A DNA stretch of 64,000 nt from a bacterium. Its GTDB lineage: Bacteria; Hydrothermota; Tepidihabitantia; Tepidihabitantales; Tepidihabitantaceae. The stretch spans positions 151,423 to 215,422 of the forward strand of contig DATJQV010000081.1 in NCBI GenBank assembly GCA_035505375.1, written 5' to 3'. The translations under genes were made by a program, and so were the position numbers. The notes below the pieces were generated by a model. The model saw nothing but the letters and a program-made list of their open reading frames with translations. It had not been told where the DNA came from and did not search any database. Positions within the stretch are counted from its first letter, which is position 1; each line of letters begins with the position of its first letter. This document shows positions 1 to 64,000 of the stretch, piece by piece.

Positions 1-321
1 GTCGATCTGGCGCTCCAGCTTGCCCGGCAACCAGACGTCGTCCGCGTCCAGGAATGCGAGGTAGTCACCACTTGCCCGCGCTATTCCGAGGTTACGTGTT
101 GCGCTGACACCGAGATTGGCGTGCCGTTCATGGTGTAGTGCGCAGATTCTCTTGTCCGAGTTCGCCAGTCGCTCAATTGTATTCCAGCTGCTGTCGCTGG
201 AGCCGTCATCGATCAGCAGCAACTCCCAATTCTGGTACGTCTGGTCAACGACACTTCTCACCGCCTGTTCGACGTACATCTCGCAGTTGTAGACCGGACA
301 TATGACCGATACGAGAGGCAT
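1..321 (-). CDS. Family 2 glycosyltransferase, N-terminal part only; the gene runs off the window start
   Basis: The reverse complement from an ATG at 319-321 translates to MPLVSVICPVYNCEMYVEQAVRSVVDQTYQNWELLLIDDGSSDSSWNTIERLANSDKRICALHH...DADDVWLPGKLERQID. This is the classic GT2 N-terminus (CPVYN, DDGSxD, DxD motifs). It is absent from the ORF track because it has no stop inside the window. Confidence 0.7.
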   Translation of the reverse strand, partial: MPLVSVICPVYNCEMYVEQAVRSVVDQTYQNWELLLIDDGSSDSSWNTIERLANSDKRICALHHERHANLGVSATRNLGIARASGDYLAFLDADDVWLPGKLERQID

Positions 322-333
322 TAGCGGCACCGC

Positions 334-1842
334 TCATCCCTGGCGAGGCTGTGCCCGCCTCCACCGACGTAGCAGCATCTCCCTGCCCCTGAGCATGCGA
401 GCCCTCAAACCCGGGGCTGGCTGCTGGAGGTCCCGGCCCTTGAACGTCCCCTGCCTGATTCCAAGAGCCTGGTAGTACTTGTGGGGTCTGCCGTAGGACC
501 CCATGTAGTATCCATACACCAAAGCGGCTTCCTTTGGTTTCGGGGCCAGGTCGGAAACAAGCATCTCCGCGAGCTCGGATTGAGACTTCGGGACGTAGTT
601 GCCGCCCAGAGAACGGTAGAATGACATCCCGGCGAGCATCGACGGCTTGCCCCAATACACCGCCTCGATGCCGGCAGTGGAGCCAAAGGAAAGAACCTTG
701 GTGCTGCTGTCCATCAAAGCGTATGTGCTGACCGGAGAATCGGGCTGGATTACCGTCAGGTTATGCTGCGACAACCCGCGTAGTGCCCGGGTGTACGGGT
801 TATCCACGTTGCGAAGATTAGGATGTACCCGGAGATAGAGGTGAACTTCGTTATTGCCAGCAATCCTGGGATCGGCCAGTATGCGCTGAATTGCCTCAAG
901 TTGGTCCGAGTACAGAGGATTTCGCCACTCCTGCCCGGCTGCCTCGAACTCATCCTCCGAGGAACAGAATATCGCCACGTTGCGCTTCGCTCCGTTCCAG
1001 CCTTCGGGCAGCAAGCCCGGCTTCTGCTCGCCGACAAACGAAAACCAGGACTGCTCTTCTCCGCGTCTTCGCTGCGAGTAGAAGGCATCGGCAATGCCTG
1101 CCTTCTTTTCAATGTCGGGTTCGGCTGCCCACCGGCTGCGGATTAGCGACGTTACATACTCCAGGTCGTGGGGCAGCGCGTTCTCGTAAATCGCGTAGTG
1201 CTGTATGTCATGGCCGCGGTCATGGACGAAACACTCGGTCTTGTTCGCCTGGCAGGCCCTCAGGACGGCTCTGGTGTACGCGAATCGTCCATTGAACACG
1301 TAGACTCGGTCAGGATGTGCGCGCCTGATGAAGTCTTGCGTGAACGAATACAGGTCGTCGCACGACCTCAGGTACCTCTGGACAAGCTGAGAGTGCTCCC
1401 GCATGTCGGGTTTGGGGTCCCGGCAGAAGCTGATGACGGACGAGAGTGCGGCTTCACCCGCGTCAAAACCGTCGACGACATAATGTCGAAGCTCGTCCTT
1501 GTCGACGAAACCAGACTGCAGACGGGCTTTCGCCACGCCGGAAGGGGCGGCGATCCTCTCGCGCCGCACGCGCCCCTTCAGCAGCCTCGCGCCGTTGTTC
1601 CTCCTCCTGACACAGGCGTCGCAGCGGTCGCGGTCCGGAAGCAGCGGATCCAGGCCCCGGCGGACGTTGTGGGAGACAATCAGATCGCACGTACTCAAGC
1701 CCCGGTCGCAGACAACATGGGTGACGTGGTCCCCGGCGTCCAGGTGCTCCTGCATGATATCCAACTCCGTCTCATAGTGCGGAGTCCAGAGCACGTGCGT
1801 AGAGAAAACAGCCACTCTCATAGTCTTCGCCGTGCCTCGCAA
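334..1842 (-). CDS. Capsule-polysaccharide-biosynthesis (KpsS/KpsC, Capsule_synth PF05159-like) protein; candidate nonulosonic-acid/Kdo-type transferase
   Basis: 502 aa ORF. The C-terminal region (LYLRVHPNLRN...VLSFGSTAGIEAVYWGKP) resembles the KpsS/KpsC/LpsZ family. It sits in the pse locus. Confidence 0.5.
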   Translation of the reverse strand: MRGTAKTMRVAVFSTHVLWTPHYETELDIMQEHLDAGDHVTHVVCDRGLSTCDLIVSHNVRRGLDPLLPDRDRCDACVRRRNNGARLLKGRVRRERIAAPSGVAKARLQSGFVDKDELRHYVVDGFDAGEAALSSVISFCRDPKPDMREHSQLVQRYLRSCDDLYSFTQDFIRRAHPDRVYVFNGRFAYTRAVLRACQANKTECFVHDRGHDIQHYAIYENALPHDLEYVTSLIRSRWAAEPDIEKKAGIADAFYSQRRRGEEQSWFSFVGEQKPGLLPEGWNGAKRNVAIFCSSEDEFEAAGQEWRNPLYSDQLEAIQRILADPRIAGNNEVHLYLRVHPNLRNVDNPYTRALRGLSQHNLTVIQPDSPVSTYALMDSSTKVLSFGSTAGIEAVYWGKPSMLAGMSFYRSLGGNYVPKSQSELAEMLVSDLAPKPKEAALVYGYYMGSYGRPHKYYQALGIRQGTFKGRDLQQPAPGLRARMLRGREMLLRRWRRAQPRQG

Positions 1843-1896
1843 CGCTGGCCTCGCGGCTCAAACGGTGCCTCGCGAGCCGTCATGCGGCGCACGGAG

Positions 1897-2949
1897 TCAG
1901 GTTCCGCGTCCTCCCTCGATGTCATCCCACGACAGCGGCGTGCCGCGCGCGATGTCTCTGGCTGCTCGACGCCCCAGGACTTCGGGCAGATGCCTGGGCG
2001 CCAGTCCGTGGCTGGGCCGGATTGAGCGAACGTTCTTCCCGGTGAAGGCCTCGCCGGCTTTCACGTCCTCAACCGCGAACAGCGAACGCCGGAGTACGCG
2101 GCTTGCGGCCTCACGCTCTGTCGGTTCGTAGCTGACCACGCCCAGTGCCTTCTCAACAACACGGATGGCGTCGACCATCGTCTTGAACTCCGGCGGTTCC
2201 AAGGAGAAAGCGCTGTCCGGCCCGCCATCAGCGCGCGACAGCGTGAAGTGCTTCTCAATGATGCAGGCTCCCAGCGCGACCGCAGCCACCGGGACCGCGA
2301 TGCCAAGGGTATGGTCGGAAAGCCCCACGGGCACACCGAATGCCTCTGACATATGCGGAATCGTTCGCAGATTCATCTCTTCCGGCGGAGCCGGATACCC
2401 GCTGTTGCACTTGAGCAATGCCAGTTCGGCGCATCCAGCCAGCCGGAGCGTCTGGACGGCTTCCTCAATCTCTGCGAGCGTCGCCATACCGGTTGATAGT
2501 ATAACCGGTTTCCCGGTCGAAGCGACTTTCTCCAGGAGGGCAGTATCCACCAGCTCAAATGAAGCAATCTTGTAGGCGGGCACTCCCATCTTCTCGAGAA
2601 AGTCCACCGCGGTATCGTCAAACGGGCTGGAAAAAAGGTCCGGCCCGAGCCCGGCAGCGACCTCCTTGAGTCTGGGTTGCCATTCCCAGGGAGTGTATGC
2701 CTCGCCATACAAGTCATACAGATTCCTGCCCTCCCAGGCGGTCCCTTTGATGCGGAAGTACTCGTTGTCGCAGTCGATGGTCAACGTATCAGGCGTGTAG
2801 GTCTGGAGTTTGACTGCGTCAGCACCAACCTCCTTTGCGGCCTGGACAATCCGCACTGCCTGCTCAAAGCTCTGGTTGTGGTTGGCCGACATCTCGGCAA
2901 CGATGTAGGTGGGTTTGCCGCGGCCGACTTCCCGGCGTCCGACGATCAC
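1897..2949 (-). CDS. pseI: Pseudaminic acid synthase (NeuB family N-acetylneuraminate-type synthase)
   Basis: 350 aa. TIM-barrel NeuB motifs are present (KPTYIVAEMSANHNQS, KLQTY, LSDHT) and there is a C-terminal SAF/antifreeze-like domain. The Pse rather than Neu assignment comes from the neighbouring pseBCFGH genes. Confidence 0.8.
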   Translation of the reverse strand: MIVGRREVGRGKPTYIVAEMSANHNQSFEQAVRIVQAAKEVGADAVKLQTYTPDTLTIDCDNEYFRIKGTAWEGRNLYDLYGEAYTPWEWQPRLKEVAAGLGPDLFSSPFDDTAVDFLEKMGVPAYKIASFELVDTALLEKVASTGKPVILSTGMATLAEIEEAVQTLRLAGCAELALLKCNSGYPAPPEEMNLRTIPHMSEAFGVPVGLSDHTLGIAVPVAAVALGACIIEKHFTLSRADGGPDSAFSLEPPEFKTMVDAIRVVEKALGVVSYEPTEREAASRVLRRSLFAVEDVKAGEAFTGKNVRSIRPSHGLAPRHLPEVLGRRAARDIARGTPLSWDDIEGGRGT

Positions 2950-4490
2950 ACAAAGTCCTCTCGTCTCGCCATCAGCCGCAGAGCTCGCTGTCCCTTCTGA
3001 ACGGTGGTGCCTGCTTCAGCGTACCCTGCTTTCTGAAACGCCCGCAGGGAACGCGTGTTCCCGGGTTTGACGTAGGCCTGTATGGACTCCACCCGGCTGT
3101 CGGCGAAGCACTGCCGAGAGCCGCGCAATATCAAGGGCGCACCGTAGCCTCGGCCGCGCGCCTCCCTGGCAATGCCAACCGAGACGACCGCCTCGTCGCC
3201 TCTTACCGTGAAACGAACCTGGCCGATGGGCTGGTCACCGCTGTTCAACGCGACGTAGAAGAAATCGGTCGGTGAACTCACGTGGTTCCGGAACCACTGC
3301 TCATGGGTGTGAAGGGGGATCACCTCCGACGAGAACGACGCAGCACGGGCCTGAGAATCGTTTCTCCACTCCCAGACCAGCCGGCTGTCATCGAGACGCG
3401 CGCGACGCAGCGTCAACTCCGCGGCGCGCAAGCCAACGACCACGCGCTCGGCTCCGGCACCATCGACCGTCCGCAATCCAAGCTCTCTCATCGCGCGACG
3501 TCGGCCCTCGTCGGCAAGCAGCGCCGAGATATCCGCAGACAGCCGGGAGACCACCGTCTTCCTGGCGACTCCGGCCCGGTCAAGCGCGTCAGCAACCATG
3601 GTCTGGTTGTCCGCAAGCACGAGCACGAGGCTGGGCACACCCGCGTGCGCCAGTTCCCAGCAGGTACTGCCGCCGGCCGCGACCGCAGTGTCCGCCCAGG
3701 CCATCAACTCGGGCATGTTCAGGGTGTTCCGCACCAGGTGTATCCGGTGGCCGCGTGACTGGAGTCTGGCGCTCCTCACCGCGACCTGCAGGGCCGCTCG
3801 GTGAGGATTGCTCGCCCCGAGCACGATGGTCACCTCCAACCCCTCTACGGGAACCCGTTCCAGCGCACGGATAACCTTGAGCGTCACGTTGTCCGGGTCG
3901 CTTCCGCCCATCGTCACGAGGACCTTGCGGGCCTCTCGCGGTGTCTCTCGCTCCCGGCCTCGCCGCTTCAGGAACTCGGTCCGCAATAGCACGTACCGCG
4001 TACCGAGAAGCAGCCTGGTGTCGCGGTCGCAGTGATAGTGCAGCTTCTCGGCGCCCAGGTTCTGGTTGAGCACGATGTCGGCATGGTACTTCGGCCAGTG
4101 CGCCATGTCGTCGATGGCGAGCATCCGCACCCCGGCGGCGCGCGCTGCCTTCTGGTACTCCGGGTCGAAGTGGTAGCCGTCAATCGCGAGCCAGTCCGGC
4201 TTGAGTGTCTCGATGAGCCGCAACGTCGTGTGCAGATCCGCCGGATTCGGGTGCGCGTCCTTCAGCGACACAAATCGCGCACCTTCAGTGCGGACGCGCC
4301 GACGAAGCGCAGGACTGGGGCAGTGACTGAGAAACGTAGTTCGCATGCCCTGTGCCTGCCACGCCTGAGCAAGTGCGAGGCAGCGCATCAGATGTCCCGT
4401 GCCGATCTCGGTATTCGCGTCTGCGCGGATCAGGAGTGTTTCAACTGTCTTTCGTCGCTCGCCGCGCTGAACGTCGCGTCCCCTCGTCAT
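2946..4490 (-). CDS. pseGH: Fused PseG (UDP-2,4-diacetamido-2,4,6-trideoxy-beta-L-altropyranose hydrolase) and PseH (GNAT N-acetyltransferase)
   Basis: The N-terminal two thirds are an MurG-like GT-B hydrolase fold (LLIRADANTEIGTGHLMRC...VLVTMGGSDPDN). The C-terminal roughly 160 aa form a GNAT domain (QVRFTVRGDEAVVSVGIAREARGRGYG). The start is taken at the Met at 4490, although the ORF is open up to 4586. Confidence 0.7.
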   Translation of the reverse strand: MTRGRDVQRGERRKTVETLLIRADANTEIGTGHLMRCLALAQAWQAQGMRTTFLSHCPSPALRRRVRTEGARFVSLKDAHPNPADLHTTLRLIETLKPDWLAIDGYHFDPEYQKAARAAGVRMLAIDDMAHWPKYHADIVLNQNLGAEKLHYHCDRDTRLLLGTRYVLLRTEFLKRRGRERETPREARKVLVTMGGSDPDNVTLKVIRALERVPVEGLEVTIVLGASNPHRAALQVAVRSARLQSRGHRIHLVRNTLNMPELMAWADTAVAAGGSTCWELAHAGVPSLVLVLADNQTMVADALDRAGVARKTVVSRLSADISALLADEGRRRAMRELGLRTVDGAGAERVVVGLRAAELTLRRARLDDSRLVWEWRNDSQARAASFSSEVIPLHTHEQWFRNHVSSPTDFFYVALNSGDQPIGQVRFTVRGDEAVVSVGIAREARGRGYGAPLILRGSRQCFADSRVESIQAYVKPGNTRSLRAFQKAGYAEAGTTVQKGQRALRLMARREDFV

Positions 4491-4498
4491 CGATTCAT

Positions 4499-5632
4499 CT
4501 AGGTGGGGAAGTCCCTGCCTACCCTGAATCTCGGCTTCCATCTTACCGTGGCCCCGTCCCTTTCGAAGATGCTCTTGTTGACCCACCGGTCGGTGATCGT
4601 CCAGAACTCCGCTTCATCCATGCCGATGTACTCGCAGAACTCACGGATGTAACGTTCGTCACACTTGCCGTCATACCGCTCCACAAGCTCGGCCGCCTCC
4701 TGTCTTGACATTCGTCCTTCTCTTATGAAGTAGCAGACTTCGTCGGTGACGAAACCGAAACCGAACTTGTAGAACTTCAGCATCTGGTTGACGATCTGCA
4801 TGTCGGAGTCGATGGAGCAGTGCGGGCTCAACCGTCCGGTCAGGCTCGGCTCGTGGCCCGGCCTTCCCCGGAGGCCGTGATCGACCGCAAACTGAATATT
4901 GGCGCTGTAGGACCACTCCTTCACATAGTGGCCGATCCAGATGGCTCTGATTCCGGCCCGTCCGAGCTCGGCCGCGTCCGGGAATTGGTAGAACTGCAGG
5001 TCCTTCAGCCCGATACCATCCTGCACCCAGTCACCGGCGTTCCCTCCGCCCAGCGTGTTGTGCTGCCTGATCATCAGGGCGTCGTCGCCCGGGGGGATGC
5101 TCTCAACGACGCCAAGCGTGGCGGCCGGGTTCTCCCCCTGGATGACCAGCGGGATCCCGAACCTCAGGGCGGCCTGGTATGACACGGCAAACAACGAGTA
5201 CTCCGATGGCTTGACCGGATTGCCGTGCTCGATGAACGACCGCCGCGCAAGCGCGCGGATTACGCGGGGATTCGGTCGGTAGGAAATCATGTCGAACCCA
5301 TGTTGAACCAGATTCTCGAGGTTGCTGCGTCCCACGTCCGTGATGCCGTCGGGCGCGCAGTTCACCAGCAGCGCCCGCAGTCCGAGCCGGTCCCTTGTAT
5401 AGAAGGCCTGGACGTGGCTATCCTTACCTCCGCTGACCCCGATAATGCAATCGAAGCCTTGCCTTGCTCTTCCCCTGGCCCAATCGGCAATCTCGCGGAG
5501 CCTCTTATCTCTTTCGGCCCAGTCAATCCGAGCCGTCTCCTCCCAGTAGCGGCAGGCCGCGCATACGCCTTCTTTGTCGAATACGAGACCGGGTCTTGTA
5601 TCGGGCTGGACGCACTTCTTGCAGTACTTCAA
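4499..5632 (-). CDS. pseA: N-acetyl sugar amidotransferase (PP-loop ATPase, PseA/WbuX-like; acetamidino-forming)
   Basis: PP-loop motif SGGKDS. An N-terminal Cys-rich segment KYCKKCVQPDTRPGLVFDKEGVCAAC is typical of LPS-type amidotransferases. The proposed TTG start at 5630-5632 is preceded by AAGGAGG at an 8-nt spacing. The ORF track extends further, to 5737. Confidence 0.7.
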   Translation of the reverse strand: MKYCKKCVQPDTRPGLVFDKEGVCAACRYWEETARIDWAERDKRLREIADWARGRARQGFDCIIGVSGGKDSHVQAFYTRDRLGLRALLVNCAPDGITDVGRSNLENLVQHGFDMISYRPNPRVIRALARRSFIEHGNPVKPSEYSLFAVSYQAALRFGIPLVIQGENPAATLGVVESIPPGDDALMIRQHNTLGGGNAGDWVQDGIGLKDLQFYQFPDAAELGRAGIRAIWIGHYVKEWSYSANIQFAVDHGLRGRPGHEPSLTGRLSPHCSIDSDMQIVNQMLKFYKFGFGFVTDEVCYFIREGRMSRQEAAELVERYDGKCDERYIREFCEYIGMDEAEFWTITDRWVNKSIFERDGATVRWKPRFRVGRDFPT

Positions 5633-5687
5633 CCTGCCGGCCTCCTTATGTGGACCGTGGCGGGGACGCGGGCCAAGAGTGCCTTGC

Positions 5688-6407
5688 TCATAGGTCGCGT
5701 GCGTCAGACGAATCAGGCATCTGGCCGGCGACCGCAAACAGCTTCTCGGCGAATTCCCAGTCTTCAGGAGTATCGATATCCTGGACGAGATAACGAGGTA
5801 TCAAGATGGGCAGGGCGTCACTGGAGAGCAAGCGTTTCTCGCGCTGGTACTTCTCCACGTCGCACCAGTAGAACTGACCGGCATCGTGGAATACGTCAGG
5901 CAGGTCCTGCGACCGTTTGGAGAGATTCTCGGGCCAGACCATCTCGACACGCCCCCGGTCGTTCAGTTTCAGCGAACGGAAGATAGGGTACGGGTACGTC
6001 GCAACCGAGAAAACCGAGGTAGCCTCATGCTCACGCATAACCTCCAACCCTCTGCTGATGTACTCCGGCCGGATGAGTGGGGCGGTCGCGTAGATGCAGC
6101 AGGCGTAACGGGCCGGCTGGTCGTGCTCGGCGAGCCAATTGAGAGCATGGATGATGACGGCATCGGTACCGGTGTGGTCGTCTGCCAGCTCGGCCGGACG
6201 CCGGAAAGGCACCTCGGCTCCGAATCGCTTGGCGACCTCCATAATCGCATCCGAGTCCGTTGAAACGATGATCCGGTCGAAGACACCGCTTTTCTGAGCA
6301 GCTCGGATGGAATGGGCAATCATCGGCAGGCCCGCGAAAATCTTGATGTTCTTGTCGGGTATTCGCTTACTCCCTGCCCGGGCAGGGATGATGGCTACGA
6401 CTCTCAC
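5688..6407 (-). CDS. pseF: Pseudaminic acid cytidylyltransferase (CMP-nonulosonate synthetase family)
   Basis: 239 aa. MRVVAIIPARAGSKRIPDKN is the acylneuraminate cytidylyltransferase signature. Confidence 0.8.
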   Translation of the reverse strand: MRVVAIIPARAGSKRIPDKNIKIFAGLPMIAHSIRAAQKSGVFDRIIVSTDSDAIMEVAKRFGAEVPFRRPAELADDHTGTDAVIIHALNWLAEHDQPARYACCIYATAPLIRPEYISRGLEVMREHEATSVFSVATYPYPIFRSLKLNDRGRVEMVWPENLSKRSQDLPDVFHDAGQFYWCDVEKYQREKRLLSSDALPILIPRYLVQDIDTPEDWEFAEKLFAVAGQMPDSSDARDL

Positions 6408-7594
6408 TTCCGGTACACCCCAATCACCTTGGTCAGAGCAAGGACCACGTCGCTGGCATCACTGTCGCTCATCGCGGGGAAGAGCGGCAGCGTCAGCATT
6501 CGGTCATACGCCTCTTCGGCCACCGGGCAGTCGCCCGGTTTCGTGCCGAAACGTCGCCGGTAGAATGGGTGTAGGTGCACCGGAACGTAGTGGACGTTCA
6601 CGCCGATGTTCTCGGCACGAAGCGCCGCAAAGATGCGGGCGCGGTCCACCTTCAGCCGCTCAAGCTGCAACTGCACCACATAGAGATGATAGGCATGACC
6701 CACTCCGGGCCGGACGCGCAGCGGCCTCACTTCCGGCATGTCGGCGAAAGCGCGGTTGTAGGTCGCGGCAATCTCGCGGCGCCGGGAAACCCACGCCGGC
6801 AGCTTCGCCAACTGGCTTAGACCCAGGGCGCACTGGAAATCGGTCATCCGGTAGTTGTAGCCGAGTTCCGTCATCTCATAGAACCAGGAGCCCCTCTCTT
6901 CGCGCTGACGATGGTCGGTGGTGATGCCATGGTTGCGGAAGATACGCATGCGCCCTGCCCGTTCGGGGTCGTCGGTCGTAATCATGCCGCCCTCGCCGGT
7001 CGTGACGTGTTTCACGGGATGAAATGAGAAGGTGCTCAGGTCTGCCAGCGAGCCGACCGGCCGCTCTCGATAGCTGCCGCCGATGGCGTGGCAGGCGTCC
7101 GCGACCAGTGCGAGCCTGTTCCTGCCCGTGACCTCGCGCAGAACGTCATAGTCGCAGGCTTGCCCGGCGTAGTCAACGGCGATGACCGCCCTGGTGCGGC
7201 GAGTGATGCGGGACTCGACCTGGCCCGGATTCAGCAACAGCGTGTCCGGGTCCACGTCGGCGAAGACCGGCGTGCCGCCCTGGTAGACGACGCAGTTGGC
7301 GCTGGCGGCAAAGGTCATGGCCGGCACAATCACCTCGTCACCTGGGCCGATTTCGAGGGCGAACATCGCGGCGTGAAGGGCAGCGGTACCGCTGCTTACA
7401 GCCACAGCCTCATTCGTGCCCACGGATTTGGCGAAGCCGCGCTCGAACTCCGCGACCCTCGGACCGGTGGTCAGCCAATCCCCTCGCAGAACCTCTACGA
7501 CCGCCCGGATGTCTTCTTCGTCAATGGACTGGTGGCCGTAGGCCAGCAGCTTCGGGCGGACCGGGGCACCGCCGTCAATCGCCAGTGACGTCAT
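6404..7594 (-). CDS. pseC: DegT/DnrJ/EryC1/StrS-family PLP aminotransferase (UDP-4-amino-4,6-dideoxy-N-acetyl-beta-L-altrosamine transaminase)
   Basis: 396 aa. It has the aminotransferase fold with a PLP-lysine region (FSFHPVKHVTTGEGG). It shows ATGA overlap coupling with pseF. Confidence 0.8.
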   Translation of the reverse strand: MTSLAIDGGAPVRPKLLAYGHQSIDEEDIRAVVEVLRGDWLTTGPRVAEFERGFAKSVGTNEAVAVSSGTAALHAAMFALEIGPGDEVIVPAMTFAASANCVVYQGGTPVFADVDPDTLLLNPGQVESRITRRTRAVIAVDYAGQACDYDVLREVTGRNRLALVADACHAIGGSYRERPVGSLADLSTFSFHPVKHVTTGEGGMITTDDPERAGRMRIFRNHGITTDHRQREERGSWFYEMTELGYNYRMTDFQCALGLSQLAKLPAWVSRRREIAATYNRAFADMPEVRPLRVRPGVGHAYHLYVVQLQLERLKVDRARIFAALRAENIGVNVHYVPVHLHPFYRRRFGTKPGDCPVAEEAYDRMLTLPLFPAMSDSDASDVVLALTKVIGVYRK

Positions 7595-7684
7595 TCCATT
7601 CCTCGCAGGGAGCCCGTCCCGGCGCGTTGGTGTTTGGATGGTACATCGGAGTATGTTAGCTTGCGTAACACGAGAGTCAACAGC

Positions 7685-8137
7685 TCATGGCTCACGGCCC
7701 GCAACAAGCGGCTTGCCAAACCTGCCGGCGGCTGTCCGGGGAAGGCGCAACTCCTGCGCGTGTAACCGCTTGGCCGGCTCGCCGATGTCGAACACATCCG
7801 TCCGTATCTTGGCCAGGACCCTAGGATCGCAGCCACGGGCCGCCCGCTTGCCCAGAAGTACCTGAACAGCCATCGCGAAGCTCTCGCCCGAGATGTGCCT
7901 CTGCCGGCTCAGTTTGTAGAGCTGCCGGCCGAAACTGAGGCAAGGGACATGCTGCGAGGTCGAAACCCCGCAGGCGTTTATGACCTCCCTGACATTGGTC
8001 TCCATCGCGCAGAGTTCGGTCATCGCCGCCTCGTAGCGCAGGGCCATTCCCTCGCGATGGTCGTTGAGCGTGTCCTTAACCCGCTCGACCTTGTACTTCG
8101 CCTTCCATCGCGCCGCACTTTTCACCGGGTCAGCCAT
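7685..8137 (-). CDS. Hypothetical small protein (150 aa); a degenerate second copy lies at about 24470-24834
   Basis: ORF with a balanced amino-acid composition. Its 5' end and upstream leader (ttcctccattcgt...) and two internal blocks are repeated almost verbatim near 24480-24790. No family was recognised. Confidence 0.45.
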   Translation of the reverse strand: MADPVKSAARWKAKYKVERVKDTLNDHREGMALRYEAAMTELCAMETNVREVINACGVSTSQHVPCLSFGRQLYKLSRQRHISGESFAMAVQVLLGKRAARGCDPRVLAKIRTDVFDIGEPAKRLHAQELRLPRTAAGRFGKPLVAGREP

Positions 8138-8380
8138 TCTGTTCCTCCATTCGTACTGCCTGTCTCACACCATCGCATTCCTGCATCGGGACCATGAACA
8201 ACTCAGCGTCCGGAAGCCAGAGGCTGGTCTCCAACCAAGAACCGTAGTATTTCAGAGTTCTGAGCCGTTCATTCTGGACTGTTTGTAGTGGAACGTGAAA
8301 TGTGGCAGCTAGATGACGTAAGGCACTCAAATGTAAGACGATAGTCGATGTGACTCATGAATCAGGATAGCACCTACCGG

Positions 8381-8685
8381 GTCACTCCCCGAGCCACTCC
8401 CCCAGTCACTCCCTGAGTGACTCCCCGAGTGAACCGGTAGGTGATCACCCCGTTGAACTGGCGGGTGAACCCCTGGGTCAGTCGGGGGATTAGTTACAGA
8501 CTGAGCTGGGAATTCATCTACCGACTTACTTGCCGGATAACTTAGTGGTTGAGTCGGTAGGTGACCCTAGGGGCGAGTCGTGGGGTGTATTGGTGGGTGA
8601 ACCGCTGGTTGACCTGCCGGATGACCTGCAGACTGACCAGCCGAATGACTTGAGCGGTGACTTGCCTAGTGACCTGCCGAGTCCA
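8381..8685. repeat. 12-nt-periodic tandem array (about 25 units, GTGAC/GTCAC-containing), copy 1
   Basis: Units include cccagtcactcc, ccgagtgactcc, ggtgacttgcct and agtgacctgccg, with a strict 12-nt register. It lies upstream of, and divergent from, the small ORF at 7685-8137. On the plus strand it reads as xDLP tetrapeptides. Confidence 0.8.
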
Positions 8686-8890
8686 ATCGGCAGCGGTTTC
8701 TCGATTCGGGTTCGATACTCTGCGCCGTGCGCTGAATCAAGCGCCGACAATCGCGCTGCTGCTCGTGATGGTTCTGAGAACGATGTGTGGGTCTGCGCAA
8801 TCGCTGAAGAGCGACGCGCTGACCGTTACGCCGGCCGGAGCCTTGGCCGGTGGCTTGCTTCGGGCCTGCGACCGGGCTTTCCGAGAAGTT

Positions 8891-11223
<2,333 letters not shown>

Positions 11224-11265
11224 GGCAACTCAAGGTTGAGGTTAAGGCTAAGGCCGAGCCATAGA

Positions 11266-11610
11266 TCACCGGTTCGACCTTCTGAGCGTTGAGATGACTT
11301 TGTTCAGGTCGGCGTGAATGGCGTCTAGCTTGTCGGCTATCTCACGGGCGACGGTCGCAGTCAGATAGCCCACGCGCTTGCCATACTCCACATGACTCTG
11401 GGTCTCCGTGACCGAGCCACGAGCGACGTGGTAGAACCTGACCTTGTCGGGTGTGTGACTTCTGCCGAAAGCCTCCGCGATATTTGCGGAGATGCTGAGG
11501 GCCGCTCGCCGAATCTGCGATGTAAACCCATAGTCCTCTTTGCGCGGCAGCTTGTCGGTCAAGACGAAGACCTGCTCAGCCACCGCCATGGCCGACTGCC
11601 AGACAGGCAT
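11266..11610 (-). CDS. Four-helix-bundle protein (PF05635 / 23S rRNA intervening-sequence protein family)
   Basis: The core MPVWQSAMAVAEQVFVLTDKLPRKEDYGFTSQIRRAALSISANIAEAFGR...ARGSVTETQSHVEYG matches family hallmarks. The ORF is open up to 11697, through flanking heptamer repeats. Confidence 0.7.
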   Translation of the reverse strand: MPVWQSAMAVAEQVFVLTDKLPRKEDYGFTSQIRRAALSISANIAEAFGRSHTPDKVRFYHVARGSVTETQSHVEYGKRVGYLTATVAREIADKLDAIHADLNKVISTLRRSNR

Positions 11611-11779
11611 GTCCTTGAATGAAAGATAGGCCGGTCTAGGTTGAGGTAGAGATGGAGGATTAGGTTGAGATTCTGGTCGAGGTCGAGATTCAGACATAGA
11701 CCTTCCTGGACCTTAGCCCTGACCTTGGCCTAACCCTTGCTCCTAACTTCGACCTCAACCTTAGCCTTGACCTCATCGC

Positions 11780-12676
11780 CTACACCGTATCCACAAATGT
11801 CCGTTCAGCCCGATTGAACATCACCAGCCCGAGGAACAGGACGAGCAGGGTCATCGCGACCGAGATCAAGGTGTATCGGGGGCTTACCGTCCCGACGCCC
11901 AGGAATGCGTGTTTGAACAGCTCCACCACAGCGGTCATCGGATTAAGCGCGGCGACGATGCGCCACTTCAGGTTGGTGACCATCGACAAGGGGTATACTA
12001 CCGGAGTCGCGTACATCCAGAGCTGGATCAGGAACGCCATGGCGTATACCAAGTCCTGGTACTTCACGGTCAGCGCTGTTACCAGCAGGCCGAAACCCAG
12101 GCTGACGGCCGCGGTCTGGACAACCAGCAACGGCATGAGGAGGAGCTCGACGTTGGGCCTGATGAGCGGCCCGGCGGCGGAGAAGAACTTGAAATAGGTA
12201 AAGAAAGCCAGGAAGGTCAGTAGCTGGATTGCGAAGGCGATCAGGTTGGAAACGACTGCCGACAGCGGCACAACCAGCCGGGGAAAGTAGACTTTGCCGA
12301 AGAGACTGATGTTCGCCGTAAACGTGGTCGAGGTGGCGTTGAGGTTCGCCGCGAAGTAGTTCCACGGCACCAGCGCGCAAAGATAGAAAAGCAGCTTCGG
12401 CATGCCATCCGAGGGGAGCTTGGCGACGTTGCCGAAGATGACCGTGAAGACGACGGTCGTAAGGACCGGCTGGATGACGAACCAGGCCGGCCCCAGGATA
12501 GACTGCTTGTACCTCGACAGGAAATCCCGACGGACAAGGAGCACAAGCAGGTCCCGATACTCTGCCAGACCGCGCCAGTCAACATGGAGCAGGCCCCGGC
12601 TGGGCTGGATGACGATTCTGGGCAGCCGCCTGCCTGATGGAATCGAGCCGCCATCGGCCGCGTCAGGTACACTCAT
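11780..12676 (-). CDS. wzm: ABC-2 type polysaccharide export permease (Wzm/KpsM/TagG)
   Basis: 298 aa with six predicted TM segments. It pairs with wzt on the other side of the four-helix-bundle cassette. Confidence 0.75.
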   Translation of the reverse strand: MSVPDAADGGSIPSGRRLPRIVIQPSRGLLHVDWRGLAEYRDLLVLLVRRDFLSRYKQSILGPAWFVIQPVLTTVVFTVIFGNVAKLPSDGMPKLLFYLCALVPWNYFAANLNATSTTFTANISLFGKVYFPRLVVPLSAVVSNLIAFAIQLLTFLAFFTYFKFFSAAGPLIRPNVELLLMPLLVVQTAAVSLGFGLLVTALTVKYQDLVYAMAFLIQLWMYATPVVYPLSMVTNLKWRIVAALNPMTAVVELFKHAFLGVGTVSPRYTLISVAMTLLVLFLGLVMFNRAERTFVDTV

Positions 12677-12727
12677 GGCTATGACTGCTGGCGGAAGTCG
12701 CGGTAGAGTGGCAGGTCACCCAGCTAT

Positions 12728-13765
12728 CTATCCTTCGTTCCCGGTCGTTCGGACCAGATGTTCGAGTCCCTCCGGGAAGGAAACGCGCTCTTTGAGGCCG
12801 AGTCTGTCCCTCAGAACATTGACCGACGCGAGCGAGTGCTTGACATCACCGGGTCGAGCGACAGCATACTCCGGTTCGACGCGTTTGCCGGCAATCCGGC
12901 AGATCTCGCTCACAAGGAAGTTCAGAGTGTAACGCTCACCGGCAGCGACATTGCACAACAAGAACGGCGGGGTCGTCATCTTGTCCTTTGTCGTCTGGTC
13001 CTTGGTCTGGGACGAAGGACCAAGGGCCAAGGACTGCAGCGGGACAGTACACGCTGCCAGGTTCGCCGCGACGACATTCGCGACCGGCGTGAAGTCGCGC
13101 GACTGCTCTCCGTCGCCGTAGATGACCGGGCGCCGGCCATCGCGGATGGCGGCGATGAACTTGGGTATCACAGCAGCGTACTGGCTGCCGGGGTCCTGGC
13201 GCGGACCGAACACGTTAAAGTAGCGGAGTGCCACGGTCTCGAGGCCGTATAGCCGGCTGAAGACCTGGCAGTAGTGTTCGCCGGCGAGCTTGGCGCAGGC
13301 GTAGGGCGACAGAGGATTCGGTGTCATGCTCTCGTGCTTGGGCAGCTCCGCCGAGTCGCCATAGACAGAAGACGATGAGGCATATACGACCCGCCTGACT
13401 CCGCAATCCCGGGCGGCAATCAACACGTTGAGCGTACCGGTAGCATTGACCTCGTGTGTTGTCACGGGGTCCTTGATTGAGCGCGGGACCGACGGCAGGG
13501 CGGCCTGGTGAAGTACGAAGTCGACCGGGCCGGACGAGGACGCGGTCGAAGTCGGGTGAGCGCACATCGCGGAGCGCAGCACGTCGAGCGAGCGGACATC
13601 GCCCTCGATCAGTTCGACATCCTTCAGGAAAGGGGCCAGGTTCTCGCGCCGGCCGGTTGAGAAATTGTCGATGACCCGGACTGAATGGCCACGTTTGAGC
13701 AGCTCTTCAACGATGTTGGAACCAATGAAGCCTGCTCCCCCTGTAACGAGTACTTTAAGCATCAT
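12728..13765 (-). CDS. NAD-dependent epimerase/dehydratase (extended SDR; UDP-sugar 4-epimerase-like)
   Basis: VTGGAGFIGSNIV Rossmann motif and the catalytic YxxxK (SPYACAK). An unusual low-complexity insert QSLALGPSSQTKDQTTKDKMTTPP lies near 12960-13040. Confidence 0.75.
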   Translation of the reverse strand: MMLKVLVTGGAGFIGSNIVEELLKRGHSVRVIDNFSTGRRENLAPFLKDVELIEGDVRSLDVLRSAMCAHPTSTASSSGPVDFVLHQAALPSVPRSIKDPVTTHEVNATGTLNVLIAARDCGVRRVVYASSSSVYGDSAELPKHESMTPNPLSPYACAKLAGEHYCQVFSRLYGLETVALRYFNVFGPRQDPGSQYAAVIPKFIAAIRDGRRPVIYGDGEQSRDFTPVANVVAANLAACTVPLQSLALGPSSQTKDQTTKDKMTTPPFLLCNVAAGERYTLNFLVSEICRIAGKRVEPEYAVARPGDVKHSLASVNVLRDRLGLKERVSFPEGLEHLVRTTGNEG

Positions 13766-14901
13766 CAGTGGATACTATGCAATGTCCGACTGGAGTCAAG
13801 TGGGGCACGGGAGGAATCGGAGCGCGCCGCGGCAAGGGAATCGTCGAACTTCTGCACCTCGCTCTCGAGCCGGCTGATCTTCTGCTCGACGTTGCTGTCG
13901 GTGACCACATACTCGTTCCGGCTCATGGCGTCCACCATGAATCGGCAGATGGCAGGTGAATAGTGACTGTAGTCCATGTAGTTGTCCAGGTCCATGGTAA
14001 TGTCACCGATGTCCTGAAAGTCGAATATCCGGACGTTGGGCAGCCCGCGGGTCCGCTGGAAGATGTAGCGCTTCAGATCCATCAGGGTCTCCAGCCGGTG
14101 GCCGCTCACGCTCCAGAAGAGGACCGAATACGGTGGGTAGAAGAAGTAGTATTCCACCGCCGGGTGGCGTCCGATCAAAGGCATGACATTGACGTCGAAG
14201 CAGCGCTTCATGGTATCCAGGTCACCGGGACGGACCTGCACCGGCCCGGCATTCTGTCGCAGCGCGTCCCGCCACGTAGCCAATGTCGTCTCACGCGAAA
14301 ACGTGAACCGATCCGCTACGTACTGGCAACTGTCCAGGTTCATCTCCCGGTTGTAGCGAGTCAGGTGGAGCAGATTGGCAGCGAGCGCCCGCCTGCAGTC
14401 CGATACCAGCACATCCAGGTTCAGCAGGTAATGGTAGTCGTTGAACGGGTTATCGTCGTAAAGGTAGAACGGCATGCTCCCGGGCCCGAAGTTGAGTACC
14501 TTGGTGCCGCCGCCGAACTCGTTGAGGTCGAGGCCCCAGATGACGGTCCTGACCTTGCCCGTCCTCAGCGCGGTATTCAGCAGGATGTTCTCCTCGTAGG
14601 GTCTCCCGCCGCCGATGGATGTAAGCAGCACCCGCCGGGACAGCTTCTTGCCCACTTCCGAAGGAGTGAAGCTCTGTACCATCGACGAGCCGGTGATGAT
14701 ACAGTTGTAGTCGTAGTGCTTCGCGAATCCCGGGTTGTAGTAGCGCTGGTTCTCCCACAACGGGCGGTAGAACGTCGCGCGCCGGTAGTGCTGGAGCGGG
14801 TCAATCACGAACACGGTGCCGGCGACGAGGGCCAGACACAACGTCACGTACAAGAGCAGCCGGCGCATCCAGACTTTGTAGCGAAGCTTGCCGCGCATCA
14901 T
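13765..14901 (-). CDS. Membrane-anchored DltD/AlgJ-like accessory protein of an MBOAT O-acyltransferase
   Basis: 378 aa with a single N-terminal TM helix followed by a soluble domain. It lies immediately downstream of the MBOAT gene, the gene order seen in dltBD/algIJ-type systems. The assignment rests on context and architecture only. Confidence 0.45.
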   Translation of the reverse strand: MMRGKLRYKVWMRRLLLYVTLCLALVAGTVFVIDPLQHYRRATFYRPLWENQRYYNPGFAKHYDYNCIITGSSMVQSFTPSEVGKKLSRRVLLTSIGGGRPYEENILLNTALRTGKVRTVIWGLDLNEFGGGTKVLNFGPGSMPFYLYDDNPFNDYHYLLNLDVLVSDCRRALAANLLHLTRYNREMNLDSCQYVADRFTFSRETTLATWRDALRQNAGPVQVRPGDLDTMKRCFDVNVMPLIGRHPAVEYYFFYPPYSVLFWSVSGHRLETLMDLKRYIFQRTRGLPNVRIFDFQDIGDITMDLDNYMDYSHYSPAICRFMVDAMSRNEYVVTDSNVEQKISRLESEVQKFDDSLAAARSDSSRAPLDSSRTLHSIH

Positions 14902-14905
14902 GTGC

Positions 14906-16387
14906 CTAGAAGTTGAAGTAGAGGAAGGTGCTCACCTTGTTCATGCTCAGGAACGAGACGACGAACAGAACCGTCGCCAGAATCAGCGTGCGCGCGTTGG
15001 GCGAGAATCGCGCGGTCATCTCATCGGAGTTCTTCAGCAGGATGCAGACCAGGAGGAAAGCACCTATCATCCCGGCTGCCGGGGCGATCATGATCGGCCC
15101 GGTCCCGCGCCCGCACACATTCTCCACGCAACCGTCGGTGAACTCTACACCGACCCGTGTCAGCAATGACAAATGCCCCGCCAGCAGGCGCGGAAGTTGC
15201 ACTCCGTTCAGGCCGGCCATGCCGCGCAGGACCGACACCGCTCCCGGCAACGTCCTGGCCCTGAAGAACACCCAGCAGACGCTGACGAAACCGAAGGTCA
15301 TGACCCAGGCAAGCGCCCTTCCCAGCCTGAGGTTCGCTCCTTCCCAGATGCGGTGGATGACATTACCCAGCCCGTGCAGGAAGCCCCAGAGCATGAACGT
15401 CCATCCTGCCCCGTGCCAGAACCCACCGATGACGAACGTCAGCAGCACGTTCAGGTGGGTCCTGAGCTTGCCCTTGCGGTTGCCCCCCAGTGGAATGTAG
15501 ACGTAGTCCCTGAGGAATCGGCTCAAGGTCATGTGCCAGCGTTTCCAGAAGTCCTGTACGTTGAGGGCCTTGTAGGGCGAGTTGAAGTTCCTGGGCAAGA
15601 TGATATTGAACATCCGCGCCAGGCCGAGCGCCATGTCGGTGTAGCCGCTGAAGTCGAAGTACAACTGCAGTGTAAACGCGAGCGTCACCGTCCAGGCCTC
15701 GATGAAGTTCAGCGGCGCGTGGGCTGCGAAACCCTTGTCGGCCCATACCGCGAACGCGTCGGCCACTATCACCTTCTTGGCCAGCCCGATTGAGAACTGG
15801 TAGGCCCCCTGTGACAGGTTCTTCCAGTTGAGCAGCTTGTTCCTCAACCGGTCGAACTGAGGCATCATCTCTCGATGGTGAATGATGGGGCCGGCAATCA
15901 GGTGCGGAAAGAAAGTGACGAATAGAATGTAGTTCAGGAAGCTGTACTCGTTCGCCTTTCCCTTGGAACTGTCCACCAGGAACGCAATCTGGGTGAACGT
16001 GAAGAAGCTGATGCCCAGCGGAAGAATGAGCCGGAGTGCTCCGACGTGGGCCGACAGGAAGGAGTTGAAGTTGGCAATGAAGAAGTTTGCGTACTTGTAG
16101 TATCCCAGCACCAGCAGGTTGACCACGACCCCGGCGGCCAGAATCGCCTTCCTTCTGCGGGCACCGGGCGGCAGTCGCAGCAGCGTCGCACCGACCGCAT
16201 AGTTGAAGCAGATGCTGGCGGCCAGCAGCGCTACGAACCTCCAGTTCCAATAGGCATAGAAGACGACGGATGAGAGGGCCAGCCAGGCCTTGCCCGCCGT
16301 GACGAGCCTCTTCCAGTTAAGGAAGAAGTACCCGATCAGCGCAATCGGCAGGAAGAGGAATATGAAGGGATACGAATTGAAGAGCAT
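14906..16387 (-). CDS. MBOAT family membrane-bound O-acyltransferase (AlgI/DltB-like)
   Basis: 493 aa polytopic membrane protein. The conserved FWRRWH-type motif (FWKRWHMTLSRFLRDYVYIPLGG) carries the catalytic His. Confidence 0.85.
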   Translation of the reverse strand: MLFNSYPFIFLFLPIALIGYFFLNWKRLVTAGKAWLALSSVVFYAYWNWRFVALLAASICFNYAVGATLLRLPPGARRRKAILAAGVVVNLLVLGYYKYANFFIANFNSFLSAHVGALRLILPLGISFFTFTQIAFLVDSSKGKANEYSFLNYILFVTFFPHLIAGPIIHHREMMPQFDRLRNKLLNWKNLSQGAYQFSIGLAKKVIVADAFAVWADKGFAAHAPLNFIEAWTVTLAFTLQLYFDFSGYTDMALGLARMFNIILPRNFNSPYKALNVQDFWKRWHMTLSRFLRDYVYIPLGGNRKGKLRTHLNVLLTFVIGGFWHGAGWTFMLWGFLHGLGNVIHRIWEGANLRLGRALAWVMTFGFVSVCWVFFRARTLPGAVSVLRGMAGLNGVQLPRLLAGHLSLLTRVGVEFTDGCVENVCGRGTGPIMIAPAAGMIGAFLLVCILLKNSDEMTARFSPNARTLILATVLFVVSFLSMNKVSTFLYFNF

Positions 16388-17139
16388 CTAGCTGCGGAGG
16401 ATAGGAACTGGGAGGCGGGATGTCAAGCACGGACAAGAGCCGGTCCCGACGCACCACAACCTATGGTATCCCTCTGCCGCGGTCACCACTATTGCCCGAG
16501 GGAGTGGATGAACCGCCCACTGCCCAGGGGGCGGCAGCCAAAGACAGAATCGACCAAAGTGATGAACAGGGCCTGGAAGAACATATGGGCGGGACTTTGA
16601 GAAGACGTTGGAAGCGATCTGCAGAAGAGCCGACCCTCCGGCCTTCCAACCGAGCGACAAGTGAAGCAACCGAAGAAACGGTTTCTCAAGTAGTTGTGCG
16701 TACCGTCCATGAGGCGCTTCTTTGAAGCCCTCAGAGAGTCCGTGAAGGACCTTTCGCGGCAGCTTTCAGGGGAGCTTCCGGACGAGTTTCGAGAGTAGCT
16801 TTCCCGGTCGCTTTCGGTGGCGGAACTCAGGATGAGGCCTGCCCCCGGTTCAGACTCACTATCTTCGACTCCATCCTTCGGGCACGTCTATCTCGAGCGG
16901 GCGTCCCGACTGCCAGGCTGCGCGGAGGTATTTCACCGGTCACAACTGAACCCACGCCAATGAGGGTGCAGTTGCATGTCCGCGACCCTTGAGGGCGTAC
17001 TCCTGCGCCGCGTAGGGCGGATAGAGCAGTCGCTGATGGACGGACGGTCCTGGACAATCGCCGCTCTCTTGAAGCCTTCGACCGAAGACTTGCATAGTAG
17101 AGACGGAAGCGTCGCCGGCCCCTGGTGAATCATCACACT

Positions 17140-18849
17140 CTATTGCCTGCGCCCGAGCGTACCGACCGTGTGCGTAGAACCCCGTCCGTTGCCTGCGGAC
17201 GGCTGGCCCGGAACGGTGCCTGGCGGCGTGCTCGGGTCGGCCGTTGTCTTCGGACGCGGCGACACTCGGTAAACCCAGCCGTCACTCAAGTGAGCCACCT
17301 CCTCGAATTCAGCAACCCGCTCCAATTCATCAAGTGAGTAGATCGACTTGCGCCAGGTCATGTTGAACCACACCAGAACCGACCCGTTGCGGTCAGGCCA
17401 GGAACCCCTGAGAGCGTCCAGTCTGACGTCGCTTCTAAACGGCACAGACCTCGCATTCACGCGGCCCAATTCCCAGAGCGCATCGGGGCCGTCGCTGTAC
17501 ACGTGGACATCGGCCGCGGACAGTGTCCGCCTCGCGTATGCTATGGTCTCGCTCTGCCGCCACTTTGTGGTGTTGTATTCTCCGGCACCTTCATGGAACC
17601 GCGTGGCCGTGTCGGCCAGGACGCTCCGCAATGGAAAGAACAGCCAGATGGCAAGAAGCAGTGCCGGCGCGCTACGTACAAGGCCGGCACGTGCATTCTG
17701 GAGCGGACTCAGCAGGCGGGCAAACAGGTCAAGGAGAATCAGGGTAATCGGAATGTAGACGTAGGAGACATATCGTTCCTCAACGAATCCGTCGCCCCCT
17801 CTCGCGGCAAGAGCCGACGCTAGTACGACCGCGTATGCCATGACCAGTATGATTGACGGCAAATAGATCCGGAAGGTGGTCTTCAAGCTGCCGACAATTC
17901 TGCCTCTCGACCTCGGTAAGAACGCTATCGCAGTTGCCGCAACGACGAGTACCAAGAGCAAAAGAAGCCCGGCGGGTCCGGGAAGATACCACGAGAGCGC
18001 CGTGCGAATGCAGTAGGCGATACCACCAACCCAGGCAGACGAAATCTCCGCCATCGTGCGGGTGGAATTGACGTCGATCGCCGTCCCAACGTGCCTGAGT
18101 CGCTGCAGATGTAACATCCAAAGTGCAATTGGTACCAGCGCAACGGCGGCGAAGCCGCACGCACGTACGATTCGCTTGCCGAACTTCATGCCCGGGGCCA
18201 GAATCATCGTCAGGACCCCGGCCAGCACGAGGGCAAGCCCGAGATACTTGTCAACGCACGCGAACGCCGCCGCCAGGGCCATGACGAAGAGCACCCGTCG
18301 GCGTCGGCTCTGCCAGTAACTGTGAGCCGCAAGCAGGTAGACAAGAACCAAGGTAACAAAGAGCCCGTCGGCTATGGCCATTACGTAGACGGGTATCAAT
18401 GCTCTGGAAAGGAGGACGGCGCACATCCCCAGCACACCATAAGCCATCGTGGGCCGCGAACCGGGTCGAAACAGCATGGCAGACATGAGAATAACCAGCG
18501 CGAAGAGCACGGAGTTGACGACATGTGCGAACAGCATCGGGTCGAGCCGCGTTACAGAACTAATGAGCGCCAGCAGCATCGAATAGAGCGGGGGGTATAT
18601 GGCCATCGGCCTGCCGTCGTGGAAGACGAACCCTTTTCCCGCCACGAGGCTGCGTGCTACGTCGAGGTAGTTAACCGAGTCAGGTGCAATTCCGGCCCCA
18701 TACCTGGCGGTAGAAATCAGCACCAGTGCGGCCCCTGCCAGCGCGAATATCCCGGCAAACACCCACCACCTGCGCCCGGAGCCGACGTTGTCCATCTGGC
18801 CTTGGACAGTCGTCGAATCACGCACATCCGGCGAGCGCAGACGAAGCAT
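17140..18849 (-). CDS. GT39/GT83 (ArnT/PMT-like) polyprenyl-phosphate-sugar-dependent membrane glycosyltransferase
   Basis: 569 aa with more than 10 TM helices. The first periplasmic loop (DSVNYLDVARSL) and the YPPLYSMLLAL segment resemble the ArnT/PMT family. Confidence 0.55.
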   Translation of the reverse strand: MLRLRSPDVRDSTTVQGQMDNVGSGRRWWVFAGIFALAGAALVLISTARYGAGIAPDSVNYLDVARSLVAGKGFVFHDGRPMAIYPPLYSMLLALISSVTRLDPMLFAHVVNSVLFALVILMSAMLFRPGSRPTMAYGVLGMCAVLLSRALIPVYVMAIADGLFVTLVLVYLLAAHSYWQSRRRRVLFVMALAAAFACVDKYLGLALVLAGVLTMILAPGMKFGKRIVRACGFAAVALVPIALWMLHLQRLRHVGTAIDVNSTRTMAEISSAWVGGIAYCIRTALSWYLPGPAGLLLLLVLVVAATAIAFLPRSRGRIVGSLKTTFRIYLPSIILVMAYAVVLASALAARGGDGFVEERYVSYVYIPITLILLDLFARLLSPLQNARAGLVRSAPALLLAIWLFFPLRSVLADTATRFHEGAGEYNTTKWRQSETIAYARRTLSAADVHVYSDGPDALWELGRVNARSVPFRSDVRLDALRGSWPDRNGSVLVWFNMTWRKSIYSLDELERVAEFEEVAHLSDGWVYRVSPRPKTTADPSTPPGTVPGQPSAGNGRGSTHTVGTLGRRQ

Positions 18850-18850
18850 G

Positions 18851-19947
18851 CTAATTGCGGCCCGAGTTCTGGTCGGGGCGAGCGGATTCAGGGACAGAAG
18901 ATGCCGCGAGCACAGCGGAAAGTCTCTGCTCCCAGCACCAGGCAGTCGTCATCATCTCGTCGAGTCCGCGCTCCGGCCGCCAACCGAGGAGCTCCCCTGC
19001 CTTGCGGTTGTCGGAGAAGACTGCCGCAGCGTCGCCGGCGCGGCGGGGCCCTACACGGTATTTCAGCCTGCGGCCGGTGGCCCGTTCAAAGGCCTGAATC
19101 GCCTCCAGCACGGTCGTGCCCGTCCCCGACCCGAGATTGATGGCCGCTACCTTCTCTGTCCCTCGTCCTCCGCGTCCCTTCTTGCGCAGGTAGTCGATTG
19201 CCATGACATGGGCGCGGGCGATGTCGGAGACGTGGACGTAGTCGCGGACGCACGTGCCGTCGCGTGTTTCGTAATCGCTGCCGTGTACGACGAGCTCAGT
19301 CAGTCTGCCGGCCGCAACCCGCGTTATTCGCGGGAAGAGGTTATCCGGTTCGCCGTAAGGGGTCTCCCCGATTTCGCCCGAAGCGTGCGCGCCGACCGGA
19401 TTGAAATAGCGCAGCGAAACGAAACCGGTCTCGCTGGTTCTCGCGGTATCCGTGATGATGTGCTCGCCCATCTGCTTGGTCCGGGCATAGGGACACTCCG
19501 GCTCGCCGAACGGCGTGTCTTCCGCGACGGGAAGCGCTGTGGTGTTACCATAGACCGAGCATGAAGACGAGAAGATGAGGTGCGGAATCCCGTATTTGCC
19601 GGTGCAGGCAAGAACGTTGAGCAGGGAGTTGATATTGTTGTCGTAGTAGAGCAGCGGCTTTGCCACCGACTCGGGCACGGTCTTGTAAGCGGCGAAGTGG
19701 ATGACCGCGACCGAATCGCGGTGCTGATTGAATACGCCCTCGGTACTCGCCGCATCGCGCAGGTCAATCCTGTGGTTGATAACTCTCTTTCCTGTGATCC
19801 GCTCGACGCCGTCCAGGACGCTCTCGCCGGAGCGGGAGTTATCGTCGATCGAAACCGCGTCGAACCCGGCCGACAGCAGCTCGACCAGCGTGTGGCTACC
19901 GATGTAGCCGCAGCCGCCGGTGACTATGACCTTTGACGTCTGGCACC
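18851..19947 (-). CDS. galE: UDP-glucose 4-epimerase GalE
   Basis: KVIVTGGCGYIGSH...YFNPVGAH...YxxxK. The homologous frame continues upstream of the Met at 19678 back to about 19947. No canonical ATG, GTG or TTG sits in frame before the Rossmann motif, so the start is unresolved. Confidence 0.75.
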
Positions 19948-20258
19948 CGCCTCACGCAGTTTGTCATCTGACTGGCGTGGACCTTGTGGTCGCAACGGTC
20001 CGTAAGAGCCTATGCCCATGGCGCCTAACTATTAGCGAAAACACGAGAAGAATCAAGAAAAGCACGGACGTTCATGAAGATAGACTGAGGCGCGGGCCGG
20101 CGGTCGGCGGCTCTCAACCACGCCCGCACCCATGGCACCTTCACTCTGGAACAGCCCTGAAGACGTTGTCGCCGTGGTACCATCACTCCAGCACGGGTTT
20201 GACTTATCCCGCGGGCCGAATATGATTAGCCGGTGCGCCGCATTCGGCGCAATCCGCT

Positions 20259-20334
20259 GGGGTCTTAGTGTAGCCTGGTTTAACACGCTGCCCTGTCACG
20301 GCAGAGATCGCCGGTTCAAATCCGGTAGACCCCG
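20259..20334 (+). tRNA. tRNA-Asp (anticodon GTC)
   Basis: 76 nt cloverleaf read by hand. Acceptor GGGGTCT pairs with AGACCCC. D stem GTGT/ACAC. Anticodon stem CTGCC/GGCAG with loop CTGTCAC. T stem GCCGG/CCGGT with a TTCAAAT loop. Discriminator G. CCA is not encoded. Confidence 0.85.
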
Positions 20335-20384
20335 TTGCGCGAGGAAGTCCGAATGACGATACTCGAATTCCGACTGAACCCCGA

Positions 20385-21266
20385 ATGAGAGGAAACGTCC
20401 AATTCGGACTTCGCGCTTTCCGCGTATTCACTTGTCATTCGGGTTGCGGGCTTCGAGCTTGCCTGCTGCTCCTGGTGACACTCACCGGGGCGGCCTCGGG
20501 CATTTCCCCCGCGGCAAGGCTGAAGTCCAGCTACGAACTCGCTCTCAATGCCGAACGCCTGACCGAGGCCATTGTCGACAACCATCCCCGCGACATCTAC
20601 CGGATGTTCACGCCGGCGTTTGCCGCCGAGAACTCGTTCGCGAGTTTCGAATCCGCCTTTGTCCGGTGGACTGCCGGCCGCCGTATCGTCCGCGCCAGCC
20701 ACAAGGTCGTAGACGTCAAGGGCCCGGCCGGGTACGTTTCGAGCTGGTTCGTATTCCAGGGCCAGCGCGACTGCAACTATGTCTACCAGAACTGGTTGTA
20801 CACCGACAACGGCTGGGAACTCGTCTGGCTGTCCCGGGTCATGGACACGAGCTTCGCGTATGGCCAGACCGACTCGCTCGAACTGATACGGGTGGCCGAG
20901 GCCGGCGTGCGCTACGTGCTCTCGAGGCCGGGACTCGATCGGTTCCGGGCAGGGTTCAAGCGGCCGGACACCGTTGTGATGGTGCGCCTCGGTCTACCGG
21001 GTGAGGGCGAGTTCCATCTTGACAGCCTGCCGATCTTCTGGACCACGGTGGCGGAGATAAGACAGGGTAGCCACCTGCCAGGCACCCAGTTCCTGCTCAG
21101 CCTCGCGCTGGTCAGGCTCATGGGTGACATGGCTCTCGTGACCGTAGACCTGACTCCGACCGGGTACGCTGTTCTCGGCCGAAAGCACCACCCGCGGGGA
21201 ATCGAGGTCTATCTCGAGCGGGCCGGCGCTGACTGGCGGTTCTACGGCGTCGGGAAGACCTGGTAG
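20385..21266 (+). CDS. Hypothetical secreted protein
   Basis: 293 aa with a hydrophobic signal-like stretch LRACLLLLVTLTGAASG. No family recognised. Confidence 0.4.
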   Translation: MRGNVQFGLRAFRVFTCHSGCGLRACLLLLVTLTGAASGISPAARLKSSYELALNAERLTEAIVDNHPRDIYRMFTPAFAAENSFASFESAFVRWTAGRRIVRASHKVVDVKGPAGYVSSWFVFQGQRDCNYVYQNWLYTDNGWELVWLSRVMDTSFAYGQTDSLELIRVAEAGVRYVLSRPGLDRFRAGFKRPDTVVMVRLGLPGEGEFHLDSLPIFWTTVAEIRQGSHLPGTQFLLSLALVRLMGDMALVTVDLTPTGYAVLGRKHHPRGIEVYLERAGADWRFYGVGKTW

Positions 21267-21461
21267 ACACCGGAAGCTGGAAGTCAGAAACCCGACCGCA
21301 GCCGACTGCGGGACGCGGACTCCATCGACGAGCCCGATGCCGGCAGCGAGAAGCTCGTCCTTCCTGGCACGTCTCCCTTCACTCTTCTCTCTTCTGCTCC
21401 CAGCCGGCGGCGTGAATGGCTCCACGACGGGCCGCGAGGACCTCTTCTACAACCGTTGGCC

Positions 21462-21497
21462 GATGAAAACAGAACCGGACCGGGGTCGCCGGTCCGG
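21462..21497 (-). terminator. Rho-independent terminator for the PDZ-lipoprotein gene
   Basis: A perfect 9-bp GC stem (ccggaccgg / ccggtccgg) with a 5-nt loop. On the minus-strand transcript it is followed by UUCUGUUUUCAUC. It lies about 25 nt after the stop at 21520. Confidence 0.55.
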
Positions 21498-21519
21498 CTC
21501 TCAAGACTCGCTTTCCGTC

Positions 21520-22785
21520 CTACAATTCGCCGATCAGGTTCTGGTACAGACCCATTTGGTCGACCTCGATCAACTCAATCTCGTTCACCGCACGGGCCAG
21601 CTTCTGCTGGCTCTCACGCGTCCCGACCTGAACGCCGCTCTGGATGATCCCCTCGAGCTTGCCGATGATCGCCTGGTTCTTGCCCATGATTGCGTTGATC
21701 AGGTCGCACTGGTCGGGAAGCGCCTCGAGCATGTCCTGCAGGTACCCGTTGGCGCTTTCCTTGTTGGCGAGCAGGGTCCAGATGAGTCGGTCGAAGTCCG
21801 CCCGGCCGCTGTCCTGACTCGCCGGGCAGAACGGTATGGTATCCAGGCTGCGAATCCAGATGTCGTACGCGGCAATGCCTGACTGCCAGCCCGTATCGGC
21901 CGACGCCTGGCCCAACTCAAGCGCCTGAGTCAGCACCGTGGTCAGCATGTCGCCCGGGTCGGGTTCGCCGGTGGCGTGATGAGCGACCTCATACGCCTCC
22001 CTGATCGGTCCGCTCAGCGCCACCTCGCCGCCTGAGCCCAGGGCATAGCCGTGCAGCAGCGAGTCGTTCGGGCCGCACCGCGTCGCGATGCCCCAGCTCT
22101 CGCCGTTGCCGCCGGACCAGGCGCCGAACACCAGTACCGGCTTACCCCGGCCCAACCGCGCGCGGATTGTGGCCAGCGCCTCCCGCTGAGATGGGCCCGC
22201 CGTTCGGGCCGAATCCTGGCCCGGGGCAAGGACGGGTCGGAACGACAAGCCGTAGTACTTCGTGATGGTCTGCAGATAGTGCCCGGCCTGCCCGTCCGGC
22301 CATGCGGCGCGGCAACCGTCGCGCCGGGCGGTGAACGCGAACGACTCACCGGTCAGGGCCGCCAGCCAGTCGTAGTCCACGGTCACGCCGTAATAGGCCA
22401 GGATGTCCTTCAGCGCGACCGCCAGCCCGGCCGGATACCGCTCGGCGTCGGGCAGCACGCCCAGCACGCCGGGGTCGGCCGTGAACGTCTTCTCAGCGTC
22501 GCCGCGCAGCACGGTCATCGGGATCTTCCCCTGAGAACCAACCGACCGAAACTGGAGCTGCACCAGTTCGTCGACGGTCTTCACCGGCTCACCGTTGTAG
22601 GACAAGATGACGTCGCCGGGCGCGAGCCCGAGCGTTTCCGCCTGGGTCCGGGGCAGAACGCGCCAGACTGCCGGCCGCGCGACCTGCGCGTAGGTAGCGC
22701 CTAACGACGGACCGGCCTCCTGCTTCCGGCACGCGACGACCAGCACCAGGGCGACCAGGGCAAAAGTGACAAAGTGCCTATTCAT
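21520..22785 (-). CDS. PDZ-domain lipoprotein, hypothetical
   Basis: Lipobox signal MNRHFVTFALVALVLVVAC and a PDZ-like segment GLAPGDVILSYNGEPVKTVDEL. The ORF is open upstream to 22887. Confidence 0.55.
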   Translation of the reverse strand: MNRHFVTFALVALVLVVACRKQEAGPSLGATYAQVARPAVWRVLPRTQAETLGLAPGDVILSYNGEPVKTVDELVQLQFRSVGSQGKIPMTVLRGDAEKTFTADPGVLGVLPDAERYPAGLAVALKDILAYYGVTVDYDWLAALTGESFAFTARRDGCRAAWPDGQAGHYLQTITKYYGLSFRPVLAPGQDSARTAGPSQREALATIRARLGRGKPVLVFGAWSGGNGESWGIATRCGPNDSLLHGYALGSGGEVALSGPIREAYEVAHHATGEPDPGDMLTTVLTQALELGQASADTGWQSGIAAYDIWIRSLDTIPFCPASQDSGRADFDRLIWTLLANKESANGYLQDMLEALPDQCDLINAIMGKNQAIIGKLEGIIQSGVQVGTRESQQKLARAVNEIELIEVDQMGLYQNLIGEL

Positions 22786-23002
22786 AGATGCTCCTTTTGT
22801 AAGCGGGCTGAGGGGGCGTCCACGTCTGCCATTATGAACCGCAGCCAGGCAAAAGCAAGGAAAAGCTCGGGGAAAAGGACCAGGCACAAAGTGCTAAGGA
22901 CAAAACAATGAGGAAAATGGGAGAGGGCAAAAGTGTGATTCAGGACTTACGACCTGCTTTGTCCTTACGACTTTGCAGTTGCGCGGCGCAGCCGCGCCGC
23001 GC

Positions 23003-24034
23003 TTACGCCGGCTTCGTGCCGACCACCGGCTCACCCAGGCCGGCCGGCGCTTCGAGCCGTACCGAAAGGTCGGCGAGCCCGGCGCAGACCGCCTGCGCCT
23101 GCACGTCGGTCAACGCGGAGTCCTTCAGACGCGGCCACAGGCTCCGGGCCAGCGTCACGGCCGACCACGTAATCCTGACGTTGACGAACCCGGCGTCCTC
23201 CAGCGTTTCCTTCATCGCCTCGCTGGTGAAGTGCTCGAGCTCGTAGAAACTCGCGCCGGTGATAGCCGCCTGATTGCGCTCGAGGAACTGCAGCCCGACC
23301 TCCGGATTGGCCGAAGGGTTTGTGCCGATCCGCTCGACCAGGTCGCGGAGCTTCTGGAACTCCTCCTTCATCTCCGGCGTGTTCGCGAACTTCACGAGGT
23401 AGTTCCGCTCCCACGGCGGCCGCGTGTGCTTCAGCGAATAGTGGTAACCGAGCGAATCCGTCGTCTCGGTCAGCATCATGTCCTCGCTCAACTCACGCTC
23501 GCGCCCCTCGCTCGCCTCGAAGAAGACGCGGAACCGGCCGCCCGGCTTCAGCACGCGGAACACCTCGGCAATCGCCTTGTACGGATCCGGGCTCTGCTCG
23601 ATGGAAGTCGCGGCCACGACGCCGTCGAACCGGTTGTCGGGGAAATCGAGCCCGGTAACCGGCACCTTCTTCACCGTGACGTTCTTCAACCCGAGCTTCT
23701 CGGCGCCGGCGGTAATGGCATCCACCCGGCGCTGCGACGGCTCGGCGCCGGTCACGGCCCTGAACAATGGCGCGAGGCGGAGCAACGGCCAGCCGTCGCC
23801 GGGCCCGATGTCCAGAATGTCCTGGGCGCCACCCATGTGCGAGGCGAAGTCACGGATTTGCGCCTCGTCGAGGAAATGCTGCTCCAGCCCGTACTCAATC
23901 GGAACGTCGATGACCGGCAGCTTCCCGCCGCCCTGCCGCTCCATACGGTCAAAAGTCTGCTCTGCGCTGTTGGACTCGACCGGCTTGGCAGTATTGACAA
24001 TCCAAGTCTCAAGAACGGTGTATTTCTTCGCCAT
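23003..24034 (-). CDS. Class I SAM-dependent methyltransferase
   Basis: DILDIGPGDGWP (motif I), the acidic motif II and VLKPGGRF. The start is taken at MAKKYTV. Confidence 0.7.
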   Translation of the reverse strand: MAKKYTVLETWIVNTAKPVESNSAEQTFDRMERQGGGKLPVIDVPIEYGLEQHFLDEAQIRDFASHMGGAQDILDIGPGDGWPLLRLAPLFRAVTGAEPSQRRVDAITAGAEKLGLKNVTVKKVPVTGLDFPDNRFDGVVAATSIEQSPDPYKAIAEVFRVLKPGGRFRVFFEASEGRERELSEDMMLTETTDSLGYHYSLKHTRPPWERNYLVKFANTPEMKEEFQKLRDLVERIGTNPSANPEVGLQFLERNQAAITGASFYELEHFTSEAMKETLEDAGFVNVRITWSAVTLARSLWPRLKDSALTDVQAQAVCAGLADLSVRLEAPAGLGEPVVGTKPA

Positions 24035-24469
24035 GTTCGAGGCAATGATAGCCGCACCGGCAGGTAAGTCAACTCGCACCGACCGCCCTGAATCCGAAAT
24101 AGATGACCACGAAAACACAAGGAAACGGAGATGAGGCAGACATCCACAGATTCCGCAGATTCAGCTCCGGATTCCGGAACATCTGAGTAATCTGCGTAAC
24201 TGCGGATGGTCTCCTCTTTCGTTTCGTGTCTTTCGTGGCTTCAATATCGGCTCTGGAGACCGAGGCTTCGCCTCCTCATGGAACGGCGGGCTGCCGTCAT
24301 CCCGGCTGACCCATTCAACTCGCCTGTAATGTCAGACGAGCCCGTTCAGCTCGCCCCTCCATCACTTCGAGCACTCGCTCCTGCGATGGCCCGGCCATGT
24401 TAGACGAGTCAAGTAATCTCTCTTCGCCCGGGACGCGCCAGCGCCAGACAGCAGACGTCCCTACGACTT

Positions 24470-24834
24470 CGGCCAAGCTAGGTCGAAGACGTCCGTATCT
24501 TGGCCAGGACCTGACGCGCCCACGGCGCGAGTTACCAGTTTCCAGTTGGCAGGTTGCAGGATTCAGACGGCGGGATCGGAAGGCATTGCGTCGAGACCCC
24601 GCAGGCGTTGATGACCGCTTCGCCCTTGGTCTACATGGCGCATACCCGGGGAATGGTTGCTTCGTAGCGCACGGCCAAGTCTTCGCACAGGTCGCCAAGC
24701 GTCTCCCCGACTCGTTTCAGGTTGTACCTAGCCTTCGAGCGGACCGCTCTCTTCTTCTGGTCAGTCATATCGTTCCTCCATTCGTGTCTTGCTTGTTGCA
24801 ACGCCATAGTACCAGAGCGTATTCCATCCATCAA
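24470..24834 (-). pseudogene. Degenerate, internally deleted copy of the small ORF at 7685-8137
   Basis: The first roughly 35 codons are conserved (KARYNLKRVGETLGDLCEDLAVRYEA versus KAKYKVERVKDTLNDHREGMALRYEA). The frame is then lost. Downstream DNA retains the blocks cgtccgtatcttggccaggacc and ccccgcaggcgtt(g/t)atgacc found in copy 1. Confidence 0.55.
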
Positions 24835-24910
24835 CTGGCGCTATCAACAAGCATAAGCTATTGATATTTAAGGTGATAATTGGCATGCAGAGTCACCCGC
24901 GCCAGCACTC

Positions 24911-25222
24911 GGTAAGTCACTCCCCCAGTGATTCCCCCAGTCACTCCCCCAGTGACTCCCCCAGTCACTTACCGAGTGACTTACCGAGTCACTTGCCTGG
25001 TGAGTCACCGAGTGACTGGGCGAGTGACTCGCCTGGTGACTTACCGACTGACATGGTAAGTGACATGCCCAGTTACTTGCCCAGTGAGTTGCCGAGTGAC
25101 TTACCCAGTGACTCGTCTAGTGAGTCGGCAAGTGACTTGCCTAGTGACACGCCGAGTGACTCGCCGAGTGAATTACCTAGTGAATTACCGAGTGGTTTGC
25201 TGAGTGGTTTGCTGAGTAGTTT
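24911..25222. repeat. 12-nt-periodic tandem array (about 26 units), copy 2; possibly the coding part of a Ser-x-x-Pro tetrapeptide-repeat ORF (24885-25250, plus strand)
   Basis: Units cccagtcactcc, ccgagtgactta, cctagtgacacg and others in perfect register. In the plus frame they read SHSP SDSP SDLP SELP. The fourth codon varies ccc/ccg/cct, which is synonymous. AAGGTG lies 9 nt before the ATG at 24885. Confidence 0.75.
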
Positions 25223-25415
25223 GAAGACGGGTATGCAGCGTGTCGGCTGATTGGGCGCTGACCATGGCCTTGATCATTCCAAGGACGGCAGCTTGCGGCG
25301 GTATATAGACACCAGGAATGCAGGAAGCCATCCAGCAAGCTCTTGGACGAACAATCTATGGAGCCTTCTGGCGAGCAGCGGAGCCAGTCCCGACCGGTGC
25401 TGTTGAGGCCGCGCT

Positions 25416-26834
25416 CTAGCGCGTCAGGACCACCTTTCGGACAGCTTGCGCTTGAGCTTCTCGCACGAAGTACACGCCGGGGCTGAGGCGGCTCACGTCA
25501 TTCGCGCCCGCCATCAGGCCCATCACCTTCCGCCCGCTCACGTCCAGCAGGCTTGCGGCTTGTGGCTTGCAGCTTGCGGCTTCCGGAAGGAACAGCGCTC
25601 CGCGAACGACCGTCGTGGCCGGCTTGCGGCTTGAGGCTTGTGGCTTGAGGCTCTCTTCTACCCCTGAGGCGCACAGATAGCTGCCCCAGATCTGCTGGTC
25701 ACTGCTCTGCCATATGCACCAGTGTTCGGTAACACCGACTGTGGTCATGGTCGGGTTGGTCTTCCGCGCGGAGTCGATGCACACCGGAACGTCCTGGCTC
25801 GAGAACATTGTCCGCGAGTAGATATCAGAACCTCCGTTCCGGTTCGACACCCACGCCACCGCAGCCTGATTCCAGGACTCGGTCGTGTACTCGGCCGGAG
25901 TTCCGCAGGGCGTGAAGTTGCTGCCGGCTCCGCTTGAGTCGCACCACCGTCGTCCGACCGAGAACGTGTCCATCGCTGTGCCGTAGACAGCCGTGTCGCC
26001 GTCGCGCGTCGATTCCCATGTAATCCATGGTCCCAAAGCGACCGGCGTCGGGCCGTAGCTTATCACATCGGGATTGCGGTCCAGCGCCGCCGAGTGCGCG
26101 ACCTCCTGCGGCGTCAGCCAGGACCCACTTACGTACTCGCTGTAGAAGATGTCGCCGTGTGTCTCCCAGACGAGCAGCGGGCAACCATAGTAGAGCCCGT
26201 GGTAGCCGCGGCCGAGCCGCGCGTGGCGAATCGTGTCGACCTGGACCACCGCAGCCCGCTGCGTCGTCCACGAATCACCGCCGTTGAACGAATAGTCGAT
26301 GTGCCAGCCGTCCGTATCCTGACAGGTCCAAGTCACCCAGGCCGTGTCGTACGGGCTGCCGTGTCTGATGGCCATCACCTGCGGCCACGTCGAATCGACG
26401 CCGGCAGTTTTGCCGGAACCGACCAGAACCCGTGAACTCCACGCCTGTCCGGCCGTGTCGAATTGCGCGTAGATATCAGCCGTACCGGCGGGGTGCTCCC
26501 AGACGCAGCAGAAAACAGGCCTGCCCGAAGACGCGTCATTAACGCAGGCGACGGCAGGGTTGACTGCAGCCAGGTTTCCGGAGATTAGTGTAGCAGGCCC
26601 CCACCCGTTGCCGTCAGTGAATGAACAGAGCTGACCGAACACTTCCCAGCGGACGCCACTGGCGAAGGACTGCCAGACCATGCACGTCGTGTCACCGAAC
26701 ACCCATTCCTTGCAGGCCGACGGCTTGATGCCGCCGATGCTGTCGCCCAAGAGGAACGGCCCGGTCCAGCCCTGCGCTGCCGCGTGGGGTGGGACTAAAG
26801 CGCAGAGAATCAAAACTATGATGCAGAACCTCAA
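25416..26834 (-). CDS. BNR/Asp-box repeat secreted protein with a C-terminal T9SS/FlgD-Ig-like sorting domain
   Basis: Signal peptide, Trp-rich repeats with S-x-D-x-G-x-T-W boxes (SFNGGDSWT) and a CTD ending ANDVSRLSPGVYFVREAQ...VVLTR. Confidence 0.65.
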   Translation of the reverse strand: MRFCIIVLILCALVPPHAAAQGWTGPFLLGDSIGGIKPSACKEWVFGDTTCMVWQSFASGVRWEVFGQLCSFTDGNGWGPATLISGNLAAVNPAVACVNDASSGRPVFCCVWEHPAGTADIYAQFDTAGQAWSSRVLVGSGKTAGVDSTWPQVMAIRHGSPYDTAWVTWTCQDTDGWHIDYSFNGGDSWTTQRAAVVQVDTIRHARLGRGYHGLYYGCPLLVWETHGDIFYSEYVSGSWLTPQEVAHSAALDRNPDVISYGPTPVALGPWITWESTRDGDTAVYGTAMDTFSVGRRWCDSSGAGSNFTPCGTPAEYTTESWNQAAVAWVSNRNGGSDIYSRTMFSSQDVPVCIDSARKTNPTMTTVGVTEHWCIWQSSDQQIWGSYLCASGVEESLKPQASSRKPATTVVRGALFLPEAASCKPQAASLLDVSGRKVMGLMAGANDVSRLSPGVYFVREAQAQAVRKVVLTR

Positions 26835-26843
26835 GACTCCTCC

Positions 26844-28148
26844 TTACTTTACGACGACAATCCTCCTAACGTCTTCTTGCTCACTACTCATCTCTCCCCG
26901 CTCCCTCACGAAATACACGCCGGGCGCAAGTCGCGACACATCATTCGCGCCGGAGTGCAACTCCGCGACCTTGCGCCCCGCCGCATCCAGGAGGACAGCG
27001 CGGAAAATGGGGACTGTACCGCGCCGAGTCGGACGCAGCCGCTCCGAGGGACTGTCCCCGTTTTCAGCTCGCGGCACAAACAGCACGTTCCTGACGACTG
27101 AGGGCGTTCGCGGCAAGCTGCGGACTCCCAGTTCCCGCGGCGCATCGCTCAATCCCAAAATGCCCATACCGTGAGCTATCCAAATGGCTCCGTGGTCGGA
27201 GTAAGCAATCACGGGTTCATTAAACGTGTCAGTTGTGATATCGCACCTGCCCGGACTTACCGAATCTCGGACGACCGACGTCTCTCCCCCCAGCATTGCG
27301 AACTTGATGCGGCCTGCCCGAGCCCACACGCACTGGACGCCGGCGGGGTTGTTCATGCAGGCCGCGCCGATGGAAGTGACACTGTCCAGCCGCACCCCAT
27401 CGCAGACAAGTTTATCATTCACAGGGTCCATCGCCGACCAGAATGTGTGAATGTAGTCGGAGCCGTCGGCCGCCAACGCGGCAAGGACGCCGCCACCGCC
27501 ATGGATCCCGCCTGCCTCTGTATCTGACGTCCAAACCCCACTGTCTCGCGTGTAGAGACTGACATTGTAAAAGTCAAAGAAACCACCCATGACCCCGTCG
27601 TCACTCTCCATGAACGCGCAATTGCCGTTCCAGCACCAGGTCGGACGGGTGAACGTAATCCACCAGTCCGAGTAGTTGGAGTCGGGAGGGATGACCAAGC
27701 TGGTGTCCCAACCCGAGTCAGTTCTCTGACCGAGGCACACGTTGCCAAGGCTATCCTTGAACATAAGCGATGGCCGACCGGCAAGGTCATAGCTGAAAGC
27801 CACGCCACTCATGGGCATGGGTAGTTGCTCAGATGACCAGACGGAGTCTCTGCGTTCGGCGAGTCGTCCCGATCCCACTACGCCAATCACGTCTCCAGGG
27901 CCGATGTCGAATGAGAACGGGGGTCGAACAAACGCAGTGTCTAAGTCTTCGTACTCCCACACTGTATCCTTGTGGGCAAGCCTGATGGCGGAGTCACGGG
28001 TGAGGTACGCGAGCCAGATCGTCCCGTCACTCGTCTTGTCAATGGCCACGTACGACCCAATGCTCCCGCTATCGACCTGCTCGAATTCCCAGTAGCCGGC
28101 GAGACAGACAGATGCGGTCACGGCAACGACGACGACCAGCGCTCTCAT
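26844..28148 (-). CDS. Secreted T9SS-CTD protein, paralog 1 of 3 in tandem
   Basis: N-terminal signal MRALVVVVAVTASVCLAGYWEFEQVDSGSIGSYVAIDKTSDGTIWLAY. The C-terminal tail is GANDVSRLAPGVYFVRE. Confidence 0.6.
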   Translation of the reverse strand: MRALVVVVAVTASVCLAGYWEFEQVDSGSIGSYVAIDKTSDGTIWLAYLTRDSAIRLAHKDTVWEYEDLDTAFVRPPFSFDIGPGDVIGVVGSGRLAERRDSVWSSEQLPMPMSGVAFSYDLAGRPSLMFKDSLGNVCLGQRTDSGWDTSLVIPPDSNYSDWWITFTRPTWCWNGNCAFMESDDGVMGGFFDFYNVSLYTRDSGVWTSDTEAGGIHGGGGVLAALAADGSDYIHTFWSAMDPVNDKLVCDGVRLDSVTSIGAACMNNPAGVQCVWARAGRIKFAMLGGETSVVRDSVSPGRCDITTDTFNEPVIAYSDHGAIWIAHGMGILGLSDAPRELGVRSLPRTPSVVRNVLFVPRAENGDSPSERLRPTRRGTVPIFRAVLLDAAGRKVAELHSGANDVSRLAPGVYFVRERGEMSSEQEDVRRIVVVK

Positions 28149-28157
28149 TGCATCTCC

Positions 28158-29441
28158 TTACCTGACCACCACGACCCTCCTGACTCCCGCGCGCTCGTGG
28201 CCTACTCCTTCATCTCCCACAAAGTACACGCCCGGCGCAAGTCGCGACACATCGTTTGCGCCTATATGCAGCTCCGCCACTCTGCGCCCCGCCACATCCA
28301 GCAGGGCTGCGGCTTGGAGCTTGTGGTCTGAGGCCTGCGGCAGGAACAGCACGTTCCTGACAATTGAAGGAGCTCGTGCCATACTGCGGACTATCGACTC
28401 CCGCGGCTCATCGGTCAATCCAACGATGCCCACGCCGTGTGCGACCCAGATGGAGCCGTCGCTTCGGCAGAAGGCTATGACCGGCTCAGCCAACTTGTCA
28501 GTCGTGATGTCGCACCAGACGACCCGATCCGCGCCTCCGACGACTTGTGTCGGCTCCCCGAGCAGGACGAACTTGAGGAGGCTGTCACGGGCCCACCATG
28601 CACACTGCACGCGACCGGAGTCGTCCAGGCAGGCCGCGCCGATGCTGGTGCAGGCGTCCAAGACAACGCCGTCGCAGACCAATTCGTCCGCCACGTAGTT
28701 GTCGGCAGCCGACCAGAACGTGTGAATGCTGTCGGAACTGTCAACCAACGCGGCAAGCCCGATTCCTTCGCCGTCGAGCCCGCCCGTTCCGCCGAAGTCT
28801 GTCCAGACGCCGCTATCTCTTCGCTTGAAAGAGACTTCGTAACCGTCTTGCAGGCCCATGCTCCACCAGTCGGCCACAATGAGTGCGCAGTTGCCATTCC
28901 GGCGCCAAGCCGGAGCGGTAATAGTAGCCCACGTCGAGTTTTGTGGGACATAAAAGACATTCGTGTCCCAGGATGGGCCTGTCTTCAGGCCGACGCAGCC
29001 GCGCCCCAAGCTGTCCTTGAAAGTGAGCGACGGCCGGCCTGCCGGGTCATAGCTCATGGACAGACCGTACATGACCATTGGCAGTCGCTCGGACGCCCAG
29101 ACGGAATCTCTGCGTTGGGCGAGCCGACCCAGTCCGACCACGCCGATGGCGCCGTCCGTGCTCACGTCGAAGGAGAACGGGAGGTTGTCACGAAGGAAAT
29201 TCGAAGGGAATATGGGACGAACCAAGGCGGTATCCAGGTCTTGGTACTCCCACACTGAATCCCGGTGGGCGAGCCTGATCGCGGAGTCACGGGTAATGTA
29301 CGCGAGCCAGATGGTCCCGTCGCTCGTCTTGTCAATCGCGACGTACGACCCAATGCTACCGCTGTCTACCTGTTCGAATTCCCAGTAGCCGGCGAGACAG
29401 ACAGATGCGGTCATGGCAACGACGACAACCAACGCTTTCAT
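28158..29441 (-). CDS. Secreted T9SS-CTD protein, paralog 2 of 3
   Basis: Over 60% identical to paralog 1 in the N-terminal 120 aa (MKALVVVVAMTASVCLAGYWEFEQVDSGSIGSYVAIDKTSDGTIWLAYITRDSAIRLAH). Confidence 0.6.
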   Translation of the reverse strand: MKALVVVVAMTASVCLAGYWEFEQVDSGSIGSYVAIDKTSDGTIWLAYITRDSAIRLAHRDSVWEYQDLDTALVRPIFPSNFLRDNLPFSFDVSTDGAIGVVGLGRLAQRRDSVWASERLPMVMYGLSMSYDPAGRPSLTFKDSLGRGCVGLKTGPSWDTNVFYVPQNSTWATITAPAWRRNGNCALIVADWWSMGLQDGYEVSFKRRDSGVWTDFGGTGGLDGEGIGLAALVDSSDSIHTFWSAADNYVADELVCDGVVLDACTSIGAACLDDSGRVQCAWWARDSLLKFVLLGEPTQVVGGADRVVWCDITTDKLAEPVIAFCRSDGSIWVAHGVGIVGLTDEPRESIVRSMARAPSIVRNVLFLPQASDHKLQAAALLDVAGRRVAELHIGANDVSRLAPGVYFVGDEGVGHERAGVRRVVVVR

Positions 29442-29450
29442 TGCATCTCC

Positions 29451-30725
29451 TTACCTGACCACCACGACCCTCCTGACTCCCGCGCGCTCGTGGCCTACTC
29501 CTCCATCTCCCACAAAGTACACGCCCGGCGCAAATCGCGACACATCGTTTGCGCCTATATGCAGCTCCGCCACTCTGCGCCCCGCCGCATCCAGCAGGCT
29601 TGCGGCTTGTGGCTTGCGGCCTGAGGACTGCCGCAGCAACAGGACGTTCCTGACGACTGAGGGAATTCTCGACAGGCTGCTGACTGCCGACTGCTGCGGC
29701 GCATCGCTCAGTGCGGCAACGCCCACCCCGTGGGCGACGTGAATGGAACCGTCGCTCAAGCGGTATGCGATCACGGGCTGTGAAAGTGAATCGGTCGTTA
29801 TGTCACAGCAGGTGATACTGACGCCGCTCAAGACCACCTGTATCGGCTCATGGAGCAAGTCGAACTCCAGCGCATTGTTGCCTACCCATACGCACTGCAC
29901 GCGGCCGGAGCCGTCCAGGCAGGCCGCGCCGATGGAAGTGTAACCGTCCAGTCGCACCCCATCGCAGACAAGTTCATCAGTCCCGTAAGGGTCGCCTGCC
30001 GACCAGAGTGTGTGAATGCTGTCGGAGCTGTCAGCCAACGCCGCAAACCCGCAACCGCCGCCGTCGAGTCCGCCCGCTCCGCCGAAGTCTGTCCAGACAC
30101 CGTTGTCTCGTCGTTTGAGAGAGACGTCGTAACCGTCAATCAAGCCACCCTCGGTCCACACGTCGGCCTCAATGAGTGCGCAGTTGCCGTTCCGGCGCCA
30201 ACCCGGGCGGGTAAGGGAATACGTGTTGCTATCCGTCATGTAGACAACATTCGTATCCCAGGAGGAATCAGTCTTCAGGCCAAGACACCCGCGCCAGAGG
30301 CTGTCCTTGAACGTAAGCGATGGCCGACCGGCCGGGTCATAGCTTAAGGCCGCATCTCTCATGGGCATCGGTAGTTGCTCAGATGACCAGACGGAGTCTC
30401 TGCGTTCGGCGAGTCGTCCCGATCCCACTACGCCCATCACATCTCCAGGCCCGATGTCAAACGAGAAAGGCGGCCGGACGAGCGACGTATCCAAGTCTTC
30501 GTACCACCACCCCGCGTCCGCGTGCGCAAGCCGGATGACGGAATCGCGGTTCTCGTAGGCGAGCCAGATGGTCCCGTCACTCGTCTTGTCAATGGTCACG
30601 TACGACCCAATGCTCCCATTGTCCACCAGTGCGAAGGTCCAATAGCCTGCACGGCAGATGGTCGCGACCGTGGCAATGGCGACCACGGATATTTGAAGAC
30701 GCCGGCAGAAGTCAAACGTTGCCAT
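29451..30725 (-). CDS. Secreted T9SS-CTD protein, paralog 3 of 3
   Basis: The start is taken at MATFDFCRRLQISVVAIATVATICRAGYWTFALVDNGSIGSYVTIDKTSDGTIWLAY. The ORF is open upstream to 30989, probably without meaning. Confidence 0.55.
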   Translation of the reverse strand: MATFDFCRRLQISVVAIATVATICRAGYWTFALVDNGSIGSYVTIDKTSDGTIWLAYENRDSVIRLAHADAGWWYEDLDTSLVRPPFSFDIGPGDVMGVVGSGRLAERRDSVWSSEQLPMPMRDAALSYDPAGRPSLTFKDSLWRGCLGLKTDSSWDTNVVYMTDSNTYSLTRPGWRRNGNCALIEADVWTEGGLIDGYDVSLKRRDNGVWTDFGGAGGLDGGGCGFAALADSSDSIHTLWSAGDPYGTDELVCDGVRLDGYTSIGAACLDGSGRVQCVWVGNNALEFDLLHEPIQVVLSGVSITCCDITTDSLSQPVIAYRLSDGSIHVAHGVGVAALSDAPQQSAVSSLSRIPSVVRNVLLLRQSSGRKPQAASLLDAAGRRVAELHIGANDVSRFAPGVYFVGDGGVGHERAGVRRVVVVR

Positions 30726-30726
30726 C

Positions 30727-31275
30727 CTATTCAAGGTCTTCCTCCTTTGCGGAACGGCGGAGCATCTCAAGCTCTGCGATTTCGGCCTTGAGGAGTTCGT
30801 AGACGTTGTAGACAATCGGGCAGTACGGCAGGTTCCAGAGCGCCATGACGGAATGGGTGGCGAAATCCGGCCTGTACAGGAAGGGAAAGTCGACGCAGGA
30901 CTCGGGCCGGCTGTGGTAGTAGCGGCAGAGTTTGTCCTGAAGAAACGGGCAGGGCTTCTGAGTGGGCACGAACTTCCCCTTCTCCTCAACCTCCTTCAGG
31001 TACGTGTGCGCGAGTACGTCCGGCGTGACACCCACGGCCTGCGCCAGCCGCGCAATATCTCTCCGGCTTAGCGCCGGATACAACTCTCGGCAGCAGTTGG
31101 CACACGTGCGGCAGTCGATTTTCGAGGAGACTATGCCCGACAGACGGTGGACGATGCCGTCGATCTCTTCCGGAGTGATAGAGCAACGTCTGATGTGGAC
31201 ACGAAACGCCTGGTTCTCGGCTTCCTTCTCTTTGGCCAGTTCCAGTATGCGGGCAAGGTCGGTCTCGAGTTTCAT
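30727..31275 (-). CDS. YkgJ-family (UPF0153) Cys-cluster protein
   Basis: CxxCxxCC motif (CRTCANCC) plus additional conserved Cys residues. 182 aa. Confidence 0.65.
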   Translation of the reverse strand: MKLETDLARILELAKEKEAENQAFRVHIRRCSITPEEIDGIVHRLSGIVSSKIDCRTCANCCRELYPALSRRDIARLAQAVGVTPDVLAHTYLKEVEEKGKFVPTQKPCPFLQDKLCRYYHSRPESCVDFPFLYRPDFATHSVMALWNLPYCPIVYNVYELLKAEIAELEMLRRSAKEEDLE

Positions 31276-31504
31276 GGTTCAGCTAGCCGGCGAGTCTTGC
31301 CGACTCGGCCACATTCTCCCCTGCGGCTTGACGAAGCCGACATCCGCTACGTACAGCGCTTTCATTGCCGCCACCATCTCCATCATACGCCACACAGCCA
31401 ATAGGTCAAGGCAGAGGGAAGTGCACCTGTGGTCAAGTGGACCAGTGGTCGAGTCCCGGCGCGCGGTTCTTGACTCGGCTGGCGTGTGCTGGCACGATTG
31501 AGGC

Positions 31505-32431
31505 ATGGCGCGCGTCGTTACCATCGTGAATCCGGTCGCGGGCAAGGCCCGAGGGGCGAAGCTGCGCGCCGGGGCAGTCGAGGAGCTGAGGCGGCTCTTT
31601 CCGGATATGGCCATCATGGAGACGAACGCGCCCGGCCACGCGACCGCGCTCGCGCAGGCGGCGAGTGACTCGGAGCTGGTAATCGCGGTCGGCGGGGACG
31701 GAACCGCGCGCGAAGTCGCCTCCGGCCTCCTGCCCTCCACTAGAATGCTCGAATCCTCGACCCCTCGACCCCTTCTCGCTGTCATCCCCGTCGGTTCGTG
31801 CAACGACCTCCCGAAGAACGTCGGCATTCCTGCAGACGTGACTGAAGCCTGCCGGGTTGCCAAGGAGGGCAGGGAGCGTCCAATCGACGTCATCCGAGTT
31901 GAGATGTCGAACGATGCCTCTTCGGCAGTAACGTACTTCGTCAACGCGGCCGGTTTCGGATTCGACGCCACCGTCACGGCCGAGGCGCAGAAGTCAAGGC
32001 ACTTGAGCGGATTGCCGCTGTACCTGGTTGCGGTCATCAGAGCGCTGAGTAACCTGCAATGCCCACTCGTGCGGATTCGTGCGGGCGAGTTTGAGACCGA
32101 GCAGCGCGTCCTGATGATTGCCGCGGCCAACGGTCGGTACTACGGAGGCGGGATGAAAGTAGCGCCCGAGGCAAGACCCGACGACGGGCTTATCGAGGTC
32201 TGCATCGGCTTCAGCATGGGCCGAATCTCGGCTCTGACGAAGCTGCCGCGCTTCGTCGCCGGCACCCACGTGACTCTCAAGGAAGTCAGGATGCTCCGCG
32301 CACCTGAGCTGGACCTCGATTTCCTCGAGCCGGTGAAGATCGAGCTCGACGGCGACGTGCTCTCGCCTCAACCCTACAGGCGTTTCCGCCTGACCGCCCT
32401 GCCCAAGGCCATCAGCATCCGTGTTGCCTGA
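31505..32431 (+). CDS. Diacylglycerol-kinase-family lipid kinase (YegS/DgkA-catalytic domain)
   Basis: IVNPVAGKARG...VIAVGGDGT, the DAGK_cat signature. Confidence 0.75.
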   Translation: MARVVTIVNPVAGKARGAKLRAGAVEELRRLFPDMAIMETNAPGHATALAQAASDSELVIAVGGDGTAREVASGLLPSTRMLESSTPRPLLAVIPVGSCNDLPKNVGIPADVTEACRVAKEGRERPIDVIRVEMSNDASSAVTYFVNAAGFGFDATVTAEAQKSRHLSGLPLYLVAVIRALSNLQCPLVRIRAGEFETEQRVLMIAAANGRYYGGGMKVAPEARPDDGLIEVCIGFSMGRISALTKLPRFVAGTHVTLKEVRMLRAPELDLDFLEPVKIELDGDVLSPQPYRRFRLTALPKAISIRVA

Positions 32432-32472
32432 CGCTTGCGGCCCGGCGTCGGGCGCCGAGAGATAAGGCCATC

Positions 32473-32504
32473 GTGTTTGACAGCGGAGGCGGGTCGACTA
32501 TGAT
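32473..32504 (+). promoter_or_regulatory. Putative sigma70-type promoter for the lipoprotein pair
   Basis: TTGACA, a 16-nt spacer, then TATGAT, directly upstream of the GTG start at 32511. Confidence 0.4.
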
Positions 32505-32510
32505 AGCACC

Positions 32511-32867
32511 GTGAGACTATTCGTGGTCGCTGCAGCCATGGCGGCGCTGCTTGCTGCGTCCGGTTGCCACAACACCGGACCGAACACCCATTCGATGGTT
32601 TTCAATGTCTCAATGTCCTCGTTCAGCGTGAATGGCCGCAAGATCGAGGTCGGGTATAGCTGGGGAGTCCAGACGCCGAACGGCGCGACCGATACCTTCG
32701 ACATCACGCGGGGCGCCGTGGTCGGCCGGCTGGTCGTCACTTCACTGGTCCCGGCGAGCGACCCAAATGACTACGACGCGGCGATCAACGTCCACGAGGA
32801 TACGTCAGGAGTGCTTTACTGCCGCGAGTACAGCCCTTACATTGATGCGGCAATAATCGCGCCATGA
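32511..32867 (+). CDS. Small lipoprotein, hypothetical
   Basis: Lipobox LLAASGC. 118 aa. Confidence 0.45.
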   Translation: MRLFVVAAAMAALLAASGCHNTGPNTHSMVFNVSMSSFSVNGRKIEVGYSWGVQTPNGATDTFDITRGAVVGRLVVTSLVPASDPNDYDAAINVHEDTSGVLYCREYSPYIDAAIIAP

Positions 32868-33232
32868 GGTACGCTCTGTTGGCCGCAGTCACGCTGGCTG
32901 CAATCCTACCGTCGGGCTGCGACCGCAAATCCCAGCAACCGGACACGACACCGCCGGTCCTCAGTTGGGTCTACCCGCACGACGGCGACACCGTCGCCGC
33001 CGGCGTCTACGAACTGACGGTGCTGGCGACGGACGACCAGCAAATGAAGGATGTCGCGTTCTTCAACGGGCCCGACTTGCTCGGCCTGATTGACACTCCG
33101 CAGGGCGACACGTACCGCGTCGCGGTTGACTGCCGGGCCGACACGGGACATGTTTACCAGCTCCGCGCCTACGCCCGAGATATGGCGTTGCATCAGGTCG
33201 AATCCGACGTGACGGTGTACATCCGGCGCTGA
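32864..33232 (+). CDS. Small lipoprotein, hypothetical (Ig-like)
   Basis: Lipobox ILPSGC. ATGA overlap with the upstream gene. Confidence 0.45.
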   Translation: MRYALLAAVTLAAILPSGCDRKSQQPDTTPPVLSWVYPHDGDTVAAGVYELTVLATDDQQMKDVAFFNGPDLLGLIDTPQGDTYRVAVDCRADTGHVYQLRAYARDMALHQVESDVTVYIRR

Positions 33233-33275
33233 GCCCTGAGCCCGGGGAAACTGCACTTGTCGGGGCTGGCGGCGC

Positions 33276-33827
33276 TCAGGCCGTGAATCGGTCGTAGTAG
33301 TCGACCCGACCGATGCCGAAGGGGAAGGTAGCAACGAGTTTGTGTTCCTCGTCCGGCTCGATTCTGAGCAAGGTGACAGCATCAATTACGCCGAGTGAAC
33401 GGCCGATACGATTGGCCTCGGCCAAGGCGTAGGCGCGCTGGCGGGGATCGGTCACGCGGCCGAGCCAGACTTGGGGCTCGTAGACCGGCGCACCGCCGAG
33501 TAGAGACAGCGGTTCGGCGCCGGTCATGGCAACATGAAGCTGAATGAGTTCGTCACGGCCATCCTGGATTTCGAAGAAAAGCGACTCGCCGTGTTCGGTG
33601 CAGTGGGTGAAGGAAACGGCGAGCGGATGGAGGTCGCGACGGACTCGACCGACGTGCTCGGAAACGTTCTGGATTTCGTCGAGGGTGGCAGGCGTGAACG
33701 GCAGCACCATCGGGATATACGGCCTGACCCGGTAGTACCAGGTCGGAAACTGCTCTCTGAGGTCCTGGATCTGCGCCTCGCTGTCCAGTTTCGGGAAAGC
33801 GACGACGCAATGCTGGGCCGCCTTCAC
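33276..33827 (-). CDS. Hypothetical protein (possibly a 2H-phosphoesterase-like fold)
   Basis: 183 aa ORF. It has one H-x-T-x motif (HCTE); a second such motif is not convincing. Confidence 0.35.
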   Translation of the reverse strand: MKAAQHCVVAFPKLDSEAQIQDLREQFPTWYYRVRPYIPMVLPFTPATLDEIQNVSEHVGRVRRDLHPLAVSFTHCTEHGESLFFEIQDGRDELIQLHVAMTGAEPLSLLGGAPVYEPQVWLGRVTDPRQRAYALAEANRIGRSLGVIDAVTLLRIEPDEEHKLVATFPFGIGRVDYYDRFTA

Positions 33828-34049
33828 GCTGTAATTGTAGCAATATCATATGGTTCTGGCAATAGGTGAATCAACGGAAGCCCGGGCCGGCAGCTACAAA
33901 CGGGCTCGAAACCGGCGACTGCACCGTGCCCGGGTGAAAGCATGCTGTCAGCCGCGGAATGGTACCGGTTCCGGCCGTCCTTGGCGAATCCGCGCCGCCG
34001 GACCTTCACTGATTGACAGACAAGAACGTTACCGCATAATCATTCTCGG

Positions 34050-34838
34050 ATGAAGAGCCTTAGCTTTCCTATCGCCTTGGCACTGTCGCTCGTCGCCTGC
34101 GCGGTCCATACCGAACCCACGCCGCCGGTTTCCATCGCGCCGGTTGGACGTCTGGTAGTCGCTCAGGACAGCAGCACCAGGTTCCTCACAATCACGGCCG
34201 CGCTCGACTCGGCCCGGGATGGCGACACCGTTTTCGTGATGCCGGGTGAATACCACGAACCCGTGAAGGTCGAAAAGACGCGACACATCACGTTGCTTGG
34301 AGCCGATCCGGCCACAACCATCGTTGATGCCAGCGACCAGTATGCGGCGATCGAGTTGCGCACCGACAGCAACCGGGTTTCCGGTTTCACATTGCGTGGC
34401 GCTGACTCGCACGGAATATGGGTGAGAGAAGGGCAGCAGTTCATCGACCACTGCCTGATTATCGACAATGGCGACCGGGGAATCTACCTGAGCTCATTTG
34501 CAGGACGTTCCTACGCGAAGATCACTCACTGTACGATTGCCGACAATGGCGAGGTCGGAATTCACGCTGCCCGGGACGATTCCAACACGGTAATAACCGA
34601 CTGTATCATCGCGCTCAACCCGCGCGGAGTAGTGACAGACCAACCTGAAGGCAAGCTCGTGGTACGACGGAATTGTCTGTTTGGCAATGGGCTCGACTTC
34701 GACCGCGTTGCTCCGGGCGACAGCAACATCGTTCGAGACCCGATGTTCTTCGACAACGCAGAGGGTGATTTTCGACTCAAGAATGACTCACCCTGCATCG
34801 GCGCAGGGATTGGTGGAACCAACCTCGGAGCATTCTAA
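34050..34838 (+). CDS. Right-handed parallel beta-helix repeat lipoprotein (NosD/pectate-lyase-like)
   Basis: Lipobox LVAC. Repeated blocks with the pattern (hydrophobic)xxNxI(R/T)G are typical of PbH1 repeats. Confidence 0.6.
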   Translation: MKSLSFPIALALSLVACAVHTEPTPPVSIAPVGRLVVAQDSSTRFLTITAALDSARDGDTVFVMPGEYHEPVKVEKTRHITLLGADPATTIVDASDQYAAIELRTDSNRVSGFTLRGADSHGIWVREGQQFIDHCLIIDNGDRGIYLSSFAGRSYAKITHCTIADNGEVGIHAARDDSNTVITDCIIALNPRGVVTDQPEGKLVVRRNCLFGNGLDFDRVAPGDSNIVRDPMFFDNAEGDFRLKNDSPCIGAGIGGTNLGAF

Positions 34839-35034
34839 GCCACTGTTCATCAAGGTCTTAGGCTGATTCGCCGCACTTCCGGACTGCCGCCTCATAGGAG
34901 CAGTGGCGTGGAGGGGGTTACCGTTTCTAACCATCGGCATTTCAACAGCCTATCTGCATCGCCCAATTCCGGCCGGATGCTCCCATCATTGTAGTAGTTG
35001 TGTAAGTCACTGATTATCAATGGTTAGTGATTGC

Positions 35035-35063
35035 GGTCAGGTTCGCTTGACAAGACCCGCTGG
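35035..35063 (+). promoter_or_regulatory. Putative sigma70-type promoter
   Basis: TTGACA, a 17-nt spacer, then TATCCT. Confidence 0.4.
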
Positions 35064-35262
35064 GGGGCTTATCCTGATTCGGCAGCATCGGTGGTCTGAC
35101 ACCGACACTGCGCTGCCGACAGCAAGTCAGAATCGAAACCGGCCGACTGATGGATCCCGACCGGTTGAGATGCACGACATTCACGCGGCATACGCGAGGA
35201 ACCATCGCCCTCCTTTGGAAGCGCCCCGGCATCCGAGCCGGGGCGCTGGTTTCCAGACAGAG
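35064..35262 (+). ncRNA. Candidate structured RNA or 5' leader (unclassified)
   Basis: Nested hairpins (cggcagc...gctgccg and aaccgg...ccggtt) end in a 10-bp GC stem agcgccccgg / ccggggcgct followed by GGUUUCC. The region is 530 bp and gene-free. Confidence 0.3.
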
Positions 35263-35396
35263 TATGGCGCGAGGGAAACGGTGGTGTCGACGGGACGCGG
35301 ACGTGCGATGACCTGCGCGAAGTGGTTCCCGCGCGGGCCCGTCCTGCGCGACCGTGCGCGGCTTGACCGGTGCGCCCCACCTCGTATACTGACTCC

Positions 35397-36041
35397 ATGA
35401 AGGGCATCAGGCTCGAACCGGCCCGCAGCCTCCTCGACAACTTCACCCACGCAGAGCTGGCGCGTCTCGTCAGACGGAGCCGGCTCAAGGTTTCCGTCCC
35501 CCGCAGCCGTGCCGCCCTGGCCGACCTGATTACGAAGCATCTGGATCTCGACGGCGTAGTAGAAGAGACCCGCCAGCTTTTCCACACCCGGCGTTCAGCG
35601 CCACGCCGTGCAGCGCACGCGACCCGGCTCGACCAGCTTCCCCCGCTTCACGGAAGCGCCACGGTTCAGGCATACTCGCGTTCCCGGCCACAGCTCGGCC
35701 GGGCACTGCTCGGACGCAGCGACGACTGCATGGCGCTCGGCTTCAATAGTGTGCCGCTTTTCCTTGAGAACCGCTGGCCGGTCGTCGTGCGCGATGTCGG
35801 CCTTGTGCCGCGCTCGCGGCTCTATGCAGCTTTCGTCCGGCCCGGCCGCGTTCACCCTTCGGCTGAGGCCGCGCCGCCCCGGACCAAACCCTATTTGCTG
35901 GACGAAGGCGAGTACCAGCTCCGAAACGGCCGACTCCGGTTCGAGCTGGCACACGCCGGCCCGATTTCCTTCCAAGTGACATTCCTGCGCAAGCGACCGC
36001 CCGCCGGCCGGGCAGAGTATCTTTTCGAACCCATCGTCTAG
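35397..36041 (+). CDS. Hypothetical protein
   Basis: ORF only. The start is taken at MKGIRLEPARS. Confidence 0.35.
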   Translation: MKGIRLEPARSLLDNFTHAELARLVRRSRLKVSVPRSRAALADLITKHLDLDGVVEETRQLFHTRRSAPRRAAHATRLDQLPPLHGSATVQAYSRSRPQLGRALLGRSDDCMALGFNSVPLFLENRWPVVVRDVGLVPRSRLYAAFVRPGRVHPSAEAAPPRTKPYLLDEGEYQLRNGRLRFELAHAGPISFQVTFLRKRPPAGRAEYLFEPIV

Positions 36042-36129
36042 TCATTTTCGATTTCCGCTTGTCGATTTCCGATTGTCCGCCCAGACTTCTGAATTCTGCC
36101 TTCTGGTTTCTGAATTCTGAATCGTCCTG

Positions 36130-36915
36130 ATGGTCGGACTACTCGTCCTCGCCATCGCCCCGGCCGTCGCCCTGTTCCTCTTCTTCTACCTCCGCGACAA
36201 GTACCGAAGAGAACCCATCGGTGTCCTGCTGGTAACGTTCGCGCTGGGCGCCGCCTCACTGGTTCCCGCGGCAATCACGTCGCTCTCGCTTCAGAAGCTC
36301 ACCGGCTGGCGCTCAAGCACCCCCAGCCTGCTCCATGCCTTCCTCGGCGCGATGATTATCGTCGGCCTGGTCGAAGAGGGCGCGAAGTTCATTGTCGTCC
36401 GGTTCTACGCCTACCACCGGCCCGAGTTCGACGAACCCTATGACGGGATAATGTACTCGGTCATGGCCGCGCTCGGCTTTGCCACCCTAGAAAACATCAT
36501 CTACATCTTCTCAAACGGCGCCGGAACCGGCGTGATGCGCGCGCTGCTGGCGATGCCGAGCCACGCCTTCGACGGCGTGCTGATGGGCTACTTCCTCGGC
36601 GAGGCCAAGTTCGCGCGCAACGACCGTGTCGGCAACTGGCTTTCCGCTCTTGGTTTCGGATTGGCAGTCATCGCCCACGGGCTATACGACTTCATTGTTT
36701 TCTCGCTCGACAAGAGGCCGCTGATGGTGCTAAGCCTGCTCACGATGGCGGTTCTATTCTGGGTTATTTTCTTCAAGGCCACTCGGAAACTGTCGGAACA
36801 GTCGCCCTACAAACACCCGCAGCTAGTCGCACTTCGCCGCGACTCGGCCGAAGAGGCGAAGACCGAAGAACATACGGACAACCTACAAGACACAAAGCCA
36901 CCGCAGAAGGGATGA
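36130..36915 (+). CDS. prsW: PrsW-family intramembrane metalloprotease
   Basis: EEGAKF, FATLEN and HGLYD motifs in a multi-pass membrane protein. Confidence 0.75.
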   Translation: MVGLLVLAIAPAVALFLFFYLRDKYRREPIGVLLVTFALGAASLVPAAITSLSLQKLTGWRSSTPSLLHAFLGAMIIVGLVEEGAKFIVVRFYAYHRPEFDEPYDGIMYSVMAALGFATLENIIYIFSNGAGTGVMRALLAMPSHAFDGVLMGYFLGEAKFARNDRVGNWLSALGFGLAVIAHGLYDFIVFSLDKRPLMVLSLLTMAVLFWVIFFKATRKLSEQSPYKHPQLVALRRDSAEEAKTEEHTDNLQDTKPPQKG

Positions 36916-37021
36916 AGGCGGAGGGATGAAGGATGAATTCCGGTTCCGGCCTCCCGGTTCAGCCTTTCCGGTTTCATCGCTTCCTCTTTGTGTCTTGGTG
37001 TCTTTGTGGTGAATCCCGAAA

Positions 37022-37654
37022 CTACTGACCCGCCCGCGAAAACTCCTCGATAGCCGCATCCGACAGTGGGTGATTGCCGAGACTGAGCAGTATGTCCAGC
37101 GGTAGCGTCAGATGATTCGCCCCGGCCACTACGGCCTGCGTGGCCTCATCGGCCGACTTGATACTCGCGGCCAGTATCTCAACACATCTGTCGGACGTCC
37201 TGAGCACCGCCGCCATCTCGGCCACCAGCTTGTTCCCGTCACCAAGTAACCGCGTAGCCCGGTTCACATAGGGAATCACGTAGCGAGCGCCCGCTTCGCA
37301 GGCGACGAGAGTCTGAGCTCCGCTGTAGACAGCGGTAGCGGCACACGGAGTGTCCCGTGAGAGCTTCGCCATCAAAGCCAGGTTCTCGGTTGTGGCAGGT
37401 ATCTTCAGCACGACCTTCTCGCGGCAGATGTCGAAGAACTCCCTGCCCTCGCGCTCCCGCTCTTCCGGCGTCTTTGCCGTCACCTGATAGAACACCGGCC
37501 CAGGCGCAAGTGCGCAGATCTGCCGAATGATGTCTTTCGGCTGCCCCTTCACCTTCGCCATGATGGTCGGGTTCGTGGTCACGCCCGAAAGAAACCCGAG
37601 CTCGACCGCCCGCCTTACTTCCTCAATCTTCGCGCTATCCAGGAATAGTCCCAC
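37022..37654 (-). CDS. fsa: Transaldolase / fructose-6-phosphate aldolase family (short TalC/Fsa type)
   Basis: 210 aa. GVTTNP and a VLKIPAT Schiff-base lysine region. Confidence 0.8.
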   Translation of the reverse strand: MGLFLDSAKIEEVRRAVELGFLSGVTTNPTIMAKVKGQPKDIIRQICALAPGPVFYQVTAKTPEEREREGREFFDICREKVVLKIPATTENLALMAKLSRDTPCAATAVYSGAQTLVACEAGARYVIPYVNRATRLLGDGNKLVAEMAAVLRTSDRCVEILAASIKSADEATQAVVAGANHLTLPLDILLSLGNHPLSDAAIEEFSRAGQ

Positions 37655-37657
37655 TGC

Positions 37658-38815
37658 TCACTCCTTTTCGGTTCGGGTCAAGAAACGTTCGACATGATCC
37701 CGCCTTGGCATGGATGGTTCAGCGCCCATGATGGTGCAGGCGAGAGCGCCGCAGGCGTTGGCGAATCGCACAGCTTCATCAAGGCTGGCACCCTCGGCAA
37801 TTCTCACCGCCAATCCGGCGCGGAACGCATCCCCAGCGCCGGTCGTGTCCACGACGTTCACCTTGTGCGCCGGGAACCGGGTCAGCGCGGCGCGGTCAAC
37901 TGCCAGCGCGCCTTCTTCGCCGAGTGAGATAACCACGCCCTGCCGCGTCTCGGGCAGAAGCACAGCCGCCGCTTCCTCCGGCGTCATCCTGCCGGTCAGC
38001 ATGTGGGCTTCGATTTCGTTGGGCACAAGGTAGTCAAAGTAGAAGTCGTCCAGTGGTCTCGTGGTCGAGTGTTCCGGCATCTCCGTTCTGGAACTCTGGC
38101 TTCTGCCCCCTTCTGTCTGACTTGGTGCCTTTGCGTCTTGGTGGTGAAATCCGTCTCCGCAATTCTGGTTTCTAGTTTCTGGTTTCTGGTCTCTGGTTTC
38201 TCCGTCCGCCTTTGTGTCTTCGTGTCTTTGTGGTGAATCCCCGCAATTCTGGACCCTGGACTCTGGATTCTGGATTCTGGATTCTTCCTGTCCTCCATGC
38301 CTCACCGGCGCAGGGTCGAGCAGCACCAGTGTTCCGTGCTTCCGGGCAATCTCGGCGGCACGCCGCGACGCTGCCAACGGTATCTCGAACTGGAGCATCA
38401 GGATGTCGGCGAGGGCAATCTGCTCCTCTACCGCGAGCACATCCTCGGGCGTCACGCGCATGTTGGCCCGCGGCGCGGCGATGATGCTGTTCTGCCCGTT
38501 CTCGTCCACGACCGGCGTGGCAATCGCGGTTCCCGCCTCAGGGTCGCGGGTCACGCCACTCAGGCAGATTCCTTCCTGCTCCAGCTTGGCGACGAACATG
38601 TCACCGAACGGGTCGCGGCCGACCCGACCGACGATGCACACGTCAGCGCCCAGTCGCCTCGCTCCGACCGCCTGGTTGAACCCCTTGCCGCCGAGGAACA
38701 TACCGAAGTCTTCGGCCAGCATCGTCTCGCCCGGTCCGGGCCGGTGCTTCACTCTAAACATGAGGTCGGTCACGAAGCTCCCGACAACCAGAACGCGAGG
38801 CCGGTCGCCTTTCAT
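37658..38815 (-). CDS. PfkB/ribokinase-family sugar kinase carrying an in-frame insertion of about 75 aa
   Basis: N-terminal GGKGFNQA and C-terminal DTTGAGDAF motifs. Between LDPAPV and DDFYFDYLVPNE, where E. coli RbsK has about 8 residues, lies about 75 aa of low-complexity sequence. It is encoded by heptamer and 35-nt repeats at 38090-38300. Confidence 0.7.
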   Translation of the reverse strand: MKGDRPRVLVVGSFVTDLMFRVKHRPGPGETMLAEDFGMFLGGKGFNQAVGARRLGADVCIVGRVGRDPFGDMFVAKLEQEGICLSGVTRDPEAGTAIATPVVDENGQNSIIAAPRANMRVTPEDVLAVEEQIALADILMLQFEIPLAASRRAAEIARKHGTLVLLDPAPVRHGGQEESRIQNPESRVQNCGDSPQRHEDTKADGETRDQKPETRNQNCGDGFHHQDAKAPSQTEGGRSQSSRTEMPEHSTTRPLDDFYFDYLVPNEIEAHMLTGRMTPEEAAAVLLPETRQGVVISLGEEGALAVDRAALTRFPAHKVNVVDTTGAGDAFRAGLAVRIAEGASLDEAVRFANACGALACTIMGAEPSMPRRDHVERFLTRTEKE

Positions 38816-38830
38816 CTCGTCGCCAGCAGG
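38785..38830. repeat. Direct repeat A (ribokinase start region), partner of 40699-40745
   Basis: caaccagaacgcgaggccggtcgcctttcatctcgtcgcc versus caagcagaacgcgcggccggtcgcctttcatgctgtcgag. Confidence 0.7.
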
Positions 38831-38831
38831 A

Positions 38832-40604
38832 CTATAGCGGCAGCTTCTCCCACTGGAATCTCCGTCGAGCAACGTTCATGCACCTGTCAAACATGGCATT
38901 AGTCCGCAAGAAACTATAGCTCTCTTGGGCGAGCCTCGTCTGATCGTCATTGTTGTTCACAGCTTCAGCGACGATGAATCTCACGCGGGTTGAAGCGACT
39001 TGCTTGAGCCGATCGAGGTAGTTCCCCCGAACGACTAGGTCGTTGCCGTAGCTGTTAGTTAGGTCGTCAAGGTCGTCCGCGTTGAGCACGCCCTGCACCA
39101 CGAGCGCCCAAATGAGATTGCGTGCTCGACCCATGTAGTCGTACTTGTTCTCGCCTCGTTTCACGATTTCCTGCACGACGCTATTCAGTTTCAACTGCAC
39201 CTTGTATAGCAGAATGATCTTCCTGCTGTCCGCCTCTAGGTAGCACTTGCGGAAACAGTCCGAATACTGTTTCTCCTCGCCAAAGACATCCCTGAGCCGA
39301 GACATCCGGTCGGTCTGCCCCTGTATGGCAAGAAACGTCTGCGCCAGCTTCTTGATATCAACGGCCCTGCCAACAGTGACGTCGTACCCCTGGTCCTCGA
39401 GCTCGGAATCCGACAGACTCTCGAATGACTCCTCCTGTCTTTCGTAGAAGAGACGGAGGTCGTCCCTGAGCTTCTCTTGTATGGCGAGCTGAATGTCGTC
39501 GTTTGCCCTGAGATGCCACGGCTCAACCGGGTTCTGCTGGTTGTTTCTGACAGTCACGTTCACCACAAAGTCACGCGAGGCAGCCGATATGAACTTCGCG
39601 ATGACGTGTACGTCCTCAAGGCGGCTGCGGTTACTAACAAGCGCCGCATTGTCTTTGTTGTCATCAACGAACTTCGCCAAGCTCGTGATAGTCTGCGCAC
39701 CATTCAGAAGGCGGGGCTCCACAATGGTCGCCCGACGATCGGCGACCTCGAGAGCCTCGACCGCCAGGGCGACACCGTTGTGGTTGAACGCAAAGACGCT
39801 GGGCTCGTCCCTCTCGGCAAGGACAATGTCCCGAAACGCTGCTCTAAGGGCACGATTTGGGCGCGATTCCGGTGACAGACCCGCTCGAATGTTCCTCTCG
39901 AAGAACCTAAACCCCATCTCACGATACATGCGATAGAGATCCATCAGTCTGACTGTGCCCACATGAAGGCGCTCTCCCGCGGGGCCGACGCATTCTCCAT
40001 GCCAGGGCATGTCGACATCGTACCTGTGGAGTTTTTGGACAGGCGGGGTCCACTTCTTCTTGGTCTGGTTCGAAGCGAACTGGGTGAAGAATTCCACCTC
40101 TCTCCCAAAGAATCCGTTCACGACGTGCCGTTTGTCTTCAAGTTCCTCACGTAAGGCGGTAAGCGTAGGGCTGTTCTCAGCAGCCCTCGCGTCCCCGTTG
40201 AAGACGAACTGAACGATGACGCGATCCACAATAGCCTTGTTCTCGATAATGGCCGACTTGAGTTGTCCGACAAGAGGATTCTGTCTCTCGTCCTGAAGCG
40301 GGTCACCGAATATGCGTTGAATGCCTGCTGAGATCAGACGCCTGAACGATTCTCTGAACAGAGTGTGATTCTCCGACCACTTGAATTGGAACAGATAGAG
40401 ATTCCGTCTTGTCATGTCGAGATGAAACGCGTCGAAGCCGTAGTCATCGCCACCGAATGCCACCTGACAGGCTACCTCCTCGACCGATTGGTAACCATAC
40501 TCCCTCATCAGGTAGAGAACTGCGAAGTAGTCCTCTTTCACGCCACCATAGTGAACTGAGTGTTCTTTGAAGGTTTGGTCGAGTTCTCTCTGCGTGACAA
40601 TCAT
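38832..40604 (-). CDS. Putative abortive-infection / phage-defence protein (AIPR-like), on a lower-GC island
   Basis: 590 aa. The N-terminal GGDDYGFDAF block resembles the G-DDGGIDA motif of AIPR (PF10592) proteins. Hand-counted GC in 60-nt stretches is about 47-55% inside the gene versus 62-68% in its neighbours. The family call rests on memory of that motif and is not verified. Confidence 0.4.
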   Translation of the reverse strand: MIVTQRELDQTFKEHSVHYGGVKEDYFAVLYLMREYGYQSVEEVACQVAFGGDDYGFDAFHLDMTRRNLYLFQFKWSENHTLFRESFRRLISAGIQRIFGDPLQDERQNPLVGQLKSAIIENKAIVDRVIVQFVFNGDARAAENSPTLTALREELEDKRHVVNGFFGREVEFFTQFASNQTKKKWTPPVQKLHRYDVDMPWHGECVGPAGERLHVGTVRLMDLYRMYREMGFRFFERNIRAGLSPESRPNRALRAAFRDIVLAERDEPSVFAFNHNGVALAVEALEVADRRATIVEPRLLNGAQTITSLAKFVDDNKDNAALVSNRSRLEDVHVIAKFISAASRDFVVNVTVRNNQQNPVEPWHLRANDDIQLAIQEKLRDDLRLFYERQEESFESLSDSELEDQGYDVTVGRAVDIKKLAQTFLAIQGQTDRMSRLRDVFGEEKQYSDCFRKCYLEADSRKIILLYKVQLKLNSVVQEIVKRGENKYDYMGRARNLIWALVVQGVLNADDLDDLTNSYGNDLVVRGNYLDRLKQVASTRVRFIVAEAVNNNDDQTRLAQESYSFLRTNAMFDRCMNVARRRFQWEKLPL

Positions 40605-40659
40605 GCGTCCTCCACCTGCGGCCAGTTTCTAGTCTTGTGGATCCATCGTTGCGGCGACC

Positions 40660-40738
40660 TAGGCCGGCGCGGGATCCGCGACAGGACGTCTGTTGTAAAT
40701 CGCCTGACAAGCAGAACGCGCGGCCGGTCGCCTTTCAT
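40660..40738 (-). pseudogene. Duplicated remnant of the ribokinase 5' end
   Basis: The reverse complement reads ATGAAAGGCGACCGGCCGCGCGTTCTGCTTGTC..., giving MKGDRPRVLLVRRFTTDVLSRIPRRP*. The intact gene reads MKGDRPRVLVVGSFVTDLMFRV. The remnant stops after 26 codons. Confidence 0.6.
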
Positions 40739-40784
40739 GCTGTCGAGAGAATACCCGGAATCAGACGACTATCAACCGGCTGAG

Positions 40785-41153
40785 CTACTTGTCCTTATCT
40801 CTGAACAACGCCGACATGATCATGGTGGCGATGCTGACGATGAGCGCGCCAAAGAACGCGGCCCAGAACCCGCGCACGTAGAAGCCGACGTGAAACCAGT
40901 GGACGGCGATGGACGACGACAACCACAGCGTCAGGGCATTGATGACGAGCGTGAACAAACCAAGCGTCAGAATGATGAGCCCGCAGGATAGCAACTTGAG
41001 GACCGGCCTGACGAGCGCGTTGACCAGACCCAGAATGACGGCCATCACCGCATAGATCCACCACGCGTTGGCCGCGACCTTGATGCCCGGCACGATCCAG
41101 GCGGCAAGGAACAAGGCAAGCGCCGCAATCAGCCATCGGATGAGAAGCTTCAC
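40785..41153 (-). CDS. DUF360 / phage-holin-family-4-like small membrane protein
   Basis: 122 aa with 3-4 TM helices and a YvlD/DUF360-like pattern. Confidence 0.55.
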   Translation of the reverse strand: MKLLIRWLIAALALFLAAWIVPGIKVAANAWWIYAVMAVILGLVNALVRPVLKLLSCGLIILTLGLFTLVINALTLWLSSSIAVHWFHVGFYVRGFWAAFFGALIVSIATMIMSALFRDKDK

Positions 41154-41616
41154 GGTTCCTCCCTTGGTAAGCGCCGGCCAGCGCGGTGGCTCAAGTCAGG
41201 CTGCCAGCCGCGCACGCTCGGCGCAAGTCATCTTGGATTGCCACAAGAATACCGACAATCCGCCGGCCATCAAGACGCAGCCACCAGCCTGAATCCGACA
41301 TAGAGACTCACCACAAAGGCACAAAGACACAAAGAGGGTGAGGACGGAAATCGGCTCTGTCTGCTTGGTGTTCTTGGTGTCTTGGTGGTTCAATATCGGG
41401 TTTGGGGCACAAGCTTATGAGAGGCTCGTCTTCGGGCGCAGGGCTAGGCCCCTGATTCCCTCGGACGCACGGAGCATTTGGAAGCCGGTTTTGAGGCAGC
41501 CCGAACCATCCCAGTTTCTTATAAGTCCCCAAGGATTCCGACCCGGAAATCTCCTAACTTATCTCTTTTCAATTCACTATTCACTCTTTCCGTTTCTCCC
41601 CTATCCCATCCCCCCG

Positions 41617-41908
41617 GCTATTCTGTAGGTTATTCTCCAGCTTACCCGGAGAGCAATTCCGAGGATTGCTCCGCAGGCAATCCGGTGAGGAATCCGGAGA
41701 GCTACCTGGTCTGCTCTTCGGTCAGTTGCTCGGCGGGCTATTCGGAGAGGAACTCGGCGAGCTATCCGGAAAGCTGCCGGGAGGGTAATTGGAAGAGCTC
41801 CTCCTCAGATTGCCCGGAGAATAGCCGGGCAAGTAACTCGGAAAGCAACCTCCCGAGCAACTGTGCGGACAATCCGGAGAACTACCGGGCGGGCTATTCG
41901 GAAAGTAG
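41617..41908. repeat. 12-nt (24-nt super-period) tandem array, a different motif family (xGCTATYCGGAR); possibly part of a tetra/octapeptide-repeat ORF (41478-41993, plus strand)
   Basis: About 24 units, for example ggctattcggag aggaactcggcg agctatccggaa agctgccgggag. Differences between units at positions 3, 6 and 12 are almost all transitions (c/t, a/g), as expected for synonymous third-codon sites in the plus frame. Confidence 0.7.
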
Positions 41909-42023
41909 CATGCCCAAACCTCAGCCCAGCAGCCTGGTCAGTTCCAGCCGACTACCTCGGTCAGAACGACCTTGCGGATGGCTTGCGGCTTGAGGCTTGG
42001 AGCTTGGGGCAGAGTGGCCTCGG

Positions 42024-42776
42024 CTACTTCTGTTGTTTGGGTGCGTTTGGCGTCGGGTTCACCTGTCCTGGACCATGGCGAGGTCTTGCCTCGGCAGGAT
42101 TGTACTCATCGATGTATCCCTTCGGGCCTCTTCTTTCAACAGTCCCGAACTGGCCCAGCCCGACGGGGAGGGAAAAGAACCACTCCTCCGTCTGTTGGCC
42201 GATCTGGACTCTCACACAGGCGTCGTAATCGTCGCCACTAATCACGTACTTGGCCCTCGTGGCTCCGAGAAAGGTGACCTCGGTGGAAGGACCTTGCTCG
42301 CCGTAGATTGCCGCGATGATGAAGGCCTCTGCCAGCTCGATGATGTTCTTGTTGGTTACGTTCATGCCGTTGTCTATGAGCAGCCGGTTGAAGCCATATG
42401 GCATCGAGTAGCCCTTCCCCTCATCAATTGCCATGAGATAGGGGTGCCGGGGGGGCGAAGTGAAGTCGTGGCCCAGGTAGAAGTGGGCCGCTGGAAAGAC
42501 GCGTGCCAGCGTCGGCTCGGAAACTTCGACGAATCCGAACGTGCCGGCCATGTACTCCGCATCATTCCTCCTGGCGGCCAAGAAGCTTGGCACCAGCTCC
42601 GGGAACTTCTGAAGGATGTCCATAGCCTCGCTCGTCGAGATGTGCCGCAGGGAAACTGCGGACTGCACCTCCTTCGCCGGCTTCCTTCCCGACCCTGCTG
42701 CCACAGAAATGGCAGCGACCACGAGCAGCCCGACAAGGGCCATTCTGACGCTTCTACTATGATGGGGCAGGCTCAT
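42024..42776 (-). CDS. Hypothetical secreted protein
   Basis: Signal peptide MSLPHHSRSVRMALVGLLVVAAISVAAG. Amino-acid composition is balanced. The overlapping plus-strand ORF 41997-42953 is Arg/His-rich, as antisense ORFs in this GC range usually are. Confidence 0.5.
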   Translation of the reverse strand: MSLPHHSRSVRMALVGLLVVAAISVAAGSGRKPAKEVQSAVSLRHISTSEAMDILQKFPELVPSFLAARRNDAEYMAGTFGFVEVSEPTLARVFPAAHFYLGHDFTSPPRHPYLMAIDEGKGYSMPYGFNRLLIDNGMNVTNKNIIELAEAFIIAAIYGEQGPSTEVTFLGATRAKYVISGDDYDACVRVQIGQQTEEWFFSLPVGLGQFGTVERRGPKGYIDEYNPAEARPRHGPGQVNPTPNAPKQQK

Positions 42777-42886
42777 CGGCTCTCCTGTCATCAGTCTATG
42801 ACAGTCACAGTCGCAGTCAAGCGAGCCACGCCGCGCGGCCGCCCAAGGCGGCCTTTGGGTGATGGCGGCGTGTGGTGTCGTGCCGA

Positions 42887-43729
42887 CTACTCGCGGCGAC
42901 CGAGCAGTCGTTTGAGCCAGGCAACGACACCGTCTGCGAATGGTTCAAAGTAGGCTGCGCCGGGATAGCGGTCGGCAGACGCGAGGTTCACGCTGACTGC
43001 TGCCGCTTGCGGTTCAAGCTCGGGACTGGCGTCGCGAGCCAGTGATGCCAGTATGTAGCGATCATCAGTTGCCGCTTTTGCCATGGACTCGTGCAGTCGG
43101 TTCAGCGCCAGGTACGTCGTTGTCCAGTTGATCCATTCTGTCCGGTCTCGGGCCTCGGCCACGGCAGCCGGTATCGCGTCCGGCACAAGCGAATATCCGC
43201 CGGGCGTACGTCGGACAATACCGGCGGTGCTCCATCGTTCAAGCACGTTGTAGACTCGCTTCTGGTCCACGTACAGCGCCCGCGCGATTGAGGACGAGTT
43301 GCCGCTCTTGTTGAACAGCAGATAGCCGAAGACGTCGGCACGAGCGTCCATGCCGAGCAGAGCCCGAAGTTGGAGCTGCAGCAGCACGGGCTGAGTGACG
43401 ACCGGCCTCACGACCCTGGTCCGGCTGCGAGCTAACGCGTCCGGCACCAGCGCCTCCGAGTCCATCTCGGTGTCGAACGCAGAACTGATGCGTCTCAGCC
43501 GTGGTGTGCTCACCCATTCTTGGTTCACCGCCAGCCACTCACCTGCCAGTCTCAGCAACCTTGCATCCGCCCGTCCAAGCCGTGAGACCGAAACAGCCAA
43601 GGCCTCAAGGTCCACCACCCAATGGCTCTCGGGCTCAACCTGTCCGGCGACGCCCAGCGCGCACCACTGCCGCCAGTGCAGTTCCAGCATCAGCTCGCGG
43701 AGTTCGGCTCTAAATCTCTTCGGCGACAT
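42887..43729 (-). CDS. Hypothetical protein with a possible winged-helix segment
   Basis: 280 aa. IARALYVDQKRVYNVLERWSTAGIV resembles a MarR/wHTH recognition helix. No secure family. Confidence 0.35.
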   Translation of the reverse strand: MSPKRFRAELRELMLELHWRQWCALGVAGQVEPESHWVVDLEALAVSVSRLGRADARLLRLAGEWLAVNQEWVSTPRLRRISSAFDTEMDSEALVPDALARSRTRVVRPVVTQPVLLQLQLRALLGMDARADVFGYLLFNKSGNSSSIARALYVDQKRVYNVLERWSTAGIVRRTPGGYSLVPDAIPAAVAEARDRTEWINWTTTYLALNRLHESMAKAATDDRYILASLARDASPELEPQAAAVSVNLASADRYPGAAYFEPFADGVVAWLKRLLGRRE

Positions 43730-43937
43730 AAGGGGCGGTCTTCAGTGTCGAATCTCATCTGCTAGTAGTTTAACTACTAATAGCTAGTCTGTAAAAGACT
43801 GCGTTCGGTTCCCAGTCTCACTGTGAATTGCAGAGCACACGGAGATGACTCGGTCAGGGATGACACCGGCTTTCACTCGACTCTGTGTCCGCGTCCTCCG
43901 TGGTGAATTCCGCCCGCTTCCCGAGTCCCTTCGTCTG

Positions 43938-43966
43938 TTTGACTTCGCCTCTGACACGGATATAGT
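43938..43966 (+). promoter_or_regulatory. Putative lysS promoter
   Basis: TTGACT, a 17-nt spacer, then TATAGT, ending about 9 nt before the lysS ATG. Confidence 0.4.
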
Positions 43967-43974
43967 CTTGCCCG

Positions 43975-45546
43975 ATGAGCGACAACCCTAGTCAAGCCGA
44001 CAGCCGACAGCCGACGACTGACGGCCCAATCCAGACCAGCGGTCATGACCGCGAAATCAGGCTGGCCAAACTCGCCAAGCTGCGCGAGGCCGGAGTCAAT
44101 CCGTATGCCTACAAGTGGGACCGGACCCACACGAACGCGAAGGCGATTGCAGAATTCGAGAGAGTCCAGAGTTCAGAGCCTTCGGGTGCCGGCTTGGGAC
44201 ACGATCCCAATTCCCCGAGCGGAATTGGGTCATGTCCCGCGCTTGAGGTTCGCGTCGCCGGACGGTTGATGTCGCGGCGGGAGCACGGCAAGACCCAGTT
44301 CGCCCACATTCAGGACGAGACCGGTAAGCTCCAGCTATACCTGCGCAAGGATACGCTGGGCGAGCAGGCGTTCGCGAACCTGAGCCTGCTCGACCTCGGG
44401 GACTTCGTGGGAGCACGGGGCGAGATGTTCCGCACCAAGACCGGCGAGGTCACGGTCAACGTGAAGGAACTTGTGCTGCTCACTAAGTCCCTCCACCCGT
44501 TGCCGGAGAAGTTCCACGGCCTGACCGACGTGGAGATGCGCTATCGGCAACGCTACGTTGACCTGATTGTCAATCAGGAGTCGCGACAGGTTCTGCTGAA
44601 TCGGATTAGGGTGACCGGTCTAGTGCGTCGGTTCCTTTCCGAGCGCGGGTTTGACGAGGTAGAGACGCCGATTCTGCAGCCGATATATGGCGGGGCCGCG
44701 GCTCAGCCGTTCGAGACGTTCTACAACGTACTCGAACAGAAGATGTTCATGCGGATTTCCGACGAGCTGTACCTGAAGCGGCTGATTGTCGGCGGGCTGG
44801 AAAAGGTCTTCGAAATCGGCAAGGACTTCCGCAATGAGGGTCTGGACCGGACGCACAATCCCGAGTTCACGCAGATGGAGCTCTACTGGGCCTATGCCGA
44901 CTACAATGACGTGCTGGCCCTGGTCGAGGAGCTGTTCAAGTTCCTCGCCACCGAGGCCTGCGGCAAGACTGAGATTCCGTTCGGCGACCATATTGTGGAC
45001 TTGGGGCGGCCATGGCAGCGGATGAAGTTCGTGGATACGCTGGCAGCGCGGATTGAGGCGGACCCGATGAAGCTCTCGATGCCGATGCTCAAGAAGGTCG
45101 CGGCGCGGTTCAACGTCCAGACCACCGAGGACATTTCGCGCGCCAAGCTGCTGGACAAGCTCTTCAGCGAGTTGATCCAGGACCACATCATTGACCCGAC
45201 GTTCGTGATGGACCATCCGAAGGTGACGACGCCGCTGGCCAAGAGCCACCGCGATAACCCGGAGTTGGTTGAGCGGTTCGAGCCGGTGGTGTGCGGCATG
45301 GAACTGGGCAATGCGTTCTCCGAGCTGAATGACCCGGCCGAGCAGCGGCAGCGGTTTGAGGAAGGCGTGGCTCTGAACGAGGAGTTCGCGACGGTTGACG
45401 AGGACTATTGCACAGCGCTCGAGTTCGGCATGCCGCCGACCGGCGGGCTCGGGCTGGGCATCGACCGTATCGCCATGCTGCTCACGAACTCGCAGACCAT
45501 ACGGGACGTCATACTATTCCCTCAACTTCGCCCGCAGAAAGAGTGA
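43975..45546 (+). CDS. lysS: Lysine--tRNA ligase (class II)
   Basis: 523 aa. An OB anticodon-binding domain and the class II motifs (FRNEG, GGLGLGIDR). The N-terminal Asp-rich extension is typical. Confidence 0.9.
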   Translation: MSDNPSQADSRQPTTDGPIQTSGHDREIRLAKLAKLREAGVNPYAYKWDRTHTNAKAIAEFERVQSSEPSGAGLGHDPNSPSGIGSCPALEVRVAGRLMSRREHGKTQFAHIQDETGKLQLYLRKDTLGEQAFANLSLLDLGDFVGARGEMFRTKTGEVTVNVKELVLLTKSLHPLPEKFHGLTDVEMRYRQRYVDLIVNQESRQVLLNRIRVTGLVRRFLSERGFDEVETPILQPIYGGAAAQPFETFYNVLEQKMFMRISDELYLKRLIVGGLEKVFEIGKDFRNEGLDRTHNPEFTQMELYWAYADYNDVLALVEELFKFLATEACGKTEIPFGDHIVDLGRPWQRMKFVDTLAARIEADPMKLSMPMLKKVAARFNVQTTEDISRAKLLDKLFSELIQDHIIDPTFVMDHPKVTTPLAKSHRDNPELVERFEPVVCGMELGNAFSELNDPAEQRQRFEEGVALNEEFATVDEDYCTALEFGMPPTGGLGLGIDRIAMLLTNSQTIRDVILFPQLRPQKE

Positions 45547-45615
45547 CAGGGGATTCGGATAATCCAGAATCCAGAGTCCAGAGCTCAGAATCCAGAATCG
45601 ACGGACGGGACGAGG

Positions 45616-45975
45616 ATGAGGGACTTCCGATCGGACCTGAGCGAACGGCTGCTAGACTTCGCGGTCAGCGTCGTTGCGCTCGCCCCGCGTCTGCAGCGCT
45701 CGGCAACCGGTCGTTTCATGGTGGGGCAACTGGTGCGTTCTGCTTCCTCAGCAGGTGCGAACTTCCATGAAGCTTGTGGTGCCGAAAGCAGAGCCGACTT
45801 CGCACATAAGATGCAGGTGGTCCTCAAGGAATTGCGCGAGACCGAGTACTGGTTGAAGCTGGTCACGCGGGCAAAACTGCTTCCGACCGATCTGCTGTCG
45901 GAACCATTGGCTGAGGCGGACGAGTTGATCAGAATCGTGGTGAAGTCCGTTGTCACTGCCAAGTCGAGACCCTGA
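45616..45975 (+). CDS. Four-helix-bundle protein (PF05635 family), copy 2
   Basis: FAVSVVALAPRL...VRSASSAGANFHEACGAESRADFAHKMQVVLKELRETEYWL. Confidence 0.7.
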   Translation: MRDFRSDLSERLLDFAVSVVALAPRLQRSATGRFMVGQLVRSASSAGANFHEACGAESRADFAHKMQVVLKELRETEYWLKLVTRAKLLPTDLLSEPLAEADELIRIVVKSVVTAKSRP

Positions 45976-46041
45976 TGTCGGGTTTGTCAATTCTGGGTTC
46001 TAGTCTCTGGATTCTGAATTCTGGACTATCCGGAGTCCGCC

Positions 46042-47259
46042 ATGCGCTTTGAATTGTTCATGGCAAGACGCTACCTGCGCGGACGGGGTCGGCGCCTCAT
46101 CTCCGGAATAACCGCGATTGCCATCGGCGGAGTGTTCGTCGGCGTTGCGGCTATCATCATCGTGCTCTCAGTCGAGAATGGATTCCACCAGGAACTTACC
46201 AACCGGATTCTCGGTGCTACGCCGCACGTAACCGTAGCCAAGTATTCGTATGAGCCGATTCCCACCTGGATCGGCGATTCGTTGCAGCGTGAGATTGCCC
46301 GGGTGCCGGACGTTGTTTCGGTCGCACCGTTCATCTACGCGAAGACACTGGTCCGCTCAGAAAACGGAGTCGAGGGAGTTGTGATTCGCGGCGTCGATCC
46401 GAAGCACGAGAAGGAGATTACCGGCATATCGGGGAATATCGTGCAGGGACACTTCGCCTTCGACTCCAGCGGCGTGGTCATCGGCGTCGAACTGGCGCGT
46501 GAGCTCGGACTCTCGATCGGCGACAGCCTGAATCTCGCCTCACCGTTCGGCGGAACAATGACTGCCTTCGGTTTCATCCCTCGCACGCGGTACTTCCGGG
46601 TGAACGGTATCTTCGACTCCGGGATGTACGAGTATAACTCGAGCTTCGTATTCCTGTCGCTTGGGGCAATCCAGCGATTCCTGGACATGGAGAACATGGT
46701 CACTGGTTTCGAGGTCCAGGTGAAGGACGTCTACGCCGCCGACCGCACGGCGCACATCATCACGCGGCAGCTCGGCTATCCGTACCGCGCCTCGGACTGG
46801 ATCCTCCAGAACCGCAATCTCTTTTCCGCCTTGCGGCTGGAGAAGGTCGTGACCTTCATCGTGCTGGTGCTGATTGTGCTGGTTGCCGCCTTCAACATCA
46901 TCGGCATGCTGATGATGATGGTTATCCGCAAGACCCGCGAGATCGGCATCCTGAAGGCGATGGGCGCCAGGCCCGCCACGGTGACACGCATCTTCGTTTG
47001 GGCCGGCGGGTTAATCGGAGTCATCGGCACCGTGACCGGCGCGGGCTTCGGCCTGCTCGCCTGCTGGCTGCTGAACAAGTACCGGTTCGTATCGCTGCCC
47101 GGCGACGTCTATTTCATCAAGAATCTGCCGGTGCAGGTGCTGGCGCAGGACTTCGTCGTTGTCTGCATCGCGGCCATCGTCATCACGTTCGCGGCCACGG
47201 TCTACCCGGCTTTGAAGGCGGCGAGGCTCGTGCCGCTGGAAGCAATCAGATATGAGTGA
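46042..47259 (+). CDS. lolE: Lipoprotein-release ABC transporter permease (LolC/LolE, FtsX/MacB-like)
   Basis: 405 aa. N-terminal TM, a large periplasmic domain and a C-terminal three-TM FtsX domain. Confidence 0.8.
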   Translation: MRFELFMARRYLRGRGRRLISGITAIAIGGVFVGVAAIIIVLSVENGFHQELTNRILGATPHVTVAKYSYEPIPTWIGDSLQREIARVPDVVSVAPFIYAKTLVRSENGVEGVVIRGVDPKHEKEITGISGNIVQGHFAFDSSGVVIGVELARELGLSIGDSLNLASPFGGTMTAFGFIPRTRYFRVNGIFDSGMYEYNSSFVFLSLGAIQRFLDMENMVTGFEVQVKDVYAADRTAHIITRQLGYPYRASDWILQNRNLFSALRLEKVVTFIVLVLIVLVAAFNIIGMLMMMVIRKTREIGILKAMGARPATVTRIFVWAGGLIGVIGTVTGAGFGLLACWLLNKYRFVSLPGDVYFIKNLPVQVLAQDFVVVCIAAIVITFAATVYPALKAARLVPLEAIRYE

Positions 47260-48013
47260 AGCGACCAGGGATGAGGGACTAGGGGCTAGGGGTCAGGTTT
47301 CGGACCCTGACCCCCAACCCCTGACCCCTGACCCCTCGGTCGTGCTCCGCGCGACCGACGTATGGCGCGTGTTCGAGACCGGGGCTGAGCGTCTGGAAAT
47401 CCTCCGCGGCGTGAACCTGGAGGTCAGCCGAGGCGAGCTGGTGGCGATTCTCGGCCCTTCGGGAACCGGCAAATCTACCCTCCTGCACGTGCTCGGAGCG
47501 CTGGATCGCCCCACAAGAGGCCGAGTGTTCCTTGATTCAGCTGACGTTTTCAGCTACCCTGAGTCCAAGCTCCACGAACTGAGAAATCGGAAGCTCGGGT
47601 TCGTGTTCCAGTTTCACCACTTGCTGTCCGAGTTCACGGTTCTGGAGAACGTGGCAATGCCGCTGCTTGTTGCGGGCGTGGCTCGGCCCGAGGCGATGGA
47701 CCGTGCGCACCGCGTGCTCGAGGACGTCGGATTCCTGACCCGGCTCACCCACCGGCCGTCCGAGCTATCGGGCGGAGAAAAGGCGCGGGCGGCAGTGGGA
47801 CGCGCGCTGGTGAATAACCCGGCGGTGATTCTCGCCGACGAGCCGACCGGCAACCTCGACACGACCTCGGCGGCGGCGCTGGTTGACCTGATGGTGCGAC
47901 TGAGCAGCGAAAGGAAAATGACGATTCTGGTAGTGACTCACAATCAGTCCGTCGCCGACCGAGCGACACGCCGGCTCCATCTAGCCGAAGGAAGACTCAC
48001 GGAGGAGAGGTGA
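47252..48013 (+). CDS. lolD: Lipoprotein-release ABC transporter ATP-binding protein LolD
   Basis: Walker A GPSGTGKST, LSGGE signature and ILADEPTGNLD. ATGA overlap with lolE. The first 30 codons run through a GGGGYTA/GGGGTCA heptamer element. An alternative GTG start lies at 47342. Confidence 0.8.
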   Translation: MSEATRDEGLGARGQVSDPDPQPLTPDPSVVLRATDVWRVFETGAERLEILRGVNLEVSRGELVAILGPSGTGKSTLLHVLGALDRPTRGRVFLDSADVFSYPESKLHELRNRKLGFVFQFHHLLSEFTVLENVAMPLLVAGVARPEAMDRAHRVLEDVGFLTRLTHRPSELSGGEKARAAVGRALVNNPAVILADEPTGNLDTTSAAALVDLMVRLSSERKMTILVVTHNQSVADRATRRLHLAEGRLTEER

Positions 48014-48116
48014 CAAAGCAGAAATCAGGATTCAGATACCAGAATGCAGAACTGCCGGACTTTCTGACTTCTGGTCTCTGTTCTCTGAATTCTGAATTAT
48101 CCGGAGTGTCCGGGCT

Positions 48117-48605
48117 ATGAAACTCTGTGACCTTTGCGGCAAGGGCGAGGCGACGATGAAGGTGAGCCAGCTCGACAAGAACGGCAAGGTCACCGAGGTC
48201 TCGGTTTGCGCCGAGTGCGCGCGCCAGCGGGGGTTCGCCGAGGTCGAGCAGCTCAAGGCGGGCGCGGCGGAGATAATCGCCGAGTTGAAGACGCGCGTCG
48301 ACGAGGCCGATGCGAAACTGGTCTGCCCGAGCTGCGGCCTGACGTATGCGGAATTCAAGCGACAGGGCCGGCTGGGCTGTGCCGATTGCTACGTTTCCTT
48401 CCACGACCAACTATTGCCGGTGATACGCCGAATCCACGACGCGGTTCAACACGTGGGCCGGACCGCGAGCGGCGGCCGCAAACATGCGCAGGTCCAGATG
48501 AACATCCAGAAGCTGCGCCAGGCCCTGTCCGGTGCAATCCAGGACGAGGACTACGAGAAAGCCGCCGCCCTGCGCGACCAGCTCAAGCACGCGGAAGCAG
48601 AATGA
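48117..48605 (+). CDS. mcsA: McsA-like activator (Zn-finger plus UVR domain)
   Basis: CDLC...CAEC and CPSC...CADC zinc-ribbon pairs. A C-terminal UvrB/UvrC motif (YEKAAALRDQLK). Confidence 0.7.
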   Translation: MKLCDLCGKGEATMKVSQLDKNGKVTEVSVCAECARQRGFAEVEQLKAGAAEIIAELKTRVDEADAKLVCPSCGLTYAEFKRQGRLGCADCYVSFHDQLLPVIRRIHDAVQHVGRTASGGRKHAQVQMNIQKLRQALSGAIQDEDYEKAAALRDQLKHAEAE

Positions 48606-48699
48606 GTGCCAGAGGAATCAGAGATTCAAGGATTCAAGGGGGCCAATGCGGTGTCACTCGAATCCTGGAATCCTCGACCCCTGGATTCCTTCAGTTCCC

Positions 48700-49743
48700 A
48701 TGAACTCCACCGGCACTGTTGGCAAGTGGCTTGCGGCCGCCGGGCCGGAGAGCGATGTCGTGCTCTCGACCCGCGTTCGGCTGGCCCGAAACCTTGCCGA
48801 GGTGCCGTTCACTCACCGGTCAAAAGCGGACGCCCAGGAGCGAACCGTTGAGGCCGTTCGCCTGGCGCTCACCGATTCCGGCTACATAGCCGCCGGCGAG
48901 TTCATCGACAACGAGCGGCTTTCCGAACAGTACGGCCAATACCTGGTCGAGCGGCACCTGGCGTCGCCCGACTTCACTGCATCCAAAGCCAAGCGCGGGC
49001 TGTACTTCAGCGAAGATGAAGCTACGAGCCTCATGGTCAACGAAGAGGACCATCTCCGATTCCAGGTTCTGGCCTCGGGCCTTGATTTCCCGGAGGCGTT
49101 CACTGCGGCAGCAACGCTCGACGAGAAGCTGGAAGGACAACTTCAGTACGCGTTCTCGCCCGAGTTCGGATTCCTGACCGCGTGTCCGACCAATCTCGGA
49201 ACCGGTATGCGGGCCTCGGTTCTCGTGCACCTGCCCGCGCTCGTCATCACCCGCGAAATTGAGAAGGTGCTGCGCGGGGCGTTGCAGATCGGCCTCGCGG
49301 TGCGCGGCCTGTACGGCGAGGGCACCGAAACCAAAGGGAACTTCTTCCAGATTTCCAACCAGAAGACGGTCGGCCAGACCGAGTGGGAAATCATCGAGAC
49401 GATTGCCGACATCAGCCGGCAGATAATCCAGTACGAACGGAAGGCCCGTGGGTACCTTATGAACAAGCTCCGGGTCGAGATCGAGGACAAGGTCTTCCGT
49501 TCGCTCGGGCTGCTACGGGGGGCGCGCATCCTCACATCGGACGAGGCTATCAACCTGATTGCGAACCTCAGACTCGGGATCGCGCTCGGCATCGTAAACG
49601 AACTTAACCTGGAGCAGGTCACGCGGCTCATGGTGCTCGTCCGGCCCGCGAACCTGCAGGCAATGCTGGGCGAGAACCTGACCGCGTCGGAGCGCGACGA
49701 ACGGCGCGCCACCTTCGTCAGAGAGACGCTGGTGCATCAGTGA
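48700..49743 (+). CDS. mcsB: Protein-arginine kinase McsB (ATP:guanido phosphotransferase)
   Basis: Phosphagen-kinase C-terminal domain motifs (CPTNLGTGMRASV). The start is taken at MNSTG. Confidence 0.85.
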   Translation: MNSTGTVGKWLAAAGPESDVVLSTRVRLARNLAEVPFTHRSKADAQERTVEAVRLALTDSGYIAAGEFIDNERLSEQYGQYLVERHLASPDFTASKAKRGLYFSEDEATSLMVNEEDHLRFQVLASGLDFPEAFTAAATLDEKLEGQLQYAFSPEFGFLTACPTNLGTGMRASVLVHLPALVITREIEKVLRGALQIGLAVRGLYGEGTETKGNFFQISNQKTVGQTEWEIIETIADISRQIIQYERKARGYLMNKLRVEIEDKVFRSLGLLRGARILTSDEAINLIANLRLGIALGIVNELNLEQVTRLMVLVRPANLQAMLGENLTASERDERRATFVRETLVHQ

Positions 49744-51260
49744 GGCAGAAGGGGTCAGGGGTCAGGGGTCAGGGGTCAGAAGCTGGAAGTCAGAATAAGC
49801 AGACCGGACTGCGCGGACTTCCGTCGGTGGACAAACTTCTCAGTGACGAGACGCTCGCGCCCGTGCTCGCGCAAGTCCACCGCCGCATGGCGGTGCGGGC
49901 AATCCGAGCCTATCTCGACGAGCTACGGGAGAACCTGAAAGAGCCGCAACACGCAGACGGCAAGCCCCAAGCGTTCTCAATGGCGGAGTTGCTGCGCCGA
50001 CTCGAACGAGAGCGCAAGCCGACGCTGGCGCGCGCCATCAATGGCCTTGGCGTCATTCTGCACACTGGGCTGGGGCGCGCGCCGCTGTCCAAGGCTGCAC
50101 AGGAAGCGCTTACTGACGTGAGCGAGCACTTCTCCAGCCTTGAAATCGACATCGAGACCGGACGGCGCGGCAGCCGCTACCGGCACATCGAACCGCTGCT
50201 GTGCGAACTGACGGGCGCTGAGGCGGCGATGGTCGTCAACAACAACTGCGCGGCTACCTTGCTAATCCTGTCCGGGCTGGCCAAAGGCAAAGAGGCGATT
50301 GTCTCGCGCGGCCAGCTTGTCGAAATCGGCGGCGCGTTCCGAATCCCCGACGTGATGATGCAAAGCGGATGCAAGATGGTCGAGGTCGGCACGACCAATC
50401 GCACTCACCTGCGCGACTACAATAATGCCATCACTCCGGAGACGGCGCTCCTGCTCCGGGTTCACACCTCCAACTACAAGATTACCGGGTTCACCAAGGA
50501 AGTAAGCCTCGAAGAGATGGTAGCTCTCGCCCAAGAGGTCAATCGCTCGCCCCTCGCCCCTCGCCCCTCGCCCCTCCTCGTCGTGGACGACCTCGGTTCA
50601 GGGGCGCTCGTCGACCTTTCGAAGTACGGCCTGCCCAAGGAACCGCTGGTACAGGAATCGGTCAAGGCCGGAGCGGACGTCATCTGCTTCTCCGGGGACA
50701 AACTCATTTCCGCGTCGCAAGCCGGCATCATCGTCGGCAAGAAGAAGCACATCGACCTGCTGAAGAAGCATCCGCTCACCCGGGCCATGCGCTGCGGCAA
50801 GCTCACCTACGCCGTGCTCGAACGGACACTGGAGCTGTTCCTTGACGAGGAACGCGCAGTCAAGGAACATGCGCTCTTCCAGTTACTGCTGAAGACCACG
50901 GACCAGATGCAGGGCGAAGCCGATGAACTCGTGCGCCGGGTTCAGTCTCTTCTCCCTCTCCCTCTCCCTCCGGGAGAGGGTTGGGGTGAGGGCGACAACG
51001 TCGTGGCCAAGTTCACCGTCAGACCTGCTCTTTCCGAAATCGGCGGCGGCTCACTCGCGACCGAGAGCCTCGAATCGCGGGTAGTTGCCATCACGCCGAA
51101 GACGATGCATGTCGACGAGCTGGCCCGTCGCATGCGTCTCAATCGGCCCCCGGTGTTCGGCCGGGTCGAAAAGGGCGAATACCTGCTCGACTTCCGTACC
51201 CTCCGCCGCGACGAAATCCCCATTATCTCTTCCGCGCTCCTCTCCGCTTTCCAGCAGTAG
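49740..51260 (+). CDS. selA: L-seryl-tRNA(Sec) selenium transferase SelA
   Basis: PLP fold with the lysine in FSGDKL. A GTGA overlap with the mcsB stop. The N-terminus and two internal sites contain heptamer or palindromic insertions. Confidence 0.75.
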   Translation: MRQKGSGVRGQGSEAGSQNKQTGLRGLPSVDKLLSDETLAPVLAQVHRRMAVRAIRAYLDELRENLKEPQHADGKPQAFSMAELLRRLERERKPTLARAINGLGVILHTGLGRAPLSKAAQEALTDVSEHFSSLEIDIETGRRGSRYRHIEPLLCELTGAEAAMVVNNNCAATLLILSGLAKGKEAIVSRGQLVEIGGAFRIPDVMMQSGCKMVEVGTTNRTHLRDYNNAITPETALLLRVHTSNYKITGFTKEVSLEEMVALAQEVNRSPLAPRPSPLLVVDDLGSGALVDLSKYGLPKEPLVQESVKAGADVICFSGDKLISASQAGIIVGKKKHIDLLKKHPLTRAMRCGKLTYAVLERTLELFLDEERAVKEHALFQLLLKTTDQMQGEADELVRRVQSLLPLPLPPGEGWGEGDNVVAKFTVRPALSEIGGGSLATESLESRVVAITPKTMHVDELARRMRLNRPPVFGRVEKGEYLLDFRTLRRDEIPIISSALLSAFQQ

Positions 51261-51329
51261 CGCAGGTTTGGGCGCCACGTTGACTGAGGAGAGTGGCGCG
51301 GTACCGTATCCTACCATGAAAGGACAACG

Positions 51330-52499
51330 ATGAAATTCATTGTGATAGGCGCCGGAATGCAGGCGCGGGCAGTGGCCTACGACCTTGTGCGACAGGAAGA
51401 CGTCGACGAGGTGAGAATCTGCGACGTGGATGCGGAGCGGCTGCAGGACCTGAAACGCCGCCTGCGTAGCGCGAAGGTCAAGACGTTCGAAGCCGATGCC
51501 GGTGACAGGCGGCGCATGACGGAATTGATGAGGCCCTGCGATGTGGCGGTGAGTTGCGTCCCGTATTTCTCTAATCTTAACCTGGCGCACGCTGCCATTG
51601 CATCGCGCACGCACTTCTGCGACCTCGGCGGGAACAACGACGTGGTGCATGCGGAGCTTGCGCTGAGCGGGCAGGCGAAGAAGGCCGGCTTGACCGTGGT
51701 GCCCGACTGCGGACTGGCACCGGGTATGGTGAGCATCCTCGCTGCGGACGGGTTCTCGCGCCTGGAACGCACGGATGCCATCCACATCCGAGTGGGCGGG
51801 CTGCCGCGCCATCCCAGGCCTCCGCTCAACTACGCGTTGGTCTTCTCAGCCAATGGGCTAATTAACGAGTACGTCGAGCCGTGCCTGGTTCTGCGGGAAG
51901 GCAGGCTGACGTGGCGCGAGCCGCTGGCTGAAGTCGAGGAACTGGAATTCCCGAAGCCGTTCGGCAAGCTGGAGGCGTTCAATACCTCGGGCGGGACGTC
52001 GACGCTGCCCTACACCTACCGCGGTCGAGTGAAGACGCTCAATTACAAGACGATCAGGTATCCGGGCCACTGCGCCAAGTTCCGGTTGCTCTTCGACCTT
52101 GGTCTCACCGACATGAAGCCGACTAGCGTGGACGGCAAACTCATCGTCCCGCGTCACCTGCTGATTCACCGCCTCGAGGCAGTGCTGCCGTGGGAGAAGG
52201 ATGATGTGGTGCTGCTGAGGGTGGAAGTGAACGGGAAGGGATCAAGGGATCGAGGGATCAAGAGACCGAGTGGCGGAAGGACGATAAGTTACGAACTGAT
52301 TGACTACGCGGATCGGAAGAGCGGACTGACCGCGATGGAGCGAACGACCGGTTTCTCGGCGGCGATTGTCGCGCTGATGCTGGGCCGCGGCCAAGTCGGA
52401 TGCGCCGGGGCGTTCACCGGCGAGAATTGCGTGCCGTCTGCCGCGTACATCAAGGAACTGCGCCGGCGCGGTCTGCGTCTGCGCGTTAGCTTGGACTGA
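51330..52499 (+). CDS. Saccharopine-dehydrogenase-family NAD(P)-binding protein
   Basis: MKFIVIGAGMQARAVAYDL Rossmann N-terminus and a Sacchrp_dh C-terminal domain. An in-frame GGGATCA x3 insert encodes KGSRDRGIK. Confidence 0.7.
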   Translation: MKFIVIGAGMQARAVAYDLVRQEDVDEVRICDVDAERLQDLKRRLRSAKVKTFEADAGDRRRMTELMRPCDVAVSCVPYFSNLNLAHAAIASRTHFCDLGGNNDVVHAELALSGQAKKAGLTVVPDCGLAPGMVSILAADGFSRLERTDAIHIRVGGLPRHPRPPLNYALVFSANGLINEYVEPCLVLREGRLTWREPLAEVEELEFPKPFGKLEAFNTSGGTSTLPYTYRGRVKTLNYKTIRYPGHCAKFRLLFDLGLTDMKPTSVDGKLIVPRHLLIHRLEAVLPWEKDDVVLLRVEVNGKGSRDRGIKRPSGGRTISYELIDYADRKSGLTAMERTTGFSAAIVALMLGRGQVGCAGAFTGENCVPSAAYIKELRRRGLRLRVSLD

Positions 52500-52626
52500 C
52501 CGGGCGGCTCCTCACCCCATCCCTCTCCTCCGAGAGGAGAGGGAGAGCGAAGCGAGGGTGAGGAGGTCACAGAATCGGTTCGGCGGGTTTGACTGCCGTC
52601 GGAATCGGGTGTATACTGCTGACTCC

Positions 52627-52875
52627 GTGGCACTCAAAGCAATCTACAAGCCCGAAAACGAGTTGATGGCGAACTCGGTCCGCGACCTGTTCGAAGAGAA
52701 CGGGATTCCGGCGATGATTCGTTCGTTCCAGATGCCGGCCTACGACGGCCTCGCGCGGGTGATGCGTCCGGTCTGGGGCGAGGTGCTGGTAGAGGAGGAG
52801 GACATGGCGCGCGCCAGGGAAATCCTCGACGCTTTTCTTTCCACGGATGCCGGCGATGCCGGCAAGCAGGAGTAG
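52627..52875 (+). CDS. DUF2007-domain small protein
   Basis: About 83 aa. The pattern EANMIRSLLEENGIPA-like motif (ANSVRDLFEENGIP) matches. The start is inferred at GTG 52627. Confidence 0.45.
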   Translation: MALKAIYKPENELMANSVRDLFEENGIPAMIRSFQMPAYDGLARVMRPVWGEVLVEEEDMARAREILDAFLSTDAGDAGKQE

Positions 52876-52958
52876 CCCACCGTTGCGGCACCGGCGCCGC
52901 ACTGACGGATTTACGACTAGCTATTGATGTTTGATTAGTTGAACCGTAGAACGGAGCT

Positions 52959-55694
52959 TTGCACATGAAGTCGGTTTATCGCTTCGGCGGCGGCCGGGCT
53001 GAGGGCTCGGCGCAGATGAAGGACGCGCTCGGCGGCAAGGGCGCAAACCTGGCAGAGATGGTCAATCTCGGACTACCGGTTCCGGCCGGGTTCACGATTT
53101 CCACCGCGGTCTGCGTCCATTACATGAAGAACGGCGACTACCCGACCGACTTCGCCGGCGAGGTCAAGTCAAGCCTTGAGTACATCGAGCAGCAGGCGGG
53201 GCGGAAGTTCGGCGACCCCAAGGCCCCGCTGTTGCTGTCGTGCCGTTCGGGCGCGCGGGCGTCGATGCCCGGGATGATGGAAACCGTGCTGAACATCGGG
53301 TTGTGCGAGCGCACCCTGCCCGGTCTGGCGGCGATGACCGGCGACGAGCGGTTCGCCTATGATGCCTATCGCCGGTTGCTGACGATGTACGCCGACGTCG
53401 TGATGGAGAAGGCCGAGGGCATCGAGCCTAAAGACGGCAAGGGCATCCGGGCCCAGCTTGAGGGGTTGATGCACGCGCTCAAAGAGCGAACCGGGCGGAA
53501 GGGCGACGCTGACTTGACCGCCGAGGACCTGAAGGAGTTGTGCGCCTCATACAAGACGCGCATTGCCGAAACGTTCGGCAGGCCCTTTCCGGAGGATCCT
53601 GCGGAACAACTGTGGGGCAGCATCCAGGCCGTGTTCCGGAGCTGGAACGGCAAGCGCGCCGTGGCCTACCGCCGCATCGAGAACCTGCCCGACGACTGGG
53701 GCACGGCGGTGAACGTGCAGGCGATGGTGTTCGGCAATCTGGGAAATCTGTCCGCGACCGGCGTGGCGTTCACGCGCAACCCGGCGACCGGCGACGCCCG
53801 GTTCTACGGCGAGTGGCTGCGCAACGCACAGGGCGAGGACGTGGTGGCCGGCATCCGCACGCCGAACCCGCTGAATGCAGCCAGTCGCAACGTCCAGAAT
53901 GAGACAATGGAGAGCCTCGAGGAAGCGATGCCCGGGCTCTACACGGAGCTGAAAGAGTACCGCGACCGGATGGAGAAGCACTTCCGCGACATGCAGGACA
54001 TTGAGTTCACCATCGAGAACGGCAAGCTCTACATGTTGCAGACCCGCACCGGCAAGCGCACCGGCGTCGCCGCCATCAACATCGCGATGGAAATGCTGGA
54101 CGAAGGGCTGATCGAAGAGCGAACCGCGCTGTTGCGCGTCCAGCCCGTTCAGTTGGAAGAACTGCTGCATCCGATACTCGACCCGGCCGCCGAGAAGGAC
54201 GCAACGCTGCTAGGCGAAGGCCTGCCGGCGGGTCCGGGCGGCGCAACCGGTCGCATAGTATTCACTGCGGCCGATGCGATAGCCAGGTCACGGGGCGAGG
54301 GTGCGGCCCCGGTCATACTCGTGCGTGAGGAGACCTCGCCCGAGGACATCGACGGCATGCGGTCCGCGGCCGGCATCCTGACCGCGCGCGGGGGGATGAC
54401 TTCGCACGCGGCGCTGGTGGCGCGCGGGTGGGGCAAGTGCTGCATCGTCGGCGCAAAGGATACCACGGTCGATGCGGTGGCAAAGGAGCTTACGATCCGT
54501 GGCCGCGTATTCTCCGAAGGCGATTGGCTGACATTGAACGGGACCAGGGGACGCGTGTACGCGGGCAAGGTGGCGACGATGGACGCGACCGAGCAGCCGC
54601 GGTTCCAGCAGTTCATGGAGCTGGCCGACAAGTACCGCAAGATGGTCGTCCGCACGAACGCCGAGACGCCGGCCGACGCGGCGCTGGCGCGACGGTTGGG
54701 GGCCGGCGGCATCGGGCTGTTCCGTACCGAGCACATGTTCTACGGCAAGGGCAGCGACGTGCCGCTGTTCCTGCTGCGCAAGATGATTCTGTCGAAGACG
54801 ACCGAGGAGCGGCGGGCCGCACTCAACGAGCTGTTCGTCCACGTCAAGGCCGCGGTGAAGGGAACGCTCGAAGCGATGGACGGCTTGCCCGTGACCATTC
54901 GGCTGCTCGACCCACCCCTGCACGAGTTCGTGCCCAAGGCGGAAGACAAACAGGCGGCACTGGCCAAGTCGCTGGGCGTGACCGTTGATGACGTGCGCAA
55001 GCGCGGCGAGGACCTGCACGAGTCGAACCCGATGATGGGACACCGCGGCGTGCGCCTCGGGATTACCTACCCCGAGGTTACCGAGATGCAGGCGCGGGCG
55101 ATATTCGAGGCGACCGCCGAACTGCTGGCCGAGAAGAAACAGCCCGAGCCTGAGATAATGGTGCCGGTGACCTGTGAGGCAAAGGAGCTCGAGGACCAGA
55201 ACGCAATCATCGCGCGCGTGCACGACGGAGTCTGCCGTAAGCTGGGCAGAGAACGGATACCGCACATGGTCGGCACGATGATCGAGATACCCCGCGCGGC
55301 CCTGCTGGCCGACGAGATGGCGCACGCGGCCGAGTTCTTCTCGTTCGGAACCAACGACCTGACCCAGATGACCTTCGGTTTCAGCCGCGACGACGTCGCC
55401 TCGTTTCTGCCGCTGTACCTCGAGAGACGGCTGCTCAAGGAAGACCCGTTCCAGACCATCGACCAGGCGTCGGTCGGCGCGCTCATCCAAATCGGCGTCA
55501 AGAAAGGCCGCGCGGCCCGGCCCGGCCTGAAGGTCGGCATCTGCGGCGAGCACGGCGGCGACCCCGAGTCAGTGAAGTTCTGCTATCGCGTCGGGATGGA
55601 CTACGTGAGTTGCTCGCCGTTCCGCGTGCCGATCGCGCGGCTGGCAGCGGCCCAGGCCGCGATTGAAGGGGAGGCTGCGACGGGCAGCAAGTAA
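52959..55694 (+). CDS. ppdK: Pyruvate, phosphate dikinase
   Basis: 911 aa. ATP-grasp N-terminus, the phospho-His domain (GGMTSHAALVARGWG) and the PEP-utilising TIM barrel. Confidence 0.9.
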   Translation: MHMKSVYRFGGGRAEGSAQMKDALGGKGANLAEMVNLGLPVPAGFTISTAVCVHYMKNGDYPTDFAGEVKSSLEYIEQQAGRKFGDPKAPLLLSCRSGARASMPGMMETVLNIGLCERTLPGLAAMTGDERFAYDAYRRLLTMYADVVMEKAEGIEPKDGKGIRAQLEGLMHALKERTGRKGDADLTAEDLKELCASYKTRIAETFGRPFPEDPAEQLWGSIQAVFRSWNGKRAVAYRRIENLPDDWGTAVNVQAMVFGNLGNLSATGVAFTRNPATGDARFYGEWLRNAQGEDVVAGIRTPNPLNAASRNVQNETMESLEEAMPGLYTELKEYRDRMEKHFRDMQDIEFTIENGKLYMLQTRTGKRTGVAAINIAMEMLDEGLIEERTALLRVQPVQLEELLHPILDPAAEKDATLLGEGLPAGPGGATGRIVFTAADAIARSRGEGAAPVILVREETSPEDIDGMRSAAGILTARGGMTSHAALVARGWGKCCIVGAKDTTVDAVAKELTIRGRVFSEGDWLTLNGTRGRVYAGKVATMDATEQPRFQQFMELADKYRKMVVRTNAETPADAALARRLGAGGIGLFRTEHMFYGKGSDVPLFLLRKMILSKTTEERRAALNELFVHVKAAVKGTLEAMDGLPVTIRLLDPPLHEFVPKAEDKQAALAKSLGVTVDDVRKRGEDLHESNPMMGHRGVRLGITYPEVTEMQARAIFEATAELLAEKKQPEPEIMVPVTCEAKELEDQNAIIARVHDGVCRKLGRERIPHMVGTMIEIPRAALLADEMAHAAEFFSFGTNDLTQMTFGFSRDDVASFLPLYLERRLLKEDPFQTIDQASVGALIQIGVKKGRAARPGLKVGICGEHGGDPESVKFCYRVGMDYVSCSPFRVPIARLAAAQAAIEGEAATGSK

Positions 55695-55706
55695 CGGAGG
55701 CGAGAC

Positions 55707-57362
55707 ATGGACGGCGAACTGCAGAAGCAGCTTGATGGGGTTCTAGACCGGCATCCTGAAGTCAAGGTCAACCCGGACCGCCGGACGATGATCGCGGAGG
55801 TGGTGGCGCGGCGCGAGGCGATGGTCGCGGCGTGCGGCTGTCTTGCGACCTGGACCCCGCCCGAATCGACCGGGCGCAGCCCGCAGGACACCGTCATCGT
55901 GCGCCGGTCTGAGTCTGAGAGGAACATCGACTGGGACGCGCCGAACAACCTGCCTATTGCCCCGGACACGTTCGACATGGTCATAGCGGACGCGCTGGCC
56001 GTGCTCGCGAAGAAGCCGCGGCTGTACGTTGCGGACAGGTCGCTCGGGGCCGACCCGAGCCACGCGCTGCCGGTCAGGGTCGTTTCCGACCGGGCGCTGA
56101 CGGTCCTCTTCGCTGACAACATGTTCCGGCCGGTGCCGGCCGACATCGGCAAGTCGTGCTTTGCCTCACGCCCCTACACGCTCATCGTGCTCCCATACGA
56201 AAAGCTCGACCCGGCCCGCTACAGCGGTCGGCTGCGGAAGATGCCGAAGACCGCTAAGACGTCAGACATGGTCATCGCGATGGACATGGACCGGCGCATC
56301 GGAGTTGTCTACGGTTCGGCCTACTGCGGCAGCGTCAAGAAGCACATGTTCACCGTGATGAACTACCTGCTGCCGCTCGACGGTATCCTGTCGCTCCACT
56401 GCTCGGCCAATGAAGGGAAGAACGGTGACGTGGCCCTGCTGCTCGGGCTGTCCGGCACGGGGAAGACCACGCTCTCGGCCGACCCGCGCCGTGCCCTGCT
56501 CGGCGACGATGAGCACTCATGGGGCGATTCGGGTGTTGCCAACTTCGAGAACGGCTGCTATGCCAAGCTCATTAACCTGAGCCCGGTCAAGGAGCCGGAT
56601 ATCTACAAGGCCTGCTTCCACGAAGCGCCTTACCTTGAGCACGGGGCGATTGTCGAGAACGCGATGACCTACCCGGACGGAAGGTTCGACCTCGACGATG
56701 AGCGTCTTACGCCAAACTCACGCGGCTCGTATCCGCTGACATTCCTCTCCAACATCAAGACACCGCCGGTCGCAGGGCACCCAAAGACGATTCTCTTCCT
56801 GACCGCGGACGCGAACGGCGTGCTGCCGCCGGTTGCGCGCCTGAGTCGCAACCAGGCCATGCTCTGGTTCCTGATGGGCTACACCTCCAAGCTTGCCGGC
56901 ACTGAGACCGGCATCGTTGACCCGAAGAGCACGTTCTCGCGCTTCTTCGGCGCACCGTTCATGCCCTTGAACCCGGGTGTGTACGCCCGGATGCTCGGTG
57001 AGAAGCTGGACAAGCACGGCACCAAGGTGTACCTCGTCAACACCGGCTGGAGCGGCGGAGCGTACGGCGTGGGAAAACGGATGGATATCAGCCTGACTCG
57101 GGAAATCGTCGAGTCGGCGCTCAACGGTTCACTTGCCAGTGTCGAGTGCTTCACCGACCCCATTTTTCACCTCGACATTCCGAAGAGCTGCCCGGGCGTG
57201 CCCGACCCGGCCGTGCTCAACCCGCGCAACACCTGGCAGGACAAAGCCGCCTACGACGTGCGAGCGAAGAAGCTCGCGGCAGAGTTCTGTTCCCAGTTCG
57301 ATAAAGCGTATGGTGGAAAGGGAATCGAGGCCGAAGTCGTGCGGCAGTGCCCGGGGAAGTAG
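55707..57362 (+). CDS. pckA: Phosphoenolpyruvate carboxykinase (ATP)
   Basis: 551 aa. GLSGTGKTTLS kinase-1a motif and the PEPCK-ATP signature region. Confidence 0.9.
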   Translation: MDGELQKQLDGVLDRHPEVKVNPDRRTMIAEVVARREAMVAACGCLATWTPPESTGRSPQDTVIVRRSESERNIDWDAPNNLPIAPDTFDMVIADALAVLAKKPRLYVADRSLGADPSHALPVRVVSDRALTVLFADNMFRPVPADIGKSCFASRPYTLIVLPYEKLDPARYSGRLRKMPKTAKTSDMVIAMDMDRRIGVVYGSAYCGSVKKHMFTVMNYLLPLDGILSLHCSANEGKNGDVALLLGLSGTGKTTLSADPRRALLGDDEHSWGDSGVANFENGCYAKLINLSPVKEPDIYKACFHEAPYLEHGAIVENAMTYPDGRFDLDDERLTPNSRGSYPLTFLSNIKTPPVAGHPKTILFLTADANGVLPPVARLSRNQAMLWFLMGYTSKLAGTETGIVDPKSTFSRFFGAPFMPLNPGVYARMLGEKLDKHGTKVYLVNTGWSGGAYGVGKRMDISLTREIVESALNGSLASVECFTDPIFHLDIPKSCPGVPDPAVLNPRNTWQDKAAYDVRAKKLAAEFCSQFDKAYGGKGIEAEVVRQCPGK

Positions 57363-57410
57363 GATTGGGGCTAGGGGTTAGGGAATAGGGGTTAGAGAGG
57401 ACACGGGAGG

Positions 57411-57791
57411 ATGAAGGGTCCCATTCGGAGCTACAAGGACCTCGTGGTCTGGCAAGAGGCTATCACCTTGGTCGAGCTGACATATGGACTCGCGCGGGAA
57501 TTGCCTGCAAGTGAGAGGTTCGGACTAATATCCCAGATGACGAGAGCCGCCGTATCGGTGCAGGCTAACATTGCCGAAGGCCATGGTTCCCGACACCGGG
57601 CCGTCTATCTGAATCACCTGTCCATCAGCAAGGGTTCGTTGGTCGAACTAGAGACGTACATTATCCTGGTCGTGAAGCTGGGTTTCGTGAAGCCGGACCG
57701 CACCGCAAAGATCCAGGGCAAGATTGATGATGTCGGGAGGCTGTTGAGCGCTCTTGTGCGAGCGCTCCGCGTCTCCGTCGACCGTTCCTGA
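57411..57791 (+). CDS. Four-helix-bundle protein (PF05635 family), copy 3
   Basis: YKDLVVWQEAITLVELTYGLAR...QMTRAAVSVQANIAEGHGS...LSISKGSLVELETY. Confidence 0.7.
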   Translation: MKGPIRSYKDLVVWQEAITLVELTYGLARELPASERFGLISQMTRAAVSVQANIAEGHGSRHRAVYLNHLSISKGSLVELETYIILVVKLGFVKPDRTAKIQGKIDDVGRLLSALVRALRVSVDRS

Positions 57792-57800
57792 CCCTAGTCC

Positions 57801-58625
57801 CTAACCCCTAATCCCTAGTCCCTTACCCGCTCGCCTCTTGGGCGAGAAGAGCAGGCACAGCCCGAACAACGCGCTCGACGTTACTATGATGACCGCGCCC
57901 GCCGGGGCGTCAGTCAACCACGAGACGAGTAGTCCAATCAGGCACGACAGAATCCCAAACAACGCCGAAAGCAAGTACATGGTCCTCAGCCGATAGGTCA
58001 ACTGGTACGCTGCTGACGGTGGGTTGACGATGAGGCTGAAGATGAGGAGCCCGCCGATGGTGCTCAAGTTGGCGGTTACCGACAGGCCGCACAAGACCAG
58101 CATTGCGAAGAAGAGCGCTCGCTCGGGTATCCCGACCGCGCGGGCGATTTCCCGGTTGTAGAGCACGGCCTGGATTTCCTTGTAGAACAGCCAGAGAAAC
58201 AGCAGCACCACTACTGCCGCGCCGGCCATCACCGCGAGGTCGCGCCCGGCCACGAGCAGGATGCTGCCCCATATCAGGCCGAGAGCGTTGGCGCGTGAGC
58301 CGCGCATCAGGCCGATGGCAAGAAAGGCGAGGCCGAGCACGAGCGAGAAGATGATGCCAAGCGAGACATTGGGTTCGATGTCAGCGCGCTCGGCAACCGG
58401 GCCGACGAGGAACGACGCGGCGATGCAGAAGACCGCGGCGGTAATGAGCGGGTTTACTCCGAGCAGCAGTCCGGTTACCGCACCGGCAAAGGCCGCGTGC
58501 GACATCGCCACCCCGACAAATGGTATGTTCATCATCACGACCCAGACCCCGACGATGCCGCAGACCAGCCCTCCGAGAACTGCGGCAGCAAGCGGCCGCC
58601 AGAGTATGGCGAGTTCAGGCGGCAT
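57801..58625 (-). CDS. znuB: ABC-3 family metal (Zn/Mn/Ni) transporter permease
   Basis: 274 aa with 8-9 TM helices. Confidence 0.75.
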   Translation of the reverse strand: MPPELAILWRPLAAAVLGGLVCGIVGVWVVMMNIPFVGVAMSHAAFAGAVTGLLLGVNPLITAAVFCIAASFLVGPVAERADIEPNVSLGIIFSLVLGLAFLAIGLMRGSRANALGLIWGSILLVAGRDLAVMAGAAVVVLLFLWLFYKEIQAVLYNREIARAVGIPERALFFAMLVLCGLSVTANLSTIGGLLIFSLIVNPPSAAYQLTYRLRTMYLLSALFGILSCLIGLLVSWLTDAPAGAVIIVTSSALFGLCLLFSPKRRAGKGLGIRG

Positions 58626-59349
58626 CGGCGAAGAGTTCGGCTATCAGGAGCTTGTCGTCGAGCGCGGCGCGGCCCCCAGAGCAGGTGACGCGGCCGTTCT
58701 TGACCATGACGATTCGGTTCGCGACTGGCGGCAGATGGTCAAGTTGGTGCGTCACCATCACCACGGTCAGGTGGAAGCGTTGAAAGGCGTCGACCACCAG
58801 CTCGCCGAATTCACTTACTGCCCGCGGGTCGAGGTTCGACGTCGGCTCATCGAGCAGCAGCAGTTCCGGCTCCTGCACCAGGGCGCGGGCGAGTGATATC
58901 TTGCGCGCCTCTCCACCCGAGACCCGACCAACCGGGCGCTCGGCCAAGTGTGCCGTCCGCGTTAGTTCCATCATCGCCAATGCGCGCTCTCGGTCGGCCG
59001 GCGTCAACCGGTGTAAGAGGCCGGCGCGACCACAACGGCCAACCAACACGGCATCAAGGCAGGAGATTGGCGCACGCGGGTCCACCCGTTCCTGCTGCGC
59101 CACGTAACCGATGCGACGGCGCAGCCGGCCGAAGTTCGCGCGGGTGGCGAGTTCGCCAAGGATGCTGACCGAGCCCGAGTGAATTCGAGCAAGGCCGTTG
59201 ATGACGGTGAGAAGAGTCGTCTTGCCGGCACCGTTTGGGCCGATGATGCCGCAGAAGTCGCCGCGCCCGATGTCGAGCGAAACGTCACGCAGAGCGACGT
59301 GCTCGCGATAGCCGACCGTGACCGAGCGGAGCGAAACCGCCTCAGTCAC
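58615..59349 (-). CDS. znuC: Metal ABC transporter ATP-binding protein
   Basis: GPNGAGKTT, LSGGE and LLLDEPTSNLD. Confidence 0.8.
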   Translation of the reverse strand: MTEAVSLRSVTVGYREHVALRDVSLDIGRGDFCGIIGPNGAGKTTLLTVINGLARIHSGSVSILGELATRANFGRLRRRIGYVAQQERVDPRAPISCLDAVLVGRCGRAGLLHRLTPADRERALAMMELTRTAHLAERPVGRVSGGEARKISLARALVQEPELLLLDEPTSNLDPRAVSEFGELVVDAFQRFHLTVVMVTHQLDHLPPVANRIVMVKNGRVTCSGGRAALDDKLLIAELFADAA

Positions 59350-59375
59350 TCGTTCCTCGCCCTGACCCCTGGCCC

Positions 59376-60188
59376 CTAGTCCCCGGCCCCTGTCCCAACT
59401 GCCTGCGCCAGCGCCGATGCGTTGTCGAGCAGCGCCTGGCGGTAGGACCCGTGCAGCGGGAAGTTGGTCAGGGTGACGTGCTTTGCCTTGAGCGCCTCGG
59501 CGAGCGGCCTGCCCGCGTCCGGGCCGGATTGCAGATTATCGACGACGAGGCTTGCGCCGGAGTCGAGCGCGACGCGAGCCAGGCGGGTGAGTCCCTGAGC
59601 GGTGAAGTCCTCGGCCCGACCAAAGGTCGCCACCACCCGGAATCCGAGTGACGCGACGAACGGCGCCTGCTGGTCAGCCGCGATTACCGCCGGCAGTTGC
59701 TTTCCTGCGAGCAGCGTCCGTGCGGCAACCGCGGCCGAGTCGACATCGGCCCCGTAGCGCAACCCTGCCAGCCGATATGTGTCGGCGTGCCCCGGGTCGA
59801 GTCCCTGCAACAAGGTGGTAATTTCAGCGGCTGCCTGCTTCTGTAGTTCGGGAATCATCCAGTTTCCCTGTGTCGCAAGCGTCACTCTCCTCGGGCCGGG
59901 CGGGATGATCGCCTTCTCCAGCGCCGGGTACCAGGCTTCCCAGCCGTGGTTCAGGATGAGCCGGGCGTTGTTCGCCGCAGTCACATCCGACGGCTTCAGG
60001 TCGAACTGCCCCGGACACAGCCCGGCCGGGGCAATGGTAGTGACTGCGAATCGGTCACCGCCAATCGTTTGTACAATCGTGCTGATGAGCGTGGTAGAGG
60101 CGACCACACGGATTCGGCCTGACGGCCGGGCGCAACCGAAGATCGTAACCCCGACGAGGAACAATCGCATCAAGAGCTTCTTTGCCAT
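59376..60188 (-). CDS. znuA: TroA/ZnuA-family metal-binding periplasmic lipoprotein
   Basis: Lipobox IFGC and the ZnuA/TroA fold pattern. The start is taken at MAKKLL. Confidence 0.7.
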   Translation of the reverse strand: MAKKLLMRLFLVGVTIFGCARPSGRIRVVASTTLISTIVQTIGGDRFAVTTIAPAGLCPGQFDLKPSDVTAANNARLILNHGWEAWYPALEKAIIPPGPRRVTLATQGNWMIPELQKQAAAEITTLLQGLDPGHADTYRLAGLRYGADVDSAAVAARTLLAGKQLPAVIAADQQAPFVASLGFRVVATFGRAEDFTAQGLTRLARVALDSGASLVVDNLQSGPDAGRPLAEALKAKHVTLTNFPLHGSYRQALLDNASALAQAVGTGAGD

Positions 60189-60189
60189 G

Positions 60190-60666
60190 TCAGGAACTCC
60201 TCGCATGGTGTGCCTCGTGTTGGTGTGCTCGGGCGAGCGGACAGCGCGCCGGGGTCAGGGTCAGGCTGCCTTGTCGTACGCCCTTGAGCGCGAGCAGGCG
60301 GTTGGCGAGTTCCCGCAGGTCGGCCGCCGGGCCGCGGAGAATCAGCACTTCGAGGCACTCGTGCCGGTCGAGATGGACATGAGTCGAGGAAACGACCTCG
60401 GCAAAGGCATCGTGCTGCACCTGCATCAGGCGCCGCGCCAACTCCGGCTGGTCGTGCCCGTAGACGTATGACAGCACGCCCACTGCTGAGCCGGACTCAA
60501 GTTCTGATTCGGCCAGCCGGCTTCGCACCAGGTCGCGGATTGCCTTGGAACGGGACCAGCCTGTCTTCCGGAGAAGGGCCTCAAACCCGGTCAGCAGCTC
60601 CGGCTCCATCGAGACGCTGAACCGCACCGCCCCGGCTTCTTCGTCATGGTTCTCGGTGTTACGCAT
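60190..60666 (-). CDS. nikR: Nickel-responsive regulator NikR-like (ribbon-helix-helix plus C-terminal metal-binding domain)
   Basis: VRFSVSMEPELLTGFEALLRKTGWSRSKAIRDLVRSRL is the RHH domain. The C-terminal domain carries His/Cys metal ligands (HVHLDRHEC...). It is embedded in a longer, meaningless ORF (60190-61593). Confidence 0.65.
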   Translation of the reverse strand: MRNTENHDEEAGAVRFSVSMEPELLTGFEALLRKTGWSRSKAIRDLVRSRLAESELESGSAVGVLSYVYGHDQPELARRLMQVQHDAFAEVVSSTHVHLDRHECLEVLILRGPAADLRELANRLLALKGVRQGSLTLTPARCPLARAHQHEAHHARSS

Positions 60667-60756
60667 CCCCAAATCGTAATACCGACGGGGTCTCCGGTCA
60701 AGCCGGGTGAGGCGAAGATTGACACGCGTGCCGACGGGAATATGCTCAGGGCGACC

Positions 60757-62232
60757 ATGAGACCTATAGGACGGATTGGACCTATATGTCTTACCTTGTT
60801 CTGCGCGTTCGCAACGGCGCACGCCGCTACCGTCACCTGGGACACAATCACCAGGCTCACCGCCAACTCCGCGAACCAGGTAACGGGCCGCTCCGGTCAA
60901 CACGGCCTCGCGGTCGATGCATCGGGCGATGTCCACGTCGTCTGGCTGGACCAGCGTACCGTCCCGTATCAGGTCTGGTATCGGCGATACGACGCGGGCA
61001 CGAGCACGTGGCTGGCCGAGACTACGCTGACCACGCAGCAGGCCAATTGTTCTCAACCGGGAATGGCCTGTGACAGCGCGGGCAACATACATGTCGCCTG
61101 GCAGGTCATGAACTGGAACCCCCTTGGGGTCGGCACCTGGGCCAAACGTTACAACGTTTCGACGCATCACTGGCGGGTCGACACCTTGATTGACAGCACC
61201 GGCACGAGCCAGCCACAGCAGTATCCCTCGGTTGCCTGTGTGCCCGGCACCGGCGATTTGGAAGTAGCCCTGTACAAACTGCCTGACACCGGTATGTACA
61301 CCCAGGTTTTCCTCAAAGAGTGGCATCCGGCAACCGGATGGGACTCCGTGGTGCAAGTCTCGTCTGCGGCAGTCAACCATGACCAGGTGTCGGTCGCGGC
61401 GGGTCTGAACGGCGATGTCGCGGTTATCTGGGTCGGCAAGGACCTCGGCGATGCTTACAGCCAGGTCTACTGCCGCCGCCGCGTCGGCGGAACATGGCAG
61501 GGAGTCGAACTTGTCTCCGCCCCTGCCGGGCTGAGCCAGTATTCGCCCTGCGCCGCGTTCGACCGGGAAGGCGCCGTCCACGTCGTCTGGCACGGCTTGG
61601 CGGGCTCATACCAGCAGGTCTTTCACCGAGAATGCGATGCCGGAACCTGGTCCGGCGTCGACGACGTAAGCGGACAGCAGTCATACCAGCAGGAGTTTCC
61701 CTCAATAGCGTGCGATGCGGCCGGACGATGCCACGTGGTCTGGTGCAGCCAGGCCGGCGGCACCAACTATCAACTTGCCTATGCCCAGCGCGATACCGAC
61801 GGGGTCTGGAGTTCGCCAACCACACTCACCGCGCTCGACTCCGGAAGCGTCAACTACCCTTCAATTGCCTGCGACGCCGTCTCAGGCATCCACATCGTCT
61901 GGTACGACAATCACACCGGCAACCAGGACGTCTACTACCTCCACGGCGTCCCTGCGGGCACGGGCGTCCTCGAAACCCGTCCCTCGTCCGTCGTCCCTCG
62001 TCCCTACACTGCCGCGACACTAGTCCGTGGCGTGCTCTTCTTGAGAGGAAGCCGAAGAGCAAGCTCAAGCCCAGGCCCAGGCTGCGTGCTCGACATCAGC
62101 GGCAGGAAGGTCCTCGATCTACTGCCGGGCGCAAATGACGTGCGGGGGTTGGCTCCAGGGGTGTACTTCGTGAGGGAGGCTCAGACGCAGGTTCAAGCAC
62201 AAGCTGTCTCGAAGATCGCGATTACGAGGTAA
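60757..62232 (+). CDS. BNR-like Trp-rich repeat secreted protein with a T9SS/FlgD-Ig CTD
   Basis: Signal MRPIGRIGPICLTLFCAFATAHA. Repeats resemble those of 25416-26834. The CTD is ANDVRGLAPGVYFVREAQ. Confidence 0.6.
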   Translation: MRPIGRIGPICLTLFCAFATAHAATVTWDTITRLTANSANQVTGRSGQHGLAVDASGDVHVVWLDQRTVPYQVWYRRYDAGTSTWLAETTLTTQQANCSQPGMACDSAGNIHVAWQVMNWNPLGVGTWAKRYNVSTHHWRVDTLIDSTGTSQPQQYPSVACVPGTGDLEVALYKLPDTGMYTQVFLKEWHPATGWDSVVQVSSAAVNHDQVSVAAGLNGDVAVIWVGKDLGDAYSQVYCRRRVGGTWQGVELVSAPAGLSQYSPCAAFDREGAVHVVWHGLAGSYQQVFHRECDAGTWSGVDDVSGQQSYQQEFPSIACDAAGRCHVVWCSQAGGTNYQLAYAQRDTDGVWSSPTTLTALDSGSVNYPSIACDAVSGIHIVWYDNHTGNQDVYYLHGVPAGTGVLETRPSSVVPRPYTAATLVRGVLFLRGSRRASSSPGPGCVLDISGRKVLDLLPGANDVRGLAPGVYFVREAQTQVQAQAVSKIAITR

Positions 62233-62241
62233 GGAGACGCT

Positions 62242-64000
62242 ATGAGGACATCGAGCGTACTGCTGGCCGTCTGCTGCTGCCTGTCGGCGGCCAGCGGACA
62301 GACCTTGGAGACCACCATCTATCTGCCCGACTCGCTCGGCGGGCTGTCTCAACCGCAGTGTCTGGCGTATGACTCGGCCAGCAACACTGTCTACGTCGCC
62401 GGCACGTACGGCAACTACGTGCTGGCCATTGATGGCGCGGCCAACCAGAAGCTGGCCAGAATCCCGATCGGGTCGCTCGGAAGCGCCCTCTGCTACAACC
62501 CGACCAAAAACAAGGTCTACTGCGCAAATCTCTACAGCGACAAGGTAACCGTCGTGGATGGCGTAACCAACGGAGTTATCGCCACCGTGACTGTAGGTAG
62601 CAATCCTTTGGCTCTCTGTTACAACCCGACGAACAGCAAGGTCTATTGCGCGAACGAACACAGTGGTAGTGTGACCGTGATTGATGGCGCGACTGACAGC
62701 GCCATCGCTACCGTGGCTACAGGTAGCTATCCTCGTGCCTTCTGTTACAACCCGACCAATAACAGGGTCTACTGTGCGAACTACAGCAGCGCCAACGTGA
62801 CCGTGATTGACGGTGCCGCCGACAGCGTCATCGCCACCGTGACAGCAGGTAGCCACCCTTATGCCCTCTGCTACAACGCGACCAGCAACAAAGTCTACTG
62901 TGCGAATGAGGGCAGCGACAACGTTACGGTGATAGACGGCGCGACTGACAGCGTCATCGCCACCGTGACTGCGGGTGTCCACCCGTGGGCCCTGAGCTAC
63001 AACCCGACGAACAATAGGGTCTACTGCGCGAACGAGGCAGACACGACCGTGACCGTGATTGACGGCGCGAATGACCGTGTCATCGCCACCGTGGCTGCAG
63101 TCCTCCACCCCGATGCGCTTTGCTACAATCGCGCTAATGACAAGGTCTTCTGCGCGGACGCGGGCGGCGATGTGACGGTAATTGACGGCGCCACCGACAG
63201 CGTCATCGCCACAGTGGCCGCAGGAAGCTACCCCTGTGCCATTTGCTACAACTTGGCCAACAACAAGGTCTGCTGTGCCAATCAAAACAGCGGCAACGTG
63301 ACCGTGATAGACGGCGAGAGCAACGAGGTCATCGCCACCGTGGGCACAGGCACGTGGCCGTACGCTCTCTGCTACAACCTGACCAAAAACAAGGTCTACT
63401 GTGCGAACAATAGCAGTTGCAGCGTGACCGTGATAGACGGCGGGAGTAACGAGGTCATCGCCACGGTCGCCACAGGTGAAATGCCCGAGGCCCTCTGCTA
63501 CAGCATGACCAACGACAAGGTCTACTGCGCGAATTGGATGGTCGGAGACGTGACCGTGATAGATGGTGTGACCGACGGCGTCATCGCTACAGTAGCTACC
63601 GGTGGGAGTCCTAGCGCTCTCTGCCACGACTCGGCCAATGATAAAGTCTACTGCGCGAGCTTTGACGGCGGCGTGACCGTGATTGACGGCGCAACTGACA
63701 GTGTCATCGCCACCGTTGCCACTGGCAGCGGCCCGAGTGCCCTCTGCTACAACACGGCCCGCAACAAGGTCTACTGTGCGAACTCCTACAGCGACAACGT
63801 GACCGTGATAGACGGTGTCGCCGACAGCGTCATCGCCACCGTGACTACGGGCAGTGAACCCTATGCCCTCTGCTACAACCCGACGAACGATAGGGTGTAC
63901 TGCGCGAATCGGGGTAGCGACAGCGTGACCGTCATGGACGGCGCAACTGACAGTGTCATCGCCACCGTTGCCACTGGCAGCGGCCCGAGTGCCCTCTGCT
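62242..64000 (+). CDS. YVTN-family beta-propeller repeat protein, N-terminal part; the gene runs off the window end
   Basis: AAGGAG lies 5 nt upstream of the ATG. Signal peptide MRTSSVLLAVCCCLSAASGQT. At least 13 tandem repeats of about 42 aa (126 nt) with the consensus KVYCAN..S..VTVIDGATDSVIATV.TGS.P.ALCYNPTNN. It is absent from the ORF track because it has no stop inside the window. Confidence 0.7.
   Translation, partial: MRTSSVLLAVCCCLSAASGQTLETTIYLPDSLGGLSQPQCLAYDSASNTVYVAGTYGNYVLAIDGAANQKLARIPIGSLGSALCYNPTKNKVYCANLYSDKVTVVDGVTNGVIATVTVGSNPLALCYNPTNSKVYCANEHSGSVTVIDGATDSAIATVATGSYPRAFCYNPTNNRVYCANYSSANVTVIDGAADSVIATVTAGSHPYALCYNATSNKVYCANEGSDNVTVIDGATDSVIATVTAGVHPWALSYNPTNNRVYCANEADTTVTVIDGANDRVIATVAAVLHPDALCYNRANDKVFCADAGGDVTVIDGATDSVIATVAAGSYPCAICYNLANNKVCCANQNSGNVTVIDGESNEVIATVGTGTWPYALCYNLTKNKVYCANNSSCSVTVIDGGSNEVIATVATGEMPEALCYSMTNDKVYCANWMVGDVTVIDGVTDGVIATVATGGSPSALCHDSANDKVYCASFDGGVTVIDGATDSVIATVATGSGPSALCYNTARNKVYCANSYSDNVTVIDGVADSVIATVTTGSEPYALCYNPTNDRVYCANRGSDSVTVMDGATDSVIATVATGSGPSALC

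Follow-up and report, generated by a model that had tools for sequence, protein, structure and literature searches.

Within the window, i.e. the whole stretch of 64,000 nt of a bacterial contig that was analysed, a small gene and an array of 12-bp repeats located upstream of it occur together at two places. This two-part module, noticed in a first-pass annotation of the same DNA, is real, and its conservation reaches well past the window.

The two modules of the window

In copy 1 (7685-8690), the small gene is an ORF of 150 codons on the minus strand (7685-8137), present as the first-pass annotation had it. Its codons 1-121 (7775-8137, minus strand) form the family domain, which is homologous to the capsid protein of the Adnaviria, and are followed by a C-terminal extension (7685-7774, minus strand); the product reaches 150 residues, rather than the 123 usual in the family, because the normal stop codon has been lost. 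The ribosome-binding-site region (8141-8154, minus strand) reads GTTCCTCCATTCGT on the plus strand and ACGAATGGAGGAAC in the orientation of the gene, and this exact 14-mer is common to copy 2. Further upstream, an alignment of the spacers between array and gene from 18 loci identifies a degenerate promoter (8271-8300, minus strand), with TTTCAC at -35 (8295-8300) and CAGAAT at -10 (8271-8276).

The array of copy 1 (8371-8690) comprises about 26 strongly degenerated 12-bp slots and is assigned to the plus strand, on which its core reads TGA; it lies about 235-550 bp upstream of the gene, on the other strand. Its definition is based on tandem repeats (TRF; 12-nt arrays at 8377-8430 and 8610-8680), on repeat families spaced in multiples of 12, which include the inverted pair I1, on a lag-12 autocorrelation spanning about 8325-8720, and on phase, given that, of the 16 TGA triplets at 8418-8670, all but one fall in a single phase modulo 12 (15/16, p = 1e-14). 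The earlier description of a 12-nt array upstream of the gene is thus borne out. The units nearest the promoter are inverted (GTCAC/GCCAC, 8380-8415) and precede the phased TGA series (8418-8670). The array is homologous to, and in phase with, that of the related locus L063, with a 24-nt indel between them.

Copy 1 occupies a gap of 1296 bp between pseB and pseC, two genes that abut in 38 of 48 other loci, which supports an insertion of the module into the pse operon. A degenerate promoter, the lost stop codon and the replacement of four near-invariant residues are suggestive of a decaying gene; these signs are qualitative only, since a pairwise dN/dS of 0.14 shows no relaxation of selection.

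In copy 2 (24460-25250), the gene is clearly dead and the array is intact. The latter consists of about 26 clean 12-bp units with the consensus AGTGACTTGCCG (24915-25223, plus strand; TRF, phase and consensus unit), in agreement with the array reported earlier at 24911-25222. Its first seven units alternate between AGTCAC and AGTGAC, with C5 spacers between them, and 18 phased TGAs are found at 24929-25181 (phase coherence p = 4e-13). The unit pattern AGTSACNNNCCNAGTSAC has 52 matches, nearly all of them within the two arrays, versus 2 expected. The ORF of 129 codons said to span the array does exist (24861-25250, plus strand; ORF list), but is judged incidental. Between array and gene, the promoter looks intact (24806-24834, minus strand; -35 TTGATG at 24829-24834, a 17-nt spacer and -10 TACTAT at 24806-24811, from the spacer alignment), and the ribosome-binding-site region (24772-24785, minus strand; 14-mer and 18-locus comparison) is identical to that of copy 1, so that the 5' leader is retained, as had been proposed. 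The exact 14-mer matches the window twice and, at up to 2 mismatches, three times versus 0.4 expected.

The copy 2 gene itself is represented by an N-terminal remnant (MTDQKKRAVRSKARYNLKRV...; 24631-24768, minus strand) with an in-frame stop after residue 45, a pseudogene as judged from its translation and its DNA alignment to copy 1. It is followed by an element of 45 nt with the hairpin CGCGCC-GTG-GGCGCG (24506-24561, minus strand; nhmmer E = 5e-17, alignment) and by a displaced 3'-terminal fragment of the gene (...VLAKIRT...; 24460-24512, minus strand), recognized by nhmmer with a model built on the 3'-terminal 66 nt of intact genes (E = 7e-10); the TAG that closes the fragment (24460-24462) aligns with the family stop codon and is preceded by an earlier in-frame stop. 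A degenerate copy of the gene had been correctly recognized here, but what was taken for an internal deletion is a junction: an N-terminal half with a stop is joined to the hairpin element and then to the displaced last 50-odd nt. A methyltransferase gene adjoins copy 2.

About 200 nt of the copy 2 remnant align with copy 1 at roughly 70% identity. At the nucleotide level, copy 2 resembles L001, an intact paralogue carried by the same genome on another contig (77.7% identity), more than it does copy 1 (70.9%), and copies 1 and 2 have unrelated flanks. An assembly duplication, which had been raised as a concern, is therefore dismissed, and the two copies of the window are old, distinct paralogues rather than local duplicates of each other. 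Of the first-pass idea that a duplicated module decays in alternate halves, the duplication of one copy from the other does not hold; the gene of copy 2 has clearly decayed, and for copy 1 the signs of decay are suggestive only. The consensus unit AGTGACTTGCCG is common to the arrays of copy 2 and L001, and the L001 paralogue could serve the copy 2 array in trans.

A large family of small proteins

The small-protein family is large and unannotated, being made up of 799 clusters at 50% identity. All of its named sources are WOR-3 bacteria, names having been retrieved for close relatives. The search for further genomic copies, which the first-pass annotation had called for, yielded 3-8 diverged copies of the gene per WOR-3 genome, L001 being the third one in the genome studied here. 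Paralogues of the same genome are 50-80% identical and show purifying selection and conserved promoters; they are old, unlike recently transposed copies. Pairwise dN/dS values of the small gene range from 0.06 to 0.27 and, together with the conserved promoter and ribosome-binding site, indicate a gene that is probably expressed and under selection. Searches against PHROGs, PADLOC and NCBIfam gave no meaningful match, on which ground identity with a known defence, phage or NCBI family was rejected.

The array as a DNA-level element

In the related loci, the arrays are likewise found upstream of the small gene and divergent from it. Of 41 upstream regions, 37 have their strongest autocorrelation (lags of 4-30 nt) at 12 or 24, among them regions from protein clades whose motif is other than TGA. 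The spacing from TGA to TGA is exactly 12 nt, with distances of 9-11 or 13-15 nt almost absent; the phase coherence of single arrays reaches p = 1e-8 to 1e-17 (1e-4 in one short array), persists over 250-580 bp of otherwise diverged sequence and is preserved by indels between homologous arrays, such as that of 24 nt mentioned above.

The first-pass annotation had left two options for the array, namely a gene encoding a disordered repeat protein and a series of binding sites for the small protein. The former would imply divergent transcription of a Ser-x-x-Pro / x-Asp-x-Pro tetrapeptide-repeat gene. Indeed, the relevant frame is open over whole arrays in copy 2 (129 aa), L001 (121 aa), L014, L041 and L042, a weak Pfam match to 'PT disordered repeat' is obtained, and gene callers sometimes call such ORFs. 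However, a unit like AGTGACTTGCCG opens five of the six frames by construction, and stops in the Ser-x-x-Pro frame (53 per 2410 codons) are no rarer than in four other frames, three of which hold 55-59. Identity between homologous arrays is 0.75, 0.74 and 0.78 at codon positions 1, 2 and 3, with no 3-nt periodicity; the best-conserved base of the array, the T of TGA, would be the third base of a codon whose second base is free to vary, and the Ser codon is always AGT. Furthermore, the orthologues L004 and L008, the small proteins of which are identical, differ in their in-frame stops, past which the periodicity runs on, and neither a start codon nor a ribosome-binding site is conserved. A protein-coding array, against which four of these tests speak independently, is largely refuted, and we give it almost no credence. 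The array evolves as an element of DNA and not as an ORF.

A second possibility is that the array is a functionless satellite expanding by slippage, the period of which would match the capsid footprint described below by coincidence. Arrays do change more quickly than the spacer and the gene beside them, and many are degenerate; young arrays resemble recent products of slippage, and a few intact genes (L012, L020, L025 and L048) have a weak array or none. Against such a satellite, the linkage of gene and array persists across protein clades that are only 50-55% identical, with the period of 12 kept even where the motif has changed, and the phase is held over the distances given above. In addition, the TGA core is selectively conserved (identity between homologous arrays 0.89-0.93 at T, G and A versus 0.68-0.81 elsewhere), and the position of the array relative to the promoter is conserved too. 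We regard a mere satellite as quite unlikely. The array motif tracks the protein clade; since the array lies next to its gene on the DNA and is inherited together with it, this match is not independent evidence of recognition.

Promoter position and the possibility of a repeat RNA

The relatives carry a TTGAC(A/T)-N17-TAnnnT promoter between array and gene, as revealed by the 18-locus spacer alignment, and CGAATGGAGGAAC is conserved ahead of the start codon in 18 loci. A generic sigma-70 scan had missed this conserved promoter, including that of copy 2, and only the alignment of loci brought it out. It points away from the array and lies between array and gene, so that they are not transcribed together from it.

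This geometry bears on the idea that the array acts as an RNA, i.e. that it is transcribed into a repeat which the small protein would bind or process, either as a decoy or like a type III antitoxin. Type III toxin-antitoxin systems (ToxIN) likewise have a tandem repeat directly upstream of the gene of a small protein, and the modules often sit among toxin-antitoxin genes. The strand polarity of the core relative to the gene is fixed in all loci, alternating AGTCACT/AGTGACT units could form 7-bp hairpins, and the AT-rich stretch from the array to the -35 could hide a divergent promoter. However, the conserved promoter is directed away from the array, the protein is homologous to capsid proteins that wrap dsDNA and is not an endoribonuclease, and the array has 25-50 units of 12 nt, while the repeats of type III systems are of 2-6 units of 34-45 nt, about 36 nt in ToxIN and its relatives. 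No terminator was found, nor any Rfam family: at gathering thresholds, Rfam models matched only a tRNA in the window and, under E = 1, only chance hairpins in copy 2. An array acting as RNA is thus considered very unlikely. Identity with a type III toxin-antitoxin system in particular was rejected because of where the promoter lies, how long the unit is and which fold the protein has, and no PADLOC or Pfam match to ToxN/AbiQ was obtained.

Homology to the capsid protein of the Adnaviria

The small-protein family is clearly homologous to the major capsid protein of the archaeal filamentous viruses of the realm Adnaviria, which has the SIRV2-type fold. When the family was compared with seven capsid proteins by hhalign, a probability of 93.7% was obtained, which rose to 98.1% (E = 1e-13, 113 columns) with a broader profile of 74 sequences. 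In an hmmsearch of the latter profile against 177,635 PDB sequences, the best eight matches are all Adnaviria capsid proteins (SSRV1, 9.8e-9; SIRV2, 3.8e-8; SFV1, 3e-5). It is the broadening of the alignment that makes this match significant, since an earlier PDB search with a narrow profile had returned two capsid proteins at E = 0.39-0.87. The Pfam family Sulf_coat_C (PF12193) is matched individually by 45 of the 74 members (best 1e-7), but its gathering cutoff of 25.2 bits is reached neither by the protein of the window (13.1 bits) nor by the canonical member P0007 (23.5 bits); the family is a divergent branch that is missed by curated Pfam thresholds.

The structural model leads to the same fold. 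[quoted passage not shown] The homology with the viral proteins (SIRV2 ORF134, SSRV1, AFV1 ORF132/ORF140, SFV1 VP4 and PFV2; Pfam Sulf_coat_C and MCP_C) thus covers the full length in both sequence and fold, and includes a basic N-terminal helix with an R-[YW]-x-K-[WY]-x-A-K-[FY] region, with lengths of 123 aa in the small family versus 130-140 aa in the capsid proteins. The settings differ in that the capsid gene belongs to archaeal virus genomes, whereas the small gene is found in WOR-3 bacterial chromosomes, among housekeeping genes, as several diverged paralogues per genome and without accompanying viral genes.

The capsid protein of the Adnaviria is described as unique, and a recent review reports no known connection between adnavirians and bacterial viruses (2024; PMC10848233). 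The asymmetric unit of the virion is one capsid protein dimer with 12 bp of A-DNA in SIRV2 and AFV1 (PMC5517147) and likewise in PFV2 (PMC7189273). The 12 bp wrapped per capsid dimer equal the period of the array next to the small gene.

A proposed series of phased dimer-binding sites

Of the two options left by the first-pass annotation, the series of binding sites for the small protein is favoured because this protein is homologous to a DNA-wrapping capsid protein with a footprint of 12 bp per dimer. Most likely, the array offers 25-50 dimer-binding slots in a phased row, and the protein would assemble on them cooperatively, with one dimer per 12-bp unit, to give a nucleoprotein filament. 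The overall proposal, according to which the capsid homologue assembles on a phased series of sites beside its own promoter and thereby nucleates such a filament, appears to us probable, though by no means assured. The footprint is taken from the virion literature; the homology, the linkage, the 12-bp phasing, the non-coding evolution of the array and the promoter position come from the present analysis. Since only a few tens of bp separate the end of the array from the conserved -35 of the sigma-70-type promoter downstream, that of the gene itself, autoregulation is the simplest consequence to be expected: binding may control this promoter, as it does with plasmid centromere-binding proteins, and the filament may have a further structural role.

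Several considerations count against the proposal, among them the loci named above in which an intact gene has a weak array or none. The capsid proteins of virions show no preference for particular DNA sequences, and coating of the virion is thought to be independent of sequence, so that a site phased by its sequence would be something new for the capsid fold. From a symmetric homodimer one would expect a preference for symmetric sites, but the TGA core is non-palindromic, only the young units (AGTnACT) being quasi-palindromic. Finally, a period of 12 nt could also arise by slippage of any 12-nt unit.

A likeness in organization is found in the ParR/parC, TubR/tubC and omega heptad arrays, in which the gene of a small DNA-binding protein also follows short direct (in some cases inverted) repeats at its own promoter. 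Such centromere modules, known from plasmids and prophages, have arrays of about 4-10 units, much shorter than the 25-50 units described here, which are, furthermore, chromosomal and multicopy. Their proteins are of the ribbon-helix-helix or winged-helix type, unrelated to the all-alpha capsid-type fold, and are assisted by a partner motor (ParM, TubZ or ParA), whereas no ParA, ParM or TubZ-like gene was found among the called neighbours of the small gene. In such systems, a higher-order nucleoprotein structure forms by cooperative binding and represses the promoter as well (tubC/TubR: PMC6009700).

If the small protein binds the array, the latter would give the capsid fold its first nucleation site defined by sequence and would point to an unrecognized class of bacterial nucleoprotein structures. 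The origin of the capsid fold would also become accessible to tests, as exaptation from a cellular DNA-binding protein or, conversely, domestication of a capsid, and the wrapping of A-form DNA could easily be studied in vitro with a mesophilic protein. No earlier report was found in the literature searched, which had most subscription journals outside it.

A possible cellular element or viral relic

The same binding mechanism is compatible with two biological roles. According to the first, the WOR-3 paralogues would be cellular DNA-wrapping proteins, each forming a short filament with A-form DNA on the chromosome, for which its own 12-bp-phased array would be the nucleus, and the 3' end of the gene would serve also as a landing pad on which toxin-antitoxin cassettes collect. 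We put this forward tentatively, as a possibility short of a probable one. Were it true, bacterial chromatin would gain an element of a kind not known before, and the Adnaviria capsid protein its first relative in cells, a candidate for its ancestor or descendant.

According to the second role, which departs from the proposal above in biology only, the module would be the relic or the minimal form of a mobile element, or of a bacterial virus related to the Adnaviria; its array would then be a signal for packaging or a terminal one, and the copies on chromosomes would be integrated remnants. The insertion of copy 1 between pseB and pseC is in line with it, as is the family being multicopy, with many copies on short contigs or contig ends and with fragments and pseudogenes common; moreover, toxin-antitoxin cassettes are followed by duplicates of the 3' end of the gene, in the manner of att sites. 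On the other hand, no relative of the family was found in 2.9 million IMG/VR contigs, on which ground a provirus or viral contig was rejected. The neighbours of the modules are housekeeping genes (the pse operon, rnpA-yidC-mnmE and ScpB), toxin-antitoxin genes and T9SS cargo genes; the sole recurring cluster among them is that of T9SS-sorting-domain proteins, abundant in these genomes, and clustering of the neighbours in related loci revealed no other recurrent viral or mobility gene, so that a recurring integrase or motor gene was rejected as well. A repeat search over 7560-8920 detected only array-internal repeats and short chance pairs, with no terminal inverted repeats or target-site duplication; a transposon or MITE-like element was rejected for this reason, the pseB-pseC insertion being still supported. 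The age of the paralogues (50-80% identity), their purifying selection and their conserved promoters also speak against remnants of this kind, which we deem unlikely. Thus, of the 'mobile or recombinogenic unit' first suggested, what stands is the presence of copy 1 in the pseB-pseC gap and the duplication of gene 3' ends after cassettes; terminal repeats, a target-site duplication and, among the called genes, a recombinase gene did not emerge.

Cassette accretion at the 3' end of the small gene

In 15 related loci, displaced 3' fragments of the small gene follow toxin-antitoxin cassettes located downstream of it. The fragments correspond to the last 54-166 nt of the gene, end at its stop codon and are always co-oriented with it. 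The 45-nt hairpin element (21 nhmmer hits, all co-oriented with the gene) is found after the stop codon of intact genes and before the displaced fragments. As in integron cassette arrays and in islands at tRNA-gene attB sites, a repeated boundary, here the 3' gene copy and the 45-nt element, follows each cassette. No integrase or other recombinase was found among the called genes within 3-6 kb, as judged from Pfam labels and clustering of neighbouring ORFs on contigs many of which are short, and the window itself holds one such junction only, that of copy 2. The left ends of the fragments vary among the related loci, and this variation suggests recombination driven by homology rather than a precise, site-specific one. 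The way in which cassettes accrue at the 3' end of the small gene suggests an additional, as yet undescribed, route of gene capture.

Two modules in the window

That a module formed by a small gene and an upstream 12-bp array occurs twice in the window, as read in the first-pass annotation, is borne out by the ORFs (150 aa at 7685-8137, minus strand, for the small protein of copy 1; 129 aa at 24861-25250, plus strand, spanning the array of copy 2), by the 12-nt arrays delineated with Tandem Repeats Finder (8377-8430 and 8610-8680 in copy 1, 24915-25223 in copy 2), by 52 matches to the array unit pattern against 2 expected, almost all within the two arrays, and by the 14-mer GTTCCTCCATTCGT, found exactly twice in the window. 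The copy 1 gene and the copy 2 gene remnant can be aligned over approximately 200 nt, and no alignment was found between the flanks outside the module; thus, an assembly duplication is excluded.

Bacterial homologues of an archaeal virus capsid protein

The homologue search proposed with the first-pass annotation uncovered a large unannotated family: 156 relatives initially, almost all of 122-124 aa and with the few named ones from candidate division WOR-3, and 799 clusters at 50% identity (E <= 1e-3) once 1.84 billion representatives were searched with a profile. Further copies were also found, namely an intact paralogue (P0027) on another contig of the same genome and, in a scan of one genome per species that yielded 53 loci, 3-8 loci per WOR-3 genome, many of the loci being fragmentary and many lying at contig ends. 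The gene is under purifying selection (dN/dS = 0.06-0.27). By its sequence, the window protein of copy 1 is atypical within its family, having lost the normal stop codon, with the addition of a 27-aa tail, and carrying Y63H, Y66C, N68S and W98R at near-invariant columns. One member (L045; JAWOHA010000053.1, labelled Cryobacterium sp. MAG) lies on a 3.8-kb contig of an actinobacterial MAG; since all other named sources are WOR-3, this contig is likely mis-binned, the alternative being lateral transfer.

The AlphaFold2 model built from the family alignment is all-helical (core pLDDT 85-90), and its best four Foldseek matches among viral models are capsid proteins of archaeal filamentous viruses. 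With hhalign, a narrow family alignment reached 93.7% against five rudivirus proteins plus AFV1 ORF132/ORF140, and one of 74 diverse members reached 98.1% (E = 1e-13, 113 columns). The best eight hmmsearch matches of the broad profile among 177,635 PDB sequences are all capsid proteins (E = 9.8e-9 for SSRV1, 3.8e-8 for SIRV2 and 3e-5 for SFV1), and the Pfam family Sulf_coat_C is matched by 45 of the 74 members when each is scanned singly. The canonical member P0007 scores 23.5 bits, below the cutoff of 25.2, which explains why the family has no annotation. That the family and the capsid protein of these archaeal viruses are homologous is well supported. The capsid protein has been called unique, and adnavirians have been described as having no known connection to viruses of bacteria (2024 review, PMC10848233); no earlier report of bacterial homologues was found in the literature searched.

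The array as a 12-bp-phased element

Upstream sequence sufficed for autocorrelation at 41 loci; the strongest lag (range 4-30) is 12 or 24 at 37 of these, including distant protein clades with a different repeat motif. In the window's clade the arrays share the core TGA, which lies on the other strand from the gene and recurs at exactly 12 nt and almost never at adjacent spacings (phase coherence per array, p = 1e-8 to 1e-17; 1e-4 in one short array). Homologous arrays keep phase across a 24-nt indel, and the spacers between cores diverge. That the array is a DNA-level, 12-bp-phased element is well supported.

The proposal that the array is, instead, a gene for a disordered Ser-x-x-Pro repeat protein, prompted by the open frame of copy 2, did not survive comparison. 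Between homologous arrays the T, G and A show identities of 0.89-0.93 and the other nine positions 0.68-0.81, with no three-base periodicity; the base conserved best falls, in the Ser-x-x-Pro frame, in third codon position, and position 2 of that codon is unconstrained; stops in this frame (53 per 2410 codons) are as frequent as in three other frames; and two orthologous loci with identical small proteins carry different in-frame stops within the array, the periodicity running on past them. The 129-aa ORF is thus best regarded as incidental, arising from young and uniform units that lack stops by chance.

In the virion structures of SIRV2, AFV1 and PFV2, each asymmetric unit consists of a single capsid-protein dimer and 12 bp of A-form DNA (PMC5517147, PMC7189273), a footprint equal to the array period. 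The sequence of young array units, AGTnACT, is an odd palindrome and would fit a two-fold symmetric dimer. It is strongly predicted that the small protein binds the neighbouring array. Promoter-proximal units alternate in orientation, with C5 tracts between them; the A form is favoured by GG/CC runs, and a relevance of these tracts to A-form DNA is speculative. The module may serve in autoregulation, form a chromatin-like structure or be a relic packaging signal.

Architecture of the module

In 18 aligned loci the order is array, AT-rich stretch, promoter, 5' leader, ribosome-binding site and gene, with a conserved promoter, TTGAC(A/T)-N17-TAnnnT, directed at the gene and a leader of variable length. 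The conserved block previously taken for a shared 5' leader is indeed conserved, but corresponds to the ribosome-binding site, CGAATGGAGGAAC. The layout is like that of plasmid centromere modules, where the upstream repeats are covered by a small protein that also represses the promoter of its own gene (PMC6009700), but the protein fold differs and no motor gene is found among the neighbour genes.

Insertion of copy 1

The gap between pseB and pseC measures 1296 bp in the window and is filled by copy 1. The two genes abut (gap -70 to +16 bp) at 38 of 48 other loci, and none of 80 retrieved loci contains the small gene. Copy 1 is, therefore, an insertion; neither terminal repeats nor a target-site duplication can be seen around it. 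Its promoter is degenerate (TTTCAC / CAGAAT). A sigma-70-like site, TTGACT-N16-TAACAT (7653-7680, minus strand), just past the end of the inserted small gene and ahead of pseC, might drive pseC-pseF, now parted from pseB by the module.

Copy 2 and displaced gene ends

In copy 2, promoter and array look intact and the gene is dead: an N-terminal half with an in-frame stop runs into a 45-nt hairpin element, followed by a displaced 3' fragment. Its closest relative is P0027, the array unit of which is the same (AGTGACTTGCCG), so that the orphan array could still be served in trans by this paralogue. On the other contig (L001), the intact paralogous module adjoins (5008-5145 and 4609-5007) an L34-like ORF, read from translation, and the called genes rnpA-yidD-yidC-mnmE, a cluster that commonly flanks the bacterial replication origin. 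Past the 12-nt array of L001, a second repeat region (5326-5519; 6/24-nt period, (CTCAAC)n) would yield Val/Glu/Lys-rich peptides from the other strand; no repeat of this type was seen at the window copies.

Displaced gene ends occur at 15 related loci: every toxin-antitoxin cassette (DUF4258/MqsA, DUF433/PIN, HicAB or MNT/HepT) that lies downstream of the small gene is followed there by a further copy of the gene's last 54-166 nt, in the orientation of the gene and ending at its stop codon (L005 7148-7200, 7926-7989 and 10762-10826; L008 3594-3646 and 4373-4438; L001 10236-10295; L014 5203-5268; L035 2420-2484). In the window, the displaced 3' fragment of copy 2 lies at 24460-24512. The 45-nt element, CTGCAACCTGCCAACTGGAAACTGGTAACTCGCGCCGTGGGCGCGTC, recurs at cassette/3'-fragment boundaries; its sites include those listed here (24506-24561, minus strand, in the window; L004 6426-6471 and 7095-7151; L018/L019 3412-3468; L021 3410-3468; L051 2306-2352; L063 4356-4395). 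It contains a 6-bp GC hairpin, has 21 nhmmer matches, all co-oriented with the gene, and lies approximately 50 nt past the stop of intact genes and ahead of displaced 3' fragments; it may act as a terminator or as a recombination site. In their arrangement the duplicated gene ends resemble att-site or Campbell-type duplications, as if integration had taken place repeatedly at the conserved 3' terminus of the small gene; no recombinase gene was seen near the loci with displaced ends.

Other repeats in the window

The window also holds many short tandem repeats of 7-nt units, with 4-5 copies each and some 100% identical (25550-25586, 25621-25652, 29597-29620, 36044-36122, 38163-38285, 41980-42010, 45561-45599, 45990-46025, 47263-47336, 49750-49779, 50546-50576, 57367-57395, 57792-57823, 59360-59396 and 61978-62005), and at least the first two fall within the part of a T9SS cargo gene that encodes its C-terminal sorting-domain region (ORF 25416-26834, minus strand). 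As the unit length is not divisible by three, gain or loss of copies would alter the reading frame, and these repeats could be a phase-variation device. Finally, a tandem repeat of 126/252 nt (62485-64000; approximately 12 units, approximately 71% identity) runs past the window end, and its consensus seems to encode ...YCAN...SDNVTVIDG... repeats, which are typical of YVTN-type beta-propeller repeat proteins.

Follow-up and report, generated by a model that had tools for sequence, protein, structure and literature searches.

Chromosomal homologues of the Adnaviria major capsid protein are paired with 12-bp repeat arrays in WOR-3 bacteria

The chromosomes of WOR-3 (Hydrothermota) bacteria encode a family of all-helical proteins of 123 aa that are true homologues of the major capsid protein (MCP) of the archaeal filamentous viruses of the realm Adnaviria (SIRV2 type). 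The genes of this family are linked to arrays of 12-nt repeats that lie upstream of them. The linkage is seen in different clades and in different genomes, and the arrays have a period of 12 bp, equal to the footprint of the homologous viral dimer. The reading favored here, to which a probability of roughly 0.55 is given, is that the array provides docking sites for the capsid-like protein, which would form a short filament upstream of the promoter of its own gene. The starting point was a window of 64,000 nt, i.e., the whole stretch of DNA that was analysed, in which a small open reading frame (ORF) and a periodic array occur side by side at two places; this pair represents one type of cassette within a large family that is confined to WOR-3 bacteria.

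The small ORF had been described as a member of an unknown family, and the family is in fact recognisable, if unexpected. In single-protein scans against Pfam, PHROGs and NCBIfam, the protein of the first window locus (copy 1) gave nothing over threshold (13.8 bits, under the cut-off of 25.2, against Pfam PF12193, the Sulfolobus virus coat protein), and a look-up of the window protein in the ESM Atlas, whose own model was poor, returned a best score of 0.86 and no usable lead. A family profile built from 85 sequences matched the coat proteins of SSRV1 (6wq0_A, E 6.3e-9) and SIRV2 (3j9x_A, E 2.1e-8) over positions 4-112 of 123, and further matched those of SFV1 and both coat proteins of AFV1, with 6d5f at 6e-5 and 5w7g_B at 2.7e-4 among the matched entries, while PF12193 was matched by 42 of 45 family members at E<=1, the best at 4.1e-7. 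The AlphaFold (AF2) model of the family protein (pLDDT 91) has helices at residues 4-14, 17-55, 60-79, 84-100 and 105-116, which form a long N-terminal helical arm and a C-terminal helix bundle, as in the SIRV2-type MCP family. When this model was submitted to Foldseek, the Adnaviria coat proteins ranked first (TM 0.62-0.66), and in a structural search of 48,161 PDB chains with VIA-align the best six entries were all coat proteins of archaeal filamentous viruses, with Z values of 13.7 (121 aa aligned), 12.1, 11.9 (rmsd 2.1 over 80), 10.6, 9.2 and 9.0, the best unrelated chain (Z 7.8) falling below all of them. RHH or wHTH folds were absent among the leading matches of the two structural searches. 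The homology is accepted because the sequence profiles, the AlphaFold model and the six best structural matches agree, and the family search that the original prediction had proposed as a check places the product of the 150-aa ORF among the homologues. An identity as an IS200/RAYT-like transposase was also considered and was ruled out, being supported by neither family nor fold. No bacterial homologue of the Adnaviria capsid protein came to light in literature searches, an absence that is not proof.

The extent of the family became apparent when the genome was searched for further copies, another of the proposed checks. Rather than being present twice, the module has about 11 representatives of the window's cassette type in the 3.6-Mb source genome, and the family as a whole occupies 27 loci there. 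All 31 of the 31 searched genomes of the order (WOR-3/Hydrothermota) carry it, those of 1.5 Mb included, and in metagenomes it amounts to 1147 clusters at 50% identity. Differences between the intact small genes are distributed 2:4:18 over the three codon positions, and the paralogue clades that were compared share below 30% identity. Several paralogues sit among restriction-modification and toxin-antitoxin genes.

The linkage of gene and array is directional. A 12-nt array lies within 1 kb upstream of 19 of the 27 family loci and downstream of none, against a random expectation of 4.2% (P about 1e-20); at 70 loci of other WOR-3 genomes, a lag-12 identity of at least 0.5 was found upstream in 60% and downstream in 1.6%. 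Between the ATG and the start of the array are 100-250 bp, which include a promoter-like pair. The cores of the array differ by clade and are often palindromic (TAGAC-S-GTCTA, GGTC, AAAGCTC, CGGGATAAG and others), and a GTSAC-YCCCC start is common to 20 of 69 loci upstream and to 0 downstream. It would nevertheless be conceivable that the arrays are phased binding sites for another factor, or minisatellites that serve none, that the gene travels along by co-duplication, and that the protein is a general, sequence-blind DNA-coating (nucleoid) protein or has some other role. Most of the 210 12-nt arrays of the source genome have no family gene beside them, so that another factor could serve them, and another array family has a 379-aa HTH protein as a recurrent neighbour. 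Furthermore, 8 of the 27 family loci are without an array, among them those of one clade, the top scorer against the widest family profile; 3 of the 4 copies of that clade in the source genome sit behind a sigma-70 region-4 protein instead. The viral homologues coat DNA without any known specificity, sequence recognition by Adnaviria coat proteins not being known. This explanation is nonetheless considered unlikely, since a linkage that is always upstream and never downstream, across genomes and across clades so divergent, is more than co-duplication alone can account for; the period, moreover, equals the dimer footprint of the homologues, and the cores vary among clades with the phasing retained. 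Clustering of the ORFs around all array families yielded mostly repeat-encoded artefacts, and literature searches for 12-nt repeats in WOR-3 found nothing, which again is not proof of absence.

The suggestion that the module is a mobile or recombinogenic unit agrees with its distribution: the pair recurs as a unit, truncated versions with one common breakpoint have multiplied, and G009, a genome of the same genus, lacks the cassette, its pseC-like and pseB-like matches being 177 nt apart vs 1471 nt in the window. The insertion site is thus polymorphic, occupied in the window and empty in G009. Within the genome, the cassettes have both multiplied and moved, and in most copies of the window type the array is retained while the gene is gone. 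Neither terminal inverted repeats nor target duplications were found at the ends of cassette 1 (7595/8890), and the Pfam, PHROGs and NCBIfam scans gave no transposase-like or HUH family matches; the single available empty site, that of G009, is 70% identical and too distant for defining the cassette ends. The cassette might be thought of as what is left of, or a satellite to, some filamentous virus or plasmid of WOR-3 that is yet to be discovered, with the array as a packaging or terminal-repeat signal and the gene encoding a coat protein. Such an origin would suit the homology to a capsid protein, the multi-copy state with polymorphic insertion sites and many decayed copies, and the paralogues among restriction-modification and toxin-antitoxin genes. 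It is quite improbable, however, as a scan of IMG/VR viral contigs revealed no relatives of the family, no other viral genes were seen beside the family copies examined, the cassettes measure about 1.3 kb and lie in housekeeping operons, and every one of the 31 genomes carries the family, even at 1.5 Mb. Because of the chromosomal context, the lack of viral neighbours and of relatives in viral contigs, and the presence in all 31 genomes, the family is referred to as an MCP homologue rather than an established capsid protein.

The properties of the array itself argue for an element that works as DNA. In each type-A array, almost all GTSAC sites share one 12-nt phase (e.g., 16 of 17 and 17 of 19), which bears out the predicted 12-nt periodicity far beyond chance. 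The core AGT-S-ACT has dyad symmetry, and over 252 units from 11 loci the information content is mirror-symmetric about position 4 (0.99, 0.98 and 1.56 on one side, 0.70 at position 4, and 1.58, 0.78 and 0.90 on the other). The original prediction had offered two readings of the array, of which a series of binding sites for the small protein fits the dyad-symmetric core, the constraint at the DNA level and the period equal to the MCP dimer footprint. The other, a gene for a disordered Ser-x-x-Pro (SxxP) tetrapeptide-repeat protein transcribed divergently from the small gene, has become very improbable. The period of 12 is a multiple of 3, several copies do have an open frame of 121-149 aa with similar N-termini, and the translated array is SxxP or SD-rich like the tetrapeptide and dipeptide repeat proteins (Pfam PT repeat, SD-repeat adhesins); the frame of the second window locus (copy 2) has low-complexity matches to SD-repeat adhesins and a marginal, low-complexity match to the Pfam PT repeat PF04886 (27.8 bits, cut-off 26.2, E 1.9e-6), in which no single stretch passes alone. 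The array differs from those proteins, however, in that protein-level constraint, looked for in the codon choice, in the distribution of changes over codon positions and in the reading frame of copy 1, was not found. Of the "Ser" codons, 156 are AGT, 3 are AGC and none is TCN, with AGT making up 7% of Ser codons genome-wide, so that it is the nucleotide T that is kept and not serine, and T3 and A5 of the unit are retained where the "amino acid" changes. The closest pair of arrays differs evenly over the codon positions (4:5:7), with 11 non-synonymous vs 4 synonymous changes and with indels of 12 nt only; the frame of copy 1 is interrupted by an in-frame TAG at 8491-8493, eight public contigs are without a called gene in the equivalent gap, and other clades show no consistent frame. 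Because of this codon usage, and because paralogous arrays differ neutrally, the constraint is taken to act on the array DNA and not on an SxxP protein, and the array is most likely non-coding. The notion that the array is transcribed and that its opposed GTGAC/GTCAC units fold into hairpins, as structured RNA or single-stranded DNA, can likewise be given very little credence: the predicted fold of array 2 (-152 kcal/mol, z -12 vs shuffles) and the inverted repeat that opens array 1 speak for it, but the stability of the fold follows automatically from the palindromic cores, most units have the same orientation (GAC 113, CAC 48), the arrays of other genomes retain the T-N-A core alone with the complementarity lost, and the sole Rfam match in the 64-kb window is a tRNA elsewhere, with none at the array. 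When positions 6400-9900 were compared with contigs of three wetland metagenomes, the assemblies were found to break within the array, and one contig jumps back 48 nt, from 8431 to 8384, which is too weak for unit-number variation.

The features of the two window loci are collected in Table 1. At copy 1, which lies between pseB-like and pseC-like genes, the 150-aa ORF is present as predicted, and the periodic array upstream of it, reading away, could be placed with all of its units in one phase. This array opens with four crisp units, GTCAC/GCCAC/GTCAC/GTGAC, with C-rich spacers, which make an inverted repeat with 29-nt arms (8371-8399 / 8415-8443), and the remainder consists of degenerate NNT-S-A units; this layout, in which the crisp inverted units are nearest the promoter and degenerate T-N-A units lie beyond them, is the usual one in other WOR-3 genomes. 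The array had been considered decayed, but it keeps its phase from end to end and shares 81-84% identity with two further copies in the genome (C24:14437-15025 and C66:69521-70235). The intactness of the copy 1 ORF, by contrast, is doubtful: it is open over 150 aa, but three near-invariant columns are changed (Y63H, Y66C, W98R) and the normal stop after residue 123 is lost, so that the gene is probably decaying and its protein looks degenerate. No family or repeat could be assigned to the distal part of cassette 1.

At copy 2, only a remnant of the gene is left. As predicted, the locus has a truncated ORF with the same leader and ribosome-binding site as copy 1, the DNA similarity extending over 24466-24785, and a cleaner array, likewise of 26 units, in which units 1-7 alternate GTCAC/GTGAC and the last three are degenerate; the 129-aa SxxP frame that overlaps it is indeed open. 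This array shares 91% identity with C66:25608-26526, and the gene remnant has its breakpoint, at 24590, in common with C66:26526 and C75:545. Remnants at C35:18514-18656 and C89:55559-55701 match the segment 24498-24640 at 85-86% identity. The idea of a duplication decaying in alternate halves was not supported. An assembly duplication was ruled out: the module is all that the two loci have in common (about 71% identity across 196 nt of the gene), and their flanks, which at copy 2 are an ORF at 23003-24118 and a 472-aa secreted-type ORF, differ and are unduplicated. The promoters at both loci are candidates that come from alignments, of the leaders for copy 1 and with the intact paralogues for copy 2, because the consensus scan flagged neither of them; sigma-70 and terminator consensus scans were uninformative at both loci.

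Table 1. Features of the two cassette loci in the window (positions of the 64,000-nt stretch)
Feature	Position	Strand	Basis or remark
Whole cassette 1, about 1.3 kb	7595..8890	-	Between pseC-like start (7594) and pseB-like stop (8891)
Copy 1 capsid-protein-like gene, open 150 aa	7685..8137	-	ORF, family, fold, homology
Copy 1 family domain, residues 1-123	7769-8137	-	Usual family length
Copy 1 read-through past the lost normal stop	7685-7768	-	Family length 123 aa
Copy 1 leader and putative promoter region	8138..8379	-	RBS GGAGGAA at 8142-8148, conserved in leader alignment
Copy 1 weak promoter-like pair TTTCAC-N18-CAGAAT	about 8271-8300	-	Relatives: TTGAC-N17-TAnnnT
Array 1, 26 in-phase 12-bp units	8380..8691	+	Begins 243 bp from ATG
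Distal part of cassette 1	8692..8890	.	Within insertion relative to G009
Copy 2 gene remnant, codons 1-60 (N-terminal arm)	24590..24768	-	RBS same as copy 1; frame stops after 45 codons
Copy 2 scrambled 3' part	24466..24640	-	Short 3'-end remnant at 24466-24512
Copy 2 promoter-like pair TTGATG-N17-TACTAT	24806..24834	-	Between ATG and array; aligns with TTGACT-N17-TATTCT of intact paralogues
Array 2, 26 units AGT-S-ACT plus 5-nt spacer	24915..25226	+	Overlaps open 129-aa SxxP frame 24861-25250

In the virions of SIRV2, AFV1 and PFV2, one MCP dimer is bound per 12 bp of A-form DNA (PMC5517147, PMC7189273). If the arrays are docking sites, one capsid-like dimer would occupy each 12-bp unit, the dyad of the dimer falling on the central base. 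Assembly would begin at the crisp inverted units of the promoter end and extend along the phased units, and roughly 26 dimers would thereby cover roughly 310 bp as a short nucleoprotein filament. Because the array adjoins the promoter of the small gene, the filament may feed back on that gene, and because most copies of the window type kept the array and lost the gene, the few paralogues that are intact may serve the arrays in trans. Binding of the array by the protein, the register of one dimer per unit, the A-form and any cellular role are what we infer. A wider proposal is put forward tentatively, namely that the coat of the archaeal filamentous viruses has a cellular and sequence-addressed counterpart in WOR-3 bacteria, in which the dimers of each paralogue might recognise their own array family and polymerise into A-form-like filaments at some 200 sites per chromosome.

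The closest known relatives are the Adnaviria MCPs of the Rudiviridae (SIRV2, SSRV1), the Lipothrixviridae (AFV1, SFV1, SIFV) and the Tristromaviridae (PFV2), with which the family shares the profile match, the N-terminal arm and C-terminal bundle, and the 12 bp, which is the footprint of the viral dimer and the period of the adjacent array. Adnaviria is regarded as an archaea-specific realm with a unique MCP that is unconnected to bacterial or eukaryotic viruses (PMC9169541, PMC10848233). Its MCPs are proteins of archaeal viruses, whereas the WOR-3 family is bacterial and chromosomal, with 27 loci in one genome and no other virion genes, and is paired with phased sequence arrays, which are not known for the viruses.

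In their architecture, the cassettes resemble plasmid centromere modules. ParR/parC of R1, TubR/tubC of pBtoxis and omega/heptads of pSM19035 each combine the gene of a small DNA-binding protein with tandem iterons beside its own promoter, and these centromere proteins (ParR, TubR, omega) polymerise cooperatively on the repeats and autoregulate. The likeness lies in the tandem iterons at the promoter of the small protein's gene, DNA binding being presumed for the WOR-3 protein. The centromere proteins, however, have an RHH or winged-helix fold, and the WOR-3 protein has neither; its cassettes are instead chromosomal and multi-copy, with about 26 units per array and a single gene, and no ParA, ParM or TubZ motor gene was found beside the cassette at either window copy or in eight public contigs. 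The alpha/beta-type small acid-soluble spore proteins are likewise small helical proteins that coat DNA and shift it to an A-like form, but they are of unrelated fold, sequence-blind, without cognate arrays and restricted to the spores of Firmicutes. Short, palindromic, dispersed units, many of them orphaned from the gene, and insertion polymorphism are also features of REP/BIME elements with RAYT genes and of MITEs, whereas the WOR-3 units form strictly phased tandem arrays and not single hairpins, and neither HUH or transposase similarity nor terminal inverted repeats were found.

A large bacterial family of true homologues alters the picture of this MCP as a protein of archaeal viruses only, and its presence in every searched genome of one order, with dozens of copies in one genus, bears on the origin of the capsid protein. 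The match of the 12-bp period and the dimer footprint leads to the testable hypothesis of a DNA-wrapping protein that is loaded at defined sequences. Should this be true, some 31 kb of puzzling 12-nt repeats in WOR-3 genomes would be explained, and a natural system for the sequence-programmed assembly of A-form DNA filaments would be at hand. The wider proposal, if true, would amount to bacterial chromatin, or an addressing system, of a new kind. The family would then represent either the cellular relative that has long been sought for the Adnaviria capsid protein or evidence that the realm extends into bacteria.

The 150-aa open reading frame (ORF) of copy 1 proved to be real, and so did the 12-nt periodic stretch upstream of it, which reads away from the gene in a single phase through 26 units (see table). 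This array opens with four crisp units (GTCAC, GCCAC, GTCAC and GTGAC), a C-rich spacer coming after each, which together form an inverted repeat with 29-nt arms; the remaining units are degenerate and retain the T of position 3 and the A of position 5. The array had been taken for decayed, which was not borne out: over about 600 nt it shares 81-84% identity with C24:14437-15025 and C66:69521-70235 (contig and position in the window's own genome), and arrays in other genomes usually have the same layout. At copy 2, codons 1-60 of the gene are left behind the same ribosome-binding site as in copy 1, followed by scrambled remnants, and the array there, likewise of 26 units, is indeed the cleaner one. 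An assembly duplication was ruled out as the source of the two loci because their flanks are unrelated. Inside the copy 2 remnant, 24498-24640 has 85-86% identity with C35:18514-18656 and C89:55559-55701, both of which lie some 230 nt away from arrays built of another unit type (CGGTCTnGTAGA); this similarity hints at recombination between cassettes (gene plus upstream array) of different clades.

The module had been described as present twice, whereas a search of the genome (3.62 Mb, 62% GC, 90 contigs) gave 37 places by tblastn with the ORF and 27 distinct loci with the family HMM. About 15 intact 123-aa genes fall into some seven clades, and about nine are truncated or frameshifted, every one of type A, the window's own clade. 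Within intact paralogue pairs, most differences affect the third base of a codon (2:4:18 and 5:5:23 by codon position), and the capsid-like gene is real. Copy 1 looks impaired, with substitutions at near-invariant residues (Y63H, Y66C, W98R), an ORF that overruns the normal family end by 27 codons, and a -35-like hexamer deviating from the conserved TTGAC.

The window protein alone matched no family above threshold in family scans, and its relatives are 123-aa hypothetical proteins, the named organisms being candidate division WOR-3 (Hydrothermota). The family comprises 1147 clusters (50% identity, E<=1e-3) and was found in roughly 18 of 51 genera of one Hydrothermota class, with weak matches only elsewhere; all 31 genomes searched of the order carry it (2-15 matches in small genomes, 14-68 in the window's genus). 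A 45-member profile gave weak but coherent matches to coat proteins of archaeal filamentous viruses, and 42 of the 45 members, scanned singly, matched Pfam PF12193 (best 4.1e-7). With an 85-sequence profile, SSRV1 (6wq0, 6.3e-9) and SIRV2 (3j9x, 2.1e-8) were matched almost end to end (positions 4-112 of 123), and the next matches were SFV1 and both AFV1 proteins. The AlphaFold model (pLDDT 91) combines a long helical arm at the N-terminus with a bundle at the C-terminus; for this model Foldseek ranked SIRV2, AFV1 ORF140, SSRV1, the SIRV coat C-terminus and AFV1 ORF132 at the top, in agreement with a viral library. Compared exhaustively with 48,161 chains, the model had its six best matches exclusively among coat proteins of Adnaviria (Z 13.7, 12.1, 11.9, 10.6, 9.2 and 9.0), and the first unrelated chain followed at Z 7.8. 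Homology of the family to the Adnaviria coat proteins is taken as established. In reviews this capsid protein is called unique, and the realm is said to be restricted to archaea (PMC9169541, PMC10848233), and a literature search found no report of bacterial homologues. Weak matches to DUF3150 (PF11348) came from 22 of the 45 members (best E 2.5e-4), which may be a second bacterial family of the same fold. A single open frame at C89:32363-33178, behind AAAGCTC-type arrays, encodes two tandem capsid-like domains, possibly a fused pseudo-dimer, and recalls the two-protein heterodimers of lipothrixviruses.

Gene and array are closely linked. A 12-nt periodic region lies within 1 kb upstream in 19 of the 27 family loci and downstream in none, as against 4.2% at random positions (binomial P about 1e-20), and all eleven type-A arrays stand 95-250 bp upstream of the gene or of what remains of it. 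Of 70 loci in other WOR-3 assemblies, 60% reached a lag-12 identity of at least 0.5 upstream and 1.6% did so downstream, and the best lag was 12 or 24 in 50. The unit differs between clades (see table), and GTSAC-YCCCC opening units are common to many arrays from clades 43-72% identical to the window protein, 20 of 69 loci having this motif upstream and none having it downstream. A promoter-like TTGAC-N17-TAnnnT and a conserved ribosome-binding site lie between array and ATG.

Genome-wide there are 210 regions of 12-nt periodicity (31 kb) in at least ten unit families, among them CAAAGCTC, GGAGAGCAACCC, CCAGAGACnTTG and CGGGATAAGCGC, the window's type being the fourth most common; most are orphans with no adjoining capsid-like gene. 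The window holds a third, unrelated array. A 379-aa protein, with an N-terminus that looks helix-turn-helix-like by eye, adjoins arrays at nine loci (C10:2305 and eight others), seven of them of the CCAGAGACnTTG family, a recurrence suggesting different partner proteins for other array families. Conversely, one clade of the capsid-like family is array-less (C3:47621, C15:10743, C42:64093, a fourth copy at C52:2017, and L119:5048-6372 in another sequence). It follows a sigma-70 region-4 protein instead, in L119 a 219-aa Sigma70_r4_2 protein some 290 nt ahead of it; ORFs of 226-229 aa stand directly upstream at C15:10743 and C42:64093, with restriction-modification and toxin-antitoxin genes nearby. 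It is unlikely that another factor uses the arrays.

The proposal of a mobile or recombinogenic module was supported. In a genome of the same genus the pseC-like and pseB-like genes are adjacent; in the window, the 1.3-kb cassette separates them. Several gene remnants have a common breakpoint (7957-7959 / 24590), so the truncated cassette itself was copied. No terminal inverted repeats and no transposase were found. A mobile or at least copy-prone unit is the best-supported reading. That it is the relic of an unknown bacterial filamentous virus is rather improbable.

The array itself is constrained as DNA and not as a protein. The 252 units analysed come from 11 loci with a mutual identity of only about 70%; their consensus reads A G T S A C T Y n C C G, with information content mirror-symmetric about position 4 (0.99, 0.98, 1.56 / 0.70 / 1.58, 0.78, 0.90); GTGAC and GTCAC are mutual reverse complements. 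The Ser-x-x-Pro repeat protein of the original prediction, read from array 2, is very improbable: Pfam PT-repeat (27.8 vs 26.2 bits) and adhesin SD-repeat matches are of low complexity, the "serine" codon is AGT 156 times, AGC three times and TCN never (AGT being 7% of genomic serine codons), and where it changes it is replaced by GGT, ACT, AAT or GAT, which preserve the T but not the residue. Between the two closest arrays (91% identical), changes fall 4:5:7 by codon position, 11 of them being non-synonymous against 4 synonymous, and the two indels each measure exactly 12 nt. The copy 1 array has an in-frame TAG, and eight public contigs leave the equivalent gap without a called gene. A structured RNA is just as doubtful, since the very stable predicted single-strand fold of array 2 (z -12) arises because the cores are palindromic, and is not conserved in other genomes.

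Coordinates of the features in the window and of array units in its genome
Feature	Position	Detail
Copy 1 ORF	7685-8137(-)	150 aa
Array 1	8380-8691	26 units
In-frame TAG	8491-8493	in array 1
tRNA gene	20259-20334	sole Rfam match in window
Copy 2 gene remnant	24590-24768	codons 1-60
Array 2	24915-25226	26 units
472-aa ORF	25416-26834(-)	
Heptanucleotide runs	25550-25586, 25621-25652, 29597-29620, 36044-36122, 38163-38285, 45561-46025, 47263-47336, 49750-49779, 50546-50576	
Similar neighbouring stretches	26894-30000	70-72% identical
Third array	41675-41764	TRF consensus unit AATCCGGAGAGG
126/252-nt tandem repeat	62485-64000	about 12 copies, about 71% identity
Type A unit		AGT-S-ACT
Unit, clade of	C81:101404	G-N-GAC
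Unit	C30:14460	GGTC or CGTC
Unit	C16:82835	TAGAC-S-GTCTA
Unit adjoining	C89:32363, C39:30706	AAAGCTC
Unit adjoining	C15:8768	CGGGATAAG
Unit adjoining	C42:62454	another unit

Heptanucleotide tandem repeats are extremely common (508 period-7 TRF rows genome-wide). The two runs between 25.5 and 25.7 kb sit within the C-terminal portion of the 472-aa ORF, whose tail has the look of a secretion-type sorting domain, and an altered unit number there would shift its frame. The 126/252-nt repeat, running off the window end, looks like a coding repeat, and the similar neighbouring stretches (for example 27071-29429 against C81:179759-182108, about 1.3 kb beyond it) have the appearance of paralogous genes in tandem.

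On B-form DNA, sites spaced by 12 bp fall on different faces of the helix. In the virions of SIRV2, AFV1 and PFV2, the repeating unit is one coat-protein dimer per 12 bp of A-form DNA (PMC5517147, PMC7189273). Every 12th base pair would be equivalent in a coat of this kind. On the best-supported reading, the capsid-like protein would dock on the array as dimers, one to each unit, with the binding itself, its register, the A-form of the DNA and a role in the cell all presumed.

Follow-up and report, generated by a model that had tools for sequence, protein, structure and literature searches.

A multicopy bacterial module that pairs a homologue of Adnaviria capsid proteins with a divergent array of phased 12-bp units

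Introduction

What does a small reading frame accompanied by a divergent array of 12-nt repeats do in a bacterial chromosome, and is such an array a second gene or a series of binding sites for the protein encoded beside it? The question is raised by a stretch of 64,000 nt (here called the window, meaning the whole of the DNA that was analysed) from a genome of 3.6 Mb with 62% G+C. A sequence-only reading of the window had described the pair as a duplicated and possibly mobile module, present just twice, whose copies were decaying in alternate halves, and it had left two options for the array: a binding-site series for the small protein or a gene for a disordered protein made of Ser-x-x-Pro (SxxP) tetrapeptides.

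The answer that we propose involves the realm Adnaviria, whose hallmark, an alpha-helical capsid protein, packages DNA in its A-form. According to a 2024 review (PMC10848233), this protein is exclusive to Adnaviria, a realm with no connection to bacteria. The asymmetric unit of PFV2 consists of a capsid-protein heterodimer with 12 bp of A-form DNA (PMC7189273), and AFV1 likewise has 12 bp per repeat (PMC5517147). A search of the literature turned up neither a homologue of the SIRV2-type capsid protein in bacteria or other cells nor an account of 12-bp arrays in candidate division WOR-3, the group of bacteria in whose genomes the module occurs.

Results

Two copies of the module in the window

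The 150-aa ORF, the 12-nt array, the leader shared by two loci and the broken second copy that had been described are all present in the window (Table 1). The leader, ttcctccattcgt, is found at both 8141-8153 and 24773-24785, and in copy 1 a GGAGG ribosome-binding site lies within it. An alignment of 13 modules identifies a stretch of ~95 bp in the copy-1 leader region that is particular to the copy-1 subtype, as well as a conserved junction (TAAG..ATAGT box) directly preceding array 1. A scan for a sigma-70-type promoter between the gene and the array found none, and the Rfam search across the whole window returned a single tRNA and nothing else.

Table 1. Positions of the two module copies and their parts in the 64,000-nt window.
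Feature	Position	Strand	Description
Whole copy-1 module	7595..8890	.	1296-bp insertion; pseC start at 7594, pseB stop at 8891
Promoter-like site (TTGACT, 16 nt, TAACAT)	7653..7680	-	Module edge, faces pseC; consensus match only
Copy-1 gene, 150 aa	7685..8137	-	Member of a ~123-aa family, homologues of Adnaviria major capsid proteins
Copy-1 leader and junction region	8138..8379	.	Delimited from the alignment of 13 modules
Array 1	8380..8691	.	26 units x 12 nt, core (G/A)GT(G/C)A(C/A), divergent from gene
Copy-2 gene remnant	24470..24768	-	N-terminal ~61 codons with in-frame TAG, then internal deletion
Copy-2 leader and conserved junction	24769..24902	.	GATAAT box at 24875-24880
Array 2	24903..25214	.	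26 units x 12 nt, consensus AGTGACT + TGCCG, open in SxxP frame

The reading frame of the copy-1 gene is open, yet it has a 27-aa read-through tail, and its product is altered at four near-invariant positions of the family (Y63H, Y66C, N68S, and W98R); the protein looks to be under relaxed constraint. In the copy-2 gene, the in-frame TAG falls at codon 46 and the homology ends after about codon 61, with a short 3' block that is homologous again after a gap, which is consistent with an internal deletion.

Both arrays in the window are periodic far above chance: T[GC]A occurs at one 12-nt phase in 19 of the 26 units of array 1 and in 22 of the 26 units of array 2, while 2000 shuffles gave a mean of ~2 and a maximum of 5-6. 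Array 1, which had been thought decayed, is a variant of the GGTGA(A/C)C type with 81-84% identity to two other arrays of the genome (C66:69912 and C24:14704), and its 26 units in unbroken register, as many as in array 2, indicate a sequence variant and not a ruin; array 2 is 92% identical to C66:25888-26216. The proposal of decay in alternate halves is not borne out either, since it is copy 1 that keeps the full register of its array and at the same time has a gene altered at conserved residues and extended by a read-through tail.

The 12-nt unit is constrained as DNA

Statistics drawn from 214 units of nine arrays describe the unit as A G T [G>C] A C T followed by Y R C C G, with core frequencies of A.87, G.87, T.97, G.71 or C.20, A.97, C.76, and T.85. 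The information content is mirror-symmetric around unit position 4, from which it follows that a 7-bp palindrome, AGT-N-ACT, forms the core, which recurs every 12 bp and is completed by a 5-nt spacer. The orientation of the core may flip (GTGAC or GTCAC) while the register is kept, and the core is retained as the spacers drift, which argues for constraint. Along the whole array, C is enriched in the spacers of one strand. As RNA, the array strand folds strongly (z -10), because its units are palindromic.

The copy-2 array is, as the sequence-only reading had it, open in the SxxP frame (24861-25250). In the arrays, the codons of this frame are almost exclusively AGT for Ser and TTA for Leu (TTG being used as well), contrary to the long ORFs of the genome. 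Unit position 3, which would be the wobble base of Ser, is T in 97% and C in 1% of the units; in the long ORFs, AGT makes up 7.8% of Ser codons, with an AGT/(AGT+AGC) ratio of 0.22, and TTA and TTG account for 0.9% and 8.5% of Leu codons, respectively. The start codon is not conserved among the copies either: the array on C34 has a TAG five codons past its ATG, those on C75 and C78 have their sole ATG out of frame, and the one on C14 has no ATG, and gene callers left the equivalent region uncalled in six metagenome contigs. The near-invariant T at the wobble position and the lack of a conserved start lead us to consider the SxxP "protein" a by-product of a constraint on the DNA, and the open frame is best read as the result of a repeat that happens to be free of stops.

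A small protein with the fold of archaeal filamentous-virus capsid proteins

The homologues of the copy-1 protein are hypothetical proteins of ~123 aa from WOR-3 metagenomes, with 156 matches at E <= 0.001 in a database clustered at 90% identity and 822 representatives at 50% identity. The copy-1 protein itself gave no Pfam domain above threshold (Sulf_coat_C reached only E 0.1), PHROGs and NCBIfam gave no significant match, and a scan of IMG/VR with one family alignment returned no relative. A profile of 97 family members, compared with the PDB, matched the capsid proteins of SSRV1 (6wq0_A, E 1.3e-8) and SIRV2 (3j9x_A, E 5.2e-8) over nearly their full length, together with those of SFV1 (6d5f_a, E 3.7e-5) and the AFV1 coat proteins, and its eight best PDB matches were all Adnaviria capsid proteins. 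Sulf_coat_C (PF12193) is matched by 68 of the 97 members, with a best E of 1e-7.

An AlphaFold model based on 32 homologues is all-helical (pLDDT 75), with helices at residues 4-14, 17-56, 60-79, 85-100, and 105-116, that is, a predicted four-helix bundle preceded by a long, basic helix at the N-terminus. We compared this model with all 48,161 PDB representative chains. The best match was SSRV1 (VIA-align Z 13.1, 120 residues aligned, rmsd 4.5), and the others at the top were AFV1 ORF140 (Z 12.3), the C-terminal domain of SIRV (Z 11.4, rmsd 2.1), AFV1 ORF132 (Z 9.9), 5w7g_B (Z 9.5), and SFV1 (Z 9.3). These six best chains are capsid proteins of archaeal filamentous viruses, the first unrelated chain appears at Z 7.5, and Foldseek ranked the same capsid proteins first as well. 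The profile matches and the modelled fold together show homology with the Adnaviria capsid proteins, beyond a common helical bundle. The sequence-only reading had named a well-known family with no link to repeats as evidence against it, but the family indicated here is one directly linked to a 12-bp period. A complex prediction with two copies of the 123-aa protein had a score of 0.00, which counts neither way. It is important to note that the flanks of the genes are chromosomal and non-viral and that the family is found in every one of the 35 sampled genomes of the window's order, so that we speak of a capsid-protein homologue and not of a capsid protein.

Linkage between gene and array

In the window's genome, all 13 arrays of the GTSAC type adjoin the gene or its 5' remnant (the first ~60 codons), always divergently, and 17 of the 21 paralogues have an upstream 12-periodic array, each with its own core. 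The same arrangement recurs in other WOR-3 genomes, where a 12-periodic array lies within 1 kb upstream at 37 of 45 loci and downstream at none of 38. Across genomes, the motif classes, namely (A/G)GTGA(C/A), GCGAYT, GGTCTC, GGTCTA, and singletons, follow the clades of the protein tree; this agreement could reflect the co-inheritance of neighbours instead of recognition.

The gene family is more widespread than the arrays. Each of the 35 genomes sampled from the order has it, with 3 to >21 copies, and it was found in not one of 165 genomes belonging to the phylum's other orders. No periodic array was found upstream at 10 loci from the order's other families, nor at 20 loci from six further genera within the window's own family, and the genomes that bear arrays are those with the highest copy numbers of the family gene. 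It follows from this narrower distribution that the gene family is the older of the two and that the array joined it later, and the protein family at large does not need it. A scan of the phylum with a TSA x6 pattern gave genomes with multiple matches mostly in the order, many members of which had none; the pattern is only a weak correlate.

The arrays may also have a life of their own, since only 22 of the ~174 12-periodic arrays in the genome (167 of them outside long ORFs) have a recognisable family gene at a distance of no more than 600 nt. The arrays of the AAAGCTC class form a repeat family in its own right, ~80% identical and without the gene; a search for hidden family genes beside them found none, and their flanks consist of more periodic DNA. 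A family of HTH-type ORFs of 250-390 aa is located beside seven other arrays.

Copies, insertion, and spread

The number of copies had been underestimated. A tblastn search of the protein against its own genome gave 37 matches, ~21 of them near full length; arrays of the GTSAC type occur at ~13 places, and there are more modules with other motifs. Many of the module copies are located at contig ends. The pair is not an assembly duplication: the two copies in the window are ~71% identical over 196 nt only, their flanks are unrelated, and independent wetland-metagenome contigs recover the window sequence and break inside the arrays. The read-level material for this organism consists of three wetland DNA runs. 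In the wetland contigs, array 2 shows indels of +12 and -24 nt, a possible source of which is the 92%-identical C66 paralogue.

In a genome of the same genus (G009), the stop of pseB and the start of pseC overlap with no insert between them, from which we conclude that the copy-1 module is an insertion within the pseB-pseC operon. The homology between modules is limited by the 3' end of the gene on one side and the distal end of the array on the other. The deletion derivative represented by copy 2 is common to copies on C78 and C66, and because these truncated copies have one breakpoint and one extra segment in common, the derivative itself must have multiplied. The module behaves as a proliferating insertion that has increased in number in this genome both as intact copies and as internally deleted ones; this upholds the idea of a repeated, two-part unit. 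An IS- or MITE-type element is not supported: the insertion is real, but the ends of the insert (7595-8890) showed neither terminal inverted repeats nor a flanking direct repeat or target-site duplication, and its interior has no transposase.

Downstream of intact clade-I copies, and on the same strand, there are accessory genes, including toxin-antitoxin pairs (MNT/HepT, Gp49/HTH, DUF4258/MqsA-like, and DUF433/PIN) and a restriction enzyme (XhoI).

Discussion

The array is most likely a phased binding track of the neighbouring protein and not a second gene, and, of the two options left by the sequence-only reading, the evidence favours the binding-site series, with the small protein as its predicted ligand. 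We regard as moderately probable an explanation in which the module is a single unit, composed of the gene of a DNA-wrapping protein and a phased binding track, and the protein builds a filament with one dimer per unit over its own control region. According to this explanation, the track would be non-coding and would offer ~26 phased sites, in divergent orientation, ~150-250 bp upstream of the gene; the footprint known from the viruses, 12 bp of A-form DNA per dimer, would apply to the bacterial protein too, so that one two-fold-symmetric homodimer would sit on each 12-bp unit, with AGT-N-ACT as the palindrome that it reads. By polymerising with its neighbours, each dimer would contribute to a ~310-bp filament that covers the gene's own control region together with a conserved outward TATAAT-like box, and the outcome may be autoregulation or local silencing.

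A broader hypothesis, which we put forward as possible but doubtful, is that domesticated or ancestral capsid proteins of the Adnaviria type serve as sequence-phased chromatin, with paralogue-specific A-form filaments on the ~170 arrays that amount to ~2% of the genome. If this were true, the family would be the first relative of the Adnaviria hallmark protein to be known from cells, and the direction of its origin, from cell to virus or from virus to cell, would become directly testable.

Other explanations have to be weighed against a protein that binds its own track. The arrays might be an independent, lineage-specific element resembling a satellite, to which the capsid-like genes became adjacent by co-mobilisation or by a preference in insertion, and they might then act as structural or regulatory DNA or as sites for another factor, such as the HTH protein encoded beside seven of them. 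The large excess of arrays over those near a family gene, the gene-less AAAGCTC class, and the family genes of other genera that lack arrays all agree with this explanation. We nevertheless consider it rather unlikely, because the linkage is one-sided (upstream and divergent at 37 of the 45 foreign loci, as opposed to none of 38 downstream), because the same motif class accompanies the same protein clade again in different genomes, because the 12-bp period is the known dimer footprint of the capsid fold, and because a two-fold-symmetric core is what a homodimer would be expected to read. The modules might also be what is left of filamentous WOR-3 viruses after integration, with a true capsid gene and an array that is a packaging or nucleation signal. 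This possibility would account for the homology in sequence and fold, for the tandem paralogue pairs at some loci, which recall viruses with heterodimeric capsids, and for the many degraded copies. It seems very unlikely to us, given that the flanks contain no other virus-like genes but pseB/pseC, toxin-antitoxin pairs, and an ECF sigma factor, that the homology between modules ends with the gene and the array, that PHROGs yielded no match, and that the family is universal and multicopy among the sampled genomes of the order.

That the array is a divergent gene for a disordered, acidic protein of Ser/Pro tetrapeptide repeats, as had also been suggested, is highly improbable, even though several features speak in its favour: the SxxP frame is open across nearly all GTSAC arrays, Pfam reports a borderline PT-repeat match (27.8 bits, with the cut-off at 26.2), conservation is lowest at unit positions 9 and 12, where the third bases of codons would fall, codon 3 is never a stop in the 214 units, the observed indels are of 12 or 24 nt, and some copies have an ATG ~8 nt past a TATAAT-like box. 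The suggestion is contradicted by the codon bias, by the mirror symmetry of the conservation at the DNA level, by a start that varies from copy to copy, and by the empty gene calls, and the arrays of other paralogue clades would encode quite different "peptides". Finally, tandem short direct and inverted repeats directly upstream of the gene of a small DNA-binding protein are also the layout of a plasmid-style partition cassette, in which a centromere-like array is served by a small adaptor (as in parC/ParR or the omega heptads); such a cassette is scarcely credible here, as neither the two window copies nor those intact copies that were inspected have a ParA- or ParM-type NTPase as a neighbour, the module exists in dozens of chromosomal copies, and the modelled fold is a helical bundle and not a ribbon-helix-helix.

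A large chromosomal family in bacteria with significant homology in sequence and fold to the Adnaviria capsid proteins gives a handle on the origin of these proteins. If binding of the protein to its array is confirmed, the module would represent a natural, sequence-addressed filament of A-form DNA within a cell, a new way for bacteria to organise their DNA or control genes, and a ready-made system for studying filament nucleation. The modules and their arrays also account for a class of repeats that break assemblies in these genomes.

Relation to known DNA-coating systems

Among the small proteins that bind repeat arrays are ParR, acting on parC of plasmid R1, and the omega protein of pSM19035, whose sites are 7-bp heptads in direct and inverted orientation. 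The module resembles both in having many short contiguous repeats upstream of the gene of the putative binder and in orientations that flip in register, and by analogy cooperative coating and autoregulation would be expected. It differs from them in its 12-bp units, which are not of 7, 10, or 11 bp, in a predicted fold other than ribbon-helix-helix, in the lack of a partner NTPase, and in being chromosomal and highly multicopy. On the proposed reading, the protein would also be comparable to H-NS and Rok, as a small protein that polymerises along DNA from preferred sites, and the accessory genes (toxin-antitoxin pairs and a restriction enzyme) that adjoin intact module copies extend this parallel. 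However, H-NS and Rok have no relation to the bacterial family in sequence or fold, and their sites are AT-rich and non-phased, whereas the WOR-3 arrays are GC-rich and strictly phased at 12 bp.

The closest relatives are the Adnaviria major capsid proteins (SIRV2, SSRV1, AFV1, SFV1, and PFV2; PF12193 Sulf_coat_C, PF21660, and PF25647), with profile similarity over nearly the full length, a similar size of ~120-135 aa, the predicted combination of a long N-terminal helix with a C-terminal four-helix bundle, and, in the HMM alignment, a common N-terminal motif resembling R-(Y/W)-x-K-W-x-A-K-(F/Y). The DNA beside the bacterial gene has a period of 12 bp, equal to the footprint of the Adnaviria dimer. 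Unlike the capsid genes, which belong to archaeal viruses, the bacterial family is encoded in WOR-3 chromosomes, is universal in the sampled genomes of one order with 3 to >21 genes per genome, and has no other viral genes nearby. To our knowledge, the viral capsid proteins coat whole genomes with no known sequence phasing; the bacterial module, in contrast, has a dedicated, sequence-phased track of ~310 bp.

Edges of the inserted module and array 1

The copy of the module inserted between pseB and pseC splits the pseB-pseC-pseF operon, and a promoter-like site at its pseC edge (see the table below) could, judging from its sequence, restore transcription of the downstream half. At the start of array 1, the 12-nt-periodic array of this copy, the GTCAC and GTGAC units form an inverted repeat, and the array thus opens with a larger dyad, whose centre lies near 8407. 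It is general in arrays of this class that the first three to five units have C5 spacers.

Features of the window and inspected loci of the same genome, G000 (window positions unless a contig, C, is named)
Feature	Position	Strand	Remarks
Promoter-like TTGACT-16-TAACAT	7653-7680	-	Edge of inserted module, directed into pseC
29-nt inverted repeat, 83% complementary	8371-8443		Arms: first GTCAC and following GTGAC units of array 1
Further 12-nt-periodic array	near 16640-16820		Weak
tRNA gene	20259-20334		
Third 12-nt-periodic array	41620-41910 (C81:193042-193332)		Units like (G/A)AGCTA(C/T)CCGG
7-/8-nt tandem runs	25550-25652, 29597-29620, 38163-38285, 41980-42010, 45561-46025, 47263-47336, 49750-49779, 50546-50576, 57367-57823, 59360-59396, 61978-62005		
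126-nt (252-nt) tandem repeat	62485-64000		At least 12 copies; continues past window end
Clade-I module flanks L139, L140	C24:69970-72070, C34:671-1470		Inspected with flanks L017-L023
Four-gene locus L137	C42:62388-64826		
Four-gene locus L138	C15:9519-11433		

Other arrays, repeats and a variable segment

The third array of the window is placed within a gap of about 870 bp without genes, and no capsid-like gene adjoins it. About 174 12-nt-periodic arrays, this one included, are present in the genome and can be sorted into several motif classes: AAAGCTC, GGAGCAACCCGG, GGAAGTAACCCG, CCAGAGGCTCTG and GCGCCTATT. The segment beside the tRNA gene (20335-23356) may be strain-variable: in contigs from the wetland metagenome run X1 the match to the window ends at 20334 and restarts at 23357, depth being close to nil over the interval, and in a second such run, X2, this stretch is covered.

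Short tandem runs are also numerous in the window and are often close to gene ends; their units are 7 nt (GGCTTGC, TTCTGGT, AATCCAG, AGGGGTC, CTCGCCC and others) or 8 nt (CACAAAGA) long. One set lies within the C-terminal part of a 472-aa ORF (25416-26834); a 7-nt period is odd for coding DNA. The long tandem repeat at the window end codes for a recurring motif with the pattern ..NKVYCAN..SDNVTVIDG.TDSVIATV.., and its predicted product is apparently an ordinary repeat protein of the beta-propeller type.

Gene neighbourhoods of capsid-like genes

Behind the intact modules of clade I, one clade of the capsid-like family, toxin-antitoxin pairs are found on the same strand (L017-L023, L139 and L140), of the types MNT/HepT, Gp49-like/HTH_3, DUF4258/MqsA-like and DUF433/PIN. 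These neighbourhoods further include a DUF4143 AAA ATPase and an endonuclease of XhoI type. Near-identical strains differ in the content of these cassettes.

A second arrangement, conserved at two loci of the genome (L137 and L138), has a 12-nt-periodic array followed by four genes. Paralogue A of the capsid-like family comes first and paralogue B third, with an ECF-type sigma factor (domains Sigma70_r2 and r4_2) between the two; the last gene codes for a conserved protein of 76 aa that lacks a Pfam match. Neighbouring capsid-like paralogue pairs are also found in other genomes (e.g., G021, G027 and G189), and such adjacent pairs are reminiscent of lipothrixviruses and tristromaviruses, whose capsids are heterodimeric.

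Follow-up and report, generated by a model that had tools for sequence, protein, structure and literature searches.

REP and REPIN elements are the closest described systems to the repeat studied here. In these elements a single small gene, RAYT (TnpA-REP), is bracketed by two inverted repeat arms, many more gene-less inverted doublets and singlets lie in extragenic DNA, and the presumed relation between the two forms is that of non-autonomous copy and helper gene (PMC8266576, PMC5581495, PMC3733652). Each REP repeat is a 20-40-nt palindrome with a GTAG or CGTC tag (PMC3733652), the RAYT gene encodes a HUH tyrosine transposase, and REP sequences are specific to a genome and its RAYT. A second system is the 23S rRNA intervening sequence (IVS) of Leptospira and Coxiella, located in helix 25 or 45, in which a small selfish ORF (S23p, four-helix bundle) sits inside a long stem made by inverted ends. 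In Coxiella, two to three tandem heptamers (GACAGAT) lie next to this ORF, their number varies between strains, and the IVS is excised by RNase III (PMC4990558). The palindromic elements of Rickettsia are short non-coding repeats found inside ORFs, read through in frame and tolerated as extra peptide loops. Finally, abundant intergenic arrays of 7-nt tandem repeats with variable unit number, patchy distribution across phyla and unknown function have been described as cyanobacterial STRR, as GGGNATC in Xanthomonas and Nostoc, and as TAACTGA in Beggiatoaceae (PMC4692102, PMC4679880).

Here we examine a repeat of about 35 nt in a 64-kb stretch of DNA (hereafter the window; about 61% G+C) from an uncultured bacterium, whose ribokinase has its named relatives in candidate division WOR-3. 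We show that the repeat is one arm of a palindromic element family found in more than twenty phyla, where two such arms usually bracket a gene for a small predicted nuclease. The window holds only gene-less copies, two of which are read through in frame inside a sugar-kinase gene.

The Repeat in the Window

A sequence-only reading of the window had reported the repeat at six places and in both orientations, and the repeat is indeed present at every one of them. It consists of three tandem octamers (TCTTKGTG; core CTTNGTG, ending GTGGTGAA) followed by GTGAATCC. A scan for chains of at least three CRCNNAG units spaced 7-9 nt finds five arms, whereas Markov shuffles give 0.03 expected, with a maximum of 1. 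The full 32-mer matches only two sites (36985 and 38209) at three mismatches or fewer, so the copies are diverged. The two arms at 41305 and 41356 are 90-91% complementary to the other copies, and the stretch that contains them folds into one long hairpin. The copy at 24211-24255, reported as a diverged copy, is the right arm of a complete hairpin. The positions and composition of these elements are given in Table 1.

The tails reported after several copies are also confirmed: CCGCAATTCTGG plus CAGAATC-type heptamers follow 38121 and 38209, and TTCAATATCGG follows 41356 and 24211. One statement needs correction. Apart from the ribokinase insertion, all copies had been placed in spacers between convergent or tandem genes. 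However, 43881 lies between divergent genes (a TrmB-like gene on the - strand and a class II aminoacyl-tRNA synthetase gene on the + strand), and 41291-41405 lies just upstream of the start of a holin-like gene, with no convincing gene in the next approximately 600 nt on its other side.

Table 1. Octamer-arm elements and related repeat-bracketed genes in the window. L148 and L230 are loci of relatives; z-scores are against shuffled sequences.
Position	Strand	Feature	Octamer chains in scan	Supporting observations
36985-37016	+	Arm A: TCTTTGTG TCTTGGTG TCTTTGTG + cap GTGAATCC; next to the stop of the transaldolase (TAL) gene, in the spacer between the convergent PrsW and TAL genes	36986-37008 (+)	Syntenic arm in L148 at 3672-3700
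36887-36973	+	Partner half of a nested hairpin; CAAGACACAAAG (36887-36898, in the last codons of the PrsW ORF) pairs with arm A as the outer stem; inner stems are heptamer arrays GGATGAA x4 (36910-36937) and TTCCGGT x5 (36938-36973)		Arrays found by TRF; fold of 36870-37025, -57.8 kcal/mol, z -3.1
38112-38290	-	Two diverged tandem copies (89-nt spacing, about 74% identity) of a composite unit; on the gene strand, heptamer array (GAAWCCA)n - GAATTGCGG - octamer arm TTCACCAC(AAAGACAC)n; arms 38121-38152 and 38209-38240, heptamer arrays 38163-38201 and 38246-38285; read through in frame inside the ribokinase ORF 37658-38872	38121-38143 (+); 38210-38232 (+)	Sense RNA less structured than shuffles (z +1.6)
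41291-41403		ORF-less palindromic element (113 nt); outer stem GAATCCGACAT / TTCAATATCGG; left arm 41305-41337 (CACCACAAAGGCACAAAGACACAAAG); right arm 41356-41390 (CTTGGTGTTCTTGGTGTCTTGGTGG)	41312-41334 (opposite orientation); 41364-41387 (+)	Fold of 41290-41405, RNA -40 kcal/mol, z -3.3, better than every shuffle; DNA z -2.7
24085-24262		ORF-less palindromic element (178 nt) of the same sub-family; outer termini CCTGAATCCGAAAT...TTCAATATCGG; arms ACCACGAAAACACAAGG... and ...TTTCGTGTCTTTCGTGG; loop region of further short tandem repeats		-72.9 kcal/mol, z -6.4; related copy at a non-orthologous locus in L230, 9472-9590
43881-43912	+	Decayed solo arm of the CTCTGTG/CTCCGTG variant with cap GTGGTGAATTCC; two units (reverse complement GGAATTCAC-CACGGAG...CACAGAG), no partner		No significant hairpin (z +0.5); unit types match the commonest ones in GxxExxY cassettes
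45556-46032	+	Four-helix-bundle gene (23S_rRNA_IVP, TIGR02436) at 45616-45975, bracketed by inverted CAGAATC-type heptamer arms (45556-45611 and 45977-46032)		Pfam and NCBIfam; arm alignment score 64, shuffle maximum 28
48018-48100		ORF-less hairpin of inverted CAGAAT-type heptamer arrays: (CAGAANN)5 - loop - (NNTTCTG)5
57352-57829	+	Second IVP gene (57396-57791), bracketed by inverted GGGGTTA / CCCTAAT-type heptamer arms		Arm alignment score 39, shuffle maximum 26
11237-11775	-	Third, IVP-like gene (about 11254-11622), bracketed by inverted GGTTGAG / CTCAACC-type short tandem repeats		Arm alignment score 32, shuffle maximum 28

The two complete octamer hairpins share the inverted termini CCTGAATCCGAMAT / ATATCGGNTYTGG and have a size within the 50-500 nt of MITEs. 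No direct repeat is evident at the three element borders compared, although the orthologous empty sites are too diverged to fix these borders; for the L230 hairpin, compared with relative L232 and with the window, the spacer is likewise too diverged to place the borders or detect a target duplication. No parent insertion sequence was found. Two other assemblies of this population, which carry the identical ribokinase, are 100% identical to the window, and no strain-level presence/absence difference was found.

Octamer Arms inside the Ribokinase Gene

The ORF that holds two of the arms is an intact PfkB ribokinase gene, which reads without interruption through 38085-38300. Relatives differ at exactly this loop. 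The segment from DPAP to VPNE is 69 nt in relative L149, which has no insert. It is 141-150 nt in relatives L230-L233, which carry a heptamer array (GAATCCA)n-GAATTGC plus an octamer array CACTCGAC CACTAGAC CACTGGAC. It is 303 nt in the window, which has the same content plus a further 159 nt, and 336 nt in L148, which has three tandem 57-nt units, each holding an arm GGAGTTCACCACCAAGACACGAAGACAC. The extra 159 nt of the window is the diverged tandem duplication of the composite unit listed in Table 1. All versions stay in frame. In the predicted 385-aa ribokinase of the window, the repeat-encoded loop comprises 78 residues. The CA-rich strand of the arm is the sense strand, and it has no stop codon in any frame. 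Other relatives carry a complete CAGAAT-heptamer hairpin (L246) or a solo heptamer array (L247) in frame at two other sites of the same gene. In an AlphaFold model of the window ribokinase, residues 168-277 have pLDDT below 50; however, the model is poor overall (mean pLDDT 59, built from 19 sequences) and supports only the statement that the insert has low confidence.

Distribution of the Arms across Phyla

The sequence-only reading took the repeat to be a REP/MITE-like family specific to this lineage, and this interpretation is only partly supported. The description as a dispersed palindromic repeat is right in kind, since the elements are non-coding, occur in both orientations, form long hairpins and are even inserted in a gene. 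The restriction to one lineage is wrong. Among GTDB species genomes, the 21-nt pattern YCTTKGTGYCTTKGTGGTGAA occurs in at least 120 stretches. They come from Planctomycetota, Acidobacteriota, Chloroflexota, Pseudomonadota (Alpha-, Beta-, Gamma- and Zetaproteobacteria), Bacteroidota, Verrucomicrobiota, Cyanobacteria, WOR-3, Latescibacterota, Cloacimonadota, Nitrospinota and others, plus one archaeal MAG. Cultured isolates such as Thiocystis minor DSM 178, Propionivibrio limicola, Azospirillum canadense and Fischerella thermalis PCC 7521 are included. Of 134 evaluable sites, 81 (60%) have an inverted partner on the side that places the TTCAC/GTGAA ends outward and only 5 on the other side; in 66 of the 81 the partner is within 150 nt. 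About 40% of instances are solo arms. In viral contigs, the real pattern gives 27 stretches, several with inverted pairs, whereas a reversed-pattern control gives 10 single hits.

Two viral contigs have an ATG in front of the arm, which raised the possibility of a tiny hydrophobic ORF in the GT-rich arm. The window copies and most others have no such ATG, and the idea was dropped. In other phyla, other arrays next to octamer arms are only modestly enriched (12/138 vs. 17/459). Tight coupling to CAGAATC heptamers is therefore mainly a feature of this lineage.

Association with GxxExxY Genes

What do the arms belong to? In seven loci selected by the motif, a gene of approximately 120 codons is associated with the arms; it lies between the two arms in most of them, while in one (L111) it sits beside a complete gene-less hairpin. 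The product matches TIGR04256 (“GxxExxY protein”) and PF13366 (PDDEXK_3). We then sampled this gene family without regard to its flanks, using 80 metagenome loci chosen by protein patterns. Of 74 genes with at least 150 nt on both sides, 51 (69%) have both arms in the cap-outward orientation and 61 (82%) have at least one; background 200-nt windows from the same loci give 9/353 and 3/353. The commonest units are CACAGAG, CACGGAG and CGCAGAG, and the CACAAAG, CACCAAG and CACGAAG units of the window also occur. In 111 arms of this sample, positions -5 to -1 outside the first unit are T.66, T.75, C.57, A.89 and C.88, although no search pattern imposed them. The window copies at 36985, 38121, 38209, 41305 and 43881 carry this TTCAC cap (the copies read GGATTCAC, GATTTCAC, GGATTCAC, AGACTCAC and GAATTCAC), while the copy at 41356 has AAC instead.

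Arms of the sampled cassettes align as inverted repeats with a median length of 41 nt and 85% complementarity. The two arms of one cassette match each other (median score 48) far better than they match arms of other cassettes (22) or in the direct orientation (20). Arm identity rises with protein identity (Spearman 0.22; 0 of 2000 Mantel permutations reach it), which indicates that gene and arms diverge as a unit.

The protein is a likely nuclease. The E, D, E and K residues of the PD-(D/E)XK motif are invariant, and the structure model is confident (pLDDT 94.6). Its nearest folds in a Foldseek search are Cas4, the AdnAB nuclease domain and lambda exonuclease, all weak matches. A search of the sequences of solved structures with the GxxExxY profile gave no hit, and PADLOC gave only a weak Cas4 hit for one GxxExxY protein and none for the IVP proteins. 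The family is very large (7972 of the 8000 candidates scored have an E-value of 1e-5 or below), and a survey of PD-(D/E)XK proteins lists it with “unknown” function and “multiple transfers” between divisions (PMC3424549). Searches of the literature for the arm sequences (CACAAAG, CACAGAG and CGCAGAG versions) and for the family accessions found no description of these flanks, although few subscription journals were covered and prior notice cannot be excluded.

Within the window, a tblastn search with three GxxExxY proteins finds nothing, nor was such a gene found in the relatives' loci. The window copies are ORF-less derivatives, as are most copies elsewhere. They comprise two complete hairpins, one arm that has a partial partner in a nested hairpin, one decayed solo arm and the two direct tandem arms in the ribokinase gene.

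A Parallel Cassette Type with Heptamer Arms

Three four-helix-bundle genes (PF05635 / TIGR02436, the protein of 23S rRNA intervening sequences) also lie in the window, and each is bracketed by inverted arms built of 6-7-nt tandem repeats (Table 1). The CAGAATC-type heptamer of the gene at 45616 is the same that accompanies the octamer arms in the ribokinase gene and forms the ORF-less hairpin at 48018. A Gemmataceae locus shows the same design with the units TAGTCAT / ATGACTA.

Interpretation

We propose that the repeat is one arm of a cross-phylum family of palindromic elements. An arm is 2-5 tandem octamers of the form C-R-C-N-R-A-G-N, capped at its outer end by TTCAC, and two arms face each other with the caps outward. 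In most members of the unbiased sample they bracket a GxxExxY gene, but far more often the arms occur without a gene, as 60-150-nt hairpins or as solo arms. The analysis itself establishes family membership, the association with the gene, the hairpin potential, growth by tandem duplication and in-frame tolerance inside a gene. The remainder is inference: that the elements are selfish DNA rather than host regulatory signals; that the two arms are kept alike by a DNA-level process, either copying as a unit or arm-to-arm conversion on hairpin or cruciform DNA; how the elements move; and that ORF-less copies are non-autonomous derivatives spread or maintained by the nuclease acting in trans, by analogy with REPINs and RAYT. 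In this view, copies would survive where they do no harm, in spacers, where a transcribed copy folds back on itself, or in a protein surface loop in the stop-free CA-rich orientation. We give this reading a probability of about 0.55.

Several results weigh against it. The link between gene and arms is an association, and any action of the nuclease on the arms is inferred. No GxxExxY gene lies in the window or in the relatives' loci, and neither a target-site duplication nor a strain-level presence/absence difference was found. All strong copies lie within about 17 kb of the window. The arms of the 41305/41356 hairpin are of different unit types (CACAAAG vs. CACCAAG) and pair imperfectly. Arms at three places (the TAL/PrsW spacer, next to the holin gene and in the ribokinase loop) have syntenic counterparts in L148, the most distant relative examined (66% ribokinase identity), which speaks for long persistence rather than recent movement. 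Closer relatives (78-86%) lack them, and this means either old copies with repeated loss or targeted re-insertion. On the other hand, the local hairpin sub-family sits at non-orthologous loci in the window and in L230, which favors mobility.

The best surviving alternative, although unlikely, is a host function at the RNA level. Transcribed hairpins would act as RNase III processing sites or 3'-end stabilizers that separate or protect neighboring messages, as the stem of a 23S rRNA IVS is cut by RNase III, and the cassettes would be tolerated because they excise themselves from the transcript. The stems are long, the window hairpins fold far better than shuffles, many cassettes sit in tight operon spacers right after a stop codon, and the Coxiella IVS with a gene of the same family as the window's IVP genes is excised in this way (PMC4990558). 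However, stem mismatches show no excess of G.U over A.C on the sense strand (73 vs. 90), although this test is weak evidence and a transcribed stem could still be an RNase III substrate. ORF-less hairpins in other genomes lie in tandem, divergent and convergent spacers (31, 11 and 9), roughly as is usual for genomes. Solo arms cannot fold, and the ribokinase copies are direct repeats with less structure than shuffles. A role as terminator, one of the functions suggested by the sequence-only reading, is not supported. A scan of 36000-44200 gives terminator-like sites at shuffle level (8 found, 6.8 expected), and none is an octamer-arm stem followed by a T-run. One predicted site (41342-41362) is only a small 7-pair stem in the loop between the 41305 and 41356 arms, and the arms are followed by AATCC or AAAG. 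A gathering-threshold Rfam scan of the whole window finds one tRNA only, and a scan of 36700-41500 finds nothing at an E-value of 1 or below.

It is still less likely that the arrays arise locally by replication slippage and share their sequence by convergence (simple-sequence bias), with no mobility and no link to any gene. The window is full of period-7/8 arrays with many different units (nine stringent period-7 arrays against 0.1 expected), unit number varies between relatives, and a tandem array carries so little information that chance recurrence across 596 Gb is less unlikely than a 21-mer suggests. Yet the cap, the fixed cap-outward polarity and the enclosed gene family were not part of the search patterns and nonetheless recur, the reversed-pattern control is poorer, and arms co-vary with the enclosed protein. 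Similarly doubtful are arrays of binding sites for a host DNA- or RNA-binding protein that regulates adjacent genes. The strict periodicity and the conserved C, C, A and G of each unit look like repeated recognition sites, but the flanking genes have no common function, copies are tolerated inside an ORF, the same sites occur next to unrelated genes in unrelated phyla, and the only recurrent neighbor is the gene that the arms bracket. The least likely is a REP or MITE private to this WOR-3-like lineage and mobilized by its own transposase: a local sub-family with the outer termini CCTGAATCCGAMAT...TTCAATATCGG does exist in the window (two copies) and in L230, but the core arm is shared with more than 20 phyla, which refutes this reading for the core arm, no transposase or RAYT was found nearby, no target-site duplication was seen, and the arms are not themselves palindromic and lack the REP tags.

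It is tempting to hypothesize, more tentatively than the main reading, that two very widespread small gene families of unknown function, GxxExxY (TIGR04256) and four-helix-bundle/S23p (TIGR02436), are the coding cores of an undescribed class of cross-phylum selfish cassettes whose ends are inverted arrays of 8-nt or 7-nt tandem repeats. Such cassettes would shed gene-less hairpins and solo arrays that colonize spacers, rRNA helices (the classical IVS) and even ORFs, and the nuclease would recognize the capped arms on hairpin or cruciform DNA. This would give a common origin to the unexplained intergenic heptamer and octamer arrays of many bacteria, and suggests one frame for three so far separate observations: 23S rRNA intervening sequences with S23p ORFs, intergenic heptamer arrays, and palindromic repeats read through inside proteins. 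In any case, the results link a dispersed repeat to a concrete gene family found across phyla and give that family a testable role. There are also practical consequences. The arms break assemblies (contig L245 ends inside the 41305 arm), lengthen predicted proteins by translated repeat peptides such as ESRIQNP and HHQDTK, and can be mistaken for lineage-specific signals.

Comparison with Described Systems

The heptamer arrays that accompany the octamer arms are of the same kind as those of cyanobacteria, Xanthomonas, Nostoc and Beggiatoaceae, but the papers on the latter (PMC4692102, PMC4679880) describe direct arrays and report no inverted pairing, terminal cap or bracketed small genes. The in-frame copies in ribokinase recall the Rickettsia palindromic elements. 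The sequence family is unrelated, and the ribokinase copies are same-orientation arms plus heptamer arrays that grew by tandem duplication rather than one intact palindrome, although relative L246 does carry an intact heptamer hairpin in frame. With the ORF-bearing rRNA intervening sequences, the window shares the design of a small ORF between inverted ends, the protein family (PF05635), three times bracketed by inverted arrays, and tandem heptamers next to the ORF. However, there is no rRNA in the window, the elements lie in ordinary spacers and in a protein-coding gene, and the octamer arms go with a different gene family.

The REPIN/RAYT system differs in its defining features. The gene flanked by the octamer arms elsewhere encodes a PD-(D/E)XK protein and not a HUH tyrosine transposase, and no IS200/IS605-like ORF was seen among the window proteins scanned. 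Each arm is a tandem octamer array, not a short palindrome, it carries no GTAG or CGTC tag, and its pattern is shared across phyla. The overall design nevertheless resembles REPIN/RAYT, with one small gene between two inverted arms and many more gene-less doublets and singlets.

Other repeats and small genes

Heptamer elements also enter open reading frames. In the ribokinase genes of two relatives, L246 (P0107) and L247 (P0114), a complete 114-nt hairpin of inverted CAGAAT heptamers, or a solo heptamer array, is present in frame at two other positions of the gene. An AIPR/AbiU-like abortive-infection gene sits between the holin-like gene and the ribokinase gene only in this genome, and is absent at the syntenic place in the relatives L148 and L230-L233. 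About 39-nt imperfect repeats (AATCCGGAGAGCTACC...) lie next to the 41291 hairpin, in a ~600-nt stretch with no convincing ORF. L245, the Logan assembly of SRR8879134 and an independent assembly of the same population, ends at window position 41335, inside the left arm of the hairpin; the arms appear to break short-read assemblies.

Additional features in the window and in relatives
Position	Strand	Feature
11237-11775, 45556-46032, 57352-57829		23S-rRNA-IVS-protein (four-helix-bundle, TIGR02436) genes with their inverted arms
38832-40604	-	AIPR/AbiU-like abortive-infection gene
8357-8492 and 24875-25234		Arrays of a 12-nt unit
7685-8137 and 24631-24834	-	Paralogous small ORFs next to the 12-nt arrays
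35185-35250; L230 about 9700-9760; L232 about 3715-3790		Conserved G+C-rich hairpin
41640-41930		About 39-nt imperfect repeats
25416-30770 and 62485-64000		Tandem paralogous genes with heptamers; beta-propeller-repeat protein

A conserved G+C-rich hairpin (GCGCCCCGGC...GCCGGGGCGC), followed by TTCCAAAGGAGGGCGATGGTTCCTCG, lies in the spacer next to the 214-225-aa gene in three relatives. It has no Rfam match, and it could be a leader or a small RNA. The tandem paralogous genes, of about 430 aa, have GGCTTGC heptamers near their 3' ends, while a protein with 42-aa YVTN-type beta-propeller repeats runs off the end of the window.

Long arrays of a 12-nt unit (AGTGACTCCCCC and variants, up to about 22 copies) lie next to two paralogous small ORFs that are 16.6 kb apart, which may be another pairing of a repeat with a small gene. 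Each of the three IVS-protein genes is bracketed by inverted arms made of 6-7-nt tandem repeats, an arrangement that looks like the design of the rRNA intervening sequence transplanted into ordinary spacers.
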